Shown: positions 1 through 64,000, counted from the first letter of the stretch. The stretch is DNA of 64,000 nt from Acidimicrobiales bacterium (GCA_965262175.1 CBDHES010000002.1:2981490-3045489); one strand, 5' to 3'. Made by a program: numbers and translations. Notes: generated from the sequence alone by a model not told the origin.

Positions 1-27
1 AGCAGACCTGCCCCCACCGTCCCGGTC

Positions 28-1299
28 GTGGGACGATGTGGTCCGCACCGTGCAACGACCGAGGAGGCGGCGGACGAGATGACCGTGATCGATGCGTGGA
101 ACTGCCCCGTGACCGTCGAGCCCGAGGCGTTGGAGCCGATCACCGAGGTCATCGCCGGCTACGCCACGATGGCCCCCGGGATCGAGCGCCACTTCCCCGC
201 CCTGGCGGCCGGGTCGCCGTTGGCCAAGGCGATCCTCGCCCAGCTCCTGACCCAGGCCCATCGGCCCGACCTCGTCGCCCGGGCCCAAGCACTGGCCGAC
301 GAGGCCCGGACGGCGACGACCCCGGTGTCGGACCGGGAGCGGGGCCACATCGAGGCGGCCTGGGCGTGGTCCCGGGGCCAGGCGACCGACGCGATCGACG
401 CCTTCGGTCGGATCCTCGACGACCACCCGACCGACCCGTTGGCCCTCCGGGCCCGTTACCTGCTGCTGTTCGCCGCCGGCGACACCGCCGAGATGCTCGA
501 CATGGTCGTCCGGGCCCGGCCCGCCTGGTCCGGCGACCTCCCGCTGGCGTCCTACCTCGACGGGTGGGAGGCGTTCGCCCTCGAGGAGCAGGGCCGATAC
601 CGGGAGGCCGAGGAGCTCGCCCGGCAAGGGGTGGCGGCCAACGAGACCGACCTGTGGGCGATCCATGCCATGTCCCACGTGCTGGAGATGGAGGGCCGGC
701 GAGACGAAGGGGTGGCCTGGCTCGACGGTCGGACCGACGTGCTCGACGCCGGCGGCAGCTTCGCCGGTCACCTGTGGTGGCATCTGGCGCTCCAGCTCCT
801 GGCGGTCGGGCGGACCGACGACGTCCTCGACCTGTTCGATCGCCGGGTCTATCCCGGGGGGAGCACCGAGGGGCTCGACCTGTCCAACGCCATCTCGCTC
901 CTGGCCCGCCTGGAGGCGCTGGGCGTCGACGTGGGCGATCGGTGGGGGCCGCTCGTCGAGCCGGCCATCGTCCGGCTCGGGCAGCACACCCACCCGTTCA
1001 ACGACACCCACTTCGCCCTCGGGCTGGCCCGAGCCGGTCGTCTCGACCACGCCGAGGCCCTGGTGGCCGGGATGGTGGCGTGGTCCGAGGAGGACGACAC
1101 GGCAGCAGCGGTGCTCCGCACCGTCGGTGTCCCGACCGCCCGGGCGATGGTGGCCTACGGATCGGGGCGATGGGCCGACGCGGCCAACGGCCTCGGCTCG
1201 GTAGCCGACGAGCTGTGGCGACTCGGAGGCAGCCACGCCCAACGGGATCTCTACCGGATCGTGCGGGAATCGGCCATCGACCGGACCACGACCGGCTGA
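28..1299 (+). CDS. TPR-like helical repeat protein (TTC38-like family)
   Basis: ORF 28..1299, with an alternative ATG at 79. The helical-repeat sequence includes [29 protein letters not shown], which is typical of TTC38-like proteins. The overlapping frames translate to Arg/Pro-rich shadow ORFs. Confidence 0.5.
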
Positions 1300-1357
1300 A
1301 CGCCGGCCGACGGGCCAACCCGGAGATCGATTCTTCCCGACCTGCTAGAAACGAGCC

Positions 1358-2323
1358 ATGAGCGAGTTCGAGGCGGCACCGATCGTGCTGACCGTTCGTC
1401 AGTTCGCCCGAAGCCCGCTCCACCTCCTCCTCCGGGACCGGGTCACCTTCGGCCGGGACTGCGACGGCTTCCTGCTGGCCGACAGTCGGGCGTCCCGGCG
1501 CCACGCCGAGTTCCGACTCGTCGACTCGGAGGTGAGGGTCGTCGATCTCGGCAGCTCCAACGGGACGACCCTCAACGGCCGACCGATCTCGGGGGAGACG
1601 GTACTGGCGGTGGGCGACATCGTCGGGATCGGCTCCGCCGAGATCGTCGTGGGGAGCGCGGTCGGGATGGCCGATCAGAACCGGTGGTCCCGCACGATCG
1701 ACCTGACCTCGGAGATGGCCACCGCCGAGCAGTCACGGAGCACGATCGAGCGCCTCAGCGAGACCGTCAACATCACCGACGTCTCCAGCCTGGCGTCCAA
1801 GGCCGGCGACCAGGGGACGGTCACCATCGTGTTCTCCGACATCGAGAACTCGACGGTCAAGGCCACCAGCGTCGGCGACGACGGCTGGATGCAGATGCTC
1901 GACGTCCACAACCAGATCATCCGGACCCAGCTGCGAACCCACGGCGGTCGGGAGATCAAGTCGCAGGGCGACGGCTTCATGCTCAGCTTCGACAGCGCCC
2001 GACGGGCCGTGATGTTCGCCATCGACGCCCAACGGGACATCCTCGCCCAGCGGCGCCGGGACCCGTCGTGGGATCTCAACATCCGGCTCGGCGTCCACAC
2101 CGGGGAGGCGGTCCACGCTCCCGATGGCGACCTCTACGGCCGACACGTGATCATCGCGTCCCGAATCGCCGACCAGGCCCGGGGCGGTGAGATCCTCGTC
2201 TCGTCGCTGGTGCGGGAGCTGACGAGCGGCAAGGTCGAGCTGACCTACGACCTCGGCCGGACCGTCGAGCTCAAGGGCATCGGCCCCCAAACGGTCCACC
2301 GGGTGGCCTGGAGCGGGAGCTGA
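1358..2323 (+). CDS. FHA domain-containing class III adenylate/guanylate cyclase
   Basis: The N-terminus is FHA-like (VTFGRDCD...SRRHAEF...DLGSSNGTTLNGRPI). The C-terminus has cyclase catalytic motifs (VTIVFSDIENST, KSQGDGFMLSF, RLGVHTGEAV, IIASRIADQARGGEILVS). Confidence 0.85.
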   Translation: MSEFEAAPIVLTVRQFARSPLHLLLRDRVTFGRDCDGFLLADSRASRRHAEFRLVDSEVRVVDLGSSNGTTLNGRPISGETVLAVGDIVGIGSAEIVVGSAVGMADQNRWSRTIDLTSEMATAEQSRSTIERLSETVNITDVSSLASKAGDQGTVTIVFSDIENSTVKATSVGDDGWMQMLDVHNQIIRTQLRTHGGREIKSQGDGFMLSFDSARRAVMFAIDAQRDILAQRRRDPSWDLNIRLGVHTGEAVHAPDGDLYGRHVIIASRIADQARGGEILVSSLVRELTSGKVELTYDLGRTVELKGIGPQTVHRVAWSGS

Positions 2324-2378
2324 CGACGGGGGCGACCGCCGGACCAGACCGCGCCCGGCTACGCTCGCCCCCGCACGG

Positions 2379-3311
2379 GTGACACGGCGAGGGGCGAGAA
2401 CCATGGGCGGATTCGGGACGGTCGCGACACGATCGATGGCGGCCATCGCCGCAGTGGGTGCGGCGGCGATGCTGGCCGCCTGCGGATTCGGTTCCGACGA
2501 TGGCGCCGAGCCGGCCACCGGCCCGGCCGGTACCGAGGCGGCGGCCAGCACCGGCGCCAGCGAGACCGGCGCCGGCACCGACGGGCCCAGCGACGACGAC
2601 CGGGACGGCGAGGCGCCGGGCGAGGGTGACGGCGACCCCGAAGGCGAGGGGCCGGGAGACGACGCCGACCCGGATCGAGCGGTCGCCGCCGACGAGCCCG
2701 ATACCGACGCCGGAAGCCCGGGGCTCCCGGCCACCGGGGAGCCGAGCTCCCCGGCCGAGGAGACCACATCGACCACGAACGGCGGCGGTCGGGACGAGCC
2801 CGACCGGACCTCGACGACCGGTCGGCAACCCGACCCGGCCCCGACGTCCACCGACTCGACCCGGCCCGACTCGGGGCTTTACGACCCGCGATGGATCGAC
2901 TACGTCGTCCTCGGTTCGTTGTCGAACGACTTCGAGCCGCCGCCGGCGTCGCAGTGCCCGGACATCGACCGGTCGCTCTATGAGAGCGAGCCCTACGAGT
3001 CGGCCTCCGATGCAGAGATCGCTCAGTTCGGCATCCAGCTCGTCGACTGCGCCCTCTCCCGGATCGTGGCCTTCTCCAGCGCCACGGGTGAGCTGGTGGG
3101 CGTCATCACCGACGACCAGGCCGGCTGCTACCACGGGATCCTCTTGGAGGAGATGGCCTCGTTCCGGGGCGGCGAGCTCTTCGCCACGGCGGTCAACACA
3201 CCACTCCCCGACGAGCTGCACCTCGCCGTCGAGGATCGGGCCGGTCCCGAGTGCGGGCTCGACCGCGGCCAACTCGACGCCATCCGGGCCGAACCCGACG
3301 CCGGGTTGTGA
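2379..3311 (+). CDS. Secreted lipoprotein with a low-complexity acidic/Pro-rich linker, function unknown
   Basis: Signal peptide with a lipobox (AAAMLAAC|GFGSDDG), a long D/E/P/G/T-rich spacer, and a Cys-containing C-terminal globular part. The start is GTG 2379 or ATG 2403. Confidence 0.55.
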   Translation: MTRRGARTMGGFGTVATRSMAAIAAVGAAAMLAACGFGSDDGAEPATGPAGTEAAASTGASETGAGTDGPSDDDRDGEAPGEGDGDPEGEGPGDDADPDRAVAADEPDTDAGSPGLPATGEPSSPAEETTSTTNGGGRDEPDRTSTTGRQPDPAPTSTDSTRPDSGLYDPRWIDYVVLGSLSNDFEPPPASQCPDIDRSLYESEPYESASDAEIAQFGIQLVDCALSRIVAFSSATGELVGVITDDQAGCYHGILLEEMASFRGGELFATAVNTPLPDELHLAVEDRAGPECGLDRGQLDAIRAEPDAGL

Positions 3312-3339
3312 CCGCCCGGCGCCGGGCGGGGCGCCCTCG

Positions 3340-3978
3340 CTACGTCCGGCGCTTGAGAGCTTCCCGGTCGAACACCTCGACCGAGCCCCGGCCGGTCCGC
3401 AGGACGCCCGTGCGGGCCAGTTCCCCGAGGACGCTGGACACCGTGGGCCGGGTCGTCTGGGCCAGCGAGGCGATCTCGGCCTGCTTCAGGTAGATCACCC
3501 CCGGAGCGAACACGTCGACCAGCCGATCGAGCTGGCGACAGACCCGCTTCTCGGCCGACAACCACGCCGTCTCCGCCAGCTGCTCGGTCAACCGCTCGAC
3601 CCGGCGGACCAGGAGCCCGATGAGGAAGCTGTCGACCCACGACACCTGTGACCGGAGCTGCTCGAAGTGCTCGGCCTCCAACGCCATCGTCTCGGCCTGG
3701 CGGAGAGCCCGGATGGTGGCGGTCCGGCGGCCGGCCGAATCGAGCATCGCCAGCTCGCCGAAGACGTCGCCCGGGCCCTCGATCGTCATGCCGACCCGCT
3801 CGCCGGCCGAGGTCAGCACCTGGATCAGGAAGTACCCCGACTCGACGATGTGGAGCGAGGCGCCCGGGTCGCCCTGGTGGAAGACGACCTCGCCCCGGTC
3901 GAACTTGCGCCGCGTCATCCGGGTGCGGAGCTCCCGCTCCTGATCGTCGCTCAATCCGTCGAAGAAGCTGGGCGCCAT
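3340..3978 (-). CDS. Crp/Fnr family transcriptional regulator
   Basis: The true start is taken as the internal ATG at 3978 (MAPSFFDGLSDDQ...). It has a cNMP-binding beta-barrel (FHQGDPGASLHIVESG...FGELAML...RTATIRAL) and a C-terminal HTH (EIASLAQTTRPTVSSVLGELARTGVL). The upstream part of ORF 3340..4509 is junk. Confidence 0.85.
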   Translation of the reverse strand: MAPSFFDGLSDDQERELRTRMTRRKFDRGEVVFHQGDPGASLHIVESGYFLIQVLTSAGERVGMTIEGPGDVFGELAMLDSAGRRTATIRALRQAETMALEAEHFEQLRSQVSWVDSFLIGLLVRRVERLTEQLAETAWLSAEKRVCRQLDRLVDVFAPGVIYLKQAEIASLAQTTRPTVSSVLGELARTGVLRTGRGSVEVFDREALKRRT

Positions 3979-4089
3979 GGACAAAGACCTTATGCGGCCG
4001 GAGCCTGGATGGGAACGCATCGTTCTAGGTTCAGGATTCGTGTGCTCGCCTGCCGCACCTGCTGGCCTTCGGTGAACCGCCATGGGACC

Positions 4090-4503
4090 ATGTCGACCAT
4101 GGAGATGGTACAACACGCAGGTGACGCCGGCCTGTTCGCAACCTGCCCGGGATCGGAACGGGAGCTGCTCCGCTCGTTGGCGGTCCCCATGCGGGTCAAA
4201 GCCGGCGAGGACCTGGTCCGCCGGGGGGACTTCGGGTCGACCATCGGCGTGGTGATCGAGGGTCGAGCCAGCGTGTGGGTCGGCGACGACTGCGTGGCCG
4301 AGCTCCAGCCGGGCGACTGCTACGGCGAGCTGGCGGTGCTCGCCACGCCGGGAACGACCGGCCAGCGAGCGGCCCGGGTCACCGCCGACACCGAGGTCCG
4401 GGTCGACACGATCGCCAAGCGGGAGCTCGTGGCCAACCTGGGCGACATCCCGGTCGCCGCCGAGCTGCTCCGCCAGAAGGCGGCCGGCTACAGCGCCGAC
4501 TGA
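4090..4503 (+). CDS. Stand-alone cyclic nucleotide-binding domain protein
   Basis: The internal ATG at 4090 is in frame with ORF 3667..4503. It has cNMP-binding motifs (GDFGSTIGVVIEGRASV...CYGELAVLA...RAARVTA). It is divergent from the Crp gene. Confidence 0.7.
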   Translation: MSTMEMVQHAGDAGLFATCPGSERELLRSLAVPMRVKAGEDLVRRGDFGSTIGVVIEGRASVWVGDDCVAELQPGDCYGELAVLATPGTTGQRAARVTADTEVRVDTIAKRELVANLGDIPVAAELLRQKAAGYSAD

Positions 4504-4539
4504 CGCCACCCACCTTCGGCCCGGTCAGAGCGGGCCCGG

Positions 4540-5283
4540 TCAGAGCCGGCCGGCGGCGATGACCCGGTCGAGGAACTGTCGGGTCCGGGGTTCGACCGGG
4601 TCGGCGAACAGCTCGGCCGGGGGCCCCGATTCGAGGACCCGCCCCCCATCGAGGAAGCAGACCCGATCGGCCACGTCACGGGCGAACCCCATCTCGTGGG
4701 TGGCCAGGACCATCGTCATGCCCTCGGCGGCCAGGTCCCGGATGACCGACAGCACCTCGCCGACGAGCTCGGGGTCGAGGGCCGAGGTGACCTCGTCGAG
4801 CAGGAGCAGCTCGGGCCCCGTCATCAGGGCCCGGACGATGGCCGCCCGCTGGGCCTGGCCGCCGCTGAGCTTTTCGGGGTAGTCGGCCGCCTTGTCGGCC
4901 AGGCCGAACGTGGCCAGCAGGTCCCGGGCCCGGTCCTCGGCCTCGGCCCGGGGCACCCGGTGGGCCCGCCGGGGGCCCAGGGTCACGTTGTCGAGGACGG
5001 TCAGGTGGGGGAACAGGTTGAACGCCTGGAACACGATCCCGATCCGGCGACGGACCTCGTTGGCGTCGACCCGGCGCCCGGTTATCTCCTCCCCGTCGAG
5101 GAGGATCCGGCCACCGTCGACCTCGTCGAGCAGGTCGACGCAGCGGAGCACGGTCGACTTGCCGCACCCGGACGGTCCGATCAGGCAGACGACCTCGTGC
5201 TCGGCCACGGTGAGGTCGAAGCCGGTGAGCACCTCGAGGTCGCCGTAGGACTTCCGGACCCCGTCGAGGACCAGCTTGGTCAT
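4540..5283 (-). CDS. Polar amino acid ABC transporter ATP-binding protein
   Basis: Walker A GPSGCGKST, signature LSGGQAQRAAIVRAL, Walker B LLLLDEVTSALD. The start is at MTKLVLDG (5283). Confidence 0.9.
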   Translation of the reverse strand: MTKLVLDGVRKSYGDLEVLTGFDLTVAEHEVVCLIGPSGCGKSTVLRCVDLLDEVDGGRILLDGEEITGRRVDANEVRRRIGIVFQAFNLFPHLTVLDNVTLGPRRAHRVPRAEAEDRARDLLATFGLADKAADYPEKLSGGQAQRAAIVRALMTGPELLLLDEVTSALDPELVGEVLSVIRDLAAEGMTMVLATHEMGFARDVADRVCFLDGGRVLESGPPAELFADPVEPRTRQFLDRVIAAGRL

Positions 5284-5296
5284 GTCGACACCTGGG

Positions 5297-6049
5297 TCAT
5301 ATCGACACCTGGGATCGGCGGGACCGGTCACGGGCCGAGTACCAGTCGACGAACCGGGTCAGCGGGATGCTCACCGCCAGGAACAGGACGGTGGCCACCA
5401 GGAAGCCGGTGTAGTTGAACGTCCGGGCCTTGTAGATGTCGGCCTCCCGGACCGCGTCCCGCACCCCGAGCACCGACACCAGGGCCACGTCCTTCTGGAG
5501 GGCGATGACCAGGTTCATCAACGCCGGCACCACGTTGCGGATCGCCTGGGGCAGGATGGCGTGGCGAAGGGTCTGGATCTGGGTCAGGCCGAGCGACCGG
5601 GCCGACGCCCGCTGGGACTCCGGCACCGCCTCGATGCCCGACCGGTAGATCTCGGCGGTGTACGCCGAGTACGACAACGTCAGGGCGGCGATCCCCCAGA
5701 ACACGGCCTCGTTGGTCAAGCCCCGAATGCCGAGGGCCGGCACCCCGAACCCGAGAACGAGCACGAGCAGGATCACCGGGATACCCCGGAACAGATCGGT
5801 GTAGGCCATGGCCAGCAACCGGATCGGGAGCAGGGCCGGACCGCGCAGGCTCCGCATCACCGCCACCACGAGGGCCACCACCGGGATGGCGACGATCGAC
5901 CAGGCGAAGAGCCGCAGGTTGAGCCAGAAGCCCCGGACGATGTCGGGCGCCGACGCCCGGAAGTCGTCGGGGTTGAAGAACTGGTCCCGGACCCGAGGCC
6001 AGTTGGGGCTGGCAACGACCAGGGCGACCAGACCGCCGAGGACCACCAC
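5297..6049 (-). CDS. Amino acid ABC transporter permease (His/Glu/Gln/Arg family)
   Basis: The C-terminal ~250 aa of ORF 5297..6787 are multi-TM and carry the EAA-type loop (ESQRASARSLGLTQIQTLRHAILPQA). The upstream part of the ORF overlaps the binding-protein gene and is junk. The start is uncertain, with GTG 6049 as the best candidate. Confidence 0.8.
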   Translation of the reverse strand: MVVLGGLVALVVASPNWPRVRDQFFNPDDFRASAPDIVRGFWLNLRLFAWSIVAIPVVALVVAVMRSLRGPALLPIRLLAMAYTDLFRGIPVILLVLVLGFGVPALGIRGLTNEAVFWGIAALTLSYSAYTAEIYRSGIEAVPESQRASARSLGLTQIQTLRHAILPQAIRNVVPALMNLVIALQKDVALVSVLGVRDAVREADIYKARTFNYTGFLVATVLFLAVSIPLTRFVDWYSARDRSRRSQVSI

Positions 6050-6117
6050 GGTCGACGCGGTGGCGATGAGGGCGCCCGACGCCCCCTCACCACCGAGTCG
6101 ATGACGGAACCGGGACC

Positions 6118-6996
6118 TCAGCCGGCGAGGGTCGGGATCGAGCCGCCCTGGTTCAGCCACTCTTCCTCCAGGCCCTCGATCGTGCCATCGTCCTGCAGGG
6201 CGGCGAGGGCCTCGTCGATGCAGGCGACCAGCGGGCTGCCGTCCTCGAACAGCAGGCCCAGCTCCTCGGGATCGCCGGCCCGGGGCAGGACACCGACGAT
6301 CGCCGCGTCGGGAATCTCGACCGCGGTGATGAAGTAGGCGGTGGGGAGATCGAAGACGATCCCATCGACCTGGCCGGCCTCGAAGGCCGACTTGGCGGCG
6401 GCGTTGTCGTCGAAGGCCAACGGCGTCTCGGCGGGGCCGATCTCGCTCTCGATGTAGTCGAGGCTGGTCGACCCGATCGAGGCGCCGAGCTGGAAGTCGA
6501 CCAGGTCGGCCACGGCGGTCGCCGAGGCGATGTCGCCGCCGGCCGAGCCGACGATCGCCTGCTCCACCTGGTAGTAGCCGGCCGAGAAGTCGACGACCTC
6601 GTCCCGCTCGGCGGTGATCGAGTACTGCTGGATGTTGAAGTCGTAGTCCTTCTCGCCGGGGGCGATCGCCTCGTCGAAGGTCGTCCGCAGCCAGTCGACG
6701 GTCTCGATCCCGAGCTGGTCGGCCAGGGCGTACACGAGGGCCGACTCGAAGCCCTGGCGGTTGATCGGGTCGTCGTCGACCATCCACGGCTCGAACACCA
6801 CGTCGCCGGTGGCGACGGTGAGCACCCCGTCGACCTTGGTCGGGAGCGGGTCGCAGACGGCCTCGTCGGCGCCGTCGGTGGCCGCCGACGCATCGTCGGT
6901 GGCCGTGTCACCCTCGGTGGTGTCGTCGGCGTCGTCGCTCCCACAGGCGGCGGCGAGCAGGGCCAGCGAGAACAGCAGGGCCAGGGTCTTGGTCAT
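6118..6996 (-). CDS. Amino acid ABC transporter substrate-binding lipoprotein (family 3)
   Basis: Lipobox LALLAAAC|GSDD and a type-3 SBP-like body (DFNIQQYSITAERDEVVDFSAGYY). It lies directly upstream of the permease and ATPase genes. Confidence 0.85.
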   Translation of the reverse strand: MTKTLALLFSLALLAAACGSDDADDTTEGDTATDDASAATDGADEAVCDPLPTKVDGVLTVATGDVVFEPWMVDDDPINRQGFESALVYALADQLGIETVDWLRTTFDEAIAPGEKDYDFNIQQYSITAERDEVVDFSAGYYQVEQAIVGSAGGDIASATAVADLVDFQLGASIGSTSLDYIESEIGPAETPLAFDDNAAAKSAFEAGQVDGIVFDLPTAYFITAVEIPDAAIVGVLPRAGDPEELGLLFEDGSPLVACIDEALAALQDDGTIEGLEEEWLNQGGSIPTLAG

Positions 6997-7069
6997 CGGA
7001 TCCTCCCGCGTCAGGAGCGGATCACTCTACCGGCCCGTCTGTTGGCCGGGAGGGACCGTGAGCGACCGG

Positions 7070-7507
7070 TCAGAGGGTCATCCACGGCGTCCGGGTCGAG
7101 CCGTCGGGCCACTCGACCTCGAACCGGACCGAACCGGACAGGCCGCCCACCGCCACCCGGCCCTCAGCCGAGATCGTGAGGTCCCGCCGTTCGTCGCCGA
7201 TGCGGAGCCCGACCGCCGTCGGGTGGGGTGACACGTCGAGGCGCACCCGGTCGCCGTCGACCGACACCGTCAGACGGCCGGGGGTCGGACCGGCGTCGGC
7301 CTCATAGGTCAGGACCCGGGCGTAGGTGTCGTCGGAGAAGCCGACCACCTCCAGCTCGTGGTCGTCGATCAGCCGGGCCAGATCGGCATCGAGGGTCCGC
7401 CACCCGAAGGCGGCGTGGGCGCCGGCGATCGCGTCGGCCGGAGGGCGAGCGTCGGGGAGCGATCGGGCCAGCACCGCCAGCAGGTCATCGTCATCCATCG
7501 AGCTCAT
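7070..7507 (-). CDS. Hypothetical protein translationally coupled to the ECF sigma factor (possible unconventional anti-sigma partner)
   Basis: The ATG at 7507 overlaps the sigma gene stop (ATGA). The protein is 145 aa with no TM segment, no Cys residues and no HxxxCxxC motif. Confidence 0.45.
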   Translation of the reverse strand: MSSMDDDDLLAVLARSLPDARPPADAIAGAHAAFGWRTLDADLARLIDDHELEVVGFSDDTYARVLTYEADAGPTPGRLTVSVDGDRVRLDVSPHPTAVGLRIGDERRDLTISAEGRVAVGGLSGSVRFEVEWPDGSTRTPWMTL

Positions 7508-8097
7508 GACGACGACATCCCGCCGCTGATACGGCTGATCTCCGGTGAGGTCCGCAGCGAGCCCAGGCATCGGGCCCGGGTCGGACCGATACTCCCCACG
7601 GGGATGTCGAGCTGTTCCGAGATCGTCTCGTAGCTCACCGGCGGGTCGACGATCAGGAGCCGCAGGAGCCGCTGGCAGCGCTCGGGGAGTCGAGCGAAGG
7701 CCGCCGCCACCGCCGCCCGCTCCTCGCCCTGCTCGATCCGACGCCCCGGTTCGGGGAGCGACGAGCCGCCGAGATCGAGCGGCTCGCCGAGGTCGACGAC
7801 CTCGTCGGAAGGCACGACCCGGCCCCGCTGACGAACCACTCCCACACACTCGTTGCGGGTGGTCTGGCCAATCCAGCCGGCCAGCCGATCGGGGTCGCGG
7901 ATCCGGTCCAGGTGCTCGGCCAGCCGCAGCCACACGGTCTGGAACACGTCCTTCGAGGTCTCGTCGTCGAACCGGAACCCCCGGACGATGCTCCACACCA
8001 GCCCACTGTGGCCATCGACGAGGCGAGCCCACGCCCCGGCGTCGCCCTCCCGGGCGGCTCGGACCTCGGCGGCGAGGTCGGAAGAGGGCGCGTCCAT
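7504..8097 (-). CDS. ECF (sigma-70 family) RNA polymerase sigma factor
   Basis: The start is at MDAPSSDL (8097). Region 2 reads LVWSIVRGFRFDDETSKDVFQTVWLRL. Region 4 reads YETISEQLDIPVGSIGPTRARCL. Confidence 0.85.
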   Translation of the reverse strand: MDAPSSDLAAEVRAAREGDAGAWARLVDGHSGLVWSIVRGFRFDDETSKDVFQTVWLRLAEHLDRIRDPDRLAGWIGQTTRNECVGVVRQRGRVVPSDEVVDLGEPLDLGGSSLPEPGRRIEQGEERAAVAAAFARLPERCQRLLRLLIVDPPVSYETISEQLDIPVGSIGPTRARCLGSLRTSPEISRISGGMSSS

Positions 8098-8288
8098 CGC
8101 CCCCAACTCTATTGGCCGACCGCCGTTCGGGTGGCGCTCGATTTCCTGTATCACCGCCACGATCCGGGCGTCCCGATCCCTGCGCCCCGACGGATCTGTG
8201 GTGAGGCCTCGGGGCGTTGTTGCGGCGCCGAGTGGTAGGTCCGGAGACGGGCCTACCACTCGCGGCTACCGGGTTCTACCCTGGGGTC

Positions 8289-8459
8289 ATGCCTCTGCTC
8301 CTGCTGTTCATCGGACTGACCGTCGTGGCCGGGCTGTTGATGTGGCGGATGACGTTCCAGACCGGCTACCGGGTGAAGAACCGGGACATCCGTCCCCACC
8401 ACACCTCCCGGCCGATCAGGGAGCGTCCCGGGCCCGATCTGTCGCAGATGCTCGACTGA
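8289..8459 (+). CDS. Small membrane protein (hypothetical)
   Basis: MPLLLLFIGLTVVAGLLMW forms a single TM segment followed by a basic tail. The ORF is short, so support is weak. Confidence 0.3.
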   Translation: MPLLLLFIGLTVVAGLLMWRMTFQTGYRVKNRDIRPHHTSRPIRERPGPDLSQMLD

Positions 8460-8489
8460 GCCCTTCGGCGCCCGCTCCCCCGATCGTCC

Positions 8490-10034
8490 GTGCTGCTCGC
8501 CCGCCTGGCCGAGACCTCGCTGGCCGTCGCTGCCACCTCTTCTCGAACCGCCAAACGGGACCTGCTGGCGGCCACGATCGGCGACCTCGAACCGGATGAG
8601 ATCGAGCCCGCGGTGGGGTTTCTCATCGGCACGCCCCGCCAGGGGGCGATCGGTGTCGGGTGGGCCACCGTGGCCCGGCTGGAGGTCGTACCGGCGGCCG
8701 AACCGACCGTCACCGTCGGTGACCTCGACCAGCTCCTGACCGCGGTCGCCGCCACGACCGGGCCCGGGTCGGTCGCCGCCCGAGGGGAACTGCTGACCGA
8801 CTTCTTCGCCCGGGCCACCGCCCCCGAGCACGAGCTCGTCCGCAGGATCCTGATCGGCGACCTCCGCCAGGGGGCGCTGGAGGGCGTGGTGACCGACGCC
8901 GTGGCCAAGGCGGCCGGGGTCACCCAGCGGGCACTGCGGCGGGCGGTGATGCTCCAGGGGGACCTCCCCCGTACCGCCGTCGTGGCCCTCCGGGAAGGGG
9001 CCGACGCGCTGGCGGCCATCCAGGTCGAGGTGGGTCGGCCGATCCAGCCGATGCTGGCCTCGACGGCGGCCGACGTCGGCGAGGCGATCGACGCCCTGGG
9101 CGAGGTGCACGTCGAGTGGAAGCTCGACGGGGCCCGAATCCAGGTCCACCGGCGAGCCGATCGGGTGGCCATCTACACCCGCAACCTCAACGAGGTGACC
9201 GGCCGACTGCCCCAGGTCGTGGCCCTCGTCCGGTCCTTCGACTGCACCTCGGCGGTCCTCGACGGGGAGATGCTCGGGTTCTTCGCCGAAGAGGACCGCA
9301 CCGACGGCGACCGCACCGAGCAGCCCAGCCCGTTCCAGGACACGATGAGCGTGTTCTCCACCGACGAGCCGTCGTCGGCCGCCGCCGAGGCGCTCCGGCC
9401 GTTCTTCTTCGACCTGATGGTGCTCGACGACGAGCCCCTGATCGACCGTCCGCTGGTGGAGCGGCGGCGGGCGCTCGATCGCCTCGTCGGACCCCACGCC
9501 ATCCCGGCGGTGACGACGACCGAGGCCACCGAGGCCGGACGGTGGCTCGAGGAATCGCTGGCCGCCGGGCACGAGGGGGTGATGGTCAAGGGGCTCGACA
9601 GCCTCTACGAGGCGGGCCGACGGGGCAAGGCGTGGCGGAAGGTGAAACCGGTCCACACCCTCGACCTGGTGGTCCTCGCCGCCGAGTGGGGTCACGGGCG
9701 ACGTCAGGGCTGGCTGTCGAACCTCCACCTCGGAGCCCGGGATCCGGCCACCGGTCGCTTCGAGATGGTGGGCAAGACGTTCAAGGGGATGACCGACGAG
9801 CTGCTGGCGTGGCAGACCGAGCGGTTCCTGGCCCTCAAGATCGACGAGAGCTCCACCGGCCACACCGTCCACGTGGCCCCCGAACTGGTGGTCGAGATCG
9901 CCCTCGACGGGGCCCAGACCTCGACCCGATACCGATCGGGTCTCGCCCTCCGCTTCGCCCGGGTCAAGGGCTACCGGCCCGATCGCGACCCGGCCACCGC
10001 CGACACCCTCGACGCCGTCCGGGCGCTCCTCTGA
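8490..10034 (+). CDS. ATP-dependent DNA ligase (Lig1/LigB-type)
   Basis: Adenylation motif I EWKLDGARIQVH, plus DGEML, GHEGVMVK and WRKVKP motifs. The protein is 514 aa and starts at a GTG. Confidence 0.9.
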   Translation: MLLARLAETSLAVAATSSRTAKRDLLAATIGDLEPDEIEPAVGFLIGTPRQGAIGVGWATVARLEVVPAAEPTVTVGDLDQLLTAVAATTGPGSVAARGELLTDFFARATAPEHELVRRILIGDLRQGALEGVVTDAVAKAAGVTQRALRRAVMLQGDLPRTAVVALREGADALAAIQVEVGRPIQPMLASTAADVGEAIDALGEVHVEWKLDGARIQVHRRADRVAIYTRNLNEVTGRLPQVVALVRSFDCTSAVLDGEMLGFFAEEDRTDGDRTEQPSPFQDTMSVFSTDEPSSAAAEALRPFFFDLMVLDDEPLIDRPLVERRRALDRLVGPHAIPAVTTTEATEAGRWLEESLAAGHEGVMVKGLDSLYEAGRRGKAWRKVKPVHTLDLVVLAAEWGHGRRQGWLSNLHLGARDPATGRFEMVGKTFKGMTDELLAWQTERFLALKIDESSTGHTVHVAPELVVEIALDGAQTSTRYRSGLALRFARVKGYRPDRDPATADTLDAVRALL

Positions 10035-10044
10035 GCGGTGGCCG

Positions 10045-10689
10045 CTACGAGCGGAGGTAGGCCAACACGGCGGTCACCCGCCGATGGCGATCGTCGTCGG
10101 GCGGCAGCCCGAGCTTGGCGAAGATCCGCTGGGTGTGCTTCTCGATGGCGCCGTCGGTGACGACCAGCTCGGCGGCGATCGAGGCGTTCGACCGCCCCTC
10201 GGCCATCAGCCCGAGGACCTCCCGCTCGCGAGGGGTCAGGCTCCCGATCGGATCGGACCGTCGGGACCGGGCCAGGAGCTGGGCCACCACGTCGGGGTCG
10301 ATGGCGCTGCCGCCGGCCGCCACCTCGTCGAGCCGGGCGAGGAACTGGGCCACGTCGGCCACCCGGTCCTTCAGGAGGTAGCCGGTCCCGTCGAGGCCGG
10401 TGGCGAGCAGCTCGTCGGCATAGGACACCTCGACGTACTGGGACAGGACCATGATCCGGGCCTCGGGCCACGTCTGACGGACCTCGACGGCGGCCCGAAG
10501 CCCCTCATCGGTGTTCGACGGGGGCATCCGGACGTCGACGATCGAGCAGTCGGGGCGCTCGTCGAGGGCGGCCGCCACCAGCGACGGGCCGTCGCCGACC
10601 GCCGCCACCACCTCGTGGCCGGCCTCGACGAGCAACAGCTCCAGACCATCCCGGAGGAGGACCGAGTCGTCGGCGATCACCACCCGCAC
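10045..10689 (-). CDS. Two-component response regulator, NarL/LuxR family
   Basis: Receiver domain (MRVVIADDSVLLRDG...DCSIVDVRMPP) and LuxR HTH (LTPREREVLGLMAEGRSNASIAAEL). Confidence 0.9.
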   Translation of the reverse strand: MRVVIADDSVLLRDGLELLLVEAGHEVVAAVGDGPSLVAAALDERPDCSIVDVRMPPSNTDEGLRAAVEVRQTWPEARIMVLSQYVEVSYADELLATGLDGTGYLLKDRVADVAQFLARLDEVAAGGSAIDPDVVAQLLARSRRSDPIGSLTPREREVLGLMAEGRSNASIAAELVVTDGAIEKHTQRIFAKLGLPPDDDRHRRVTAVLAYLRS

Positions 10690-10692
10690 CGA

Positions 10693-11994
10693 TCAGACCC
10701 CCACCGGGATCTCGGCCATGACCACGGTCGGACCCCCGGCCGGTGACAGCACCGTGAGGGTCCCCTCGGCGGCCCGCACCCGGTCCTGGAGGCCGGCCAG
10801 TCCGTGACCCTTGGCCACCGCCGCCCCGCCGGCCCCGTCGTCGTGGACGGTGACTCGCAGGACCGGCCCGTCCAGCTCCAGCTGGATCGTCGCCTCGGCG
10901 GCACCGCTGTGCTTGGCGACGTTGGTCATCGCCTCGGCGACCACGAAGTAGGCGGTCGACTCGACGTGGGGATCGAGGCGGGCGTCGTCGATCCCGAGAT
11001 CGCATCGGGTCGGCACCGGGGAGCGGACCGCCAGCTCCTCGACGGCGCTGCGCAGCCCCCGGTCGGCCAGCACCGGCGGGGCGATCCCCCGCGACAGGGC
11101 CCGGAGCTCGTCGAGGGTGGCCTGGGTCTGACGCTTGGCGTCGTCGAGGGCCTCCCGGACCTCGGGTGGGGCGTCGCCCGCCTTCAGCTGGGCCCGACCG
11201 AGATCCATCGACAACCGGACCAGCCGCTGCTGGGGGCCGTCGTGGATGTCCCGCTCGAGGCGACGTCGGGCGCTCTCCTCGGCCGAGCGGGCGGCCGCCC
11301 TCCCGGCCACCAGATCGTCGATCTGGCGCTGCTGGCGGGACAACCCGACCAGCAGGACCTCGCCGAGCAGACCCCGGATCCGAGCGACGGCCCCAACGCC
11401 GAACGGGAGGGTGGCGGCCGCCACCAACCCGACGGCGGTGTAGAACACCGCCCGGATGGCATAGGAGTCGCCGAGGCCGAGCAGCTCGGGGAGATCGCGA
11501 CTGTCGGGACCCGATGGGAGCAGCCACCCCCACAGGACGAACGTCGAGCCCGAGATGGCCACCGACCACCAGGTGATCACCATCACGAAGGCGACGACCG
11601 CCACCGGGAAGACCACGAGGGCGTGGACGACGTCGAACCACCGTTGGACGTCCCGCAGCGGCGTCGTCAACCGCCGAATCGGTCGGGCGTCGGGATCGGG
11701 CGTGCGATAGACGGGCGGCTCGGGGTCGGCGGCCAGGAGCGAGGCCAGCTGGGCCCGCTCGACCGTGGCGAAACCCTGGGCCAGGTAGAGGGTGAGCACG
11801 AGGATCGGCAGGCCGACGAAGGCGACGACGAGGCCGACGCCGACCGACAGGCCGGTCAGGACGAGGACGAAGGCGATGATCGCCAGCGGGAAGCCGAGGA
11901 GCACGTACGCCGTGTGGCGGAGCAGCAGCTCGAAGCCGGCGACGGCCGCTTCGGACGGATCGGTCCGGAGGGGACGGGTCAGGAGAGGAGTCAT
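10693..11994 (-). CDS. Sensor histidine kinase (HisKA_3 type) with a multi-TM N-terminus
   Basis: H-box RLERDIHDGPQQRLV and an HATPase region (NVAKHSGA...VHDDGAGGA). It lies directly upstream of the regulator gene. Confidence 0.9.
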   Translation of the reverse strand: MTPLLTRPLRTDPSEAAVAGFELLLRHTAYVLLGFPLAIIAFVLVLTGLSVGVGLVVAFVGLPILVLTLYLAQGFATVERAQLASLLAADPEPPVYRTPDPDARPIRRLTTPLRDVQRWFDVVHALVVFPVAVVAFVMVITWWSVAISGSTFVLWGWLLPSGPDSRDLPELLGLGDSYAIRAVFYTAVGLVAAATLPFGVGAVARIRGLLGEVLLVGLSRQQRQIDDLVAGRAAARSAEESARRRLERDIHDGPQQRLVRLSMDLGRAQLKAGDAPPEVREALDDAKRQTQATLDELRALSRGIAPPVLADRGLRSAVEELAVRSPVPTRCDLGIDDARLDPHVESTAYFVVAEAMTNVAKHSGAAEATIQLELDGPVLRVTVHDDGAGGAAVAKGHGLAGLQDRVRAAEGTLTVLSPAGGPTVVMAEIPVGV

Positions 11995-12092
11995 GGGTCT
12001 GACCGTAGGAAAGCACCTCGGAGCGCTGGAATCCCGCCCGCTGGCGTCATCGTGGTCGGGCTGGCCCGACCTTCCAACTCCGTGAGGTAGGT

Positions 12093-12300
12093 GTCACGTG
12101 GAGGCGGCCCGGCCGGAGCTGGACCGCCTCCACATGACGGCGGCGAACAGCCGACGCTTGGGCACGAAGGCTGCTGCAGGCTGGGAAGCCCTTGGCGGAG
12201 ATAGCTTCCCAACACACTTCGTTCTAGCTTTGCCGAGGCCGATTCACAAGGTCCAAAGGCCCATTTTCGATGGGCCCTTGCCACGCCTCGGCTGGCAAAC
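12093..12300 (+). promoter_or_regulatory. Structured, lower-GC divergent intergenic region upstream of ltaE (candidate cis-regulatory RNA or operator region)
   Basis: There is a 15-bp hairpin with one mismatch at 12093-12107/12124-12138, and a gggaagc/gcttccc hairpin at 12183-12210. There are also nested stems: gccgaggc/gcctcggc (12232-12239/12285-12292) enclosing aaggcccat/atgggcc(c)tt. Confidence 0.2.
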
Positions 12301-12308
12301 TGACCATC

Positions 12309-13310
12309 GTGATCGATCTCCGCTCCGACACCGTGACCCGCCCCGGCCCCGAAATGAGGAAGGTCGTCGCCGATGCCGTGGTCGGTGACGACGTCTGGGG
12401 AGACGATCCGACCGTCACCGACCTGGAGGCGACGACCGCCTCCCTCCTCGGCAAGGAGGCCGGGCTCTTCGTCTCATCGGGCACCCAGGGCAACCTGTGC
12501 GCGCTGATGGCCCACTGCCAGCGGGGCGACGAGTACCTGGTCGGCGAGGGGGCCCACACCTACCGCTACGAGGCCGGCGGCGCCGCCGTGCTGGCCAGCA
12601 TCCAGCCCCAACCGGTGCGAACCCTCCCCGACGGCCGGCTCGACCTCGACCACGCAGCGTCGGTCATCAAGCCCGACGACCCCCACTTCGCGGTGACCAA
12701 GCTCCTCTGCGTCGAGAACACCCACGACGGCAAGGTCCTCCCGCTCGAGTTCGGCTCGGAGGCGGCGGCGTTGGCCGCGGCCAACGGCCTGGCCCTGCAC
12801 CTCGACGGGGCCCGGTTGTGGAACGCCGCCGTGGCGCTCGACGTCGAACCGGCGGCGGTCGCCGCACCGTTCGACTCGGCCTCGGTCTGTCTGTCGAAGG
12901 GGTTGGGGGCACCGATGGGGTCGGTGCTGGTCGGCTCCGAGGAACTGATCGGTCGAGCCCGTCGACACCGCAAGATCCTGGGTGGCGGCCTCCGCCAGGC
13001 GGGCATGATGGCCGCCGCCGGGATCTACGCCCTGGAGCACCACCGGCACCGCCTGGCCGACGACCACCGCAACGCCGAACGGCTGGCGGCCGGCCTCGGC
13101 GACCTCCCGGGTGTGACGATCGAGGGCCAGGCGACCAATATGGTGTTCGTCGCGTTCGAGGCCGACCCGGCCCCGGTCATCGCGGCGTGCACCGACAACG
13201 ACATCCTGATCGCCGTCTCCGGCACCCGATCCCGTATGGTCACCCACCTCGACGTCACGGCCGCCGAGGTGGAGCAGGTCATCGAGGTCGTCGCCCGGAC
13301 GGTGAACTGA
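12309..13310 (+). CDS. ltaE: Low-specificity L-threonine aldolase
   Basis: IDLRSDTVTRP...VGDDVWGDDPTV...SGTQGNLCAL...CLSKGLGAPMGS (PLP lysine region). GTG 12309 gives the family-typical N-terminus. ATG 12270 is the alternative start. Confidence 0.85.
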   Translation: MIDLRSDTVTRPGPEMRKVVADAVVGDDVWGDDPTVTDLEATTASLLGKEAGLFVSSGTQGNLCALMAHCQRGDEYLVGEGAHTYRYEAGGAAVLASIQPQPVRTLPDGRLDLDHAASVIKPDDPHFAVTKLLCVENTHDGKVLPLEFGSEAAALAAANGLALHLDGARLWNAAVALDVEPAAVAAPFDSASVCLSKGLGAPMGSVLVGSEELIGRARRHRKILGGGLRQAGMMAAAGIYALEHHRHRLADDHRNAERLAAGLGDLPGVTIEGQATNMVFVAFEADPAPVIAACTDNDILIAVSGTRSRMVTHLDVTAAEVEQVIEVVARTVN

Positions 13311-13335
13311 GTCCGATCCCCCTGACCGCACCCTG

Positions 13336-15009
13336 ATGACGAGAGAGACCTCGATGGCAGAGCGAACCGACGGCCGGCCCGATCCGAGCCCCGAGTACAC
13401 GGCCTACCGGGAGGCCTACGAGGCATCCCGGCTGCGGGACATCCCCTTCGAGACGATGTCGGGCGTACCGGTCGAGCCCGTGTACGGCGACGCCCCGTAC
13501 CCCGGCCAGTACCCCTACACCCGGGGTGTCTACCCGTCGATGTACCGGTCCCGGCTGTGGACGATGCGGATGTTCGCCGGGTTCGGCACCGCCGAGGACA
13601 CCAACGGCCGGTTCAAGGAGCTGATGGCCAACGGCGTGATGGGGTTGTCGACGGCCTTCGACATGCCGACCCTGATGGGCCGAGACTCCGACTCGCCATG
13701 GTCGACGGGCGAGGTCGGCCGGGCCGGGGTGGCCATCGACACCCTCTCCGACATGGAGGATCTCTTCGCCGACATCGACCTCGGCTCGGTGTCGACCTCG
13801 ATGACGATCAACGGGCCGGCGGCGGTCGCCCTGGCGATGTACGTGGCCGTAGCCGAGAAGAGCGGCGTCGCCCGCGGCGATCTGGCCGGCACGATCCAGA
13901 ACGACATCTTCAAGGAGTACCAGGCCCAGAAGGAGTACATCTACCCGCCCCGGCCGTCGGTCAGGATCGTCACCGACATGATCCGCTTCACCGCGGCCGA
14001 GATGCCCCGATGGCATCCGGTGTCGATCTCCGGGTACCACATCCGGGAGGCGGGCAGCACTGCGGCCCAGGAGCTGGCCTTCACCCTGGCCAACGGGTTC
14101 GCCTACGTCGAGGCGGCGATGGCGGCCGGGGTCGACGTCGACACGTTCGCCCCCCGGCTCAGCTTCTTCTTCAACTCCCACAGCGACTTCTTCGAGGAGA
14201 TCGGGAAGTTCCGGGCCGCTCGCCGCATCTGGGCCCGGTGGATGAAGGAGCGGTACGGCGCGGAGAGCGAACGGTCGCTGCTGTGCCGGTTCCACACCCA
14301 GACCGCCGGGGTGTCGCTCACCGCCCAACAGCCGGAGATCAACATCGCCCGGGTGGCGATCCAGGCGTTGGCCGGGGTGCTGGGCGGGACCCAGAGCCTC
14401 CACACCGACTCCTACGACGAGGCCCTGGCCCTCCCGACCGAGGACGCGGCCCGCATCGCCCTCCGGACCCAGCAGATCGTGGCCCACGAGACCGGGGCGG
14501 CGATCGTCGCCGACCCCCTCGGGGGAGCCCCTTTCGTCGAGTGGATGACCGACGAGATGGAGCGGCAGGCCGAGGCGATCTTCGCCCACCTCGACGACCT
14601 GGGCAACGGGTCGATCCTCGAGGGGGTCTACACCGGAATCGAGAACGGCTACTTCGTCGGCGAGATCGCCGACGCCGCGTACCGGTTCGAGCGGGAGGTC
14701 AACGCCGGGCGCCGCATCATCGTCGGGGTCAACGAGTTCACCGAGGGTGACGATGGTGAGGGCGACATCCTCCGGATCGGGGCCGAGGTCGAGGAGTACC
14801 AGCTGAAGCGGCTGGCCGACGTGAAGCAGTCCCGGAACGACGAGGCGGTGGCCGCCGCCCTGGCCGAGGTCCGAGCGGTGGCGGCCGACCCGACCCGCAA
14901 CGTGGTGCCCCCGATCGTCGACGCGGTGAAGACCTACGCCACGCTCGAGGAGATCTCCATGGCCATGGAGGCCGAGTTCGGCACCTACGTCGAGAAGGCG
15001 ATCATATGA
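13336..15009 (+). CDS. Adenosylcobalamin-dependent acyl-CoA mutase large (substrate-binding) subunit, isobutyryl-CoA mutase-like
   Basis: A 557-aa TIM-barrel mutase subunit lacking the B12 domain. Motifs: WTMRMFAGFGT, GLSTAFDMPTLMGRDSD, KEYQAQKEYIYPP, SISGYHIREAG. Confidence 0.85.
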   Translation: MTRETSMAERTDGRPDPSPEYTAYREAYEASRLRDIPFETMSGVPVEPVYGDAPYPGQYPYTRGVYPSMYRSRLWTMRMFAGFGTAEDTNGRFKELMANGVMGLSTAFDMPTLMGRDSDSPWSTGEVGRAGVAIDTLSDMEDLFADIDLGSVSTSMTINGPAAVALAMYVAVAEKSGVARGDLAGTIQNDIFKEYQAQKEYIYPPRPSVRIVTDMIRFTAAEMPRWHPVSISGYHIREAGSTAAQELAFTLANGFAYVEAAMAAGVDVDTFAPRLSFFFNSHSDFFEEIGKFRAARRIWARWMKERYGAESERSLLCRFHTQTAGVSLTAQQPEINIARVAIQALAGVLGGTQSLHTDSYDEALALPTEDAARIALRTQQIVAHETGAAIVADPLGGAPFVEWMTDEMERQAEAIFAHLDDLGNGSILEGVYTGIENGYFVGEIADAAYRFEREVNAGRRIIVGVNEFTEGDDGEGDILRIGAEVEEYQLKRLADVKQSRNDEAVAAALAEVRAVAADPTRNVVPPIVDAVKTYATLEEISMAMEAEFGTYVEKAII

Positions 15010-15449
15010 CCGATCAGCTCAGCGCCGACCAACGAACGGACGCCCCGACCCCGACCGAGGTCCGCGTCATCCTGGCCAAGCTCGGTCTCGATGGCCACGA
15101 CCGGGGCCTCAAGGTCGTGGCCCGGATCCTTCGGGACGCCGGCATGGAGGTCATCTACCTCGGCCTGCGGCAGACGACCGACTCGATCGTCGCCGCCGCC
15201 GAGCAGGAGGACGCCGACGCCATCGGGCTGTCGATGCACAACGCCGGTCACATGACGCTGGCCCCGATGATGCTGGAGGCGCTCGACACCGCTGGCCTGT
15301 CGATCCCGCTCGTCGTCGGCGGGATCGTCCCCACCGACGACGTGCAACCCCTGCTCGACGCCGGCGTCTCGGCGGTGCTGGGGCCGGGAGCGTCGGCCGA
15401 GGAGGTGGCCCGGACGGTGCGGGACGCGGTCGCAGCCCATGCCGGCTGA
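15006..15449 (+). CDS. Acyl-CoA mutase small subunit (cobalamin-binding domain)
   Basis: DxHxxG motif (LDGHDRGLKVVARILRDAGMEVIYLG). There is a 4-nt start/stop overlap with the large subunit gene. Confidence 0.9.
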   Translation: MTDQLSADQRTDAPTPTEVRVILAKLGLDGHDRGLKVVARILRDAGMEVIYLGLRQTTDSIVAAAEQEDADAIGLSMHNAGHMTLAPMMLEALDTAGLSIPLVVGGIVPTDDVQPLLDAGVSAVLGPGASAEEVARTVRDAVAAHAG

Positions 15450-16515
15450 GCCGGGGGTCACCACACCGAGTGGCTCGTTCGCCCCGGCGACGAACGGCAC
15501 CCGGGCCCGATCGGCCCGCCACCGGGATCCGGCCGAGCTCTACCGAGCAGCCCGGGACGGCGAGCGACGGGCCCTCGGCCGGCTGCTGACCCTGGTCGAG
15601 CGGGGCGGTCCGCCGGCCGACCAGATCAGCGAGCTGGCCCACCCCGACGCCGGTCGGGCCCACATCGTGGGGATCACCGGAGCGCCGGGCGCCGGCAAGT
15701 CGACCCTGACCGGGCAGCTCGTGTCGCTCATCGCCGACGGAGGCCAGCGGCCGGCGGTGTTGGCCGTCGACCCGTCGTCGCCCTTGACCGGCGGGGCGAT
15801 CCTCGGCGATCGGATCCGGATGGATGGCGAGACGATCGACGAGCGGGCCTTCATCCGGTCGATGGCCACCCGAGGCCATTCCGGGGGGTTGGCGCTGGCC
15901 GTTCCTCTGGCGGTTCGGCTCTTCGACGCCATGGGCTACGACCCCGTGATCATCGAGACCGTCGGGGTCGGCCAGGTCGAGGTCGACGTCGTCGGTGCGG
16001 CCGACACCGCCCTGGTGGTGGTGACACCGGGGATGGGCGACGCCGTCCAGGCCAACAAGGCCGGCCTGCTCGAGGTGGCCGACGTGTTCGTGGTCAACAA
16101 GGCCGACCGGCCGGGAGCCAACGACGTCCGACGGGACCTCGACCTGATGCTGGATCTCAGCCACCTGACCGGTCAGGAGTCCGACGACGGCTACCGTCCG
16201 CCGATCGTGATGAGCTCGGCCCTCGACGGGACCGGAGCCCAGGACGTGCTGGATGCGGCCGTGGCCCACCGCCGATACCTCGAGGACAGCGGCCTCCGGG
16301 ACCGTCGCCGCCGGCAGCGCATCCGGACCGAGGTGCAGGCCCGGATGGAGCAGCACCTCATCGCCTTGACCGACCGGCTCTTGTCTTCCGAGGCTGGGGC
16401 GGAGATCCTGGAGGAGGCGAACAACGGCGTGATCCCACCGACCAGGGCCAGTTCAGCCCTCCTCGACCACCTCCTCCACCGACCGCCTCCTCAACCCCAG
16501 GGAGAATCCCGATGA
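15439..16515 (+). CDS. meaB: MeaB/ArgK-type G3E GTPase (mutase chaperone)
   Basis: P-loop GITGAPGAGKSTL, plus IIETVGVGQ and VVNKADR motifs. It overlaps the mutase small subunit gene. Confidence 0.9.
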   Translation: MPAEPGVTTPSGSFAPATNGTRARSARHRDPAELYRAARDGERRALGRLLTLVERGGPPADQISELAHPDAGRAHIVGITGAPGAGKSTLTGQLVSLIADGGQRPAVLAVDPSSPLTGGAILGDRIRMDGETIDERAFIRSMATRGHSGGLALAVPLAVRLFDAMGYDPVIIETVGVGQVEVDVVGAADTALVVVTPGMGDAVQANKAGLLEVADVFVVNKADRPGANDVRRDLDLMLDLSHLTGQESDDGYRPPIVMSSALDGTGAQDVLDAAVAHRRYLEDSGLRDRRRRQRIRTEVQARMEQHLIALTDRLLSSEAGAEILEEANNGVIPPTRASSALLDHLLHRPPPQPQGESR

Positions 16516-17711
16516 GCACGAACCCCGCACCCGTCTACCTCGTCGACGGCGCCCGAACCCCGATCGGGCGGTTCAACGGCAGCCTGGCCTCGTTCTCGGT
16601 CACCGACCTCGGCGGGAAGGCGATCGCCGCCGCGCTGGACGCCGCCGGTGTCGGCGCCGAACACGTCGATCACGTCGTGATGGGCCACGTGCTCGGGGCC
16701 GGGGCCGGCCAGTCGGCGGCCCGCAACGCCAGCGTCAAGGGCGGCGTCGGGATGGACGTCCCGGCCGTCACGGTCAACAAGGTCTGCCTCTCGGGCCTTC
16801 AGGCCATCAACTACGGCTGGATGCTGATCGCCACCGGTCAGGCCGACGTCGTCGTCGCCGGCGGTATGGAGTCGATGACCCAGGCCCCGTACCTGCTCCC
16901 CAAGGCCCGCAGCGGCTACGGCTACGGCCATGGAGAGCTCGTCGACTCGTTGATGTACGACGGGTTGACCTGCTCGATCGAGTCGGTGCTGATGGGCGAG
17001 GGGACCGACACCTACGCCAAGGCGGCCAGCCTGTCCCGCGATGCCCAGGACGCCTACGCCGCCGAATCGCATGAGCGGGCGGCCCGGGCCATCAAGGACG
17101 GCCTGTTCGACAGCGAGGTGTTCGCCGTCGAGATCCCCCAGCGCAAGGGTGATCCGATCACCTTCGCCGAGGACGAGGGGGTCCGCCCGGGGACCGACAC
17201 CGACTCGTTGAGCGGGCTGCGGCCGGCGTTCGTGTCCGACGGCACGGTGACCGCCGGCAACGCCTCGCAGCTGTCGGACGGGGCCTCGGCCACCGTGCTC
17301 GCATCGGCCGCCGCCGCCGAGCGCCTCGGGTTGTCGCCGATCGCCGAGCTGATGGCGTTCGGCCACGTGGCCGGGCCCGACAACTGTTCGCTGCTCCACC
17401 AGCCGTCGCGGGCCATCTCGGTCGCCCTCGACCGGGCCGGCCTGACCGCCGGCGACGTCGACCTGTTCGAGATCAACGAGGCGTTCGCCGCGGTCGCCCT
17501 CGGATCGGTCGACGAGTTGGGCGTCAGCACCGACATCGTCAACGTCAACGGTGGGGCGATCGCCCTCGGCCACCCGATCGGGATGTCCGGCAATCGGCTC
17601 GCCCTCACCGCAGCCCATGAGCTTCGCCGCCGGGGCGGAGGCATCGCCGCCGCCGGCCTCTGCGGTGGTGGCGGCCAGGGAGACGCCGCCATCCTCAAGG
17701 TCGCCGGATAG
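16512..17711 (+). CDS. Acetyl-CoA C-acetyltransferase (thiolase II)
   Basis: VNKVCLSGLQA (active-site Cys), NVNGGAIALGHPIGMSG and GLCGGGGQG motifs. ATGA overlap with meaB. Confidence 0.9.
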   Translation: MSTNPAPVYLVDGARTPIGRFNGSLASFSVTDLGGKAIAAALDAAGVGAEHVDHVVMGHVLGAGAGQSAARNASVKGGVGMDVPAVTVNKVCLSGLQAINYGWMLIATGQADVVVAGGMESMTQAPYLLPKARSGYGYGHGELVDSLMYDGLTCSIESVLMGEGTDTYAKAASLSRDAQDAYAAESHERAARAIKDGLFDSEVFAVEIPQRKGDPITFAEDEGVRPGTDTDSLSGLRPAFVSDGTVTAGNASQLSDGASATVLASAAAAERLGLSPIAELMAFGHVAGPDNCSLLHQPSRAISVALDRAGLTAGDVDLFEINEAFAAVALGSVDELGVSTDIVNVNGGAIALGHPIGMSGNRLALTAAHELRRRGGGIAAAGLCGGGGQGDAAILKVAG

Positions 17712-17748
17712 GCGAGCCGGTCGCCGCCGGGTAGGCGAGCCGGTCGCC

Positions 17749-18384
17749 TCAGGCGACTCGTTCGAACAGGTAGGCGAAGGGTGAGCGGGTGTAGCCGATG
17801 CCCCGGCCCCGCTCATGGAGGGCCTCGGCCGTGATCGTCTGAGGCTTCTTGGGGACGAGGTACTCCTCCAGTGCCTCGGTCGAGACGCGGTACCGGCCCG
17901 GTCGGGCGATGACCACGCCAGCGAGCCGATACCGATGATCGATCGAGGCCATCGCCGCGTCGCCGTGGCTGGGGTTGACCAGGAGCCGCCCCCCGATGCG
18001 AAGGTGCTCGGTGCAGTGCTCCGAGACGAACCCGGCGTACAGGGACACGAGGAGGTCGAACGACTCCGGTTCGAGGTCGAGGGCCTCCCGGTAGTCGCGG
18101 TGAAGGAACGTCACCGAGCGGGGCCCATGGGCGGGCGCGTTGGCCGCGATGATCTCATCGACCCCCTCGGTGTCGGCGAAGAAGTGGGCGGCCCGTCGGT
18201 CGAGATCGACGTAGGTCACCTCGCCGAACACGAACGACGGGGCGAGGTCGACGAACGAGCCGGGATAGAGCACCGTCTGGGCGACGACGGCGGCGGCGAC
18301 CGCCGAGAACAGCCGGAACCGATCGCCGGTGTGCCGATCCTGGGCTGCCCACAGCTTCTCGGTCCGGGCCAACATCCCGGTCAT
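17749..18384 (-). CDS. Hypothetical protein, possibly a class I methyltransferase-like fold
   Basis: The start is at MTGMLARTEK (18384). The pattern LYPGSFVDLAPS...DLLVSLYAG...LRIGGRLLVN resembles a Rossmann-type methyltransferase, but no clear GxGxG motif is present. Confidence 0.4.
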   Translation of the reverse strand: MTGMLARTEKLWAAQDRHTGDRFRLFSAVAAAVVAQTVLYPGSFVDLAPSFVFGEVTYVDLDRRAAHFFADTEGVDEIIAANAPAHGPRSVTFLHRDYREALDLEPESFDLLVSLYAGFVSEHCTEHLRIGGRLLVNPSHGDAAMASIDHRYRLAGVVIARPGRYRVSTEALEEYLVPKKPQTITAEALHERGRGIGYTRSPFAYLFERVA

Positions 18385-18616
18385 TCTAGGTTTCCGCCCC
18401 CGGGCGGTCCCGCGGGAGCGCCCGGGGGCGAGCCCCACGGGTGGGGCCGGGGCAGACGGGTCGGACGGGAGGACCGACGGGTGACGTGACCCGGCAGGGT
18501 CGACCTACCTGGTCGTTCTGCCCCCCCGGTCGGGGCCCGTTGCCCGGTCGTTCCGCGACGAAGCCCGACCCCGAACTCGTTCAGATTCGAATGAACCATC
18601 TACCGTTGGAGGTGGC

Positions 18617-19884
18617 GTGACGGACGGCGGGATGGCGGATGCTGCCGATGATGAGGAGATCGGCCGCGAGTGGCGACGGCTTCTCGCGGCCCAAATCGAC
18701 CTGCGGCTCACCCTGGCCGACACCGAGGATCCGGATGCCCGAACCGAGCTGATCGACCGGATCAAGCACAACCGGGTGGTGCTCCGGGCGATCGAGGGCC
18801 GCCTCGACAACCCGACCGTCGATCCCGTTGATCCCGTCGATCCCGTCGATCGGCCGGCTGACCCACCGAACCCGGCGATCGAGATCGAGGAGCAGACCGT
18901 GGCATCCACCTCCGGGGACGACGACCCCCCGACCCCTGAAGCCGCCTTCCCAGCTCCCGGTCGGCCCGAGGCCGAGCCCGACCCTGGACCGGGTCCCGAG
19001 CCCGGACGGCGGGGAGACCGGCGGGGGCGGTGGCCGCTCGTGGCCGGAGCGCTCGCCCTCGCCGCGGTGATCGCCGTTGGCCTGTGGTTGCTCCTCGGGC
19101 GCGACGACGAGCGGGCCGCCACCGCCCGGGGCGAGGTGGCCGGGCAGCCCGACGGATCGGATCGGTCGACGACGACCGTGCCCTCCAGCGCGACGCCGAT
19201 GCGGTGCGGGGCCAGCTGGCCCGCCTCGGGTTCTCCGGGCTGGAGGTCTCGGTGGTCGATCCGACGATCTACGTCGCCGGCACCGTCGCCACCGAACAGG
19301 ATCGGTCGACCATCCGCAGCGCGCTGGTGGCGTCGGTCGGTGGTGACCGGCTCGACCTGACCGGCATCGTGGTCGACCCGGTGACCGGTGGACCCGGGCC
19401 GGGCCCAGGGCCGGGACCAGGCCAGCAACCGGGTGGGACCGGGCCGGGCGGACCGATGCCCGGCGCTCCCCCGCCGGGAGCCCCGCCGCCGGGCTTCGTG
19501 CCGCCGACCGAGGAGCAGCGGGCCGCCCTCCAGGACGACCTCGACCGGGTCCTCGCGATGACGCCGCTGGTGTTCGACGTCGGCTCGACCGAGCTCAACG
19601 AGCTTCAACGCCAGACCCTCGACACCGTCATCCGGCCGTTGCTCGAGGCCCATCCCGGGGTGCCGGTGCGCCTGGTCGGGTACACCGACGGGACCGGGCC
19701 GCCCGACGACAACGACCTGCTGAGCTTGGCGCGGGCGATCGCCGTGCAGGAGTACCTGGTCTCGACCGGCGTACCCGAGTTCATCCTCCGGGTGGAGGGG
19801 CGGGGCGCGGCCGACGCCTCGGGCGACGCCTCCCGGGACCGTCGGGTGGAGATCGAGGTGGTCGACGGACCGTACCGGCCCTGA
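18617..19884 (+). pseudogene. Membrane-anchored OmpA/MotB C-terminal domain protein, apparently frameshifted near 19153-19165
   Basis: The N-terminal part, including the TM segment WPLVAGALALAAVIAVGLWLLLG, is in the frame of ORF 18617. The BON-like region and OmpA-like domain (VRLVGYTDGTGPPDDNDLLSLARAIAVQEYL...DRRVEIEV) are in the frame of ORF 19030. The switch occurs at the tandem cggat-cggat. Confidence 0.55.
19153..19165 (+). repeat. 5-bp direct tandem repeat (cggat cggat cgg) at the frame-switch point of the OmpA-like gene
   Basis: Read directly from the sequence. Removing one 5-nt unit joins ...GQPDGS to VDDDRALQRDADAVR... in a single frame. Confidence 0.6.
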
Positions 19885-19922
19885 TCAGGGCGGCAGAAGG
19901 TCCGCCGCTACCCTGCACCGCC

Positions 19923-20300
19923 ATGGACACCAGCCAGCGACCAACCATCTCCGTTCCCGAGGGCGACGCCCCGACCGAGCTCGTCGTCGAGGATCACGTC
20001 GTCGGCGATGGCGCCGAGGCGGTGAGCGGAGCCCAGGTCGACGTCGACTACGTCGGCGTGAGCTGGAGCACCGGCTCGGAGTTCGACGCCTCGTGGAACC
20101 GGGGCAACCCCCTCTCGTTCACCCTCGGGGCCGGCCAGGTCATCCAGGGGTGGGACCAGGGCGTGGCCGGCATGCGGGTCGGCGGACGACGGACGATCAC
20201 CATTCCCCCCCACCTGGGCTACGGCGCAGCGGGGGCCGGCGGGGTGATCGGGCCGAACGAAACCCTCATCTTCACCGTCGACCTCCGCTCGATCGGCTGA
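19923..20300 (+). CDS. FKBP-type peptidyl-prolyl cis-trans isomerase
   Basis: VDYVGVSWSTGSEFDASWNRGNPLSFTLGAGQVIQGWDQGVAGMRVGGRR.ITIPPHLGYG. Confidence 0.9.
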   Translation: MDTSQRPTISVPEGDAPTELVVEDHVVGDGAEAVSGAQVDVDYVGVSWSTGSEFDASWNRGNPLSFTLGAGQVIQGWDQGVAGMRVGGRRTITIPPHLGYGAAGAGGVIGPNETLIFTVDLRSIG

Positions 20301-20372
20301 CCGGCGGCGACCGCCCGACGATCCGATCGGCGAGCACGGCTGGCCGCGAGCACGGCTGGCCGCAGAGCACGG

Positions 20373-21326
20373 CTAGCCGGCGATCTCCCGCAGGCGCTTC
20401 TTGTCGACCGAGTGCTGCCAGTCGGCCAGGATCGCCCGGATGGCGGCCACCAGGGCCAGCGGCTGGTCGAGCGGGATGTGGTGGTAAGCCTGAGGAATCT
20501 CGATCATCGGGGCGTTCCGCCCGGTGAGCTCCTCCATGTAGCTCTGCACCTCCGGGGTGACCAGATCGCTCAGCTGGCCATGCATGAGGGCCAGCCGGCA
20601 CGTGGTCCGGCTGAGGTAGTCGTTGGTGGTGTAGCGCTCGCGGGCGAAGACCGACGGGTCGAACTTCCAGGTCCATCCCCGCTCGGTCTCGTGGAGGGAA
20701 TGCCGGGCGATGTGGTCGACGATGTAGTCGTTCACGGTCGGCTGGGGCGGCTGGAGGTGGAAGTGCTCCACCGCCGTCTCCAGGTCGGGGTAGGTCTTCG
20801 GGTTGCGGAACATCCGGCCCCGCTCCCCCTCCTCCGACTCGGGGTCGGGCTCCCGGACCGGAGCGTCGACGATGATGGCGCCGGCCAGCTCGTGACCGAA
20901 GCGGGCGGCGGCGGCGATCGCCACATGGCCTCCCATCGAGTGGCCGATGACGATCGGTCGGTCCTGGCCTCCGGCGTGGCGGGCGACCGCCATCACCTCC
21001 TCGGCCCACTGCTCCATCGAGTACGTCGGGCGGCGACCGCTGTCGCCGTGGCCCGACAGGTCGGGGGCGACGACGAAGTAGCGGGCCGACCGGGTCGAGG
21101 TGAACTGTGGGGCGATGAACGACCACCACTGAGCGTGGGCCGCACCGCCGTGGAGGAGCACCAGGCACGGCAGCTCGGGGTCGCCCCAGGCGAGGTAGTG
21201 GATGTCGCACCCGTCGACGTCGACGAACCGCGACTCGGGGTGGGTGGCGATGGCGCCGGTGAACCAGGAGGGGGGACGGGACATGGGCCCAGTCTGCCGG
21301 CCCCAGCGGCCCGACGCCGCCTTCAC
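20373..21326 (-). CDS. Alpha/beta hydrolase
   Basis: HGGAAHAQWW, nucleophile elbow GHSMGG and a C-terminal His (AYHHIP). GTG 21326 overlaps the E3 stop (GTGA). The alternative start is ATG 21284. Confidence 0.8.
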   Translation of the reverse strand: MKAASGRWGRQTGPMSRPPSWFTGAIATHPESRFVDVDGCDIHYLAWGDPELPCLVLLHGGAAHAQWWSFIAPQFTSTRSARYFVVAPDLSGHGDSGRRPTYSMEQWAEEVMAVARHAGGQDRPIVIGHSMGGHVAIAAAARFGHELAGAIIVDAPVREPDPESEEGERGRMFRNPKTYPDLETAVEHFHLQPPQPTVNDYIVDHIARHSLHETERGWTWKFDPSVFARERYTTNDYLSRTTCRLALMHGQLSDLVTPEVQSYMEELTGRNAPMIEIPQAYHHIPLDQPLALVAAIRAILADWQHSVDKKRLREIAG

Positions 21327-22825
21327 CGCCCCCGGCGGGCGATGTGGATCGGGTGGCCGAGGGCGACCAGGGCCGCCTCGCCAAACGCCTCGCCGAGGGT
21401 CGGATGGGCGTGGATGGTGCCGGCGATGTCCTCCAGGCGGGCGCCCATCTCGATCGCCAGGCCGAAGCCCGAAGCCAGCTCGGCCACCGCCGACCCGACG
21501 GCCTGGATTCCGACGACGAGGTGGTTGTCGGCCCGAGCCACGACCCGCACGAACCCGACCTCGTCGGCCAGGGTCATCGCCCGCCCGTTGGCGGTCAGGG
21601 GGAACCGGCCGACGACGATCTCGGCCCCGCTCCCGCCGACGACCTCCCGGGCCCGGTCGGGGTCGAAGCCAACGGTGACCACTTCGGGATCGGTGAACAC
21701 GATGGCCGGGATGGCGTGGTTGTCGAATGCGATCGGACGGCCGGCGATGGCCTCGGCCACGACCTCACCCTGCCGCATGGCCCGGTGGGCCAGCATCGGC
21801 TCGCCGGTGACATCGCCGATGGCCCAGACGTTCCGCATCGAGGTCTGGCACCGGTCGTCGACGGTGATGGCCGCCATGCCGCCCTGGCCGTCCATCGTGA
21901 CCACGAGCTCATCGAGACCCAACCCGTCGGTCATCGGACGTCGGCCGACGGTCACCAGGACCTTGTCGGCACCGACCACGGCGGGGCCGTCCGGTCCCTC
22001 GATCGCCAGGCCCTCGGCGGTCAGGCCGGTGGCCCGGGTCCCGGCGAGGACGGTCACGTCGAGGTCGGCCAGCCGCCGTTCGACGGGACGGGTCAGCTCC
22101 CGGTCGTACTGGGGGAGGACTCGTTCGGCCAGCTCGACGATGGTGACGTGGGCGCCCAGCTTGGCGAAGGCGGTGCCCAGCTCGAGGCCGATGTAGCCAC
22201 CGCCGACGACGGCCAACGACCGGGGGACCTCGGTCAGATCGAGCGCTCCGGTCGACGACAGGACCTCGGGGCCGACCGGCCCGGTCCCGAACGGGACGGC
22301 GTCGAGGGCGATCGGGGCGGACCCGGTGGCGATGACGACGTGCTCGGCTTCGATGACCAACCGGTGGCCGGCGTCGGCCCCGGCCGGGATGACCTCGACC
22401 GTCTTCCCGTCGAGGAACCGGGCCCGACCGGCGATGACCTCGGTACCGGCGGCGGCCAACACCGTGCCGACACCGTCGTTCAGCCGTCGGACGATCCCGT
22501 CCTTCCAGGCCCTGGTCGTCGCCAGGTCGATCGAGACCTCGGCGGCCCGGATCCCGAGGGCGCCGATCCCGTGGGTGACCGGGTCGGCGGCCGCGGTGAG
22601 GGCCGCCAGCTCATCGGCGGCGTGGATGAGGGCCTTGGACGGGATGCAGCCCACGTTGAGGCAGGTGCCCCCGAGGGGCTGGTCGTCGATGACGACCGCC
22701 TCCACCCCGAGCTGACCACACCGGATGCCGGCCACGTAGCCGCCTGGTCCGCCTCCGATGATCACCACCGGAACCCGACGCCGCTCGATCGACGACACCG
22801 GCCCGCTTGGTGCCGGCCCGGTCAT
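21323..22825 (-). CDS. lpd: Dihydrolipoyl dehydrogenase (E3)
   Basis: VVIIGGGPGGYVAGIRC, redox-active CLNVGCIPSK, and GDVTGEPMLAHRA. ATGA overlap with E2. Confidence 0.92.
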   Translation of the reverse strand: MTGPAPSGPVSSIERRRVPVVIIGGGPGGYVAGIRCGQLGVEAVVIDDQPLGGTCLNVGCIPSKALIHAADELAALTAAADPVTHGIGALGIRAAEVSIDLATTRAWKDGIVRRLNDGVGTVLAAAGTEVIAGRARFLDGKTVEVIPAGADAGHRLVIEAEHVVIATGSAPIALDAVPFGTGPVGPEVLSSTGALDLTEVPRSLAVVGGGYIGLELGTAFAKLGAHVTIVELAERVLPQYDRELTRPVERRLADLDVTVLAGTRATGLTAEGLAIEGPDGPAVVGADKVLVTVGRRPMTDGLGLDELVVTMDGQGGMAAITVDDRCQTSMRNVWAIGDVTGEPMLAHRAMRQGEVVAEAIAGRPIAFDNHAIPAIVFTDPEVVTVGFDPDRAREVVGGSGAEIVVGRFPLTANGRAMTLADEVGFVRVVARADNHLVVGIQAVGSAVAELASGFGLAIEMGARLEDIAGTIHAHPTLGEAFGEAALVALGHPIHIARRGR

Positions 22826-24219
22826 GCGCCGGCCCCCGTCGATCCCGCCCCGCCGTCGGGGCCGCCCGGCGACGGACCGTCGACCAGCAGCAACGCCGGC
22901 TCCTCGAGCGACGCCTTGATCTTCTGGACGAACTGGGCGGCGTCCCATCCGTCGACGATCCGGTGATCGAACGACGACGACAGGTTCATGACCTTCCGGG
23001 GTACCGGGGTGACCGGCCCCCCGGCCGGCTCGTCGAGGTAGGTCGGTCGGGTGACGATCTTGTTGACGCCGATGATGGCCACCTCGGGCTTGTTGAGGAC
23101 CGGGGTGGTGACGAGGCCGCCCAACGACCCGAGGCTGGTGATCGTGATCGTCGAGCCGGTCAGCTCGGCCGGGGTGACGCCACCGTCCCGGGATCGGGTC
23201 GCCAGATCACCGATCTTGGCCGCCAAGCTCCACAGCGACTCGGCCTCGGCGTGGCGGACGACCGGCACCACCAGCCCGTTTGGGGTCTGGGTGGCGATCC
23301 CGACGTGCACGCCGCCGTAGGTCGTGAGGGTCTCGGTCTCGTCGTCGACGTGGGCGTTCATCTGGGGGTGATCGGCGATGGCGTCGACCATGGCTCGAAT
23401 GAGGAACGGCAGCAGCGTCAGCCGCACCGCTCGCTCGGCGTAGCGGTCGTTGAACGCCGAGCGGAGCGATTCGAGGGCCGTCACGTCGACCTCGTCGACG
23501 TAGGTGATGTGGGGGATGGTCTGGGTCGCGGTGAGGGTCCGGCGAGCGATCTGGCGACGGATGCCGATGATGGGTTCCTCGGTCACCCGCCGGTCGGGGC
23601 TGCGGGTGCCGGCGACGGCCGGCCCGCCCCGGGGTGAGGCCGCCGAGGCGGGGGCCGCTCCATGCCAGTAGGCGTCGAGATCGTCGTGGGTGATCCGACC
23701 GGCTGGCCCGGTGCCCCGGACCAGGCGGAGGTCGATCCCGCCCTGGCGGGCCCGGTGGCGAACGGCGGGCGAGGCCAAGGGCCGCTCCCCCTCGGCCCGG
23801 GGCGGGCCACTGGCGGTGGTGGGAGCCGGGGACACCGCCGGCGCCGAGACCGATGCCGAGGGCTCGGGCCCGGCCGGCGGGGTGCCGACCGCTTCGGCCG
23901 GCGCCACGGGGGTCGACACCGACGCCGGGGCCGACACCGGCGCCGGGGCCGGGGGTGGCGGTTCACCGGACGGCTCACCGTCGACGGTCAGCTCCAACAG
24001 CGTGGTCCCGACGGCCAGGATCTCTCCGACCTCGCCGTTGCGGACGGCCACCACGCCGTCGGCCGGGGCGGGGATCTCGACGTTGGCCTTGTCGGTCATC
24101 ACCTCGGCCAGGACCTGGTTCCGGGCGACGGTGTCGCCGACCGACACGGCCCACGCCACCACCTCGACCTCGGCGATCCCCTCCCCGACGTCGGGGACCT
24201 TCACCACCTGGGTGCCCAT
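22822..24219 (-). CDS. Dihydrolipoamide acyltransferase (E2) of a 2-oxoacid dehydrogenase complex
   Basis: Lipoyl domain (EVMTDKANVEIPAP), peripheral subunit-binding domain (ASPAVRHRARQGGIDL) and catalytic SSSFDHRIVDG. The start is at MGTQVVKVPD (24219). Confidence 0.92.
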   Translation of the reverse strand: MGTQVVKVPDVGEGIAEVEVVAWAVSVGDTVARNQVLAEVMTDKANVEIPAPADGVVAVRNGEVGEILAVGTTLLELTVDGEPSGEPPPPAPAPVSAPASVSTPVAPAEAVGTPPAGPEPSASVSAPAVSPAPTTASGPPRAEGERPLASPAVRHRARQGGIDLRLVRGTGPAGRITHDDLDAYWHGAAPASAASPRGGPAVAGTRSPDRRVTEEPIIGIRRQIARRTLTATQTIPHITYVDEVDVTALESLRSAFNDRYAERAVRLTLLPFLIRAMVDAIADHPQMNAHVDDETETLTTYGGVHVGIATQTPNGLVVPVVRHAEAESLWSLAAKIGDLATRSRDGGVTPAELTGSTITITSLGSLGGLVTTPVLNKPEVAIIGVNKIVTRPTYLDEPAGGPVTPVPRKVMNLSSSFDHRIVDGWDAAQFVQKIKASLEEPALLLVDGPSPGGPDGGAGSTGAGA

Positions 24220-24233
24220 CGTCACCTCCCTCG

Positions 24234-25289
24234 TCAGTACTCGAGTACGGCCCGCAGGGCCCGTGCGACCCGGTCGGGACCGGGGAAGTAGGCCCACTCC
24301 TGCCCCATCGGATACGGGGTGTCCCACCCCGTGACCCGGGTGATCGGGGCCTCCAGCCAATCGAAGCACCGCTCCTGGACCTGGGCCGACAGTTCGGCCC
24401 CGAACCCGCTGGTCCGCGTCGCCTCGTGGGCGATGACGACCCGGCCGGTCGACTGGACCGAGGCCGTGATCGTGTCGATGTCGAGGGGGAGGAGGGTCCG
24501 GAGATCGATCACCTCGGCGTCGATCCCGGTCTCGGTCGCCGCCGCCACCGCCACGTGGACCAGGGTTCCGTAGGCCAGGACGGTGACCTCGCTCCCCGGC
24601 CGGACCACCGCCGCCCGACCGAGCGGAACCCGGTAGTGCCCGAGCGGGACCTGCCCGTCGGGATGGGGTGACCAGGACTGGATCGGTCGATCGTGGTGCC
24701 CGTCGAAGGGCCCGTTGTAGAGCCGTTTGGGCTCGAGGAAGATGACCGGGTCGTCGTTCTCGATCGAGGCGATCAGCAGGCCCTTGGCGTCACGGGGGTT
24801 CGACGGCTGCACCACCTGGAGCCCGGCGACGTGGGTGAACAGCGCCTCGGGGCTCTGGGAGTGGGTCTGGCCGCCCCGGATCCCCCCGCCCACCGGCATC
24901 CGGATCACCAGCGGGGCCGCCAACTCCCCGACGGTCCGCGACCGGAGACGAGCCGCCTCCGACACGATCTGGTCGTAGCCGGGGTACATGTAGTCGGCGA
25001 ACTGGATCTCGGCCACCGGACGGAGGCCGTAGGCCGCCATCCCGACCGCCGCTCCGACGATCCCGCTCTCGGAGATCGGGGTGTCGAACGAGCGGTGGGT
25101 CCCGAAGGTCTGCTGGAGGCCCTCGGTGCAGCGGAAGACGCCACCGAAGTAGCCGGCGTCCTCACCGAAGGACACGACCCGCTCGTCGCGCTCCATCATC
25201 GTGGCCAGGGCGTCCCGGATCGCCTCGATCATCGACATCGGCCGGGTCGGCGTCCCGGTCGTCTCCGCGGTGGCCTCGGTGGCGGTCAT
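24234..25289 (-). CDS. 2-oxoacid dehydrogenase E1 component beta subunit
   Basis: MSMIEAIRDALATMMERDERVVSFGEDAG.FGGVFRCTEGL...IQFADY. The start overlaps the E1alpha stop by 1 nt. Confidence 0.92.
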   Translation of the reverse strand: MTATEATAETTGTPTRPMSMIEAIRDALATMMERDERVVSFGEDAGYFGGVFRCTEGLQQTFGTHRSFDTPISESGIVGAAVGMAAYGLRPVAEIQFADYMYPGYDQIVSEAARLRSRTVGELAAPLVIRMPVGGGIRGGQTHSQSPEALFTHVAGLQVVQPSNPRDAKGLLIASIENDDPVIFLEPKRLYNGPFDGHHDRPIQSWSPHPDGQVPLGHYRVPLGRAAVVRPGSEVTVLAYGTLVHVAVAAATETGIDAEVIDLRTLLPLDIDTITASVQSTGRVVIAHEATRTSGFGAELSAQVQERCFDWLEAPITRVTGWDTPYPMGQEWAYFPGPDRVARALRAVLEY

Positions 25290-26545
25290 CACACCCCCAG
25301 CTCCTGCCGCTGCTCCCGCAGGTGGCGGGGCATCTCGGCGTAGACGTGCTCGAACATGTGGCGAGCGCTGGGGCTCGGGCCGCTGGTCATCGTGCCGAGG
25401 GCCTCGGCCTCGGTGACGGTGGCCGTCATCTCGGTGGTGACCTCGGAGGTGATCGCTTCGACCCCGTCGGGGGCCAGGGCGCCGGTGGCGACGAGGTGCT
25501 GGCCGAGGCGGGCGATCGGATCCCCCAGCGGCCAGTTCGACGCGGCCGCCGAGGACCGGTAGCGGCTCGGGTCGTCGGACGACGAGTGGCTCCCCGCCCG
25601 GTAGGTGATCCACTCGATCAACGTCGGGCCGATGCCGGCCCGGGCCCGACGAACCGCCCAGTCGGTGACGGCGTAGACCGCCAGGAGGTCGTTGCCGTCG
25701 GCCCGGAGGGTGGGGAGGCCGTAGCCGGTCCCCCGCTGGGCGAAGGTGGCCGCTTCGCCACCGGCGATCCCTTGGAAGCTGGAGATCGCCCACTGGTTGT
25801 TGACGATGTTGATGATGGCCGGCGGCTGGTAGACCGAGGCGAACACCAGCGCCGAGTGGAAGTCGTTCTCGGCGGTCGATCCCTCACCGGTCCAGGCCAC
25901 GGCCACGTTGCGCTTGCCCTCGATGGCCGACGCCATCGCCCACCCGACAGCCTGGATCAGCTGCGTCGCCAGGTTTCCGGAGATCGAGAAGAACCCGTGC
26001 TCGGGGACCGAGTAGAGCGTCGGGAGCTGGGCCCCTTTCAGTCGGTCACCCGGGTTCGACAGGACCTGGCAGAACATCTCCAGCCGGGAGTGCCCGGCGG
26101 CCATGAGCAACCCCGATTGGCGGTAGGTCGGGAAGTGCATGTCGAGGCCCGGTCCGAACCCGGGCGACGTCGCCGCCACCGCCAGACCGGACCCGACCGC
26201 CACCGCCTCCTCGCCTCGGGATTGGATGGCGAACCCGGCCTTCCCCTGACGCTGGAGCAGCATCGCCTGCTCGTCGAAGACCCGGGTCTCGATCATGTGG
26301 CGGAGTCCCCGGAGCTTGACGGCGTCGTCGAGGACCGGATCCCAGGCCCCGACCGCCCGGCCGTCGTCGTCGAGGACCCGGATGATCGCGCCGGTGTAGG
26401 CGTGGGTATCACCGGCGGCCACGTCGATCGGGGGTCGATCGAGGATGCCGGCCGGGGGGATGTTCAGATGGGAGAAGTCGGGCTCGTCGCCGGGCCGAGC
26501 CGGGGGCTCGGGCACGGTCAGCCGCATCGGTCGTTCGACGGTCAT
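25289..26545 (-). CDS. 2-oxoacid (likely branched-chain) dehydrogenase E1 component alpha subunit (TPP-binding)
   Basis: TPP motif GEGSTAENDFHSALVFASVYQPPAIINIVNNQWAIS. It is followed by the E1beta, E2 and E3 genes. Confidence 0.9.
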   Translation of the reverse strand: MTVERPMRLTVPEPPARPGDEPDFSHLNIPPAGILDRPPIDVAAGDTHAYTGAIIRVLDDDGRAVGAWDPVLDDAVKLRGLRHMIETRVFDEQAMLLQRQGKAGFAIQSRGEEAVAVGSGLAVAATSPGFGPGLDMHFPTYRQSGLLMAAGHSRLEMFCQVLSNPGDRLKGAQLPTLYSVPEHGFFSISGNLATQLIQAVGWAMASAIEGKRNVAVAWTGEGSTAENDFHSALVFASVYQPPAIINIVNNQWAISSFQGIAGGEAATFAQRGTGYGLPTLRADGNDLLAVYAVTDWAVRRARAGIGPTLIEWITYRAGSHSSSDDPSRYRSSAAASNWPLGDPIARLGQHLVATGALAPDGVEAITSEVTTEMTATVTEAEALGTMTSGPSPSARHMFEHVYAEMPRHLREQRQELGV

Positions 26546-26598
26546 GGCGCACCCCCGGTGGCGGACGGTGCCCCGATCCTAGGCGCGACCGGCGACGC

Positions 26599-27102
26599 TC
26601 AGTCGGGGAGGACCCGGAGCTGGCGCCACCGGGAGGTGGCCTCGGTCAACGCCTCGCCGTCGGGCCCGACGATCGCTCCCGTCACGTGGTAGTCCCGGCC
26701 GTCGATCCGCTCCACCCGGGCTCGGGCCACGACCTCGTCGGCCATCGGGACCGGCCGCCGGTAGCGGAGGTTCATCTCGGCCGTCACGCAGGCCAGATCG
26801 GAGGCGTCGGCGGGGAGCGCGAGCTGGGCCGCCACCCCCATGACCTCGTCGAGGATGGTGGCCTGGATGCCGCCGTGGACGACCGTGTCGAGCCCGCAGT
26901 GGTGGGGCGCCGCCCGATGGACGGTCTCGATCGTCCCGTCCGCCAACCGGTGGAAGGTCAGGCGGAGACCCTGCTCGTTGGCCTGACCGCAGCCGAAGCA
27001 GCGGTCGACGCCCGATCGGTCGACGACGATCGGGGCTTCGTCGCTGGCCGGGGCACCGTCGCCGGCCGGAACCGGGTCGGTGCCGACGTCCGGGCCGCTC
27101 AC
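26599..27102 (-). CDS. PaaI-family hotdog-fold thioesterase
   Basis: CFGCGQANEQGLRL...VHGGIQATILDEVMG. GTG 27102 overlaps the SDR stop (GTGA). The rest of ORF 26599..27591 is junk. Confidence 0.75.
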   Translation of the reverse strand: MSGPDVGTDPVPAGDGAPASDEAPIVVDRSGVDRCFGCGQANEQGLRLTFHRLADGTIETVHRAAPHHCGLDTVVHGGIQATILDEVMGVAAQLALPADASDLACVTAEMNLRYRRPVPMADEVVARARVERIDGRDYHVTGAIVGPDGEALTEATSRWRQLRVLPD

Positions 27103-27896
27103 CGGCCGACCAGCCGAGCTCGGAACCGGCGCATGCCGTTGAGCCACCGGTCGTAGTCGTTGGCCTTGCGCTGGAAGTAGGTCGCCACCTCGGCATGGGG
27201 CAGCACGAGGAACCGTTCCTCCCGCATCGCCTCGACGCAGGCCCGGGCCACGTCGTCGGGCTCCAGGATGCCGTCGCCGGCCGCCTGGCGGGCTTCGGCG
27301 TTCGACGCCTTCTCCAACGCCCGGGGGCCGAGGATGTTGGTCCTCACCGCCTGGGGGCACAGTACGGAGACCCCGATGCCCTGGTCGCCGTAGTTGATCG
27401 ACACCCACTCGGCGAAGGCAACCGCGGCGTGCTTGGACACCGCATAGGGACCGGAGTCCATCTGGGTCAGGAGCCCGGCGGCCGACGCGGTGTTGAGCAG
27501 GTACCCGCCGCCCCGCTCGACCATGTGGGGTACGACGGCCCGGGCGGCGTAGAGGTGGGACCAGGTGTGGACGTTCATCATCCGCTCCCACTCGTCGGTC
27601 GGCAGATCGAGCCCCCCTCGGAGCCCGTAGCCGGCGTTGGAGGCGAACACGTCGAGGGATCCGTGGGCGTCGATCACGTCGACCACGAGCCGCTCGACCG
27701 CCCGCTCATCGCCGACGTCGAGCTCGGTCGACGTGGCGACCTCGCCGATCGACGCCGCCGTCTCCGCTGCCCCGTCGCCGTTGAGATCGGTGCAGACCAC
27801 CGCCGAGGCGCCCTCGGCGGCGAACGCCTGGGCCAACGACCGGCCGATGCCGGAGCCGGCCCCGGTCACCACCGCTACCTTGTCACGAAGCTCCAT
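27099..27896 (-). CDS. Short-chain dehydrogenase/reductase (SDR)
   Basis: VTGAGSGIGR (TGxxxGxG), NNAG-like SNAGY, and YAVSKHA (YxxxK). The start is at MELRDKV (27896). Confidence 0.9.
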   Translation of the reverse strand: MELRDKVAVVTGAGSGIGRSLAQAFAAEGASAVVCTDLNGDGAAETAASIGEVATSTELDVGDERAVERLVVDVIDAHGSLDVFASNAGYGLRGGLDLPTDEWERMMNVHTWSHLYAARAVVPHMVERGGGYLLNTASAAGLLTQMDSGPYAVSKHAAVAFAEWVSINYGDQGIGVSVLCPQAVRTNILGPRALEKASNAEARQAAGDGILEPDDVARACVEAMREERFLVLPHAEVATYFQRKANDYDRWLNGMRRFRARLVGR

Positions 27897-27936
27897 GACC
27901 GGCGACCCTAATCGCCGATCGTCGCCGAGCGCCCCC

Positions 27937-29514
27937 TCACCGGGCGCAGTCGACATCGACCGGGCGGCTCCGGCTCCAGTTCCACCCCAGGGGGCCGTTC
28001 CCGCCCGAGGCGCCGTCGTCGGCGCACAGCCAGTCGGTGATCGCGTCCGGCCGGCCACCGAGGCGATGCCAGGGATAGTCGGCCACGACGGGGCGGGCGT
28101 CGGCCCCCAGCTCCCGGCGGATGTGGTCGATGTCGACCGGCGACTCGGCCGTCGCCCGCTCGAGGTTGACCTGCGCCACCCACCGCTCGGGGTTCGCCGC
28201 CCCGTAGCAGACGGCGAGCGCCGCCGCCGACAGCACGGCGGCGCTCGGCAGCCAGTTGCTCTCGGCGTGGACCCCGACCGATCGGGCGACCGACAGCACG
28301 GTCATGAGCGCCAGCCACGCCAGGAACGTGGCGACCGAGAGCCGGAGCATCGTCAACCCGAAGGCTCCGATGTAGAACCCGAGGCGGCTGTAGGAGGCGA
28401 CGGTCAGGGCGACGAGGGCCACCCCGACGACGAGCGCCGGGATCCGCTGGGCCCGGTCGACCGCCAGACCCTGACGGCCGACGAGTGACGATGCGTTGAC
28501 GACCATCAGCGCCACCGCGGCCGCCGCCACGAGCTGGAAGAAGCCTTGGCGGGCGTACTCGGCCGGGGTCACCCCCGCCGAGGCGATGATCGCCTCGGCG
28601 CTGCCGAGCACCACCGCCAGCTGGGTGGCGCACCAGACGGTCAGGACCGCCGCGGTGGCCCACAGCGCCACCAAGGCCTCGGTTCGATATCGGGGTTCGG
28701 TGGCGGCGTCATCGACCGGGTCGGCGGTGGCCCGACGGCTGACGAGCGCCAGCGCCGTGGCCGGGACCAGCAGCACCGCCACGAGGACGAGATGGCCGAT
28801 CCCGGTCGCCGGGTCGGCGCTGGCGACGACACCCCCGAAGGCGGCGTCGCCGCTGGCCAGCAGGGCGACGAGGACCATGACGACGACCGACGCCACCCCG
28901 CCGGCCCGGAGCCAGGTCCCCAGCCGGCCACCGGTGCGCTCGCCGACGGTCCGGCCGGCGACGACGAGCCAGCCCGGCGCGTCGAGGAGCGCGAACCATC
29001 CGTCGGTGACGGACCGGAGCCACGGTCGACGTTGATAGACCCGCAACCCGTCGGCGGCCAGCAACCCGACGAGCCCGGTCACCGCCACGATGACGACGCC
29101 GGTCACCCACGGTGAGTCCCGGAGTGCCAGCAGGGCGGCGGCCACGACGGCGAGCCCGGCTCCGACCCGTTGGACCAGCGTGCCCAGCCGCCCGGCGACC
29201 GCCAGCAACCCGACGGCGGCCCAGACGAGAAGCGTCCCACCGATCGACGAGGCCGGCCCCCGGATGGCGAGGTCACCGACGACCGCCACGGCGACCACCG
29301 CCGCGGCCAGGGCCGGTGTCCACGGCGGGCGGGGTCGGGCCGGCGCCGACTGGCGAGGGGCCGGGACCACCGGCGGTCGCCAACCGGGGGCGATCGGCCC
29401 CATCCCGGGTACCGAGCCCGGTCTCGGGCCGGGCAGGGGGGTGGCCCCGTCGGGAGGGGGTGGGGGCGGGGGCGTCCCGGGTTTCGAGGCGCGCTGAAGC
29501 TGAGGGTCGGGCAT
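27937..29514 (-). CDS. Polytopic membrane protein with a Pro-rich N-terminus (DUF4173/DUF4153-like)
   Basis: At least 10 predicted TM segments, a Pro-rich N-terminus and a soluble Cys-containing C-terminal tail. The family call is from memory only. Confidence 0.5.
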   Translation of the reverse strand: MPDPQLQRASKPGTPPPPPPPDGATPLPGPRPGSVPGMGPIAPGWRPPVVPAPRQSAPARPRPPWTPALAAAVVAVAVVGDLAIRGPASSIGGTLLVWAAVGLLAVAGRLGTLVQRVGAGLAVVAAALLALRDSPWVTGVVIVAVTGLVGLLAADGLRVYQRRPWLRSVTDGWFALLDAPGWLVVAGRTVGERTGGRLGTWLRAGGVASVVVMVLVALLASGDAAFGGVVASADPATGIGHLVLVAVLLVPATALALVSRRATADPVDDAATEPRYRTEALVALWATAAVLTVWCATQLAVVLGSAEAIIASAGVTPAEYARQGFFQLVAAAAVALMVVNASSLVGRQGLAVDRAQRIPALVVGVALVALTVASYSRLGFYIGAFGLTMLRLSVATFLAWLALMTVLSVARSVGVHAESNWLPSAAVLSAAALAVCYGAANPERWVAQVNLERATAESPVDIDHIRRELGADARPVVADYPWHRLGGRPDAITDWLCADDGASGGNGPLGWNWSRSRPVDVDCAR

Positions 29515-29576
29515 GAGGCTCCCTTCGTTCCCCGCCGGCTCCGCATCGGCCGGCGGGGGTGTCGTGCTGGGTCGGG

Positions 29577-30596
29577 TCAGTCGGGTGGACGGGCGGGCAG
29601 GGTCACGGTGACGCAGGCGCCCCGCGGCTTGTTCGACGTGATGCCGATCGTGCCCCGGTGGCGATCGACGATTCGCTTGCAGATGGCAAGGCCCAACCCG
29701 GCGCCGCCCCCGCCGGTCGGGGCGGAGCCGTCGGCCTGCCAGAACCGCTCGAAGACCCGGGCCTGATCCTGGGGGGCGATCCCGGGTCCGTGATCTCGGA
29801 CCCGGACCATGACGTCGTCGTCCCGTCCCTCCGCTTCGACGACGACCTCGCTCCCCATCGGAGCGAACCGGAGGGCGTTGCCCACAAGGTTGGTGAACAG
29901 CTGGTGGAGGCGGGCCTCGTCGGCCACGACGCCGAGCGGGCCGGCGGTGGTCAGGGTGATCAGCGAGGCCGGGTGGAGCAGCTCGGCCTCGTCGACGACT
30001 TGCTTGAGCACGACGCCGACCGCCACCAACTCGCCCGGCGGGGGCTCGGCCGGGCTCTCCAACCGGCTCAGGTCGAGGAGCTGGGTCACGAGCTTCGACA
30101 GGTGTTCGGCCTGGGCCAGCATGGTGGCCAGCGTCTCGGCGTCGGGCTCGGTCACGTGGTCGACCAGGTTCTCGAGATGGGATCGAAGGGCGGCGACCGG
30201 GGTCCGGAGCTCGTGGGAGGCGTTGGCCACGAACTCCTTCTGGGCCCGGTCGACCTCGGCCAGCTCGGCCGCCATCCGGTTGAACGATTCGGCCAGCTCG
30301 CCGACCTCGTCCCGGCTCGGGACCTCGACCCGCCAGTGGTAGTCACCCTTGGCCATCTGCCGGGCACCCCGGGCCATCTCCCGCAGCGGGGTGGTCAGCC
30401 CGTGGGCCAGGAACTGAACGGCGATCAGGGCCAGTGAGGCCGAGATGATCGGCCGGACCCACACCGGCCAACCGAGCAGGTAGCCGAGCTGGCTCATCAC
30501 CGCGGTCACGGCCACCGCGGCCACGATCACGATCGACCACTTGGTCTTGATGCTGGTCAGCCGATCCAGCGGGCGAGGGCGGCGAAGGTTGCTCAC
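29577..30596 (-). CDS. Sensor histidine kinase (TM-HAMP-HisKA-HATPase)
   Basis: H-box NASHELRTPVAAL, N-box LFTNLVGNALRF, and G-boxes DHGPGI / GGAGLGLAICK. Confidence 0.9.
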   Translation of the reverse strand: MSNLRRPRPLDRLTSIKTKWSIVIVAAVAVTAVMSQLGYLLGWPVWVRPIISASLALIAVQFLAHGLTTPLREMARGARQMAKGDYHWRVEVPSRDEVGELAESFNRMAAELAEVDRAQKEFVANASHELRTPVAALRSHLENLVDHVTEPDAETLATMLAQAEHLSKLVTQLLDLSRLESPAEPPPGELVAVGVVLKQVVDEAELLHPASLITLTTAGPLGVVADEARLHQLFTNLVGNALRFAPMGSEVVVEAEGRDDDVMVRVRDHGPGIAPQDQARVFERFWQADGSAPTGGGGAGLGLAICKRIVDRHRGTIGITSNKPRGACVTVTLPARPPD

Positions 30597-31294
30597 CGGT
30601 CGAGATCACCCAGGCTGTAGCCGATGCCGTGCACCGTGCGGATCAGGTCGTCGCTCGTCTTGCGGCGGATCGAGCGGATGTGGCTGTCGACGGTCCGGGC
30701 CATCGACCCCTCCCGGAAGCCCCAGACCTCCTCCAGCAGCTCGAGCCGGGTCCGGACCGCCCCGTCGGCCCGGTGGAGGGCGGCGAGGAGATCGAACTCG
30801 GTCGGGGTGAGGTGGACCGGACGTGACCGATGGCGGACGAGCCGGCGGTCGAGGTCGACGACCAACTCCTCGTGCTCCGGACGGTCGGCGGCACCGACCG
30901 GTGGTTCGGCGGCCCGACGGAGGACGGCCCGGACCCGGGCGGTGAGCTCCTTCATCGAGAACGGCTTGGTCAGGTAGTCGTCGGCGCCGAGCCCGAGACC
31001 GACGAGGAGGTCGGTCTCGTCATCCCGGGCGGTCAGCATGATGGTCGGGATCCGTCGGGTCCGCTGGAGTCGACGGCACACCTCGAGGCCGTCGAACCCG
31101 GGGAGATTGAGATCGAGCACCACGAGCGCCGGCTGGCGGTCGTCGGCGACCGCCACCGCGGTCGGGCCGTCCGCCGCCCAGAGGGCGTCGTACCCTTCCG
31201 ACCGAAGCCGGGACACCACCGCATCGGCGATGGACCGCTCGTCCTCCACGACCAGGATGGTGCACGAGTCGCCAGCGCGAACCGTTCCACTCAC
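30593..31294 (-). CDS. Response regulator, OmpR/PhoB family
   Basis: ILVVEDE...LVVLDLNLPGFDG...TARDDE receiver domain and a winged-helix C-terminus (LTPTEFDLL...VDSHIRSIRRK). GTG start at 31294. 4-nt overlap with the kinase gene. Confidence 0.88.
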   Translation of the reverse strand: MSGTVRAGDSCTILVVEDERSIADAVVSRLRSEGYDALWAADGPTAVAVADDRQPALVVLDLNLPGFDGLEVCRRLQRTRRIPTIMLTARDDETDLLVGLGLGADDYLTKPFSMKELTARVRAVLRRAAEPPVGAADRPEHEELVVDLDRRLVRHRSRPVHLTPTEFDLLAALHRADGAVRTRLELLEEVWGFREGSMARTVDSHIRSIRRKTSDDLIRTVHGIGYSLGDLDR

Positions 31295-31394
31295 GTTGAC
31301 CAGCGTACGACAGGCGGGCCGGTGGTGTCCCCCGCGGTCTGTGGCCGAATTGTGTGGATTCGGTGCAACTCGTGCCGGTTCGGCCCGGCGGGAC

Positions 31395-32276
31395 ATGATA
31401 GCGAGCATGGCTATCGGACCGACCTGGACGATCGGCGACGTCACCGTCACCAGCATCATCGAGAGCGACCAGCACTGGAAGTGGGCCTGGCTCCTTCCCG
31501 ACGTGACCGACGAGACGGTCGAATCGGTGCCGTGGCTCCGACCCCACTTCGTCGATGAGAAGGGCAAGCTCATCCTTCGCATCCAGGCCCTGGTGGTCCG
31601 ATCCGGTGGACTGACCATCGCGGTCGACACCTGCGTCGGGAACGACAAGGACCGGCCGTCGCCGCTGTTCGACAAGCTCCAGACGTCGTTCCTCGACGAC
31701 CTGACCGGGGCCGGCTACCCACCCGACACCATCGATCGTGTCGTGTGCACCCACCTCCACGTCGACCACGTCGGCTGGAACACCCACCTCGTCGACGGGG
31801 AGTGGATCCCCACGTTCCCCAACGCCCGCTACCTGATGGGCTCGGTCGAGTACGAGCACTGGTCGAACGAGGGGGAGTCGATCTACGGGAACGTGATGGA
31901 GGACTCGGTCGAGCCGGTGCGGGCCGCCGGCCTCGTCGACCTCGTCGACTCCGACCACCGGATCACCGACGAGGTCTGGCTCGAGCCGACCCCGGGCCAC
32001 ACCCCCGGCCATCAGAGCGTCCGGATCTCGTCGGGCGGGGCCGGAGCGGTCATCACCGGCGACATGGTCCACCACCCGATTCAGCTCCACCGGGTCGATC
32101 TCGCCTCCAGCGCCGACATCGACTCGGCGGCCGCGGTGGCGATGCGGCGGGATCGGTTCGCAGCGTGGGCGGCCGACGAGCTGCTGGTGATCGGCACCCA
32201 CTTCGCCGGTCCCGGTGCGGGCCGACTCCGCCCGGTTGGCGACGGCGCCGAGGGCGACTGGTTCTACGACTGCTGA
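31395..32276 (+). CDS. MBL-fold metallo-hydrolase
   Basis: HxHxDH motif (CTHLHVDHVGW), plus TPGHTPGH. The start is ATG 31395 or 31407. The upstream part of ORF 31038 is junk. Confidence 0.8.
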   Translation: MIASMAIGPTWTIGDVTVTSIIESDQHWKWAWLLPDVTDETVESVPWLRPHFVDEKGKLILRIQALVVRSGGLTIAVDTCVGNDKDRPSPLFDKLQTSFLDDLTGAGYPPDTIDRVVCTHLHVDHVGWNTHLVDGEWIPTFPNARYLMGSVEYEHWSNEGESIYGNVMEDSVEPVRAAGLVDLVDSDHRITDEVWLEPTPGHTPGHQSVRISSGGAGAVITGDMVHHPIQLHRVDLASSADIDSAAAVAMRRDRFAAWAADELLVIGTHFAGPGAGRLRPVGDGAEGDWFYDC

Positions 32277-32331
32277 GCGCCCGCGGGCTCGACGGCCGCA
32301 GACCGGGACGAGAGCTGGGCGGCGCCCGGGG

Positions 32332-32583
32332 TCAGGGTCGTCCGCCGTGGCGCCGCATCGGGGGGACCGTCGTCGGCGGCTGCTTGCGGGGTGGGAGCTC
32401 GGTCAGCAGGTCGGCCGTCGCGGCGGTGATCGTCGCCACGGCCCTCTCGAAGACCTCCTCGGTGGCGGCGGTCGGGTGACGGATCCCGCTGATCTTGCGG
32501 ACGTACTGCCTCGCTCCGGCCTCGATCTCGGCCGGGGTGGCCGCCGGTTCGAGGCCACGGAGGATCGTGATGTTTCGGCACAT
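32332..32583 (-). CDS. DUF2277-like small protein
   Basis: MCRNITILRGLEPAATPAEIEAGARQYVRKISG matches the MCRNI... N-terminus I recall for this family. Confidence 0.55.
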   Translation of the reverse strand: MCRNITILRGLEPAATPAEIEAGARQYVRKISGIRHPTAATEEVFERAVATITAATADLLTELPPRKQPPTTVPPMRRHGGRP

Positions 32584-32633
32584 CGCCCCAGTCTCGCAAG
32601 CCGGAGCGGTCGGCACCCGCCGTGGGGCGCCCT

Positions 32634-33485
32634 TCAGCGGTCGGTCGGAGCCTGCGACTCGACGTAGGCCAGCACGTCGTCGACCGGGCGGTGGTGGCCG
32701 GGCTGAACGATCAGGCGGTCAACGCCAGCCGCTCCGTAGGCCTCCCGTTCCCCGGCTGCCAGTCGTCGGGGAGGGGTGATGCTGATCTCCAGCTCGCCCA
32801 GCTCCTCGGGACGATCGCAGGTCTCAAGGAGCCGACGGAGGCGGGCGACGTCGTCGGTGGCGGTGTCCAGGTCCCGCATGAAGCCGTACCAGCCATGGGC
32901 GGTCTCGACCGCCCGCCGCAGCGCCCGGTCGCTGTGACCGCCGACGACGACCGGGATCGGTCGGGCCGGCTTGGGGTTGGCGGTGACCGATCGGAACGAC
33001 ACGAACTCCCCGTCGAACGACGCCGCGTCGGTCGTCCACAACAGGCGCATGGCCCGGAGGTACTCGTCGGCCCGGACGCCGCGCCGGCCGAGCGGCACCC
33101 CGCAGGCCGTCATCTCCGGTTCGAGGTAGCCGACGCCCAAGCCGAACAGGAGCCGGCCCCCGCTGAGGTGGTCGAGGCTGGCCAGGCTCTTGGCCAGCAC
33201 CGCCGGCTGGCGCTGGGGGAGGATGATGATCCCCGTCCCGAGCTTGATCGTCGAGGTGGCGGCGGCAACGTAGGCCAGGGCGACGGCCGAGTCGACGAAG
33301 TCGGTCTCGGGGGCGGCCGGCGACGGCGGCGCCTGGGGATCGGGGAGGACGATGTGCTCGCCGGTCCACACCGACTCGTAGCCCAGCTCCTCGGCCCGGC
33401 GGGCGACCCGGACCATCACATCGGGGTCGGCCATGGATCCCATGTTGATGCCGAACAGGGCGAGGGACGGGAGGGTCGTGGTCAT
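32634..33485 (-). CDS. Luciferase-like monooxygenase family (probable F420-dependent) oxidoreductase
   Basis: The LLM-type TIM barrel pattern (GYESVWTGEHIVLP...LDHLSGGRLLFGLGVGY) is typical of this family. Confidence 0.75.
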   Translation of the reverse strand: MTTTLPSLALFGINMGSMADPDVMVRVARRAEELGYESVWTGEHIVLPDPQAPPSPAAPETDFVDSAVALAYVAAATSTIKLGTGIIILPQRQPAVLAKSLASLDHLSGGRLLFGLGVGYLEPEMTACGVPLGRRGVRADEYLRAMRLLWTTDAASFDGEFVSFRSVTANPKPARPIPVVVGGHSDRALRRAVETAHGWYGFMRDLDTATDDVARLRRLLETCDRPEELGELEISITPPRRLAAGEREAYGAAGVDRLIVQPGHHRPVDDVLAYVESQAPTDR

Positions 33486-33642
33486 GGGGCGAACCTAGTC
33501 GCCCGGTAACGCCGGTCGCACCTGGGCCCATCACCACCACTATGCGACAAAGATCGACGGTCAACTACGCTCATGAGCGGTAGTTTGGGTTGATTTCGAT
33601 TCTTGCCTCTCGGGCGCACGAACGGGGTGAATCCCTGCGATC

Positions 33643-34017
33643 ATGGCCGTCATGAGCATCGCCCGCCGGATGTCAGAACCGGTCACGGCCCCGGCCCGCC
33701 GCATCGTCACGCACTATGTCGGCTTCTTCGAGGACCTGATCCACGCCGTCAAGTCCGAGCTGGTCGCCAAGATCGACGGGATCTCGTCCCGCCTCGACGA
33801 TCTCGACCGCTCGGTTGCCACCAGCCACCAGAGCATCTCCGATCAGATCGCGGTCCAGGCCGCGACGATCCGCAACCTCAGCGCCGAGGTCGAGCGACTC
33901 CAAGCTCTCGCCGCCCGCCTCGAAGCGGCCCAGGTGGCGGTCGAGCTCGACGCCGATCGTCGAGCCGAGACCACCATCGACGTCGCCCGAGAGGCCGCCG
34001 CCCCGGTCGGCGCGTGA
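33643..34017 (+). CDS. Small predicted coiled-coil protein, translationally coupled to the glycosyltransferase fusion
   Basis: Heptad-like helical sequence (LVAKIDGISSRLDDLDRSVATSHQSISDQIAVQAATIRNLSAEVERLQALAARLEAAQ). Its stop overlaps GTG 34014 of the next gene (GTGA). Confidence 0.55.
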   Translation: MAVMSIARRMSEPVTAPARRIVTHYVGFFEDLIHAVKSELVAKIDGISSRLDDLDRSVATSHQSISDQIAVQAATIRNLSAEVERLQALAARLEAAQVAVELDADRRAETTIDVAREAAAPVGA

Positions 34018-37000
34018 CCGTCGTCTACGACCTGCTCGGGGTCCAGAGCAGGGACCACGGCGAGCGGGGCATCGCCCGCTACGTCCTCCAGCTCGGGCTG
34101 GCGATCGAGCGCCGGCGGCCGGGCCTGATCGACCAGTTCCTGATGCACCCCGGCCTCCCGCTCCCGGCGAGCGCGGAAGCGTTGATCGCCACCGGCCGGG
34201 TGATCCGGACCGATGAGCGACGACACGAGCGGACCCCGATGGCGGGCGGGGTGTTCATCGCCGGCTCGCCGTTCGAGGCGTTCCACTTCACCTCGGACCA
34301 CATCCTCCCCGACTACGCCCGAGGCCCGGCCTGGCGCCGATTGGCCGTCGTCCACGACGTGATCCCCGGCCTGTTCCCCGAGCTCTACCTGCAGACCATC
34401 GAGAACAAGCACTACTACCAGGCCCGACTGAACGCGCTCCGCAGCTTCGACCGGTTCGTGACCAACTCGGTCGCCACCCTGGACGACACCATCGAGATGC
34501 TCGACCTCGACCGATCAGAGCTGACGGTGATCGGGGGCGGGGCCGACGCCCGGTTCCGACCTCCAGCGGCCGGTCACGAGGCGACGGCGGCCGCCCTGAT
34601 CACCGAGGGCGTCATCGACGGCCTGGCGCCCGAGTACGTGCTGTTCCCGACGGGGATGGACCCCCGCAAGAACATCGAACGGATGATCCACGCCTATGGC
34701 CGGCTCCCGTCCGCGCTCCGCCGACGCCACCAGCTCGTGCTGGTGTGCCGGCTGAGTGAGCCCGACCTGGAGATCGTGATGGGTTGGGCAGCCGAGGCCG
34801 GCCTGGGCGACGAGCTCCTGATCACCGGCTACGTCGACGACGACACGCTGTGCCGCCTCTACCAGGGCGCCCACCTGGTCGTGTTCCCCTCCTACTACGA
34901 GGGGTTCGGCCTCCCGGCGCTCGAGGCCATGCGGTGCGGGGCCCCGGTGATCTGCGCCGACGCCACGTCCCTGATCGAGGTCCAGCCCCTGGCCGAAGCC
35001 CGGTTCGATCCGCTCGACATCGACGACATCGCCGACGCCGTCCGGCGGGCGTTGGCCGACGGGGAGCTCCGGCACCGGCTCCGGACCCAGGAGCTGCCCC
35101 CCTTCACCTGGGAGGTGGCCGCCGACCGGACCGCGGCCGTCGTCGACGAGCTGCTGGCCGAGTTGGACGACCGACGGATCGAGATCGGTCCGGCCAGGCC
35201 GTCGCTGGCGGTGTTCAGCCCGCTGCCCCCGCAGCAGACCCCGGCCGCGTCCTACACCTACCGGATGGTCGAGGCTCTCCGCCGGCGGTGCGACGTCACC
35301 GTGTTCGTCGATACCCACCCCTCACACGTGTGGGCCCCCGAAGGGGTCTCGATCGAGCCGGTCAAGAACTACGGCCCGCTGACCGCCAGCGGCGCCGCGT
35401 TCGACCAGACCCTCTACGTCCTCGGCGACAACCTCCTCCACATCGCCGCCTACCAGGCGCTGCGGGAGCACCCGGGACCGGTCCTGTTCTTCGATCCCCA
35501 GCTCACCGAGCTGTTCGGCGAGGCCCGCCGGGCAGCCCCCGAGCTCCTCCGGGGCCCGACGGTCGGTTCGACGCTGGCCCACCTCTACCCCGGCCGCTAC
35601 CGGGTGGAGGTCGAGGCGATGGAGGCGATCCCGCCGGCGAGCGCCGCCCGGTTCGGGATCCTGATGGCCGCCGAGGCGGCGGAGCTGGCCCGACCGGCGC
35701 TGGCCCACGCCGACCACACCACCCGACTGCTCGCCCTCGACACCGGGGTGGAGGTCGAGCACCTCGGCCCGATCCCGTGCCCCGATGCCGTCGAGCGGGT
35801 GCCACCGCCGGAGCCGACCGACGGGGCAGCGATGATCGTCTCGTTCGGCATGGTGACCCCGGCCCGCCAGCCGGAACGGCTGATCGAAGCGATGACCGCG
35901 GTGCACCGCACGTCGCCGGCGGCCCGGCTCCGGTTCGTGGGCCCCGTCGAGGCCGGCTACCGGGCCGAGCTGGAGCAGCTCATCGTCACCCGCGGTCTGG
36001 GCGACGCCGTCGAGCTGACCGGACCGGTCGACAACCGGACGCTCGGCGTCTTCCAGCGGGAGGCGACGATCGCCGTGCAGCTGACGACGACCGGCGACAC
36101 CGAGACCGCCGCCGAGGTGGCCCAGCTCCTGGCCCTCGGCGTCCCCACCGTCACCACCGGCGCCGGGCCGTTGACCGAGATCCCGGCCGACGCCATCACC
36201 CGCGTCGTCCCCGACGTGGTCGGTGCCGAGCTGGCCGAGACGATCACCGGGCTGCTCCTCGACACCGATCGGCGGAACGAGGTCGTGGCCGCCGGCCTGG
36301 CCTTCGCTCGGTCGACGACGTTCGACGTCGCCGCCGACCGCCTGTTCGAGATCCTCTTCATCGACCCCGAGACCCGACTGGAGGCCGAGATGGACGAGCT
36401 GCTGGCCCCGATCCGTACCGCCCAGGACGAGACCCGACGTGAGCTCGCCGTCGTCCGCAACGGTCAGGCCGCCTACGTCGGCGACGACCAGATCCTCACC
36501 CGGCTGTTCACCGGCCAGAAGATCTTCCTCGACAGCCGCGACATCTCGCTGACGCCGGCCCTCGTCCTCGATGGCCGGTGGGAGCCGGAGACGACCGAGG
36601 TCCTGCTGCGACTCGTCCGTCCGGGCGACACGGTGATCGACATCGGGGCCAACGTCGGCTACTTCGGGATCATCGCCGGGACCCGCCTCGATCGGTCCCA
36701 GGGGGCGTCCATCCATCTCATCGAGGCCAACCCCCGGTTGGCCACGCTGGCCTTCAAGTCGCTCAACGTGACCGGTCTGGTCGGGATGGCCACGGTGACC
36801 AACGCCGCGGTGAGCGACGACGAGGGCCAGCTCGACCTCCACGTGCCCGGATCGGGGCTGTGGGGCAGCGCGTTCATCGATTCGCTCGACGACGTGTTCA
36901 AGACCGAGATCGAGACCGCCTTGGGTGGCGAGCTCCAACTCGACGATGTCGTGTCCGTGCCATCGCTGACCCTCGACGCCTTCACCGAGGCCCGCTCGAT

Positions 37001-37301
37001 CGACCGGGTCGACCTGATCAAGATGGACATCGAGGGCCACGAGGAGAGGGCCTACGGCGGGATGCGACGGGTGATCGAGGCGAACCGCGACCGTCTCCGG
37101 CTGCTGATGGAGTTCTCCGGCGGCCAGTACCAGGACCCGTTCGGGTTCTTCGATGCGATCCGCGACGACTTCAAGCAGGTCGTCATCATCGAGCCCGGCA
37201 CCGGTGAGCTGATCGAGGCCACCAGCTACGCCGACGTCGCGGCCCGGTCCGAACCGGGCTTCGCCATGTTGTTGGCCACCAACTCCGGCCTCCCCAGCTG
37301 A
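34014..37301 (+). CDS. Trifunctional-type glycan synthase: GT4 glycosyltransferase, second GT4-like domain and FkbM-family methyltransferase
   Basis: Domain 1 has an EX7E motif (YYEGFGLPALEAM). Domain 2 has a GT-B-like layout (MIVSFGMVTPARQPERL...LRFVGP...LALGVPTV). The C-terminus has FkbM motifs (VIDIGANVGYFG...IKMDIEGHE). The first 137 codons of ORF 33603 are junk in this frame. Confidence 0.75.
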   Translation: MTVVYDLLGVQSRDHGERGIARYVLQLGLAIERRRPGLIDQFLMHPGLPLPASAEALIATGRVIRTDERRHERTPMAGGVFIAGSPFEAFHFTSDHILPDYARGPAWRRLAVVHDVIPGLFPELYLQTIENKHYYQARLNALRSFDRFVTNSVATLDDTIEMLDLDRSELTVIGGGADARFRPPAAGHEATAAALITEGVIDGLAPEYVLFPTGMDPRKNIERMIHAYGRLPSALRRRHQLVLVCRLSEPDLEIVMGWAAEAGLGDELLITGYVDDDTLCRLYQGAHLVVFPSYYEGFGLPALEAMRCGAPVICADATSLIEVQPLAEARFDPLDIDDIADAVRRALADGELRHRLRTQELPPFTWEVAADRTAAVVDELLAELDDRRIEIGPARPSLAVFSPLPPQQTPAASYTYRMVEALRRRCDVTVFVDTHPSHVWAPEGVSIEPVKNYGPLTASGAAFDQTLYVLGDNLLHIAAYQALREHPGPVLFFDPQLTELFGEARRAAPELLRGPTVGSTLAHLYPGRYRVEVEAMEAIPPASAARFGILMAAEAAELARPALAHADHTTRLLALDTGVEVEHLGPIPCPDAVERVPPPEPTDGAAMIVSFGMVTPARQPERLIEAMTAVHRTSPAARLRFVGPVEAGYRAELEQLIVTRGLGDAVELTGPVDNRTLGVFQREATIAVQLTTTGDTETAAEVAQLLALGVPTVTTGAGPLTEIPADAITRVVPDVVGAELAETITGLLLDTDRRNEVVAAGLAFARSTTFDVAADRLFEILFIDPETRLEAEMDELLAPIRTAQDETRRELAVVRNGQAAYVGDDQILTRLFTGQKIFLDSRDISLTPALVLDGRWEPETTEVLLRLVRPGDTVIDIGANVGYFGIIAGTRLDRSQGASIHLIEANPRLATLAFKSLNVTGLVGMATVTNAAVSDDEGQLDLHVPGSGLWGSAFIDSLDDVFKTEIETALGGELQLDDVVSVPSLTLDAFTEARSIDRVDLIKMDIEGHEERAYGGMRRVIEANRDRLRLLMEFSGGQYQDPFGFFDAIRDDFKQVVIIEPGTGELIEATSYADVAARSEPGFAMLLATNSGLPS

Positions 37302-37329
37302 CCGCCCGATCCGTACCAGGAGACCTACC

Positions 37330-38150
37330 ATGTCGATGGTGACGAACCCCTTGCTCACCTCCCGGATGTGCACCCAGGAGCAGCTCGAATCGCCCCGGTT
37401 CAAGGCGTGGGCCGAGCGGCTCAGCGAGCATCCCGGCCGCCTCCACCGCAAGCTGTGGGAGTACTGCTTCATCGCCGAGGCCCTCGGCGAGCGGGCATGC
37501 TCCAGCCGGGCCGGACCGGCCTCGGGTTCGCGGTGGGTACCGAACCGCTGGCGTCGATGTTCGTTTCGATGGGCTGCACCGTCGTGGCGTCGGACATGGA
37601 CCCCGAGGAAGCGGCGGCCCGGGGCTGGGTCGACACCAACCAGCACGCCGCCGGGATCGATGCGCTGAACCAGCGAGGCCTCTGCCCCGACGCCCTGTTC
37701 CGGACGAACTGCTCGTTCCGGGCGGTCGACATGAACGACATCCCGTCGGACCTGACCGGGTTCGATTTCGTGTGGTCGTCGTGTGCCTTCGAGCATCTCG
37801 GCTCGATCGAGAACGGGATCGAGTTCGTGGTCAACGCCATGAAGTGCCTGAAGCCCGGCGGGATCGCGGTCCACACCACCGAGTTCAACGCCTCATCGAA
37901 CGAGGCGACCCTCACCGAGGGTGGGACGGTGCTGTTCCGCCGCCGGGACTTCGAGGAGATCGCCGATCGTCTGGTCGCTGCCGGTCACGAGATCAGCCTC
38001 GACTTCACCGCCGGTTCGCTCCCCGCCGACCACCACGTCGACCTGCCCCCCTACAAGCAGGACGTGCACCTCAAGCTCCTCCTCGCCGAGTACGTCTGCA
38101 CCTCCTACGGCATCATCGTCAAGGCGGCCGGCGGCCCAGAAACCGAGTAA
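37330..38150 (+). pseudogene. Class I SAM-dependent methyltransferase, apparent -1 frameshift in a G-run at 37493-37495
   Basis: The N-terminus (MCTQEQLESPRFKAWAERL...HRKLWEYCFIAEALGER) is in the frame of ORF 37330. The rest (MLQPGRTGLGFAVGTEPL...DFVWSSCAFEHL) is in the frame of ORF 37368. Adding one G gives ...ALGERGMLQPG.... Confidence 0.6.
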
Positions 38151-38228
38151 CGACCCCGATCGCAGCGAGACGGGCGGCCCTGGCGGGACCGGGACCGGTG
38201 GGCGGCCCGGCTGTCCGGTCCGCTGCGG

Positions 38229-39533
38229 TCAGAGGATCGTCGGGGCCGGCTCGGTGAGGGTGGAATCGAGGCTGGCGGCGAGGTGGACCGGACCGAGGAT
38301 CGGTCGCTCGGTCGAGACCTCGAACCGGATCTGGTTCTGCGACCGGTCGTACTCCCGGGCCTCGGCCGGAGCCTGGAGGGCCACGGTCACCACGTAGGTT
38401 CCGTCGGCGAAGGGGAGGTCGTCGATCTCGAACATCATCTGGCCGCGGGAGCCCGTGGCGTAGACGTCGGTGCCCAGCAGGTCGAGGCTGGAGATGTTGG
38501 CCCAGATCGTCCCGTCGGTCCGATGGATCCACAGGTGGACCCGGAGGGGGACCACTTCACCGATCCCGATGTCGACCCCGACCCGGAGCCGGTCGCCGGC
38601 CTGATGGGCCGGGCGATCGTTGGGCGGCGGCTCGATCCACACCCGCCGGAGGGTGACCGGGGAATCGGCAACCGACCCGACCTCGTTGTCGACGACCGGG
38701 TCGGTGACCGGAGCGTGGCCGTGGGACAGGAGGGAGCGACGGTAGGCGGCGATCGCCTCGTCGACGTCGCCGAGGTGGACCAGCCGGCCGCGGTCGAGGA
38801 CCATCGCCCGATTGCACAGGTTGCGGACCTGCTCCGGGGAGTGGGTGACGAGGCAGATCGTCCGGCCCTCGGCCTGGAACGCCTGGATCCGGCCGATGCA
38901 CTTGGCCTGGAAGGCCTCGTCGCCGACGGCCAGGACCTCGTCGATGAGGAGCACGTCGGGTTCGAGGTTGACCGCCACGGCGAACCCGAGACGGGCGTAC
39001 ATCCCCGAGCTGTAGTGCTTGACCTGGGAGTCGATGAAGTCCTCGAGCCCGGCAAAGGCCACGATGTCATCGAAGATCTCATCGATCCGGGCCCGGGAGA
39101 AGCCGAGGATCGACCCGTTGAGGTAGACGTTCTCCCGGCCGGTCAGGTCGGGATGGAAGCCGGCCCCCAACTCGAGGAGGGCCGACAACCGGCCCCGGAC
39201 CCTCACGATCCCCTGGCTGGGGCGGATCGTGCCGGCGATGCACTTCAACAGGGTGCTCTTCCCGGAGCCGTTGTGACCGAGGATGCCGAAGGTCTCACCG
39301 GCCCGAACCTCGAAGTCGACGTCTCGGAGCGCGTGGAAGTCGGCCACGGTCGACTGCCGGAGGGTGAGGAGCCGTTCCTTGAGGGTCTTGGCCGGCTCGG
39401 AGTGCTTGCGGAACGTCTTGGAGACGTCGGACACCTCGATGGCGACCGGGGCCAACTCGACGCTGACGGTGAGGCTCGGGTCGGGCTCGGGCTCGCTCCC
39501 GGTCCCGGGCTCGACGGGAGGTGACATGGTCAC
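38229..39533 (-). CDS. wzt: Polysaccharide ABC exporter ATP-binding protein with a C-terminal glycan-binding-type domain
   Basis: Walker A GHNGSGKST, signature YSSGMYARLGFA, Walker B VLLIDEVLAVGD. About 160 aa of beta-rich C-terminal extension follow, which is Wzt_C-like. Confidence 0.85.
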   Translation of the reverse strand: MTMSPPVEPGTGSEPEPDPSLTVSVELAPVAIEVSDVSKTFRKHSEPAKTLKERLLTLRQSTVADFHALRDVDFEVRAGETFGILGHNGSGKSTLLKCIAGTIRPSQGIVRVRGRLSALLELGAGFHPDLTGRENVYLNGSILGFSRARIDEIFDDIVAFAGLEDFIDSQVKHYSSGMYARLGFAVAVNLEPDVLLIDEVLAVGDEAFQAKCIGRIQAFQAEGRTICLVTHSPEQVRNLCNRAMVLDRGRLVHLGDVDEAIAAYRRSLLSHGHAPVTDPVVDNEVGSVADSPVTLRRVWIEPPPNDRPAHQAGDRLRVGVDIGIGEVVPLRVHLWIHRTDGTIWANISSLDLLGTDVYATGSRGQMMFEIDDLPFADGTYVVTVALQAPAEAREYDRSQNQIRFEVSTERPILGPVHLAASLDSTLTEPAPTIL

Positions 39534-40447
39534 AGCTCTTCACCCAGGTTGGCTTCGAGGCGGACGAAGACGCGGAATCCGAGGTAGAGGAAGACCAGAC
39601 CGAACAGGAACGAGATGCCCAGGTTCTGGACGTACCACCAGGTGGGGCGGAACAGCAGCTCGAACTCGGCCTGCTGGTCGGGCCCGAAGTTGGACGGGTT
39701 GTAGACCACCCGCTGGAAGGTGGTGACGACGGGGATCATCGGGTTCAGCATCGCCAACCGCTCGGCACCGGGCCCCCATCGCCCGATCAGGGCTTCGCCG
39801 ACGAAGTCATAGACGTAGACGATCGGGGTGAACCAGAACCAGGTCAGGAGGCCGAGCTCCAGGAAGTGCTGGACGTCTCGGTAGTGCACGTTCAGGCCCG
39901 ACAGGAGCAGACCGAGACCGGTCACGAGCATGAGCGTGACGACCAGGGCCGGGATCGTCAGCCAGAGCATGCCCCACTCGGGCGACTGGCGGAAGAACGC
40001 CAAGCCGACCAGCAGGATCGTGAGCTGGAAGAAGAAGGTGATCAGGTTGGCCCCGATCGCCGCCAAGGGGAGGATCTCGCGGGGGAACCAGACCTTTTGG
40101 ACGAGCGGCCCGTTGGCCGTGATCGAGGTGGTCGCCGCGCTGAGCCCCGACGAGAAGAGGTTGAACGCCAGCAGCCCGGAGAGCAGGAGCAGGCCATAGC
40201 GGGGGACGTTGGCCCGGAGGATGATGTCGAACACGACGCTGAACACCATCAGGTACAGCAGCGGGTTGAGGAGTGTCCACAGGAAGCCGAGGATGCTGTC
40301 CTTGTACTTGACCTTCAGCTCCCGGCGCACGAGGTTGACCAGCAGCTCCCGGTACGTCCAGATGTCGCGAAGCCGGGAGGCCACGTCGGGAGGCCTCGTA
40401 CCGTTCTCCAGCAGTGGCGGGAGGTCCGTGTCACGGATCGCAGTCAC
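39530..40447 (-). CDS. wzm: ABC-2 type polysaccharide exporter permease
   Basis: RELKVKYKDSILGFLWTLLNPLL N-terminal motif and 6 TM segments. ATGA overlap with wzt. Confidence 0.85.
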   Translation of the reverse strand: MTAIRDTDLPPLLENGTRPPDVASRLRDIWTYRELLVNLVRRELKVKYKDSILGFLWTLLNPLLYLMVFSVVFDIILRANVPRYGLLLLSGLLAFNLFSSGLSAATTSITANGPLVQKVWFPREILPLAAIGANLITFFFQLTILLVGLAFFRQSPEWGMLWLTIPALVVTLMLVTGLGLLLSGLNVHYRDVQHFLELGLLTWFWFTPIVYVYDFVGEALIGRWGPGAERLAMLNPMIPVVTTFQRVVYNPSNFGPDQQAEFELLFRPTWWYVQNLGISFLFGLVFLYLGFRVFVRLEANLGEEL

Positions 40448-40551
40448 CTGTCGAGTCTAGCGACCGGCCGCAACCGGTCCGGGGCAGCCCGCCATAGGCA
40501 ACGGCGCCCCTCCCAGAGCGGCCAGCGACGTCCACCGGGTCGACGCCGGTG

Positions 40552-41649
40552 TCATCGCTTCTGGGCCCGCCAGTTGGCCGCCGCCTCCTCGGCGTCGACG
40601 AACGGGCCGTCGACCGCGTACCCCAGGTCGGCCAGTACCCGGCGATGGGTCACCGCCAGCCGCTCCGCCACCGGGCGGGGGAGGAAGTCGCGCCAGCCGT
40701 CGGCCTTGCTCCGCCACCGGTGATGGTTCGGCGTTCCGACGAGGGTCCGCTCCCGGACGCCGTCGGGGTCGACCGGTTCGCCCAGCAGCTCGTCGGTCGC
40801 CTCCGGGACGACGATCCCCAGGTCGTCGGCCAGCTTGGCCACGACCGGCCCGGTGCTGGCGATGAGGTCCTCGTAGCGGATCCGGTACGTGGCGGGGTCG
40901 TTCCACCAGTCGGCGGTGATGGCCAGCAGCCGGGACGCCCCGCTGCCGGTCGCCCACTCGACGAACTGCTCGCTGGTCGGGCTGGCCCCCCGCAGCGTCG
41001 TCGGGGAGCCGATCGCCTCGCCGTCGAGCCAGTCGAGGATCTGCGGTTCGTGCCGGCTGAAATGGAGGATCGAGATCACCACGTCGAGGGGGTGGCGGGC
41101 GACGGTCACGACCCGGGCCGACAGACGATCGACGAACTGGAGGGCCCGGCGATTGCGGACGGCGTGGATCTGCATGAGGACCGGGGCGGTCACCAGCTCG
41201 GTCGCCACATCGTCGATCGTCGGCGCCGCCAGCACCGGGTAGCCGAACACCTCGTGGAAGAGCCGCTGGAGCAGGGTGTTGCCCGACCGGGGCGCCGAGG
41301 TGAGCAGGACGTTGGGTCGGCCGGTGAGCGGTCGGGCCCGGTCGACGACGAAGGCCCGGTGGTAGTCGTTCCGCAGGGTGGCGGCCAGGGTCCGGTACAG
41401 GTCGGCCTGTGCCGGGGCCGCCTCATCGATCAGCCGTCCCTCGATCAACGAGGCCAGCTCCATGGCCCGGACCCGACGCCGACCCGGCATCGACACCATC
41501 AGCGCCTGGAGGGCGTCGGTGACCAGCGCATCGTCGACACCGGCGGCAGCGATCGTCTCGGGCCAGTGGTGGCGACGGGCGAAATCGGCGAGATCGAGCT
41601 CTCGGCGGGACGGCCGGGAGCTGGGGCGCTTGGCGGCGGGGCGCTTCAT
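40552..41649 (-). CDS. Sulfotransferase family protein
   Basis: A 5-prime PSB-like loop (LTSAPRSGNTLLQRL) and a 3-prime PB-like motif (VARHPLDVVIS). It lies upstream of wzm-wzt on the same strand. Confidence 0.6.
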   Translation of the reverse strand: MKRPAAKRPSSRPSRRELDLADFARRHHWPETIAAAGVDDALVTDALQALMVSMPGRRRVRAMELASLIEGRLIDEAAPAQADLYRTLAATLRNDYHRAFVVDRARPLTGRPNVLLTSAPRSGNTLLQRLFHEVFGYPVLAAPTIDDVATELVTAPVLMQIHAVRNRRALQFVDRLSARVVTVARHPLDVVISILHFSRHEPQILDWLDGEAIGSPTTLRGASPTSEQFVEWATGSGASRLLAITADWWNDPATYRIRYEDLIASTGPVVAKLADDLGIVVPEATDELLGEPVDPDGVRERTLVGTPNHHRWRSKADGWRDFLPRPVAERLAVTHRRVLADLGYAVDGPFVDAEEAAANWRAQKR

Positions 41650-41765
41650 GATGGTCGGGACCCGAGGCGGCGGCGGGATCCGCCGACGGGTCCGAGGCCG
41701 GGGGATCGCGTAGGCCCGATTCTAGATGATCGCCCGACGGGTCCCGCTGGGCGGTGTCGCCGTGC

Positions 41766-42530
41766 TCAGGTCCGTTCGTAGACCCAGCCACCCGGATCGA
41801 GGGTGAGCCGGTTGCGGGGCCCGGCGACGCCCGGGTCTTGCTGGTCGTAGCCGGCGTCGCCACCCCAGGCCAGGATGACCGGGTCGGCGGCGATGGGGCG
41901 GGTGAAGAACTCCTCGGGTTCGGCCGAGGAGGCCCAACCGAGCGCTGCGTCGACCGATCGGTGGGTGTCGAGCTGCCACAGTGTCAGCCACGTCGGCGGG
42001 ACGATCTCGATCTCCGAGCCCCGATGCCGATCGATGGCGTCCCCCGGCCGGAACCACCGGTGCTCGTGGATCTCACCGCCGTCGACCGAGACCTCGCCGT
42101 CGGGGCATCGTCCGACGAAGAACCAGGTGGAGAACCGCTTGACCCGGTTCCCCTTCATCGCCGCCCGGGGCGGGGGAACCCAGTACGACCAGGTGAACAG
42201 CTCGCCACCGTCGATCTCCAGGCCGGTCTCCTCCGCCACCTCCCGGGCCGCGGCCCGGCGGGCCGATCCCAGGTGGTCGTCGTGGTCCAGTTCGTCGTCG
42301 TCGACTCGACCGCCGGGGAAGACCCACATCCCACCGAAGGCGATCTTCGAGTTGCGACGCAACATGAGCACCTCGGGTCCGTCGTCGTGGTCGCGCAGCA
42401 GGAGCACGGTGGCGGCTGGGATCAGGACGTCGTCGTCGGTCACGGGGACCAACGGTACGGCGGCCCAGGGAACGTCGCCAAGCTCGGCCGACCCTCGAGG
42501 GGAGGATGGGGTCGGCCGAGCTCGGGACAT
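41766..42530 (-). CDS. NUDIX hydrolase
   Basis: Nudix box GGRVDDDE...AAREVAEETGL. The start is at MSRARPT (42530). Confidence 0.8.
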   Translation of the reverse strand: MSRARPTPSSPRGSAELGDVPWAAVPLVPVTDDDVLIPAATVLLLRDHDDGPEVLMLRRNSKIAFGGMWVFPGGRVDDDELDHDDHLGSARRAAAREVAEETGLEIDGGELFTWSYWVPPPRAAMKGNRVKRFSTWFFVGRCPDGEVSVDGGEIHEHRWFRPGDAIDRHRGSEIEIVPPTWLTLWQLDTHRSVDAALGWASSAEPEEFFTRPIAADPVILAWGGDAGYDQQDPGVAGPRNRLTLDPGGWVYERT

Positions 42531-42724
42531 GGGGGGGGTGGGGTGGGACGGCGATTGCCAGGGCGCCGGCACGAGGCCGGTGGCGATGCGTGTGGAGGAG
42601 GTGACAACCACCGCCCCACCCCGGTTTGGCCGGTGAGGGTGATGATCACCGGTCTCAGTAGCATCGTCAGGCGGCGCTCGAAACTTGAGTCGGTCGATCT
42701 ATCCCGAACCCGAAGGACGGGCCG

Positions 42725-42928
42725 ATGCTCGGTGACAACTTCCTGGCCTACTTGACCCTGGCGATCGGCGGTGCGCTCGTCGCCGGGAACGTCGCCGCGT
42801 TGCTCCGACCCCGCCAGGATGGTCCCGGGGGGACGACGGTGCGAGCCCCGGTCGGGCGGGCGCTGATCCAGATCGTCGTCGGCGGCGTCGCGTCGATCTG
42901 GGCTCTGGCGACCCTGCTGGCCGGGTGA
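42725..42928 (+). CDS. Small two-TM membrane protein (hypothetical)
   Basis: FLAYLTLAIGGALVAGNVAAL and ALIQIVVGGVASIWALATLLAG form two hydrophobic helices. Confidence 0.4.
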   Translation: MLGDNFLAYLTLAIGGALVAGNVAALLRPRQDGPGGTTVRAPVGRALIQIVVGGVASIWALATLLAG

Positions 42929-42956
42929 GGCCCCGCTCGCTCAGCCAGCCGGCTGG

Positions 42957-45305
42957 CTAGAACTCGCCGGGATCAGCGCCCGATCCACCGCCGTCCGGCG
43001 TCGAGCGGGCCATGTTGTCGAACCGGGTGTACTGGCCCCGGAACGCCAAGCGGACCTTCCCGGTCGGGCCGTTCCGGTGTTTGGCGATGATCACCTCGGC
43101 GACGCCCTTGTCGGGCGAGGCCTCGTCGTACACCTCGTCTCGATAGAGGAACAGCACCACGTCGGCGTCCTGTTCGAGGCTGTTGTGGGCGATGATGCCG
43201 TTGGCGACGAAGTTGTGATCGCCCTCGACGGTGCAGTCGAACACCGGTTGCTCACCGAGCGGCTCGATGGAGACGATCTCGTCCCAGAAGATGTCCGACT
43301 CGGCCACCCGGTGGGGTATGGGGTCGAGGTTCGGGGTCGGCGTCGTCGATTCCAGGATGCGGATCGCCTCGGGCAGGACCGAGCCCCGCTCACCATGACA
43401 GCCGACCGTCGTCGCGAACCGGAGCAGGTCGGCGTGGCTCCACACCCGGACGTGGTGGGCCGGCCGATGGCCGGCGTCGGACGATGACGAGATGGTCGTC
43501 CCGATACCCAGCCGGAGGAGCAGGCGCTGCACCCCCCGAGCCATGGGCTCCGAGGTCGTCGAGTACGAGCACTCGACCGTCGGACCCCGCCCGTTGCATG
43601 AGATCGTGATCGAGCCCCCGGTCGCCCACAAGTGGTGGAGGAAGAGCCGGATCTGATCGTTGGGAAGGCGGTGGACGTCGGTCGGGATGTGATGCTCGCA
43701 GGGTCGCTTCCCCCCCGCCTCGACCACCGAACCATCGCCGAGGAGTTGGGCCAACAGCACGACCTCGGGATCCGGCCACGCCACCGGCTCGCTCGGCTCG
43801 GGCTCCACCCGAGGGGTGGCGACCGCACCGCCGACGGACAACTCGTCGAGACGGGCCCATCCGCCGATCGTCAGGAAGCGGTGGTTGGCGGTGGCGTCGA
43901 CCTCACGACCGGACGCGAGGCGGAGCCGGTAGACGGGCTTGATCCCCGATCCGAAGGTCTTGACGAGACGACGGGCGCCGAGCCGACCGCGGTCGTCGAT
44001 CGCCCAGACCATCGGGGTCTCCTGGCTCAGGAGGAGGTCGCCCATCGTCACCTCCGACCCGTCGGCCCGAGCGATCCGGGTCGACGCTGGCATGCAGCCG
44101 CTCTCACGGAGGTCGGAGAGCATCGGCCGCTTGTCGGTTCGTTGCTCCAGGCCACGGTTGAGCTGGGCGAGGGCGACGACGGGAACCTCGAGCTCACGGG
44201 CCAGGATCTTGAGGTTTCGGCTGATCTCCGAGACCTCGACCTGGCGGCTCTCGGCGTTGGATCGACCGGTCATCAGCTGGATGTAGTCGATGACCACCAT
44301 CCCCAGCTCCCCGTGGCGGCTCTTGAGCCGCCGGGACTTGGCCCGGATGTCCATGACCGAGGTGTGGGGGTAGTCGTCGATGAAGATCGGTGCCTCGGCC
44401 AGACGACCGACGGCGTGGCTGATCCGGCTCCACTCCCCTTCCTCCAGCCGACCGGTCTTGACCCGGCCGGCATCGACGAGGGCCTCGGAGCACAGCAGCC
44501 GCTGCGACAGCTCGAGCTGGCCCATCTCCAAGGTGAAGATCAGCACCGGCTTGTCGTCGTTCATCGCCGAGTGGGACGCCAACCCGAGGGCGAACGACGT
44601 CTTACCCATGGCGGGCCGGGCACCGACGACGTAGAGGGCGTTCGGCTGGAGACCGGCCAGCTTCTCGTCGAGGTCGAGGTAGCCGGTGCTGAGCCCGGTG
44701 ATGGCCTCGCCCCGGTCATAGAGCATCTCGATCCGGTCGAGGTTGGCCGGGAGCAGGTCGCGAATGGGGGCGGTGGTGTCGCTGACCCGCCGTTGGGCGA
44801 CGTCGAACATCCGGGCCTCCGCGTCGTCGACCGCGGTCTCGACGTCCTCCGGGACGCCATAAGCGGTCTCGGCGATCTCGTTGCAGACCGAGATCATCCG
44901 CCGGAGGAGGGCGTGCTCCTCGACGATGCGGGCGTAGTGGGCGGCGTTGCTGATGGCCGGTGTCGTGGCCTGGAGGTCGAGCAGCACCTCCGGCCCACCG
45001 ATCTCGTCGAGCAGGCCGGCCCGCTTCAGTTCGTCGGCCACGGTGACCGCGTCGACGGGCTCGCCACTGCTGTACAGGCTCATCACCGCGTCGTACAGGT
45101 GCCCGTGAGCCGGCTTGTAGAAGTGGTCGGGATCGAGGATCTCGACGACGTCGGCGATGGCGTCGCGGCTCAGCAGCATCGCACCGAGGACCGACTCCTC
45201 GGCCTGGAGGTTGTGGGGCGGAACCCTCGCTGGCCCGCTCGGGCGGGAACCGTCCGTCATCCCCTCATCCTGTTCGCTCGGGGCTGTGGACAACCAGGCC
45301 GACAA
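42957..45305 (-). CDS. dnaB: Replicative DNA helicase DnaB, interrupted by an intein
   Basis: N-terminus PHNLQAEESVLGAMLLS, Walker A GARPAMGKTSFAL, Walker B MVVIDYIQLM. The sequence ...LSDLRESG is followed by a 305-aa insert and then SLEQDADVVLFLYRDE. Confidence 0.95.
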   Translation of the reverse strand: MSAWLSTAPSEQDEGMTDGSRPSGPARVPPHNLQAEESVLGAMLLSRDAIADVVEILDPDHFYKPAHGHLYDAVMSLYSSGEPVDAVTVADELKRAGLLDEIGGPEVLLDLQATTPAISNAAHYARIVEEHALLRRMISVCNEIAETAYGVPEDVETAVDDAEARMFDVAQRRVSDTTAPIRDLLPANLDRIEMLYDRGEAITGLSTGYLDLDEKLAGLQPNALYVVGARPAMGKTSFALGLASHSAMNDDKPVLIFTLEMGQLELSQRLLCSEALVDAGRVKTGRLEEGEWSRISHAVGRLAEAPIFIDDYPHTSVMDIRAKSRRLKSRHGELGMVVIDYIQLMTGRSNAESRQVEVSEISRNLKILARELEVPVVALAQLNRGLEQRTDKRPMLSDLRESGCMPASTRIARADGSEVTMGDLLLSQETPMVWAIDDRGRLGARRLVKTFGSGIKPVYRLRLASGREVDATANHRFLTIGGWARLDELSVGGAVATPRVEPEPSEPVAWPDPEVVLLAQLLGDGSVVEAGGKRPCEHHIPTDVHRLPNDQIRLFLHHLWATGGSITISCNGRGPTVECSYSTTSEPMARGVQRLLLRLGIGTTISSSSDAGHRPAHHVRVWSHADLLRFATTVGCHGERGSVLPEAIRILESTTPTPNLDPIPHRVAESDIFWDEIVSIEPLGEQPVFDCTVEGDHNFVANGIIAHNSLEQDADVVLFLYRDEVYDEASPDKGVAEVIIAKHRNGPTGKVRLAFRGQYTRFDNMARSTPDGGGSGADPGEF
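43182..44096 (-). mobile_element. DnaB intein (305 aa) with a degenerate LAGLIDADG homing-endonuclease remnant
   Basis: It starts with Cys (RESG|CMPASTRI), has block B TANHRFLT, and ends VANGIIAHN|S. LLAQLLGDGSV and FLHHLWATGGSI are LAGLIDADG-like motifs. Coordinates were derived by codon counting and checked against TGC at 44096 and AAC at 43184-43182. Confidence 0.9.
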
Positions 45306-45410
45306 CCTGTTGGTTACCCATCATCTCCGGTGGATCGCCTGTGGACATCGACGGCCTCTCCTGAAGGTGGGCGCGACAGAACTGAGCCCTCGACCACGTG
45401 GTGGTGATGT

Positions 45411-45436
45411 GACGGCCGGGCCAGGGCCCGGCCGTC
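45411..45436 (-). terminator. GC-rich hairpin between rplI and dnaB (possible attenuator or partial terminator)
   Basis: gacggccggg/cccggccgtc is a perfect 10-bp stem around ccaggg. No U-tract follows. Confidence 0.3.
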
Positions 45437-45443
45437 CTTGTCG

Positions 45444-45890
45444 TCAGGCGGGAACGACCGACACCGAGACCGGGAACTGCACCTCGTTGTGCGGCTTGAC
45501 CGTGACGGCGTGCATGCCGGTCGAACGGATCTGGTCATCGAGCTCGATCATCTTCCGATCGAGCTCGACGCCGGTCTGATCGCGGATGGCGTCGGCAACG
45601 TCGGCGTTGGTGACCGAGCCGAACAACTTGCCCTCGCCACCGGCCCGAGCCGAGATCTCGACCGTCTTGGCCACGAGGACCTTGGCGATCTCCTCGGCTG
45701 CCTCTCGTTCTCGGGCATTGCGGATCTGCCACGACTTCTTCATCGCCGCCGCCTGCGCTTCCACGCCCGGGCTGGCCTGCTGGGCACGCCCCTGGGGAAT
45801 GAGGAAGTTGCGGGCGTGGCCATCGGCCACGTCGACGATGTCGCCCCGGTTGCCGAGGCCGTTGATCGATTCGAGAAGAACGATGCGCAT
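45444..45890 (-). CDS. rplI: 50S ribosomal protein L9
   Basis: [36 protein letters not shown]. Confidence 0.95.
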   Translation of the reverse strand: MRIVLLESINGLGNRGDIVDVADGHARNFLIPQGRAQQASPGVEAQAAAMKKSWQIRNAREREAAEEIAKVLVAKTVEISARAGGEGKLFGSVTNADVADAIRDQTGVELDRKMIELDDQIRSTGMHAVTVKPHNEVQFPVSVSVVPA

Positions 45891-46360
45891 CAGGCCTCCA
45901 CCGCCTCCCGGTCGCCGGTCGTCTCGGCGGCCTCGGCCGGGGCCTCGGAGCGCGGCGACTCGTTGGTCGAGCTGTCGCCGCCGCGATCACCGCGATCACC
46001 CCGATCGCCGCGATCACCGCGATCGCCGCGGTCACCGCGGTCCCCGCGGTCGCCACGATCACCGTCGTCACGGCGGTTGCCCCGCCGCTGGGTGGTCACC
46101 CGGCTGGTGTAGGGCAGGAGGCCCATCTCCCGGGCGTTCTTGATGGCTCGGGCCACCTCCCGCTGCTGCTGGGAGTCGTTGCCCGACACCCGTCGGGACC
46201 GAATCTTGGCCCGGTCCGACATGAAACGCTTGAGAAGGTCGACGTCTTTGTAGTCGACGTAGGTGACGCTGTCGGTCACCAGAGGACTGATCTTCTTCTT
46301 CGGCTTGCGGCCGTTGTCCTTGGGCTTGGTCCGCTTGCGTGAGTTGCTGCTCTTGGCCAT
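45890..46360 (-). CDS. rpsR: 30S ribosomal protein S18 with a ~65-aa C-terminal (GDR)9/acidic extension
   Basis: The S18 core reads [51 protein letters not shown]. It is followed by RRDD(GDR)9GGDSS...EAVEA. Confidence 0.9.
45983..46063 (-). repeat. In-frame 9-nt tandem repeat, 9 units, encoding (Gly-Asp-Arg)9 in rpsR
   Basis: The plus strand reads gcgatcacc gcgatcacc ccgatcgcc gcgatcacc gcgatcgcc gcggtcacc gcggtcccc gcggtcgcc acgatcacc. Confidence 0.9.
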
Positions 46361-46363
46361 GGC

Positions 46364-46831
46364 TTAGAAGGGCTCCTCGTCGGGGTTGTAGGCCGGCGCG
46401 TTGGCGCGTGGCGCGCCCTGACGAGCGGGGGCCGAGCCGCCACCGCCGTAGTTGCCGCCGCCGTCCGGTCGTTCGTTGCGCACCACCTCGGCCGTCGCCC
46501 ACCGGAGGCTGATCGCCACGTCATCGGCGACGATCTCGACCTTCGATCGCTTGTCGCCGTCGGGCGTCTCCCAGCTCCGCTGGTCGAGGCGGCCGCTCAC
46601 CGTGACCCGCGTGCCCTTGGCCACGGTCTCGGCGACGTTCTCCGCCAGCTGGGCCCAGGCGGTCACGTCGAAGAACGAGACCGCCTCCTCCCATTCCTGG
46701 GTTTGGCGGTTCTGCCACCGCCGGTTGACGGCGACGCCGAAGTTGGCGACCGCCTGACCGGACGGCGTGAACCGCAGCTCGGGCTCACGGGTCGCGTTGC
46801 CCGTGACCGTCACGTTGTTGTCTATGGCCAT
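46364..46831 (-). CDS. ssb: Single-stranded DNA-binding protein
   Basis: OB fold (NNVTVTGNATREPELRFTPSGQAVANFGVAVNRR), a Gly-rich linker and an acidic tip DEEPF. Confidence 0.95.
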   Translation of the reverse strand: MAIDNNVTVTGNATREPELRFTPSGQAVANFGVAVNRRWQNRQTQEWEEAVSFFDVTAWAQLAENVAETVAKGTRVTVSGRLDQRSWETPDGDKRSKVEIVADDVAISLRWATAEVVRNERPDGGGNYGGGGSAPARQGAPRANAPAYNPDEEPF

Positions 46832-46852
46832 CTGACCGCTCCTCTCACCGCA

Positions 46853-47176
46853 TCACGCGGTGGCGCCGGCCAGACCCCGACGATGGGCCTCGTCGAGCGG
46901 CAGGCGGATGAACTTGTGGCGGATCACCTCGTCCGCGAGTCGCAAGGTGCGATCGATCTCGCTCAACGCACCGGGGGAAAGGAACTCGAGGACGACGTAG
47001 AAGCCCTCGCGTACCTTGTTCATCTCGTAGGCGAAGCGCTTCACGCCCCACTTGTCGAGCTTCTCCAACGTGGCGCCATCGTCGTTCGCCATCTTCTCCA
47101 GCCGGTTGACGAACGTCTGGATCGACGACTCGTCGGCGTCGGACTTGAAGATGATCATCAATTCGTAAGCCCGCAT
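46853..47176 (-). CDS. rpsF: 30S ribosomal protein S6
   Basis: MRAYELMIIFKSD...WGVKRFAYEMNKVREGFYVVLEF. The start at 47176 is preceded by ggagggaggtgagg. Confidence 0.95.
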   Translation of the reverse strand: MRAYELMIIFKSDADESSIQTFVNRLEKMANDDGATLEKLDKWGVKRFAYEMNKVREGFYVVLEFLSPGALSEIDRTLRLADEVIRHKFIRLPLDEAHRRGLAGATA

Positions 47177-47465
47177 ACGGGCCTCACCTCCCTCCGGACC
47201 CGCCCGGTGGGCGGGGCCCCCGGACCTCGGGGGCAGGGTCATCTCTTTCGTTGTCGAGCTCGGGGGCACGGTCACGGACACGAGCCGACGAGCCGGCTCC
47301 ACAGCCTACCGGCCGACCCGCACCATCCGGCCGGCTCGTGACGACGACTCGGTCCATGGGCTCCGAACCTAGCCACCGGGTGTGACATCATCGTCCAAGC
47401 TCCGCCGGCGACCAGGACCGGACGGCCGACAAGGGCCGATGCAGATGCGGGGAAGGGATGACCAG

Positions 47466-47642
47466 ATGACCGAGATCGACTGCCACAGCTGTGGCCGGGA
47501 CGACGAACCCCTCACCGAGGTCCGGCGCCTCTACGTGACCCCGGCGACGTGGGACACCGAAGCGAAGATCCGACCGGCAGACGGCACCGAGCAGTGGTGC
47601 GACATCTGCATCGCCCACTATCCCCACGAGGTCATCGCCTGA
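47466..47642 (+). CDS. Small CxxC...CxxC zinc-ribbon-like protein (hypothetical)
   Basis: MTEIDCHSCG...WCDICIAHYP. It ends 1 nt before the thiolase-like gene start. Confidence 0.4.
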   Translation: MTEIDCHSCGRDDEPLTEVRRLYVTPATWDTEAKIRPADGTEQWCDICIAHYPHEVIA

Positions 47643-47643
47643 C

Positions 47644-48813
47644 ATGTCGATCAACGGCAAGGCCTTCATCGCCGGTGCCTTCGAGCACCCCGACCGCCAC
47701 ATCCCCCACCAATCGCTGATGGAGATCCACGCCCGGGTCTGCGTCGGGGCGCTGACCGACGCCGGGCTGACGATGAGCGACGTCGACGCGTACTTCGGGG
47801 CCGGCGACTCGCCCGGCTTCGGAACCCTCTCGATGATCGACTACCTCGGAATCTCCGCCAGCTACCTCGACTCGACCGAAACGGGCGGCTCCTCGTACCT
47901 GGCCCACGTGAACCACGCCGCGGCGGCGATCGCCGCCGGCAAGTGCTCGGTCGCCCTGGTCAGCCTGGCCGGCAAGCCCCGCACCGGCGGCGCCCAGCCG
48001 GGAGGGGCCGGTCGGGCCGCGGGGCCCGAGTCGGGGTTCGAGAGCCTGTGGGGGTCGACCGTGGTCGCCAGCTACGCCCTCGCCGCACAGCGCCACATGC
48101 ACGAGTTCGGCACGACCAGCGCCCAGTTGGCGGCGGTGAAGGTGGCGGCCAGCACCCACGCCCAGCACAATCCTCACGCCTTCCTCCGCGACGTCGTGAC
48201 CATCGAGGAGGTCCTCGAGTCGCCGATGATCGCCGAGCCCCTCCACCGGCTCGACTGCTGCGTGATCACCGATGGTGGCGGGGCGGTCGTGGTGGTGAGT
48301 CCCGAGGTGGCGGCCGGCCTCGATCGCCACTGCATCCCCGTGCTGGGGGCCGGCGAGGCCCCCAAGGGCACCGCCAACGGCGGTATCGATCTGACCCATA
48401 CCGGCGCCGTCTGGTCGGGGCCGGCGGCCTTCGCCGAGGCCGGCGTGACCCCGGCCGACATCGACTACGCCTCGATCTACGACTCGTTCACCATCACCGT
48501 CGTCCAGACCATCGAGGACCTCGGCTTCTGCGAGAAGGGACAGGGCGGGCCCTTCGTCGCCGACGGCAACCTGCAGTCCCCCCACGGCGCGCTGCCGTTC
48601 AACACCGACGGCGGCGGCCTGTGCTCGAACCACCCCGGCAACCGGGGCGGCATGACCAAGATCCTCGAAGCGGTCCGCCAGCTTCGCGGTGAAGCCCACC
48701 CGAACGTCCAGGTGCCCGACTGCGAGCTGGCCGTCGCCCACGGAACCGGCGGCTCGTTGGCGGCCCGCATGGGAAGCGTGACCCTGATCCTCGGCCGGGA
48801 GTTGCCCCGATGA
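47644..48813 (+). CDS. Thiolase-superfamily protein (SCP-x / lipid-transfer-protein type)
   Basis: Thiolase-like fold with C-terminal DGGGLCSNHPGNRGGMTKILEAVRQLRGEA. It is paired with a DUF35-type protein. Confidence 0.8.
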   Translation: MSINGKAFIAGAFEHPDRHIPHQSLMEIHARVCVGALTDAGLTMSDVDAYFGAGDSPGFGTLSMIDYLGISASYLDSTETGGSSYLAHVNHAAAAIAAGKCSVALVSLAGKPRTGGAQPGGAGRAAGPESGFESLWGSTVVASYALAAQRHMHEFGTTSAQLAAVKVAASTHAQHNPHAFLRDVVTIEEVLESPMIAEPLHRLDCCVITDGGGAVVVVSPEVAAGLDRHCIPVLGAGEAPKGTANGGIDLTHTGAVWSGPAAFAEAGVTPADIDYASIYDSFTITVVQTIEDLGFCEKGQGGPFVADGNLQSPHGALPFNTDGGGLCSNHPGNRGGMTKILEAVRQLRGEAHPNVQVPDCELAVAHGTGGSLAARMGSVTLILGRELPR

Positions 48814-49262
48814 CCACCGACCACACCGAACAGGGGCCGACCGATGGCCCCACCGCGCTGCCGACCAGAGCGCCGACCGTCAACGAGGACACCACATCGT
48901 TCTGGGCCGCCACCGCCGAGGGGCGCCTCGAGCTCCAGCGATGCCGCGACTGCGGCACGATCATCTGGTGGCCTCGGGCGATCTGTCCCAGCTGCTCGAG
49001 CTTCGGGCTCGACACGTTCGACGCGTCGGGTCGGGGCACGATCTACAGCTGCACCACCGTTCACCGGAGCCAGGGGCGCTCGTGGAACGCCGCGACCCCC
49101 TACGTCGTCGCCTACGTCGAGCTGGAGGAGGGCCCCCGGGTCATGACCAACATCGTCGACTGCGACCCCGCCGAGGTGCGGATCGGGACGCCGGTGCGAG
49201 TCGTGTTCCACGACACCGGGGAGGGCAACGCCCTGCCCCGGTTCACCCCGAGCGACGGCTGA
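48810..49262 (+). CDS. Zn-ribbon/OB-fold protein (DUF35 family)
   Basis: CRDCGTIIWWPRAICPSCSS rubredoxin-like knuckle followed by an OB-fold region. ATGA overlap with the thiolase-like gene. Confidence 0.8.
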   Translation: MTTDHTEQGPTDGPTALPTRAPTVNEDTTSFWAATAEGRLELQRCRDCGTIIWWPRAICPSCSSFGLDTFDASGRGTIYSCTTVHRSQGRSWNAATPYVVAYVELEEGPRVMTNIVDCDPAEVRIGTPVRVVFHDTGEGNALPRFTPSDG

Positions 49263-49275
49263 CGCCCCCGGGCGG

Positions 49276-51939
49276 TCAGTTCCCGTCGCCCGGCACGGTC
49301 GGCTGGGGGCTGCCTCCGTCGCCACCGCCCCCGTCGCCACCGCCCCCGTCGCCGCCATCCCCCGGCGGGACGGCGGCTGGCACGGTGGCGGTCGGGTCGG
49401 CCTGGACGGCCCACAGCTCGGGCGGCACACACGGGGCGGTCGTCGACGTCGTGCTCTCGGGGGGCGGCTCGCCCTCGTTGCCTTGATTGCCCTCGTTGCC
49501 CTCGTTGGTGTTGGCCAACGGTGGGCCCTGGGGTTGGCTGTCGGGCGGTTGGGTGTCCCCCGGGTCGGTCGAGGGCGGCGCCGTGGTGGTGGTCGTCGGC
49601 GGGGCCGTCGTGGTCGTGGTCAGGTACCGGAAGCTGTCCGGGCCGTCGCCGTACGGGTAGCCCCATCGGTCGAGCTCGACCCCACAGGGCGGGAGGGTCG
49701 TCGTCGACAGCTCCTGGTTGAGCCGCACGCCGGGGAACTCGTCCTGGGTGACCAGCTCCGGACACGGCGGGAGGCTGGCGGTCACCTCCTCCATGTAGGC
49801 CGACCAGATCCAGGTCGGCATGTTGCCCCCCTGGAGGTCGGCCCAGTCCCGGTTGTTGACATAGGACCCGTCCTCGTTGCGGGGTGTGGCGATCGTGCCG
49901 TCCTCCCGAGGCATCCGGAAGTCGATCATGGGGTACTGCGTCTCGCCGGCATGGCCGACCCACACCACCGTCGTCATGCCGCAGGTGTAGCCGGCGAACC
50001 AGCCGTCGACGTTGTTCTGCGACGTCCCGGTCTTGCCAGCGACGGCCCGCTCCTCGGAGAACGTGGCGGCCCGGCCGGTCCCGAAGGCCGCCACCTGGGT
50101 CATCGTGTAGGTCAGCTGGGCGACGGTCTCGGCGGCGAAGACCGGGTCCGGCGTCCGGTCGGGCCCGTCGGCGCAGATCCCGTCGACCGGGTACCAGCAG
50201 ATGACCTCGCCCCGGGAGTTCTCGACCCGCTCGATCAGCACCGGGTCGAGGTGGCTGCCACCTCGCTCGAACACCGAGTAGGCCTCGGCCATCTCGATCA
50301 CCGGCACCTCGACCGACCCGAGGATGACCGAGCACGGCACCTGGTCGATCGACTCGTCGACGAAGTTCGAGCTGATACCCATGTCGATCGCCGCCTGCGC
50401 CACCTGGCTGGGGCCGATGTCGACCACGAGCTGGGCGAACACGACGTTCGAGGACCAGACGAGTGAGTCGACCAGGTCGCGGTACCGGTACTGGCCGCTC
50501 GACCCCCCGGTCACCTGCCACGGATCCCCCGGCGGGCCGCACTCCGGAATCCGGGTCACACCGGGGATCGCCGGGTAGAACGAGCGGGCCGAGTAGCCCT
50601 GCTCGAGCGCCACGGCCATACCGATCGGCTTGAACGTCGACCCTGGTTGACGGCCCAGGCCACCGCTGCTGGTGGCGAGATTGAACTCATCGTCGTCGAA
50701 GTTGGTCCCCCCGAGCATGGCCAACACCCGGCCATCGCTGTCGAGGCTGACGATCGCCGCCGAGGGGTCGTTCGGGTTGGCCAGGTCGAGGTAGCCGGGG
50801 CCGATCTCGGGCGAGCCCCGCTCCTCCAGGTTCTCGTCGGGGCGGGGGAAGTGGGCCGCCCGGAAGGCGGCAGCCTGCATGTCGTGGTCGAGGGTGGTGT
50901 AGACCCGGAGCCCGCTGGTGTAGATCTCCCCGTTGGGGTACAGCTCGGCCAGCTGCTTGCGAACCTCCTCGACGAAGTACTCGGTCCCCCATTCGGCGCC
51001 GACGACCTCGCCCAGACCCTCCCGGTCGACCTCCTCGACGATGCTCCACGGGGCCTCGTTGGCCGCCATCGCCTCGTCGAGGGTGATGTAGCCGGCTTCG
51101 AGCATCAGCTCGAGCGACGTCGTCCGCCGGCGGTTGGCCTCGTCGGGGTTGTCGATCGGGTCGGCGGCGAGCGGGTTCCGCAACAGGCCGGCGATGTAGG
51201 CCGACTCCGCCAGGGTCAGCTCGCTGACGTCCTTGCCGAAGTAGACCCGGGATGCGGCCTGGACCCCGGAGGCCCCCCGACCGAAGTAGGCCCGGTTCAG
51301 GTAGCGGGTGAGGATCTCCTCCTTGGCACACCGCTCCGGCGTCCGGTCGCCGAGGTTGCCGCGTTCCTGGCACTCGCGAGCGAGGTCCTGTTCCAGCTTG
51401 ACCGCCCGGATCGCCTCCCGGGCCTTGCGGATCAGGTTCCGGTCGGCGTCGTTGAACGCCAGCTTCACGTACTGCTGGGTGATGGTCGACCCGCCCTGGA
51501 CCACCCCGCCCTGTCCGAGCTCGACCCGAACGAACTGGTAGCCGGCCCGGGCGATGCCCCGGGGGTCGATCCCCTGGTGCTCCCAGAAGTCCTGGTCCTC
51601 GGTGGCCACCACGGCGTTGATGAGACTCTCCGGTAGCTCGTCGAAGGTGACGATCTCCCGGTCCTCACCGCCGGTCGAGAGCAGCGCCGTGGCGTTGTCA
51701 GGGCCGCAGTTGTTCCGCACTTCGGCGGTGCACAGGAAGCTGGTCTGGGCGATCGTCTCGAACTGGTCCTCGGGGAGGTCGGTCTGGCTGAAGGTGTAGA
51801 GGACGGCCCCGATCGCCCCCACCCCGAGGAGGACCACGAGGAAGAGGAAGCGACGGAACCGCCAGAACGGATTCCGTCGCCGCTTCCGCATCGGCTGGGG
51901 ACCCGAAAGGGGATCGAAGATCTGGAGGAATGAGCTCAT
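49276..51939 (-). CDS. Bifunctional class A penicillin-binding protein (transglycosylase/transpeptidase)
   Basis: GT51 motifs EDQDFWEHQGID, GGSTITQQ and RKAREAIRAVKLE. Transpeptidase motifs STFKP, SSN and KTGTS. The start is at MSSFLQIF (51939). The C-terminal tail is low-complexity. Confidence 0.92.
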   Translation of the reverse strand: MSSFLQIFDPLSGPQPMRKRRRNPFWRFRRFLFLVVLLGVGAIGAVLYTFSQTDLPEDQFETIAQTSFLCTAEVRNNCGPDNATALLSTGGEDREIVTFDELPESLINAVVATEDQDFWEHQGIDPRGIARAGYQFVRVELGQGGVVQGGSTITQQYVKLAFNDADRNLIRKAREAIRAVKLEQDLARECQERGNLGDRTPERCAKEEILTRYLNRAYFGRGASGVQAASRVYFGKDVSELTLAESAYIAGLLRNPLAADPIDNPDEANRRRTTSLELMLEAGYITLDEAMAANEAPWSIVEEVDREGLGEVVGAEWGTEYFVEEVRKQLAELYPNGEIYTSGLRVYTTLDHDMQAAAFRAAHFPRPDENLEERGSPEIGPGYLDLANPNDPSAAIVSLDSDGRVLAMLGGTNFDDDEFNLATSSGGLGRQPGSTFKPIGMAVALEQGYSARSFYPAIPGVTRIPECGPPGDPWQVTGGSSGQYRYRDLVDSLVWSSNVVFAQLVVDIGPSQVAQAAIDMGISSNFVDESIDQVPCSVILGSVEVPVIEMAEAYSVFERGGSHLDPVLIERVENSRGEVICWYPVDGICADGPDRTPDPVFAAETVAQLTYTMTQVAAFGTGRAATFSEERAVAGKTGTSQNNVDGWFAGYTCGMTTVVWVGHAGETQYPMIDFRMPREDGTIATPRNEDGSYVNNRDWADLQGGNMPTWIWSAYMEEVTASLPPCPELVTQDEFPGVRLNQELSTTTLPPCGVELDRWGYPYGDGPDSFRYLTTTTTAPPTTTTTAPPSTDPGDTQPPDSQPQGPPLANTNEGNEGNQGNEGEPPPESTTSTTAPCVPPELWAVQADPTATVPAAVPPGDGGDGGGGDGGGGDGGSPQPTVPGDGN

Positions 51940-51989
51940 GGCACCGTGTTGTGGCGTTCGAAGGGGGGCGGGGGGACGGGTGGTGGACG

Positions 51990-52367
51990 TCAACCGGTGA
52001 CGGCGTAGGACTCCCGGAGGTGGTTCCACCAGCACTGGCGACAGACCTCGATCTCGTAACAGGTAGCTGGCCGGCCCCGACGGCGCAGCTTTCGCTTCTC
52101 GGCCGAATCGGCCACGACCCTGCCCTGTTTGGGCAGGCCGGGGCCGAAGGCGAACGTCACCGACACGAGATCTCCACCGTCGCAGATCGGACACGGCTCA
52201 TCGATCGGGGTGGCGCAGGTGTGCGCCACCCGCCGGAGCTCCGGTTGGGCGTCGCAGACCTCTTCGGTCGACGCCCGGCCCCGGGTGAAAGCGTCGACGA
52301 CGTGTTGTCGGGCCAGCCGGTAGCTGACGACGCCCGCCGTGGACGGTGAGTCACGAGCCGTGGTCAC
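51990..52367 (-). CDS. DUF5318-like Cys-rich small protein
   Basis: CDAQPELRRVAH...CPICDGG...EVCRQCWWNHL. The start is uncertain (GTG 52367, GTG 52418 or ATG 52469). Confidence 0.6.
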   Translation of the reverse strand: MTTARDSPSTAGVVSYRLARQHVVDAFTRGRASTEEVCDAQPELRRVAHTCATPIDEPCPICDGGDLVSVTFAFGPGLPKQGRVVADSAEKRKLRRRGRPATCYEIEVCRQCWWNHLRESYAVTG

Positions 52368-52444
52368 GAATCTCAAGGGTAGCGATTGCCGCTGCAATCG
52401 TCCCGTCGCACGAGCGACACCGGTGATCGCCGTCGTGCGACCGC

Positions 52445-53686
52445 TCAGGTGGGACGACGGTCGAGCCATGCTCGGGCGGCCGCCTCGGCCTCGGCCGCGG
52501 TCATCGGGCCGAGGTCGATCCGTCGCTCCTGGAGGTGGGCCATCAGCTTCCCGACCAGGGGTCCGGGCGCCAGGTCGAGCGATGCGATCAGCTGGGCGCC
52601 GGACAGCGGTGACCCGAGATCGGACAGATCCTCGGCGCAGGCGAGGGCCGTCAGCCGCCGGAGGAACGGGGTGTCGGCGCCGAGGACGTTCGTCACCAGC
52701 TGGGTGAGATCGTCGAGATGGTCGACTCCGAGCCGATCGACGACCCGCCGGATCAGCGCATCGGTCGGATCGGGGTCGGCCGCCGCCGCGACCGCCTCGA
52801 TGAGGCCGACCGTCGTGGAGGTGTCGGCCCGGCTGTAGCGGAGCCGAGCCAAGACCTCGGCCGCTCCGTCGGGCCCGAGGGGCCGGAGCAGCCCGGCCCG
52901 TCGAACCGCCGGCGTGCCCGGCGCCGCCCCGATCGGGACGGCCGCCCCGGGGTCGATGAGCTCGGGCAGGATCTGGGCCAGGAGGCCGGTGTCGGCCAGG
53001 AACCGTAGGCCGGTCGACGGGGCGGACAGGGCGAGCAGCCGCTCCAGCTCATCGTGGATCCGCTCGACCGAGACGATCGAGAGCCGGTCGGTCATGTCCC
53101 GGGCGGCGTCGATGAGGTCGGGGTCGGCGGTCAGATCGAACCGGGGGATGAAGCGGGCCGCCCGGAGCATCCGGAGCGGATCGTCGGTGAACGATTCGGC
53201 GGGACCCAGCGGGGTTCGGAGGCGGCGCCGGTCGAGATCGCCGAGGCCGTCGAAGGGGTCGAGCAGTTCGCCGTCGGGGACCCGGATGGCCATGGCGTTG
53301 ATCGTGAAGTCCCGGCGGGACAGGTCCTGGTCGATGTGATCGCCGAACGAGACGATCGGCTTGCGGGACGACGGATCGTAGGCCTCGGCCCGGTGGGTGG
53401 TGATCTCCAGGCGACGGTGGTTGACCGTGAGCCCGATCGTCCCGAACCGTTGGCCCTGGGTCCACAGCTCGTGGGCCAAGGGGCGGACGAGGTCGAGGAT
53501 CTCGTCCGGCCGGGCGTCGGTCGTGAGATCGATGTCGTCGCCGGCCGAGGTGGCCCCGACCGCGAGGTCACGAACGACACCGCCGACGAGGAACAGGGCT
53601 CGATCGGCCCGGTGGAACGCCTCGCCGACCTCGGCCACGGCGTCCAGGATCGGGCCGAGCCCCTCGCCAAGGGCGGGGTTGGTCAC
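52445..53686 (-). CDS. cca: CCA tRNA nucleotidyltransferase / poly(A) polymerase family protein
   Basis: LFLVGGVVRDLAVG...DIDLTTDARP...RDFTINAMA. GTG start at 53686. Confidence 0.88.
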   Translation of the reverse strand: MTNPALGEGLGPILDAVAEVGEAFHRADRALFLVGGVVRDLAVGATSAGDDIDLTTDARPDEILDLVRPLAHELWTQGQRFGTIGLTVNHRRLEITTHRAEAYDPSSRKPIVSFGDHIDQDLSRRDFTINAMAIRVPDGELLDPFDGLGDLDRRRLRTPLGPAESFTDDPLRMLRAARFIPRFDLTADPDLIDAARDMTDRLSIVSVERIHDELERLLALSAPSTGLRFLADTGLLAQILPELIDPGAAVPIGAAPGTPAVRRAGLLRPLGPDGAAEVLARLRYSRADTSTTVGLIEAVAAAADPDPTDALIRRVVDRLGVDHLDDLTQLVTNVLGADTPFLRRLTALACAEDLSDLGSPLSGAQLIASLDLAPGPLVGKLMAHLQERRIDLGPMTAAEAEAAARAWLDRRPT

Positions 53687-54713
53687 ATGTCCCGCCGCTC
53701 GACGTGGATCTGGTGGGCCAGGTCGATGATCTCGTGCCCGGGCCCACCACTCGTCGGGTGCTCGGGCCGGTGGGTGGCGCCGACCAGCACCGACGCCACG
53801 GCTCCGGTCGAGTCGGCCAGAGCGCGGAGGTCGTAGCCCCCCTCGAGGAAGAACAGGCGACGCCCGGGCGGGGCGAACGAGAGCAGGTCGGCCACCATGT
53901 CGGCATAGTCGGCCGAGGTCAGTCCGAGGTCGGTGATCGGATCGGCCCGATGGCCATCGAAGCCAGCGGAGACCAGGAGCCAGTCCGGCTCGAACTCCTC
54001 CACCACCGGCGCGACGACCCGCTCGATGCCCTCCCGGTAGGGGGTGCCGCTCGTCCCCGCCGGCAGCGGGAAGTTGACGGTGGCGTGGAGACCGTCGCCC
54101 CTCCCGACCTCTCCCGGCCCGCCCGTCCCCGGATACCAGGGGTACTGGTGGAAGCTGATGAAGAGGACGTCGGGGTCGTCGTAGAAGATGTCCTGGGTGC
54201 CGTTGCCGTGATGGGCGTCGATGTCGACGATCACCACCCGCTGGCCCTTGGCCCGCAGGGCCCGGGCGGCGACGGCGACGTTGTTGATGAGGCAGAACCC
54301 CATCTGGACGTCGGCGGTGGCGTGATGCCCGGTGGCCGCACGATCGACCAGCCGGCCGAGCCCTCGCCGGCCTCCAACCGCTCGATCAGATCCAGGCCGG
54401 CCCCAGCCGCCCGCCGGGCCGCCTCATCGGAGTGGGGGCCGAGGAACGTGTCGGCGTCGATCGAGCCACCACCGGCCTCGGCGACGTCCCGCAGCTGCGT
54501 CATCAGCGATGCCGGGTGGACCCGATGGAGCGCCTCGTCGTCGGCCTCGGGGGCCTCGACCCAGGTCACCGCCCCCTCGAGGTGGGCCATCTCCAAGCCC
54601 CGGACCGCGGCGGTGAGCCGTTCCGGACGCTCGGGGTGGCCCGGACCAGTCTCGTGGCGCCAGCACACGTCGTGGGTCGAGACCAGCAGTCCTGACGGGC
54701 TCTGGCTGCTCAT
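53683..54713 (-). pseudogene. Histone deacetylase-family (acetoin utilization/AcuC-like) deacetylase, apparent frameshift at ~54327
   Basis: ORF 54231..54713 ends its meaningful sequence at ...GWSIVRPPG. ORF 53683..54303 begins MGFCLINNVAVAA...DIDAHHGNGTQ. Adding one nt restores RPPGHHATADVQMGFC, which contains the catalytic His-His. Confidence 0.65.
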
Positions 54714-54830
54714 GGTTCAACGCTAGCTCCCGTCGTGAGGAGCGACGAGCCCCGACGCCCGGGCCCGCCTGACGATGGGCCCTCGGGCTCGGCGAGACGA
54801 CGTCGGCCGCTGGGCCTAGGCTGGGGCTCG

Positions 54831-55574
54831 GTGGCACCGACGACGTCATATTCACCGGGCCGTGGACTGAGCCGGACGGTGGCGGCGACCCTGGGCGGGC
54901 ATCGACTCCGGGTGACGCCGTGGCACGGCCAGGCGTTCGTCGCCCTGATCGGTCCGGCCAGGACCAACCGGTCACCGTCGCGGACCGACGTCGTGGCCTG
55001 TATCGACGAGCTACGGCGCCGTGGGGTGACGACGATGGTGACGCCAGCCCTCAGCCACTTCGAGGCCGAGCCCTTCTTCCAGGCCGGGTTCCACCTCCAC
55101 GAGCGCCTGCACCTCCTGGCCCGGCCGATCACCGGTCCGCCGCCGGTTGGGGGCCATCGCCTCCGACCCGGCTGGCCGTGGGACCATGGTCGGGTGCTCC
55201 GACTCGACAACGCGGCGTTCGAAGAGTTCTGGCGATTCGACAAGTTCTCGCTGAAGGAGGCCCGCCGGGCCACCCCGACCCACCGATTCCGGGTGGCGAC
55301 GGTGGGTGGTGACGTGGCCGGCTACGCGGTCAGCGGGCGGGCGGGGACCCGGGGCTACCTTCAGCGGCTGGCCGTCGATCCGGCGGCGGCCGGTCGGGGT
55401 CTGGGTACGGCCCTGGTCAACGACAGCATCCGGTGGTTGCACCGGAAGGGCGCGTCGCTGGTGTTGGTCAACACCCAGGAGCGCAACGGTCGGGCCCTGG
55501 AGCTCTACGAGCGCCTGGGGTTCGTCCGCCAGCGGGACGGACTGCTCGTGCTCCGGTGGGACGAGCCTGCGTGA
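54831..55574 (+). CDS. GNAT family N-acetyltransferase
   Basis: LQRLAVDPAAAGRGLGTALV (acetyl-CoA-binding loop) and NGRALELYERLGF. The start is uncertain (GTG 54831, or ORF start 54735). Confidence 0.75.
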   Translation: MAPTTSYSPGRGLSRTVAATLGGHRLRVTPWHGQAFVALIGPARTNRSPSRTDVVACIDELRRRGVTTMVTPALSHFEAEPFFQAGFHLHERLHLLARPITGPPPVGGHRLRPGWPWDHGRVLRLDNAAFEEFWRFDKFSLKEARRATPTHRFRVATVGGDVAGYAVSGRAGTRGYLQRLAVDPAAAGRGLGTALVNDSIRWLHRKGASLVLVNTQERNGRALELYERLGFVRQRDGLLVLRWDEPA

Positions 55575-57739
55575 CGGCCGCCCCCGCCCAGGCTCGGGGC
55601 TTGGCGGCGACCTCGACACGAACGAACCGACGCCGGCCGAGGCCGGCCGCGATCCTCTTGGTTCTGCTGACGGCGGTGTCGATGACCACGATGCCGTCCG
55701 GGGCCCTGGCCGGTCCTGACACCACCCGGGCCCGCCCTTCGCCGTCGACCGTGCAGGTCGATCGGCCGGTACGGCTCGTCGACCAGACGACCTTCGTCGA
55801 GCCGGACGGGGAGCTCGTGGTCTCGATCGACGTCTCGTCGATCGACCTCGGACGATCCTCCGGCACGCCGGCCGAATCGGCCGAAACCGGAGATGGCGAA
55901 GCGCCCGACGACGGGACGGACCAGGGCGAAGAGGTAGGCGGCCCCGAGCCGGTCGACGTGATCGTGACCGTGTTCGGTCGGGTGGTCGTCGCTGAGCAAC
56001 TCGATGTCGAGCCGACCGCTCCCCTCAACCGGCTCCCCCGGCGGAGCATCGGGGAGTACCCGATCGACGACGGAGTCGTCACGATCCGCATGCCGGTGCG
56101 GGCCGGCCCATCACCGGACGGCGATCGGATCCTGCTGCCCGAGGCCGGGGTGTATCCGCTGACGGTCGAGTTCCGTGTCGGCGATGAGGCCGTCGCCGAC
56201 GTGACGTCGTTCTTCGTCCGACTCCCCGAGCCGGCCGTCACCGACGACGGAGCCGGCGACGACGGGACCGGCGACGACGGAGCCGATGCCGGGCCGGACC
56301 CGACCGGGCTCGGGATCGGGCCGGTGGCGGTCGTCCTCGGGCCGGTCGGAGCGTCGGAGATCGAGTCGACGATCGAGACGCTGCTGGCCACCCCCGGTGT
56401 GCCGACCACGGTCGTGCTCGGCCCGACCGGCCTCGACCTCCTGGAGATCGACCGGACGGTGGCCGAGCGGTTTCGGGCGGCGCTCGGATCGACGGCGACC
56501 GTCGTCGCCGTCGGCGAGCCGCCGCTCGACCCGTCGGCGCTGGAGGCGATCGATCGGGTCGATCTGTTCGACGACGCGGCCGGTCGGACCCGGGGTCGGT
56601 TGGAAGCCCTCGAGCTTCCCATCGATGGGACCCTCGCCGCGATCCCCTCGACGCCGACCGGACCGGGGGCGACGGCGTTGCGAGGGCTCGGGGTCGAGAC
56701 GGTGATCGTGACCGGCACCGGGCCGGGGGTCGCCGTCCTGCCGGGGCCGGCGGCCATCGCAACCACCGACGACGACCGACTGACGGTGGTCGGTACCGAT
56801 CCGCGGCTGGCCACGCTGTCGGACGTCGATCCGATCGCTGCGGTCCAACGGTTCGTGGCCCGGCTCGTCGTGGAGCCGGGCCAGCCGACCATCCTCGGCC
56901 CGGCCGGCGAGGCCGACGTCACCGATGCGATGGCGGTGCTGGTCGATGCCCTCATCTCCGGCGGGGTCGAGGTCGTACCGCTCGCTGGCCTCCCGTCGGC
57001 ACCGATCGCGCCCGACGGGGCGGCGCCGATCCCCGAGATCGACCTCGGCCCGGTCAGCGACCAGATCGGGGCGATCACCGACCAGCTCGCCACCTATACC
57101 TCTTTCTATATCGACGGTCCGGACCGTCCCGAGACCTACCGGGCGGCGCTGTTCGCCGCGCTCGCCGTCGACGAGACGGCGGGTGATCGCCGGCGGGCGC
57201 TCGATTCGCTCGCCGAGCAGCTCGACGGCGAGCTGGACGTGATCTCGCTCCCGGGGAACCAGTCGGTGACGCTCGCTGCCCAGTCGGTCCCGATCCCCCT
57301 CACCGTCGCCAGCAGCGCCCCCGGGGCTCGGCAGGTGATGCTGCGGTTCCAGAGCGACCGGGTGGTCGTGGCCCAGGACGGCCAACTCTTCACGATCGAG
57401 CCCGGGACGGCCTCGATCGACATCGACGTCGAGGCCCGCTCGCTCGGTGCGTCGCCGTTGGAGGTGTCGGTGCTCTCCCCCGACGGGCGTGAGGTCCTGG
57501 CCACCACCCAGTTCCAGGTCCGGTCGACGGCGATCCCCGGGCTCGGACTGCTCATATCCGGGGCGGGGCTGGTCCTCCTGGCCAGCTGGTGGTACGTCAG
57601 CATCCGTCGACGGCGGACCCCGCACCCGAGCCGGCGCCGCTCCGCCGCGTCGACGGCCAGGACCGAGGCCGGGCTGAAGGCGAGCGACGATGGCGCATCG
57701 CCCGAACGAGACGATGCGATGGTGGAAGGTACCGTGTAG
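55571..57739 (+). CDS. Large secreted/membrane-anchored protein (DUF6049-like, Rv3909 position)
   Basis: GTG 55571 overlaps the GNAT stop. It has an N-terminal signal/TM segment (AAILLVLLTAVSMTT) and a C-terminal TM (GLGLLISGAGLVLLASWWYV). The family name is inferred from synteny and general features. Confidence 0.55.
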   Translation: MTAAPAQARGLAATSTRTNRRRPRPAAILLVLLTAVSMTTMPSGALAGPDTTRARPSPSTVQVDRPVRLVDQTTFVEPDGELVVSIDVSSIDLGRSSGTPAESAETGDGEAPDDGTDQGEEVGGPEPVDVIVTVFGRVVVAEQLDVEPTAPLNRLPRRSIGEYPIDDGVVTIRMPVRAGPSPDGDRILLPEAGVYPLTVEFRVGDEAVADVTSFFVRLPEPAVTDDGAGDDGTGDDGADAGPDPTGLGIGPVAVVLGPVGASEIESTIETLLATPGVPTTVVLGPTGLDLLEIDRTVAERFRAALGSTATVVAVGEPPLDPSALEAIDRVDLFDDAAGRTRGRLEALELPIDGTLAAIPSTPTGPGATALRGLGVETVIVTGTGPGVAVLPGPAAIATTDDDRLTVVGTDPRLATLSDVDPIAAVQRFVARLVVEPGQPTILGPAGEADVTDAMAVLVDALISGGVEVVPLAGLPSAPIAPDGAAPIPEIDLGPVSDQIGAITDQLATYTSFYIDGPDRPETYRAALFAALAVDETAGDRRRALDSLAEQLDGELDVISLPGNQSVTLAAQSVPIPLTVASSAPGARQVMLRFQSDRVVVAQDGQLFTIEPGTASIDIDVEARSLGASPLEVSVLSPDGREVLATTQFQVRSTAIPGLGLLISGAGLVLLASWWYVSIRRRRTPHPSRRRSAASTARTEAGLKASDDGASPERDDAMVEGTV

Positions 57740-57741
57740 CG

Positions 57742-59514
57742 GTGACCTCGTGGGCGTCGCCTGGTGGGGCGGGTGCGACCGCTGTTGCGGGCATGATGCT
57801 GGGCGGGCGCTATCGGCTCACGTCCCCGATCGCGTCGGGCGGGATGGCTCAGGTCTGGCGGGCCGACGACGTCCTCCTCGATCGGGCGGTGGCGGCCAAG
57901 ATCCTCCACCCCCACCTCGGATCCGATGAGGGGTTCGTGACCCGGTTCCGGCGGGAAGCGGTGGCGGCCGCGTCGCTGGCCCACCCGTCGATCGTGGCCA
58001 TCTACGACACGATCAGCGAGAACGGTCTCGAAGCGATCGTGATGGAGCTCATCGAGGGCCGGACCCTGCGGACGCTGCTCGACGAACAGGGCGCCCTGCC
58101 GGCGGCCGACGTCGCCCACTACGGCTCGCGGATCGCCGCGGCGCTCGACGTCGCCCACCGGGCCGGCATCGTCCACCGAGACATCAAGCCGGCCAACATC
58201 ATGGTCTGCGACGACCGGCGGGTGCTGGTGACCGATTTCGGCATCGCCAAGGCGGTGGACGACATCGACCTGACCCAGACCGGCACGCTGCTCGGCACGG
58301 CCAAGTACCTGGCCCCGGAACAGGTGACCGGCGCCCCGATCGACCCTCGATCCGACCTGTACGCCCTCGGGGTCGTGCTGTTCGAGGCGCTCACCGGCCA
58401 AGTCCCGTTCAAGGCCAACACCGACGCCGCGACCGCGTTGGCCCGGCTGCAGCAGGATCCGCCCCGGGTCCGGTCGCTCCGGCCCAACGTCGCCCCCGGC
58501 CTCGAGGCGATCGTCGACCGCTTGATGGCCCGTGAACCCGCCCACCGCTTCCCCCGGGCCCAGGCGGTCGCCGACGCGCTCCTCGGTCTCGGACCGGCGG
58601 GGAGCAGTCCCCTGACCGCCCCGACCGGTCCGGTCGGCCCCCCGACGGACCCCCCGACCCCACCGCTGAGTGGAGGATCGTCGCCGATCGACGCCGGTCC
58701 CCACCCATCGGTACCCCCGAACGGCGGGTTCCGGCCCTCGACCACCGGGCCGAACACCAGCGGCCTCCCACCGTCGACCACCGGGCCCGTCGTCCCGAGC
58801 GGCCCGACGACCGGCGGGTTTCCACCGCCCACCACCGGACCCATCAACCGACCCGGCCCGACGACCACCGTCGACCACCAGCGGGACGGTGACGATGCGC
58901 TCGACGTCGGAAGTGGGCGGGTGGTCCGTTCCGGGCGCTCCCGGCTGGGTTCGCTGTTCGTCCTCGGCCTCGTGCTGGCCGCCATGGTCGTCGTGGGCGT
59001 CATGCTGACCGACCTCGACGACCGGATGGGCTTCGGGTCTGGAGAGGTGAACCCGCTGGTGGAGGACGGACCGGGCCTGCCCATCGTCGGGGTCACGTCC
59101 TTCGATCCCCAGACCAGCGACGCCGAGAAGGAGGAGAACGAGGCGCTGGCGCCCTTGGCCATCGACGGCGATCCGGAGACGGTCTGGCGGACCGAGAACT
59201 ACCGGCTTCGCCGCTTGAGCGGACTGAAGGACGGGGTCGGCCTGTTGTTGGAGCTCGAGGAGAGCCTGCCCCTGAACCGGATCGAGCTCGACACCAACAC
59301 GACCGATTGGGAGGCCGAGATCTACGTCGGCGAAGCGTTCGCCGACGATGGGAGCGACTGGGGCGAGCCGGCGGCGATCGTCGAGGCGGGGTCGAACCGC
59401 GTGGTGCGGGACCTCGGACGGGTCGAGGGTGTGATCGTCCTGATCTGGATCCGGGACACCGGGATCAGCGGCACGATCAACCGGTTCGAGCTGTCAGAGG
59501 TGATCATCCGCTGA
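57742..59514 (+). CDS. Transmembrane Ser/Thr protein kinase with an extracellular galactose-binding-like (F5/8 type C-like) domain
   Basis: GGMAQVW...AAKIL, HRDIKPANIM, TDFGIAK and YLAPEQ. A Pro/Thr-rich linker is followed by a TM segment (LFVLGLVLAAMVVVGVML) and an extracellular domain (AIDGDPETVWRTENY...). The start is GTG 57742 or ATG 57793. Confidence 0.88.
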   Translation: MTSWASPGGAGATAVAGMMLGGRYRLTSPIASGGMAQVWRADDVLLDRAVAAKILHPHLGSDEGFVTRFRREAVAAASLAHPSIVAIYDTISENGLEAIVMELIEGRTLRTLLDEQGALPAADVAHYGSRIAAALDVAHRAGIVHRDIKPANIMVCDDRRVLVTDFGIAKAVDDIDLTQTGTLLGTAKYLAPEQVTGAPIDPRSDLYALGVVLFEALTGQVPFKANTDAATALARLQQDPPRVRSLRPNVAPGLEAIVDRLMAREPAHRFPRAQAVADALLGLGPAGSSPLTAPTGPVGPPTDPPTPPLSGGSSPIDAGPHPSVPPNGGFRPSTTGPNTSGLPPSTTGPVVPSGPTTGGFPPPTTGPINRPGPTTTVDHQRDGDDALDVGSGRVVRSGRSRLGSLFVLGLVLAAMVVVGVMLTDLDDRMGFGSGEVNPLVEDGPGLPIVGVTSFDPQTSDAEKEENEALAPLAIDGDPETVWRTENYRLRRLSGLKDGVGLLLELEESLPLNRIELDTNTTDWEAEIYVGEAFADDGSDWGEPAAIVEAGSNRVVRDLGRVEGVIVLIWIRDTGISGTINRFELSEVIIR

Positions 59515-59530
59515 CCCCGGTGGCCCCTTC

Positions 59531-60133
59531 GTGGCGGCCCGTCGTCGATCGGGCCCGCTCGGGTTCTATGCTGCGCCCATCGAAGCGACCGATGACGACC
59601 TCGTCGAGCGGGCGAAGGACGGCGATCGGGAGGCGATGAACGATCTCCTCGGCCGCCACTACGACCGCCTGTACTCGATCTGCTACCGGATCGCCGGCGA
59701 CCACGCCGACGCCTCCGACGCCTGCCAGGAGGCGCTGTTGGCGATCGTGCGAGGGCTCGATCGCTTCGACGGTCGATCGACGTTCAAGACCTGGAGCTAT
59801 CGGGTGGCCAGCAACGCCTGCCTCGACGAGCTGCGACGCAAGAAGCGTCGCCCGGTCGCCGTTGCCGACTCGATGGTCGAGAACCGGGCCACCGAACCCG
59901 GCGTCGATCAGCAGGTTGCCGACCGGGTGACGGTGGCCGACGCCCTCCCGGCCCTTCCCGAGGAGTTCCGGGTCCCGGTCGTCCTGCGGGACGTCGCCGG
60001 CTTCGACTATGCCGAGATCGCCGAGGTGCTCGGCGTCCCCCCGGGCACGGTCCGGTCCCGGATCGCCCGCGGTCGTCGGCGATTGTCGGAGCTGGTCGGG
60101 AACCAGGTGCCACCCGGCGGTCGTCAGAGGTGA
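59531..60133 (+). CDS. ECF sigma factor (SigM-like position)
   Basis: Region 2 reads YSICYRIAGDHADASDACQEALLAIVRG. Region 4 reads YAEIAEVLGVPPGTVRSRIARGRRRL. Confidence 0.88.
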   Translation: MAARRRSGPLGFYAAPIEATDDDLVERAKDGDREAMNDLLGRHYDRLYSICYRIAGDHADASDACQEALLAIVRGLDRFDGRSTFKTWSYRVASNACLDELRRKKRRPVAVADSMVENRATEPGVDQQVADRVTVADALPALPEEFRVPVVLRDVAGFDYAEIAEVLGVPPGTVRSRIARGRRRLSELVGNQVPPGGRQR

Positions 60134-60137
60134 TGCG

Positions 60138-61175
60138 ATGATCGACGACTTCGACGAGCTGGCGTCGGCCTACCTGGATGGCCAGACCACGAGCGCCGAG
60201 GCGGATCGGGTGGAGACCGATCCCGACCTCAAGGCTCGGGTCGCAGCCTTCGGCGCGCTGTCCCAGGAACTCGAGCGCGACGTTGCGCCTCCCGATCCGG
60301 CCACGAGGGCCCGCCACCTCGAAGCTGCGCTCGCCGCCTTCGATGCTGCCGAGCCTGGCGGCCCGATGGGCGAGGACTCGGGGACCGACGGTGCACCGAT
60401 CATCGACCGCGGGATGGCCGCACGCCCCACCGGTGCCTCGACCACCGATGAGCCGGCGCCGGCGGAGACGGCACCCGACGTGGTCGACCGAGCGCGGAGC
60501 GGTCGCGGCGGTATGCCCGGTTGGTTCGCCCTGGCGGCCGTCCTCCTGCTGGTCGTCGGCGGTGTGGGGTTCGTCTCCCTGGTCGACACCGGGAGCGACG
60601 ACGAGACGGTGGCCGCACTCGACGAGGACGCGAGCGACGAGGAGGCGACCGACGACCAGGCCGAGGCCGTTCCGTCCGCCTCCGCCGAGAGCGACGCCGC
60701 AGCACCGGTTCCCGATGGGGACGACGCCGAGGCCGACATGGCAGGCGAGTTGGCCGAGAGCGCGGAGGACGCCGATGACGCCGTGGCCCAGGCGCCGGAA
60801 GGAGACGAAGCGGCCACGACCGACGACGCGCTGGACGCCACCGAGGCCGGAGACGATGGTGCCGATGCGGCGAGCGACGGAGACGACGGCGGTGGCCTGT
60901 TCGGAACGGTCGACCCGTTGGAGGAGGCCCGGATCGAGCTGGCCGAGATACCGACTGACGACGAGCTGGCCGATCTGGCCGAGCCCGGTCCGAACCGGGT
61001 CGATCCGGCCTTCTCGAACTGTGCCGAGAGGTCGGATGTGGCCGGCGGGGAGCTCGTGCAGTACGTCGTCCCCGTGGCGGTTGGCAATCGGATCGGGGAG
61101 ATCCTCGCGCTGGGGAGCGGACCTGACCCTGAGCTGGTCCTGGTCGACGAGAACTGTGAGGTCTGGCCGGGCTGA
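60138..61175 (+). CDS. Single-pass anti-sigma factor with a highly acidic extracytoplasmic region
   Basis: N-terminus FDELASAYLDGQTTSAEADRVE (anti-sigma N-terminal helix pattern), TM segment WFALAAVLLLVVGGVGFVSLV, then about 130 aa rich in D/E/A. Confidence 0.65.
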   Translation: MIDDFDELASAYLDGQTTSAEADRVETDPDLKARVAAFGALSQELERDVAPPDPATRARHLEAALAAFDAAEPGGPMGEDSGTDGAPIIDRGMAARPTGASTTDEPAPAETAPDVVDRARSGRGGMPGWFALAAVLLLVVGGVGFVSLVDTGSDDETVAALDEDASDEEATDDQAEAVPSASAESDAAAPVPDGDDAEADMAGELAESAEDADDAVAQAPEGDEAATTDDALDATEAGDDGADAASDGDDGGGLFGTVDPLEEARIELAEIPTDDELADLAEPGPNRVDPAFSNCAERSDVAGGELVQYVVPVAVGNRIGEILALGSGPDPELVLVDENCEVWPG

Positions 61176-61228
61176 GGGCGGTGGTTCGCCCAGAGGCTGC
61201 GACAAGGGCCGACGCTAGGATTTGTCCA

Positions 61229-61585
61229 ATGGCAGACCCCGATCCTCGCGTCGAGAGCTCCACCTTCGTCGGCGGCGTGGCCGACGCTGACGACTGGCCC
61301 TCCCGGGCCTCCGCCACCATCGTCCACTACGTCGGCACGGTGCGAGACAAGACCACCGGCCCGGCCCTGTCGATCTCCCGCAGCGTGGTCTACCTCGCGG
61401 CGGCGGGCCTGATCGGGGTCATCCTCGCCATCCTGGCGCTGATTCTGCTCGTCCGGGTGCTCGTCGCTGCGACGTCGGCCCTTCCCTTCGTCGATCAGGG
61501 TGACCCGTGGCTCGCCTACCTCATCATCGGCGTGCTGTTCCTCGGCGTCGGCGTGTTCCTCTGGCGGAAGAAGGACGCCCGCTAG
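61229..61585 (+). CDS. Two-TM membrane protein (hypothetical)
   Basis: VVYLAAAGLIGVILAILALILLV and WLAYLIIGVLFLGVGVFLW. The start is at MADPDP. Confidence 0.45.
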   Translation: MADPDPRVESSTFVGGVADADDWPSRASATIVHYVGTVRDKTTGPALSISRSVVYLAAAGLIGVILAILALILLVRVLVAATSALPFVDQGDPWLAYLIIGVLFLGVGVFLWRKKDAR

Positions 61586-61654
61586 CGGTTAGATGGAGAG
61601 GGACGAACGCGGCAAGCTGGCCGTTCACGGAGCCCCAGGGAACAGGAGAGTCGC

Positions 61655-62644
61655 ATGGCCGAAGCATCCGGGACGAACGGTCCCCAGGAACACGAGTTGG
61701 TGATCATCGGAAGCGGTCCCGCCGGGTTGACCGCCGCCATCTACGCGGCTCGCGCATCGCTCGAGCCGCTGGTGCTGGAGGGCGAGCCGTCGTCGACCGG
61801 TGATCAGCCGGGCGGACAGCTCATGCTCACCACCGACGTGGAGAACTACCCGGGGTTCCCCCAGGGAATCATGGGCCCCGAGCTGATGATGGGCTTCCGG
61901 GAGCAGGCCGCCCGCTTCGGGGCGAAGATGGAGACGGTGAAGGCCTCGCGGGTCGACCTCGCCGAGCGGCCGTTCAAGGTGTGGGTCGGTGATCCCGACG
62001 CTCCCGAGCCGACGTACCTCGCCAAGTCGCTGATCGTTGCGACCGGGGCCAAGTCGCTGATGCTCGAACTCCCGAACGAGAACCGGCTGATCGGCCATGG
62101 GGTGTCGACCTGCGCCACCTGCGACGGGTTCTTCTTCCGTGACCAGCACATCGCGGTGGTCGGCGGGGGAGACTCGGCGATCGAGGAGGCGACCTTCCTG
62201 ACCAAGTTCGCCGCCACGGTCACGATCATCCACCGCCGCGACGAGCTGCGGGCCTCGAAGATCATGCAGGATCGGGCCTTCGCCAACGAGAAGATCCAGT
62301 TCCTGTGGAACACTGAGGTGATCGAGATCCTCGGTGAGGAGAAGGTCGAGGGTCTGGTCGTGGTCGACAACCAGACCCAGGAGCAGACCAAGCTCGATCA
62401 GATCACCGGGCTGTTCGTGGCGATCGGGCACCGGCCGAACACCGACATCTTCGTCGATCAACTCGAGATGAAGGACAACGGCTACATCGTCACCGCTGCG
62501 CCGTCGACGCGGACCAACGTCGAGGGGGTGTTCGCCTGCGGCGACGTCCAAGACGACGTGTACCGGCAGGCGATCACGTCGGCCGGGTCCGGCTGTGCGG
62601 CGGCGATCGACGCCGAGCGGTGGCTCGAGGCCCAGCACGGTTGA
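61655..62644 (+). CDS. trxB: Thioredoxin-disulfide reductase
   Basis: IIGSGPAGLTAA, redox-active CATCDG, VVGGGDSAIEEA, and GDVQD...YRQAITSAGSG. Confidence 0.95.
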   Translation: MAEASGTNGPQEHELVIIGSGPAGLTAAIYAARASLEPLVLEGEPSSTGDQPGGQLMLTTDVENYPGFPQGIMGPELMMGFREQAARFGAKMETVKASRVDLAERPFKVWVGDPDAPEPTYLAKSLIVATGAKSLMLELPNENRLIGHGVSTCATCDGFFFRDQHIAVVGGGDSAIEEATFLTKFAATVTIIHRRDELRASKIMQDRAFANEKIQFLWNTEVIEILGEEKVEGLVVVDNQTQEQTKLDQITGLFVAIGHRPNTDIFVDQLEMKDNGYIVTAAPSTRTNVEGVFACGDVQDDVYRQAITSAGSGCAAAIDAERWLEAQHG

Positions 62645-62763
62645 ATCGGCCCGGGGGCGGTCCGGTCGACTAGGTTCGCGGTTGGCAGGAATACCGACCG
62701 ACCTGGTCGTGTTTCGATGTTCGAAGTACTCACTCCCACCAAGAGCCAGAGGTAGAGACGAAT

Positions 62764-63084
62764 ATGTCCGACAAAGTAACCACCCTCACCGAGGCGACGT
62801 TCGACGAGGTCATCAACGGCTCCGCTGAGCCCGTGGTCGTCGACTTCTGGGCCGAATGGTGCGGTCCGTGCAAGATGGTCGCCCCGATCCTCGACGAGAT
62901 CGCCGAGGAGCAGGACGGCAAGGTCAAGATCGCGAAGCTCAACGTCGACGAGGTCCCGGCGATCGCCCAGCGCTACGGGGTCATGAGCATCCCGACGATG
63001 CTGGTCTTCCGGGACGGCGAGGTCGATCGTCGTATCGTCGGCGCCAAGGGCAAGGCCCAGCTGGTCGACGAGATGGGTCTCTGA
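62764..63084 (+). CDS. trxA: Thioredoxin
   Basis: VVDFWAEWCGPCKM active site. The protein is 106 aa. Confidence 0.95.
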   Translation: MSDKVTTLTEATFDEVINGSAEPVVVDFWAEWCGPCKMVAPILDEIAEEQDGKVKIAKLNVDEVPAIAQRYGVMSIPTMLVFRDGEVDRRIVGAKGKAQLVDEMGL

Positions 63085-63121
63085 GCCCGGACGACCCGTT
63101 CGACAACCAAGTCCGAGTGTT

Positions 63122-63153
63122 CGGAGGGCGGTGCCACCAGGTACCGCCCTCCG
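63122..63153. terminator. Bidirectional stem-loop between convergent trxA and the RHH-like gene
   Basis: cggagggcggt (63122-63132) pairs perfectly with accgccctccg (63143-63153). The stem can be extended by 3 further pairs around an acca loop. Confidence 0.5.
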
Positions 63154-63296
63154 TCGCGTCTTCGTCCTGCTAGCACCCTCGTCCGGGACCCGTTTCCTAC
63201 CCAGATACACCCGGGATACCCGCGACCATCACCGGCTTCTACCCAATGAGGTGGTGGGCCTGCTCTCCCGGAACGCCGCTCGATGCTGGCCGGACC

Positions 63297-63857
63297 TCAG
63301 GACGCGCTGGCTGCGGCGCTCGGATCAGCCGGGAGCGCCAGGAGCTCCATGGCCAGGATCACCGAGACCGTCTCGGATCGGTTCCAGCCCCGTGCTTCAC
63401 CGAGGCGGGTGATCTGATCGAACTCGGCGTCGGAGATCGACACCCGGAGCCGTGTCCGGCCGCGGGCCGCCATACGGCCGCCGGCGCCGGCATAGATCGC
63501 GTCGCTGTGCTTCCGGTAGCCGGCCATGAGGAGATCGGCGGCGTTGATCCCGGTCCGGTCGACGGCTTCGGCGACGGCATGGGGAACCGACAGTTCTCGC
63601 CGCTTGCGATTGAGGCCGGGGGTGACGGCGCGGCGGGGAGCCACCGGGGCCGCCGGTGGCTCCGGGGCCGGCTGGTCGTCGGCGGTCGGCCGGGACGGTT
63701 CGGTCGGCGGGCGCTCGACAGCGGGAGGAGCGGGATCGAGATCGGGCTCGGTACGGGCCTCGGCGGCACGCCGCCGACGGCGCGACGCTCCTTTGAAGTC
63801 TCGCGGGTCGGCGATCGAGTTCAGCCCTCGGGCATTGCCCAACGTCTTGTCGCTCAT
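63297..63857 (-). CDS. Small DNA-binding-type protein: ParB-like N-terminal peptide, disordered Pro-rich linker and RHH-like C-terminus
   Basis: MSDKTLGNARGLNSIADP N-terminus and a long P/A/E-rich linker. C-terminal RLRVSISDAEFDQITRLGEARGWNRSETVSVILAMELL has a strand-helix-helix pattern. aaggag lies 7 nt upstream of the ATG, and an ATGA overlap links it to the upstream gene. Confidence 0.5.
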   Translation of the reverse strand: MSDKTLGNARGLNSIADPRDFKGASRRRRRAAEARTEPDLDPAPPAVERPPTEPSRPTADDQPAPEPPAAPVAPRRAVTPGLNRKRRELSVPHAVAEAVDRTGINAADLLMAGYRKHSDAIYAGAGGRMAARGRTRLRVSISDAEFDQITRLGEARGWNRSETVSVILAMELLALPADPSAAASAS

Positions 63858-64000
63858 GCGTTCGCTCCTTCGAGGAGGCGCTCGGCCAGGGCGATCCGGT
63901 CGTCGACCTCGTCGGCCAACTCATAGAACTCGCGGGCGAGGTCGGACAGGTTGGCCGGAATCTTGATCCTGGCGTTGATCTGGTTGCTGACCGAGACCGT
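63854..64000 (-). CDS. Partial CDS (C-terminal 48 aa only), possibly a ParA/MinD-like ATPase
   Basis: In-frame to the window edge: ...INARIKIPANLSDLAREFYELADEVDDRIALAERLLEGANA*. Only the tail is visible, so the family is a guess based on position and the AREFYELADEV-type helix. Confidence 0.25.
   Translation of the reverse strand, partial: TVSVSNQINARIKIPANLSDLAREFYELADEVDDRIALAERLLEGANA

Follow-up and report, generated by a model that had tools for sequence, protein, structure and literature searches.

A compact convergent locus for synthesis and ABC-transporter-dependent export of a probably capped glycan in an Acidimicrobiales actinobacterium

The logic of capped glycans, and the fusion of a polymerase to a chain terminator, both have precedent (PMC11231755). 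The polymannose O-antigen systems of E. coli O8/O9a and K. pneumoniae O3/O5 consist of WbdA, WbdD, Wzm and a Wzt that has a carbohydrate-binding domain, and for the cap in E. coli O9a a kinase and a methyltransferase are both required (PMC3482155). It has been generalized that the terminator sits in the protein carrying the coiled-coil ruler, and in every characterised terminator a long coiled coil separates the methyltransferase from the polymerase (PMC11231755). The P. syringae TET operon and the P. aeruginosa CPA locus are built from wzm, wzt, a wbdD-like methyltransferase and wbdA/wbpX with two GT4 domains, and the TET precedent includes GT-methyltransferase fusions (PMC7820976). WsaE, from a Gram-positive Wzm/Wzt pathway, combines a methyltransferase with two glycosyltransferase domains and a 2-O-methyl cap is formed (PMC2943079). 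K. pneumoniae O12 WbbB and O7 ORF6 each unite terminator and polymerase, and the carbohydrate-binding module of Wzt gates export (PMC11231755), and the equivalent domain of the Aquifex exporter reads 3-O-methyl sugars, mannose or rhamnose caps (PMC9445017).

Here we describe a locus at positions 33643-41649 of a 64-kb stretch of DNA (the window) that we take, with a probability of roughly 75%, to be a compact ABC-transporter-dependent capped-glycan locus of a monoderm Acidimicrobiales actinobacterium, in which functions for transport, elongation and termination are brought together. It is a real but ordinary system, a rearrangement of the pathway that is familiar from Gram-negative O-antigens, and the TET operon of P. 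syringae, Geobacillus WsaE and K. pneumoniae O7/O12 are its precedents. All of the genes listed in the original prediction were found, each named gene is backed by third-position GC, and the domain calls hold in Pfam, where Glycos_transf_1, Methyltransf_21, ABC2_membrane and Sulfotransfer_1 were recovered along with Wzt_C, the last below its cutoff; the domain identities are established. The absence from view of a priming transferase or ligase was borne out as well: no domain of a primer, an LCP ligase or an O-antigen ligase was found in the whole 64 kb, nor any sugar-nucleotide gene. Like the O8/O9a-type loci, this one has a putative dual-GT4 polymerase, a candidate SAM methyltransferase terminator, a coiled-coil component and, presumably, a primer encoded outside the locus. 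It differs in that the methyltransferase is of the FkbM type and is fused to the polymerase rather than to the coiled coil, which is a separate 124-aa protein, in that there is a sulfotransferase and no kinase, and in that its host, a monoderm actinobacterium, has no LPS. With TET and CPA it shares the same four-part gene content; these, however, are single operons in diderms with an LPS-attached product, whereas the arms here are convergent, and neither a separate coiled-coil protein nor a sulfotransferase has been reported there.

The central gene of the plus-strand arm (34014-37301) encodes a 1095-aa GT4-GT4-FkbM fusion, a candidate polymerase joined to a candidate chain-terminating O-methyltransferase, and its GTG start overlaps the stop of the small upstream ORF (GTGA). 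Glycos_transf_1 matches in two stretches (E 6.5e-40), as does Glyco_trans_1_4, marking two GT4 (GT-B) modules in the one polypeptide. Module 1 (34014-35168, approximately residues 1-385, with Glycos_transf_1 at 206-358) matches GT4 enzymes in the PDB by sequence, such as MshA and 6KIH, and in a 40-sequence alignment its EX7E motif (E296...E304) and R218-K219-N220 are invariant. Module 2 (35196-36353, approximately residues 395-780) contains the second Glycos_transf_1 stretch, Glyco_trans_1_2 at 621-766 and an EpsE-like NCBIfam match at 544-762. It is more divergent, with a degenerate EX7E equivalent ('DTETAAEVAQ' here vs a family consensus of 'GESSAAVAE') whose second Glu is not conserved; lacking the canonical motif, module 2 might be non-catalytic. 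The FkbM SAM methyltransferase domain (36561-37298, approximately residues 850-1095) is recognized by PF05050 at residues 876-1050 (52.9 bits, cutoff 22.7) and by TIGR01444 fkbM_fam (67.5 bits, cutoff 37.7), and carries the SAM-binding glycine motif 'VIDIGANVGYFG'. Approximately 22 full-length fusions and more than 90 unfused GT4-GT4 proteins were found among the homologs.

The analogy to WsaE that had been drawn for this protein is apt, given that the published composition is the same (PMC2943079): in a Gram-positive host a single polypeptide contains a capping methyltransferase and two GT modules, and a methyl-capped S-layer glycan is exported by an ABC transporter. Compared by description, the methyltransferase of WsaE is N-terminal and that of the present fusion C-terminal (PMC2943079), and the Geobacillus locus includes, in addition, rml genes and those for the primer WsaP and the O-oligosaccharyltransferase WsaB, none of which are in the window. 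WbbB and ORF6 likewise have terminator and polymerase in one chain, but their GT families and cap chemistries are others (Kdo; methyl-phosphate) and a long intrachain coiled coil separates the two activities, whereas here the linker between polymerase and FkbM is short, without a long coiled coil, and the coiled-coil protein has a gene of its own.

This separate protein (33643-34017, plus strand, 124 aa; its ORF is supported by the GC3 frame) has only weak matches of the coiled-coil type in Pfam. Heptad and amphipathicity analysis identified a conserved amphipathic N-terminal motif at approximately residues 17-37, and residues 28-120 form a helical stretch without Pro and, except for G46, without Gly. 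Orthologs lie upstream of the GT4-GT4 gene in seven loci (L001, L002, L003, L006, L086, L087 and L088), and the protein shares homology with the N-terminal parts of DUF268 and FkbM methyltransferases. The module is rare, with 24 relatives among 1.84 billion representative sequences; nine of these are longer and carry the module N-terminally, and all six of the nine to which Pfam can give a name are methyltransferases. A family that occurs either free-standing or as the N-terminus of a methyltransferase is a new finding of the present analysis. The original prediction was correct as to the presence of the protein and missed its significance as a member of a rare, methyltransferase-linked family. 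The placement of terminator and ruler in one polypeptide is not seen in the window, with FkbM on the polymerase and the coiled coil apart, and is seen in three relatives: in L008 the module is fused directly to FkbM, and in L004 and L005 to a DUF268 methyltransferase immediately upstream of GT4-GT4. In L003, FkbM is an unfused, separate gene adjoining the GT4-GT4 gene.

The plus arm ends with a second methyltransferase, of class I (Methyltransf_11), at 37330-38150, where frame analysis, Pfam, orthologs and DNA alignment show a disrupted gene. It had been described as an intact 260-aa ORF from 37368, which is wrong: the true start is the ATG at 37330 and the frame shifts at 37493-37495, where one nucleotide is deleted from a run of G (GAGCG-GGCATG in the window vs GAGCG(G/A)GG(C/A)ATG in three orthologs). 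The repaired 273-aa sequence gives a single alignment of approximately 268 residues to intact orthologs, at 61-85% identity; these are 268-269 aa in L001 and L086, and L088 and L003 have matches that read as intact. The gene is either a pseudogene or the site of a sequencing error, and translation from an in-frame ATG at 37497 could still yield 217 aa.

Between the arms is a 78-bp convergent gap (38151-38228, assigned to neither strand) with a GC-rich hairpin (dG -55.5 kcal/mol, z -2.4; 4 of 200 shuffles were equally stable). No canonical U-tailed terminator was found in this gap, and the hairpin is possibly a bidirectional terminator, on weak evidence. The convergent orientation makes a single transcript impossible and the hairpin separates the arms, so that one might regard them as unrelated neighbours, the plus arm producing a cytoplasmic or otherwise unrelated glycoconjugate and Wzm/Wzt exporting something else. 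We consider this very improbable, and it is largely refuted already by synteny. Approximately 10 related loci in Acidimicrobiales, located at two distinct chromosomal sites, keep both arms together, and wherever the flanking sequence of a related locus is long enough the GT4-GT4 gene is beside a cap-binding Wzt, at 41-60% identity and at no fewer than two sites; the same gene content is, moreover, one operon in P. syringae (PMC7820976). The whole locus is found in identical order in L001 and L086 (56-60% identity). Larger versions, with Gmd/Rmd-like genes and extra GT4s, occupy the other site beside MeaB in L087 and L088; MCM/MeaB lies close to L005 too, and the neighbourhood of L004 is different again. 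Gmd/Rmd-like genes occur in CPA loci as well, and those of L087 and L088 would be consistent with a mannan or rhamnan-type polymer. The arrangement is more than chance, since relatives with as little as 41% identity, and loci at two sites, show the convergent layout again. The predicted relationship between the two arms is upheld by conserved synteny and by the patterns of gene fusion and fission in relatives, both established here.

Wzm (39530-40447, minus strand, 305 aa) and Wzt (38229-39533, minus strand, 434 aa), whose genes overlap by 4 bp, are a typical glycan exporter pair, an ABC-2 permease with an ATPase of the Wzt/TagH clade. Wzm scores 55.4 bits against ABC2_membrane (cutoff 26.9), and orthologs of 65-84% identity adjoin wzt in 7 related loci. 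The Wzt ATPase (approximately residues 30-270, ABC_tran) has the Aquifex O-antigen Wzt as its closest match among PDB sequences (8DKU, E 2e-57; range for 8DKU/6AMX 2e-57 to 5e-58), and an AlphaFold model of full-length Wzt (pLDDT 87.8) has full-length Aquifex Wzt as its best Foldseek matches. The mycobacterial galactan exporter (NF050108/NF050109) was rejected as an assignment, with 161.4 bits vs an NCBIfam equivalog cutoff of 400 for Wzt and 60.1 vs 380 for Wzm; the matched mycobacterial Wzt chains, of 259-263 residues, align over the ATPase domain alone and appear to have no C-terminal domain.

Such a domain is present here (38232-38666, minus strand, approximately residues 290-434), and its anticipated identity as a Wzt_C-type carbohydrate-binding beta-sandwich was confirmed by structural modelling. 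The Pfam score for Wzt_C (PF14524) is 23.8 bits, under the cutoff of 30.4 (E 5e-5, profile positions 49-141), and most homologs have a precomputed match to this family. The sequence profile of the domain matches the Aquifex carbohydrate-binding domain (8DKY/6O14) with E 7.5e-7. Modelled alone (AlphaFold pLDDT 92.8), the domain has as its 17 best PDB matches in Foldseek only Wzt carbohydrate-binding domains (TM 0.65-0.75), with 5HNO/5HNP, 8DKY/6O14 and 2R5O (TM 0.69 for this last, O9a-type fold) spanning Klebsiella O12, Aquifex and E. coli O9a; the next structural class begins at E 3.9e-4. The fold is established, and the Aquifex aeolicus exporter is the closest solved relative for both the ATPase and this domain (TM 0.73-0.75 for the latter). 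Identity in the domain is nevertheless only approximately 20%, and the methyl-pocket residues of Aquifex are not conserved, with Trp362 aligning with the Arg of a family 'EYDR' motif and His355 likewise unconserved.

The lack of conservation in this pocket would be in keeping with a scheme in which there is no capping and the methyltransferases decorate the whole chain, producing a polymethylated polysaccharide of which the Wzt domain reads features of the repeat unit. The methyltransferases found in each locus are indeed unusually many and varied (FkbM, a second FkbM, Methyltransf_11, DUF268), and the CPA methyltransferases of P. aeruginosa do not act as classical chain-length terminators (PMC3560663). 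We nonetheless judge whole-chain methylation unlikely: the characterised Wzt proteins that share this C-terminal fold all recognise a terminal modification (PMC11231755, PMC9445017), and, as in terminators, there is a physical link between the methyltransferase and either the polymerase or the coiled-coil module.

The remaining gene of the minus arm encodes a 365-aa sulfotransferase (40552-41649, minus strand; Sulfotransfer_1 30.0 bits, cutoff 22) with a lineage-specific N-terminal extension of approximately 105 aa. Its PAPS-binding motifs (5'-PSB, 3'-PB) are kept, PRSGNT (120-125), RHPLDV..S (185-193) and H162 all being invariant. It might be imagined that this enzyme provides the export signal, with the terminal sugar sulfated, alone or together with methylation, and Wzt reading the sulfate, which would be a new terminator chemistry. 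The intact motifs, the position of the gene, on the strand of wzm and immediately before it, its synteny in L001, L003 and L086, the isolated two-gene island that it forms with a CC-FkbM protein in L008 and the two-enzyme precedent of the O9a cap (PMC3482155) are all in favour. Yet a comparison of 11 related loci finds the gene in only 4, and L002, L004, L005, L087 and L088 have none while retaining polymerase, methyltransferase and cap-binding Wzt. The sequences of the cap-binding domains do not track its presence: no residue is specific to the sulfotransferase-bearing loci, and the domain from L088 is 51% identical to that of the window, as close as those of L001 and L086. Distant relatives of the sulfotransferase sit outside glycan loci, and no paper in the literature searched ties sulfation to chain termination. 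We thus regard a sulfate signal as quite improbable; the sulfotransferase named in the original prediction is present with its PAPS motifs intact, but the evidence for its tie to the glycan system is weak, a point that the prediction overlooked.

Returning to the capped-glycan reading, we infer both that the glycan is capped and the identity of the cap, and in what follows the donor sugar, the function of the coiled coil and the place where the glycan ends up are likewise put forward conditionally. The candidates for a chain terminator encoded alongside the polymerase are the FkbM domain, the frameshifted Methyltransf_11 gene and the sulfotransferase. A lipid-linked primer would be made by an enzyme encoded elsewhere and extended at the cytoplasmic face by the two GT4 modules, probably from GDP-mannose or a GDP-6-deoxyhexose. 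O-methylation of the non-reducing terminal sugar by the attached FkbM domain would then stop growth, with the small coiled-coil protein perhaps oligomerising, tethering or spacing the complex in the manner of the coiled coil of WbdD-type terminators. As its fold suggests, the C-terminal domain of Wzt would bind the finished end and so license export through Wzm/Wzt, after which enzymes encoded elsewhere would attach the glycan to a wall, lipid or protein acceptor. Additional decorations are most likely the work of the second methyltransferase, broken here, and of the sulfotransferase.

A bolder proposal, which we hold only tentatively and think unlikely to be correct in full, is that the 124-aa protein is a detachable adaptor or ruler, carried or borrowed by FkbM and DUF268 terminators, that in this lineage the terminator has moved onto the polymerase, and that, through the co-travelling sulfotransferase, the wall glycan of a monoderm actinobacterium bears a chain end that is both sulfated and methylated. 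If this were so, the separate ruler would break the rule by which a single polypeptide holds both terminator and ruler, and the sulfated and methylated chain end would be a terminator chemistry not yet described.

The G+C content of the window is ∼71%, so that raw ORF lists are mostly noise; real reading frames were picked by third-position GC, which backs every gene named in the original prediction. On the + strand a small coiled-coil protein of 124 aa (33643-34017) precedes a 1095-aa protein (34014-37301) whose GTG start overlaps the stop of the small ORF, and the - strand carries wzt (38229-39533), wzm (39530-40447, with a 4-bp overlap with wzt) and, upstream of wzm, a sulfotransferase gene (40552-41649). 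Pfam returned the families that had been anticipated, namely two Glycos_transf_1 stretches and Methyltransf_21/FkbM in the 1095-aa protein (fkbM_fam is also supported by NCBIfam), ABC_tran in Wzt, ABC2_membrane in Wzm and Sulfotransfer_1 in the sulfotransferase, with Wzt_C sub-threshold. When the locus was scanned for promoter and terminator consensus sequences, no match rose above the level expected from shuffled sequence.

The same set of genes recurs in related loci. Two of these, L001 and L086 (56-60% identity), have a gene order identical to that of the window and occupy the same dnaB-proximal site, as does a third, L003, in which FkbM is unfused. L087 and L088 adjoin MeaB and contain extra Gmd/Rmd-like genes, three more GT4s and a second FkbM, and L004 and L005 include further glycosyltransferases, with sugar-nucleotide genes in L004. 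In every related locus with enough flank the cap-binding Wzt is convergent to or beside the GT4-GT4 arm, a synteny that links the two arms. In its larger versions the locus has Amidase_2 and SpoIID proteins that carry DUF4214 domains at its flanks (L087 1-2853, L088 1-2923, L005 19431-22331), neighbors that may point to a connection with peptidoglycan remodelling or wall attachment.

It is at the C-terminal module of Wzt that the original prediction was most exposed to refutation. The nucleotide-binding domain is closest to that of the Aquifex aeolicus O-antigen Wzt (E 2e-57), and the full-length model, built on a 116-sequence alignment, is confident, with residues 290-434 all-beta at pLDDT >90. 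Because nucleotide-binding-domain matches dominated the full-length fold search, leaving the C-terminus without an independent test, residues 285-434 were modelled alone (pLDDT 92.8, pTM 0.86). The best 17 PDB matches to this domain-only model are all Wzt carbohydrate-binding domains (TM 0.65-0.75), from Klebsiella/Raoultella O12 (5HNO/5HNP), Aquifex (8DKY, 6O14 and full-length chains) and E. coli O9a (2R5O), with generic beta-sandwiches behind them by a >10-fold drop in E-value. When only the domain was used as a sequence profile, the isolated Aquifex carbohydrate-binding domain was matched at E 7.5e-7. Together the fold and profile matches confirm the Wzt_C-type beta-sandwich, a putative cap-binding module. 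The residues forming the methyl pocket in Aquifex, Leu300, Thr346, Ala348, Trp362 and the trap-loop His355 (PMC9445017), are not conserved, and Trp362 aligns with the Arg of the 'EYDR' motif found in the family of the window Wzt.

The 1095-aa protein has ∼22 full-length fusion homologs at 48-71% identity and >90 unfused GT4-GT4 homologs, each of ∼780 aa; where source names are given they are Acidimicrobiales, Ilumatobacteraceae, Actinomycetia/Actinomycetes and Actinomycetota, and the placement in Acidimicrobiales was drawn from such homolog names. Its first GT4 module retains an invariant EX7E motif (E296...E304) and R218-K219, the second is more divergent and is missing the second Glu of EX7E, and the FkbM domain has the glycine-rich SAM motif. 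In L003 FkbM is a separate gene directly after GT4-GT4, so the window protein arose by fusion of neighboring genes. A Pfam GT4-conflict match (35 bits) was discounted as generic similarity among GT4s, and the locus bears no other sign of a defence system.

A second class I methyltransferase, originally read as an intact ORF at 37368-38150 on the + strand, is indeed present, but the gene is frameshifted. Its N-terminal 55 codons, from an ATG at 37330, lie in one frame, and the remainder, including the SAM-binding region, lies in the frame of the 37368-38150 ORF. The G run at 37493-37495 has one base more in 3 orthologs than in the window, and the repaired 273-aa protein aligns with intact orthologs in one unbroken segment, at 61-85% identity; the gene is intact in L001 and L086. 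Either the frameshift is genuine and the gene a pseudogene, or the homopolymer was misread in sequencing, and an ATG at 37497 could still give a truncated product.

The 124-aa protein begins with a conserved amphipathic motif, followed by ∼90 residues with heptad-like spacing that contain no Pro and, except for G46, no Gly. Orthologs precede the GT4-GT4 gene in 7 related loci, in several with a 4-bp overlap, and the protein is homologous to the N-terminal ∼90 residues of the DUF268 methyltransferases encoded at this upstream position in L004 and L005. L008 encodes a direct fusion of the module to an FkbM methyltransferase. Only 24 relatives came out of an exhaustive HMMER search over 1.84 billion representatives, including 14 short stand-alone proteins, 9 of 270-405 aa with the module N-terminal and one generic coiled-coil false positive; Pfam can name 6 of the longer proteins, and all 6 are methyltransferases. 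For WbdD, WbbB and K. pneumoniae O4/O7 it is established that a coiled coil carries the terminator (PMC11231755), and by analogy the pairing of coiled coil and methyltransferase matches this idea. The twist in the window is that the putative terminator has moved onto the polymerase with the coiled coil kept separate. Across the Acidimicrobiales family polymerase, methyltransferase and coiled coil occur in four different covalent arrangements.

The sulfotransferase, also assigned to the glycan system in the original prediction, is its least secure member. The 5'-PSB and 3'-PB motifs and His162 are invariant. In favor of membership, the gene shares its strand with wzm, which it precedes, and is syntenic in L001, L003 and L086, and in L008 (9833-11843) a 264-aa homolog without the N-terminal extension is convergent with the 393-aa coiled-coil-FkbM protein, a pair that stands alone among housekeeping genes, with neither polymerase nor exporter in the surrounding ∼6-10 kb. 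Against it, the gene is missing from 5 related loci in which the polymerase, a methyltransferase and Wzt are all retained, and among the loci compared no residue of the Wzt carbohydrate-binding domain tracks its presence. The latter result argues against a sulfate-reading Wzt domain; the domain of L088, a locus without the sulfotransferase, is as close to that of the window as are those of L001 and L086. Given the evidence against membership, a methyl cap is more likely than sulfate to be the export signal, with sulfation an accessory decoration. Also counting against membership, the family is tiny, with 9 close relatives, and none of the 3 distant relatives checked lies in a glycan-locus setting. 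Several distant homologs (P0250, P0254, P0258, P0271) have a coiled-coil-like C-terminal extension reminiscent of terminator architecture, in non-glycan neighborhoods. A literature search found nothing linking sulfation to chain termination.

The locus is flanked on one side by a luciferase-like monooxygenase gene and on the other by NUDIX, intein-bearing dnaB, rplI, rpsR, ssb and rpsF. The NUDIX hydrolase (281 aa, 41766-42611, -) lies between sulfotransferase and dnaB in all dnaB-site loci and may be either a member of the glycan system, for example in nucleotide-sugar or PAP hydrolysis, or chromosomal backbone. DnaB (42957-45305, -) is interrupted by an intein that includes a homing-endonuclease domain of the LAGLIDADG type (Intein_splicing 80.8 bits, LAGLIDADG_3 58.1 bits); the intein is found also in L001 and L086 and is missing from the 465-aa DnaB of L003. 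The ribosomal protein S18 homolog (45890-46363, -) ends in a tail of ∼8 tandem 'GDR' repeats and an acidic segment. Upstream of the locus lie a DUF4153 membrane protein and, after it, a histidine kinase with its response regulator (27937-31714, -), an arrangement conserved in L086 (3086-6481). Housekeeping genes make up the remainder of the window: two-component systems, methylmalonyl-CoA mutase with MeaB, branched-chain keto-acid dehydrogenase, sigma factors, trxBA and a class A PBP (Transgly and Transpeptidase, 49276-52194, -) with long low-complexity end tails (Thr/Pro-rich, 'NEGNQGNEG' and 'GGDGGGGDGGGG'). As originally noted for priming transferase and ligase, no primer, LCP ligase or O-antigen ligase is found across the 64-kb window, nor is a nucleotide-sugar gene, and scans of its full length for Rfam families and tRNAs found none.

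The locus is thus a real, conserved system, a variant of a well-known pathway type, and its reading as one that assembles and exports a capped glycan is supported. It has the same gene content as the E. coli O8/O9a system and the P. syringae TET operon, where glycosyltransferase-methyltransferase fusions have already been reported, and Geobacillus WsaE provides a Gram-positive precedent; NCBIfam scores rule out a mycobacterial galactan exporter. Practical significance is modest, as the pathway type is well known and is not contradicted by the locus. What is understood of chain-length control and export gating of ABC-dependent glycans comes almost entirely from Proteobacteria, where under the current rule a coiled-coil ruler protein bears the terminator. 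Of most interest is how coiled-coil, polymerase and methyltransferase modules have been shuffled, rather than the fusion itself. Since the same three modules occur in four covalent arrangements, the family might be used as a natural experiment to ask if a terminator needs to include the coiled coil. Our literature search found no glycan-locus study on such loci in Acidimicrobiia, and the locus points to an uncharacterised envelope glycan in these organisms.
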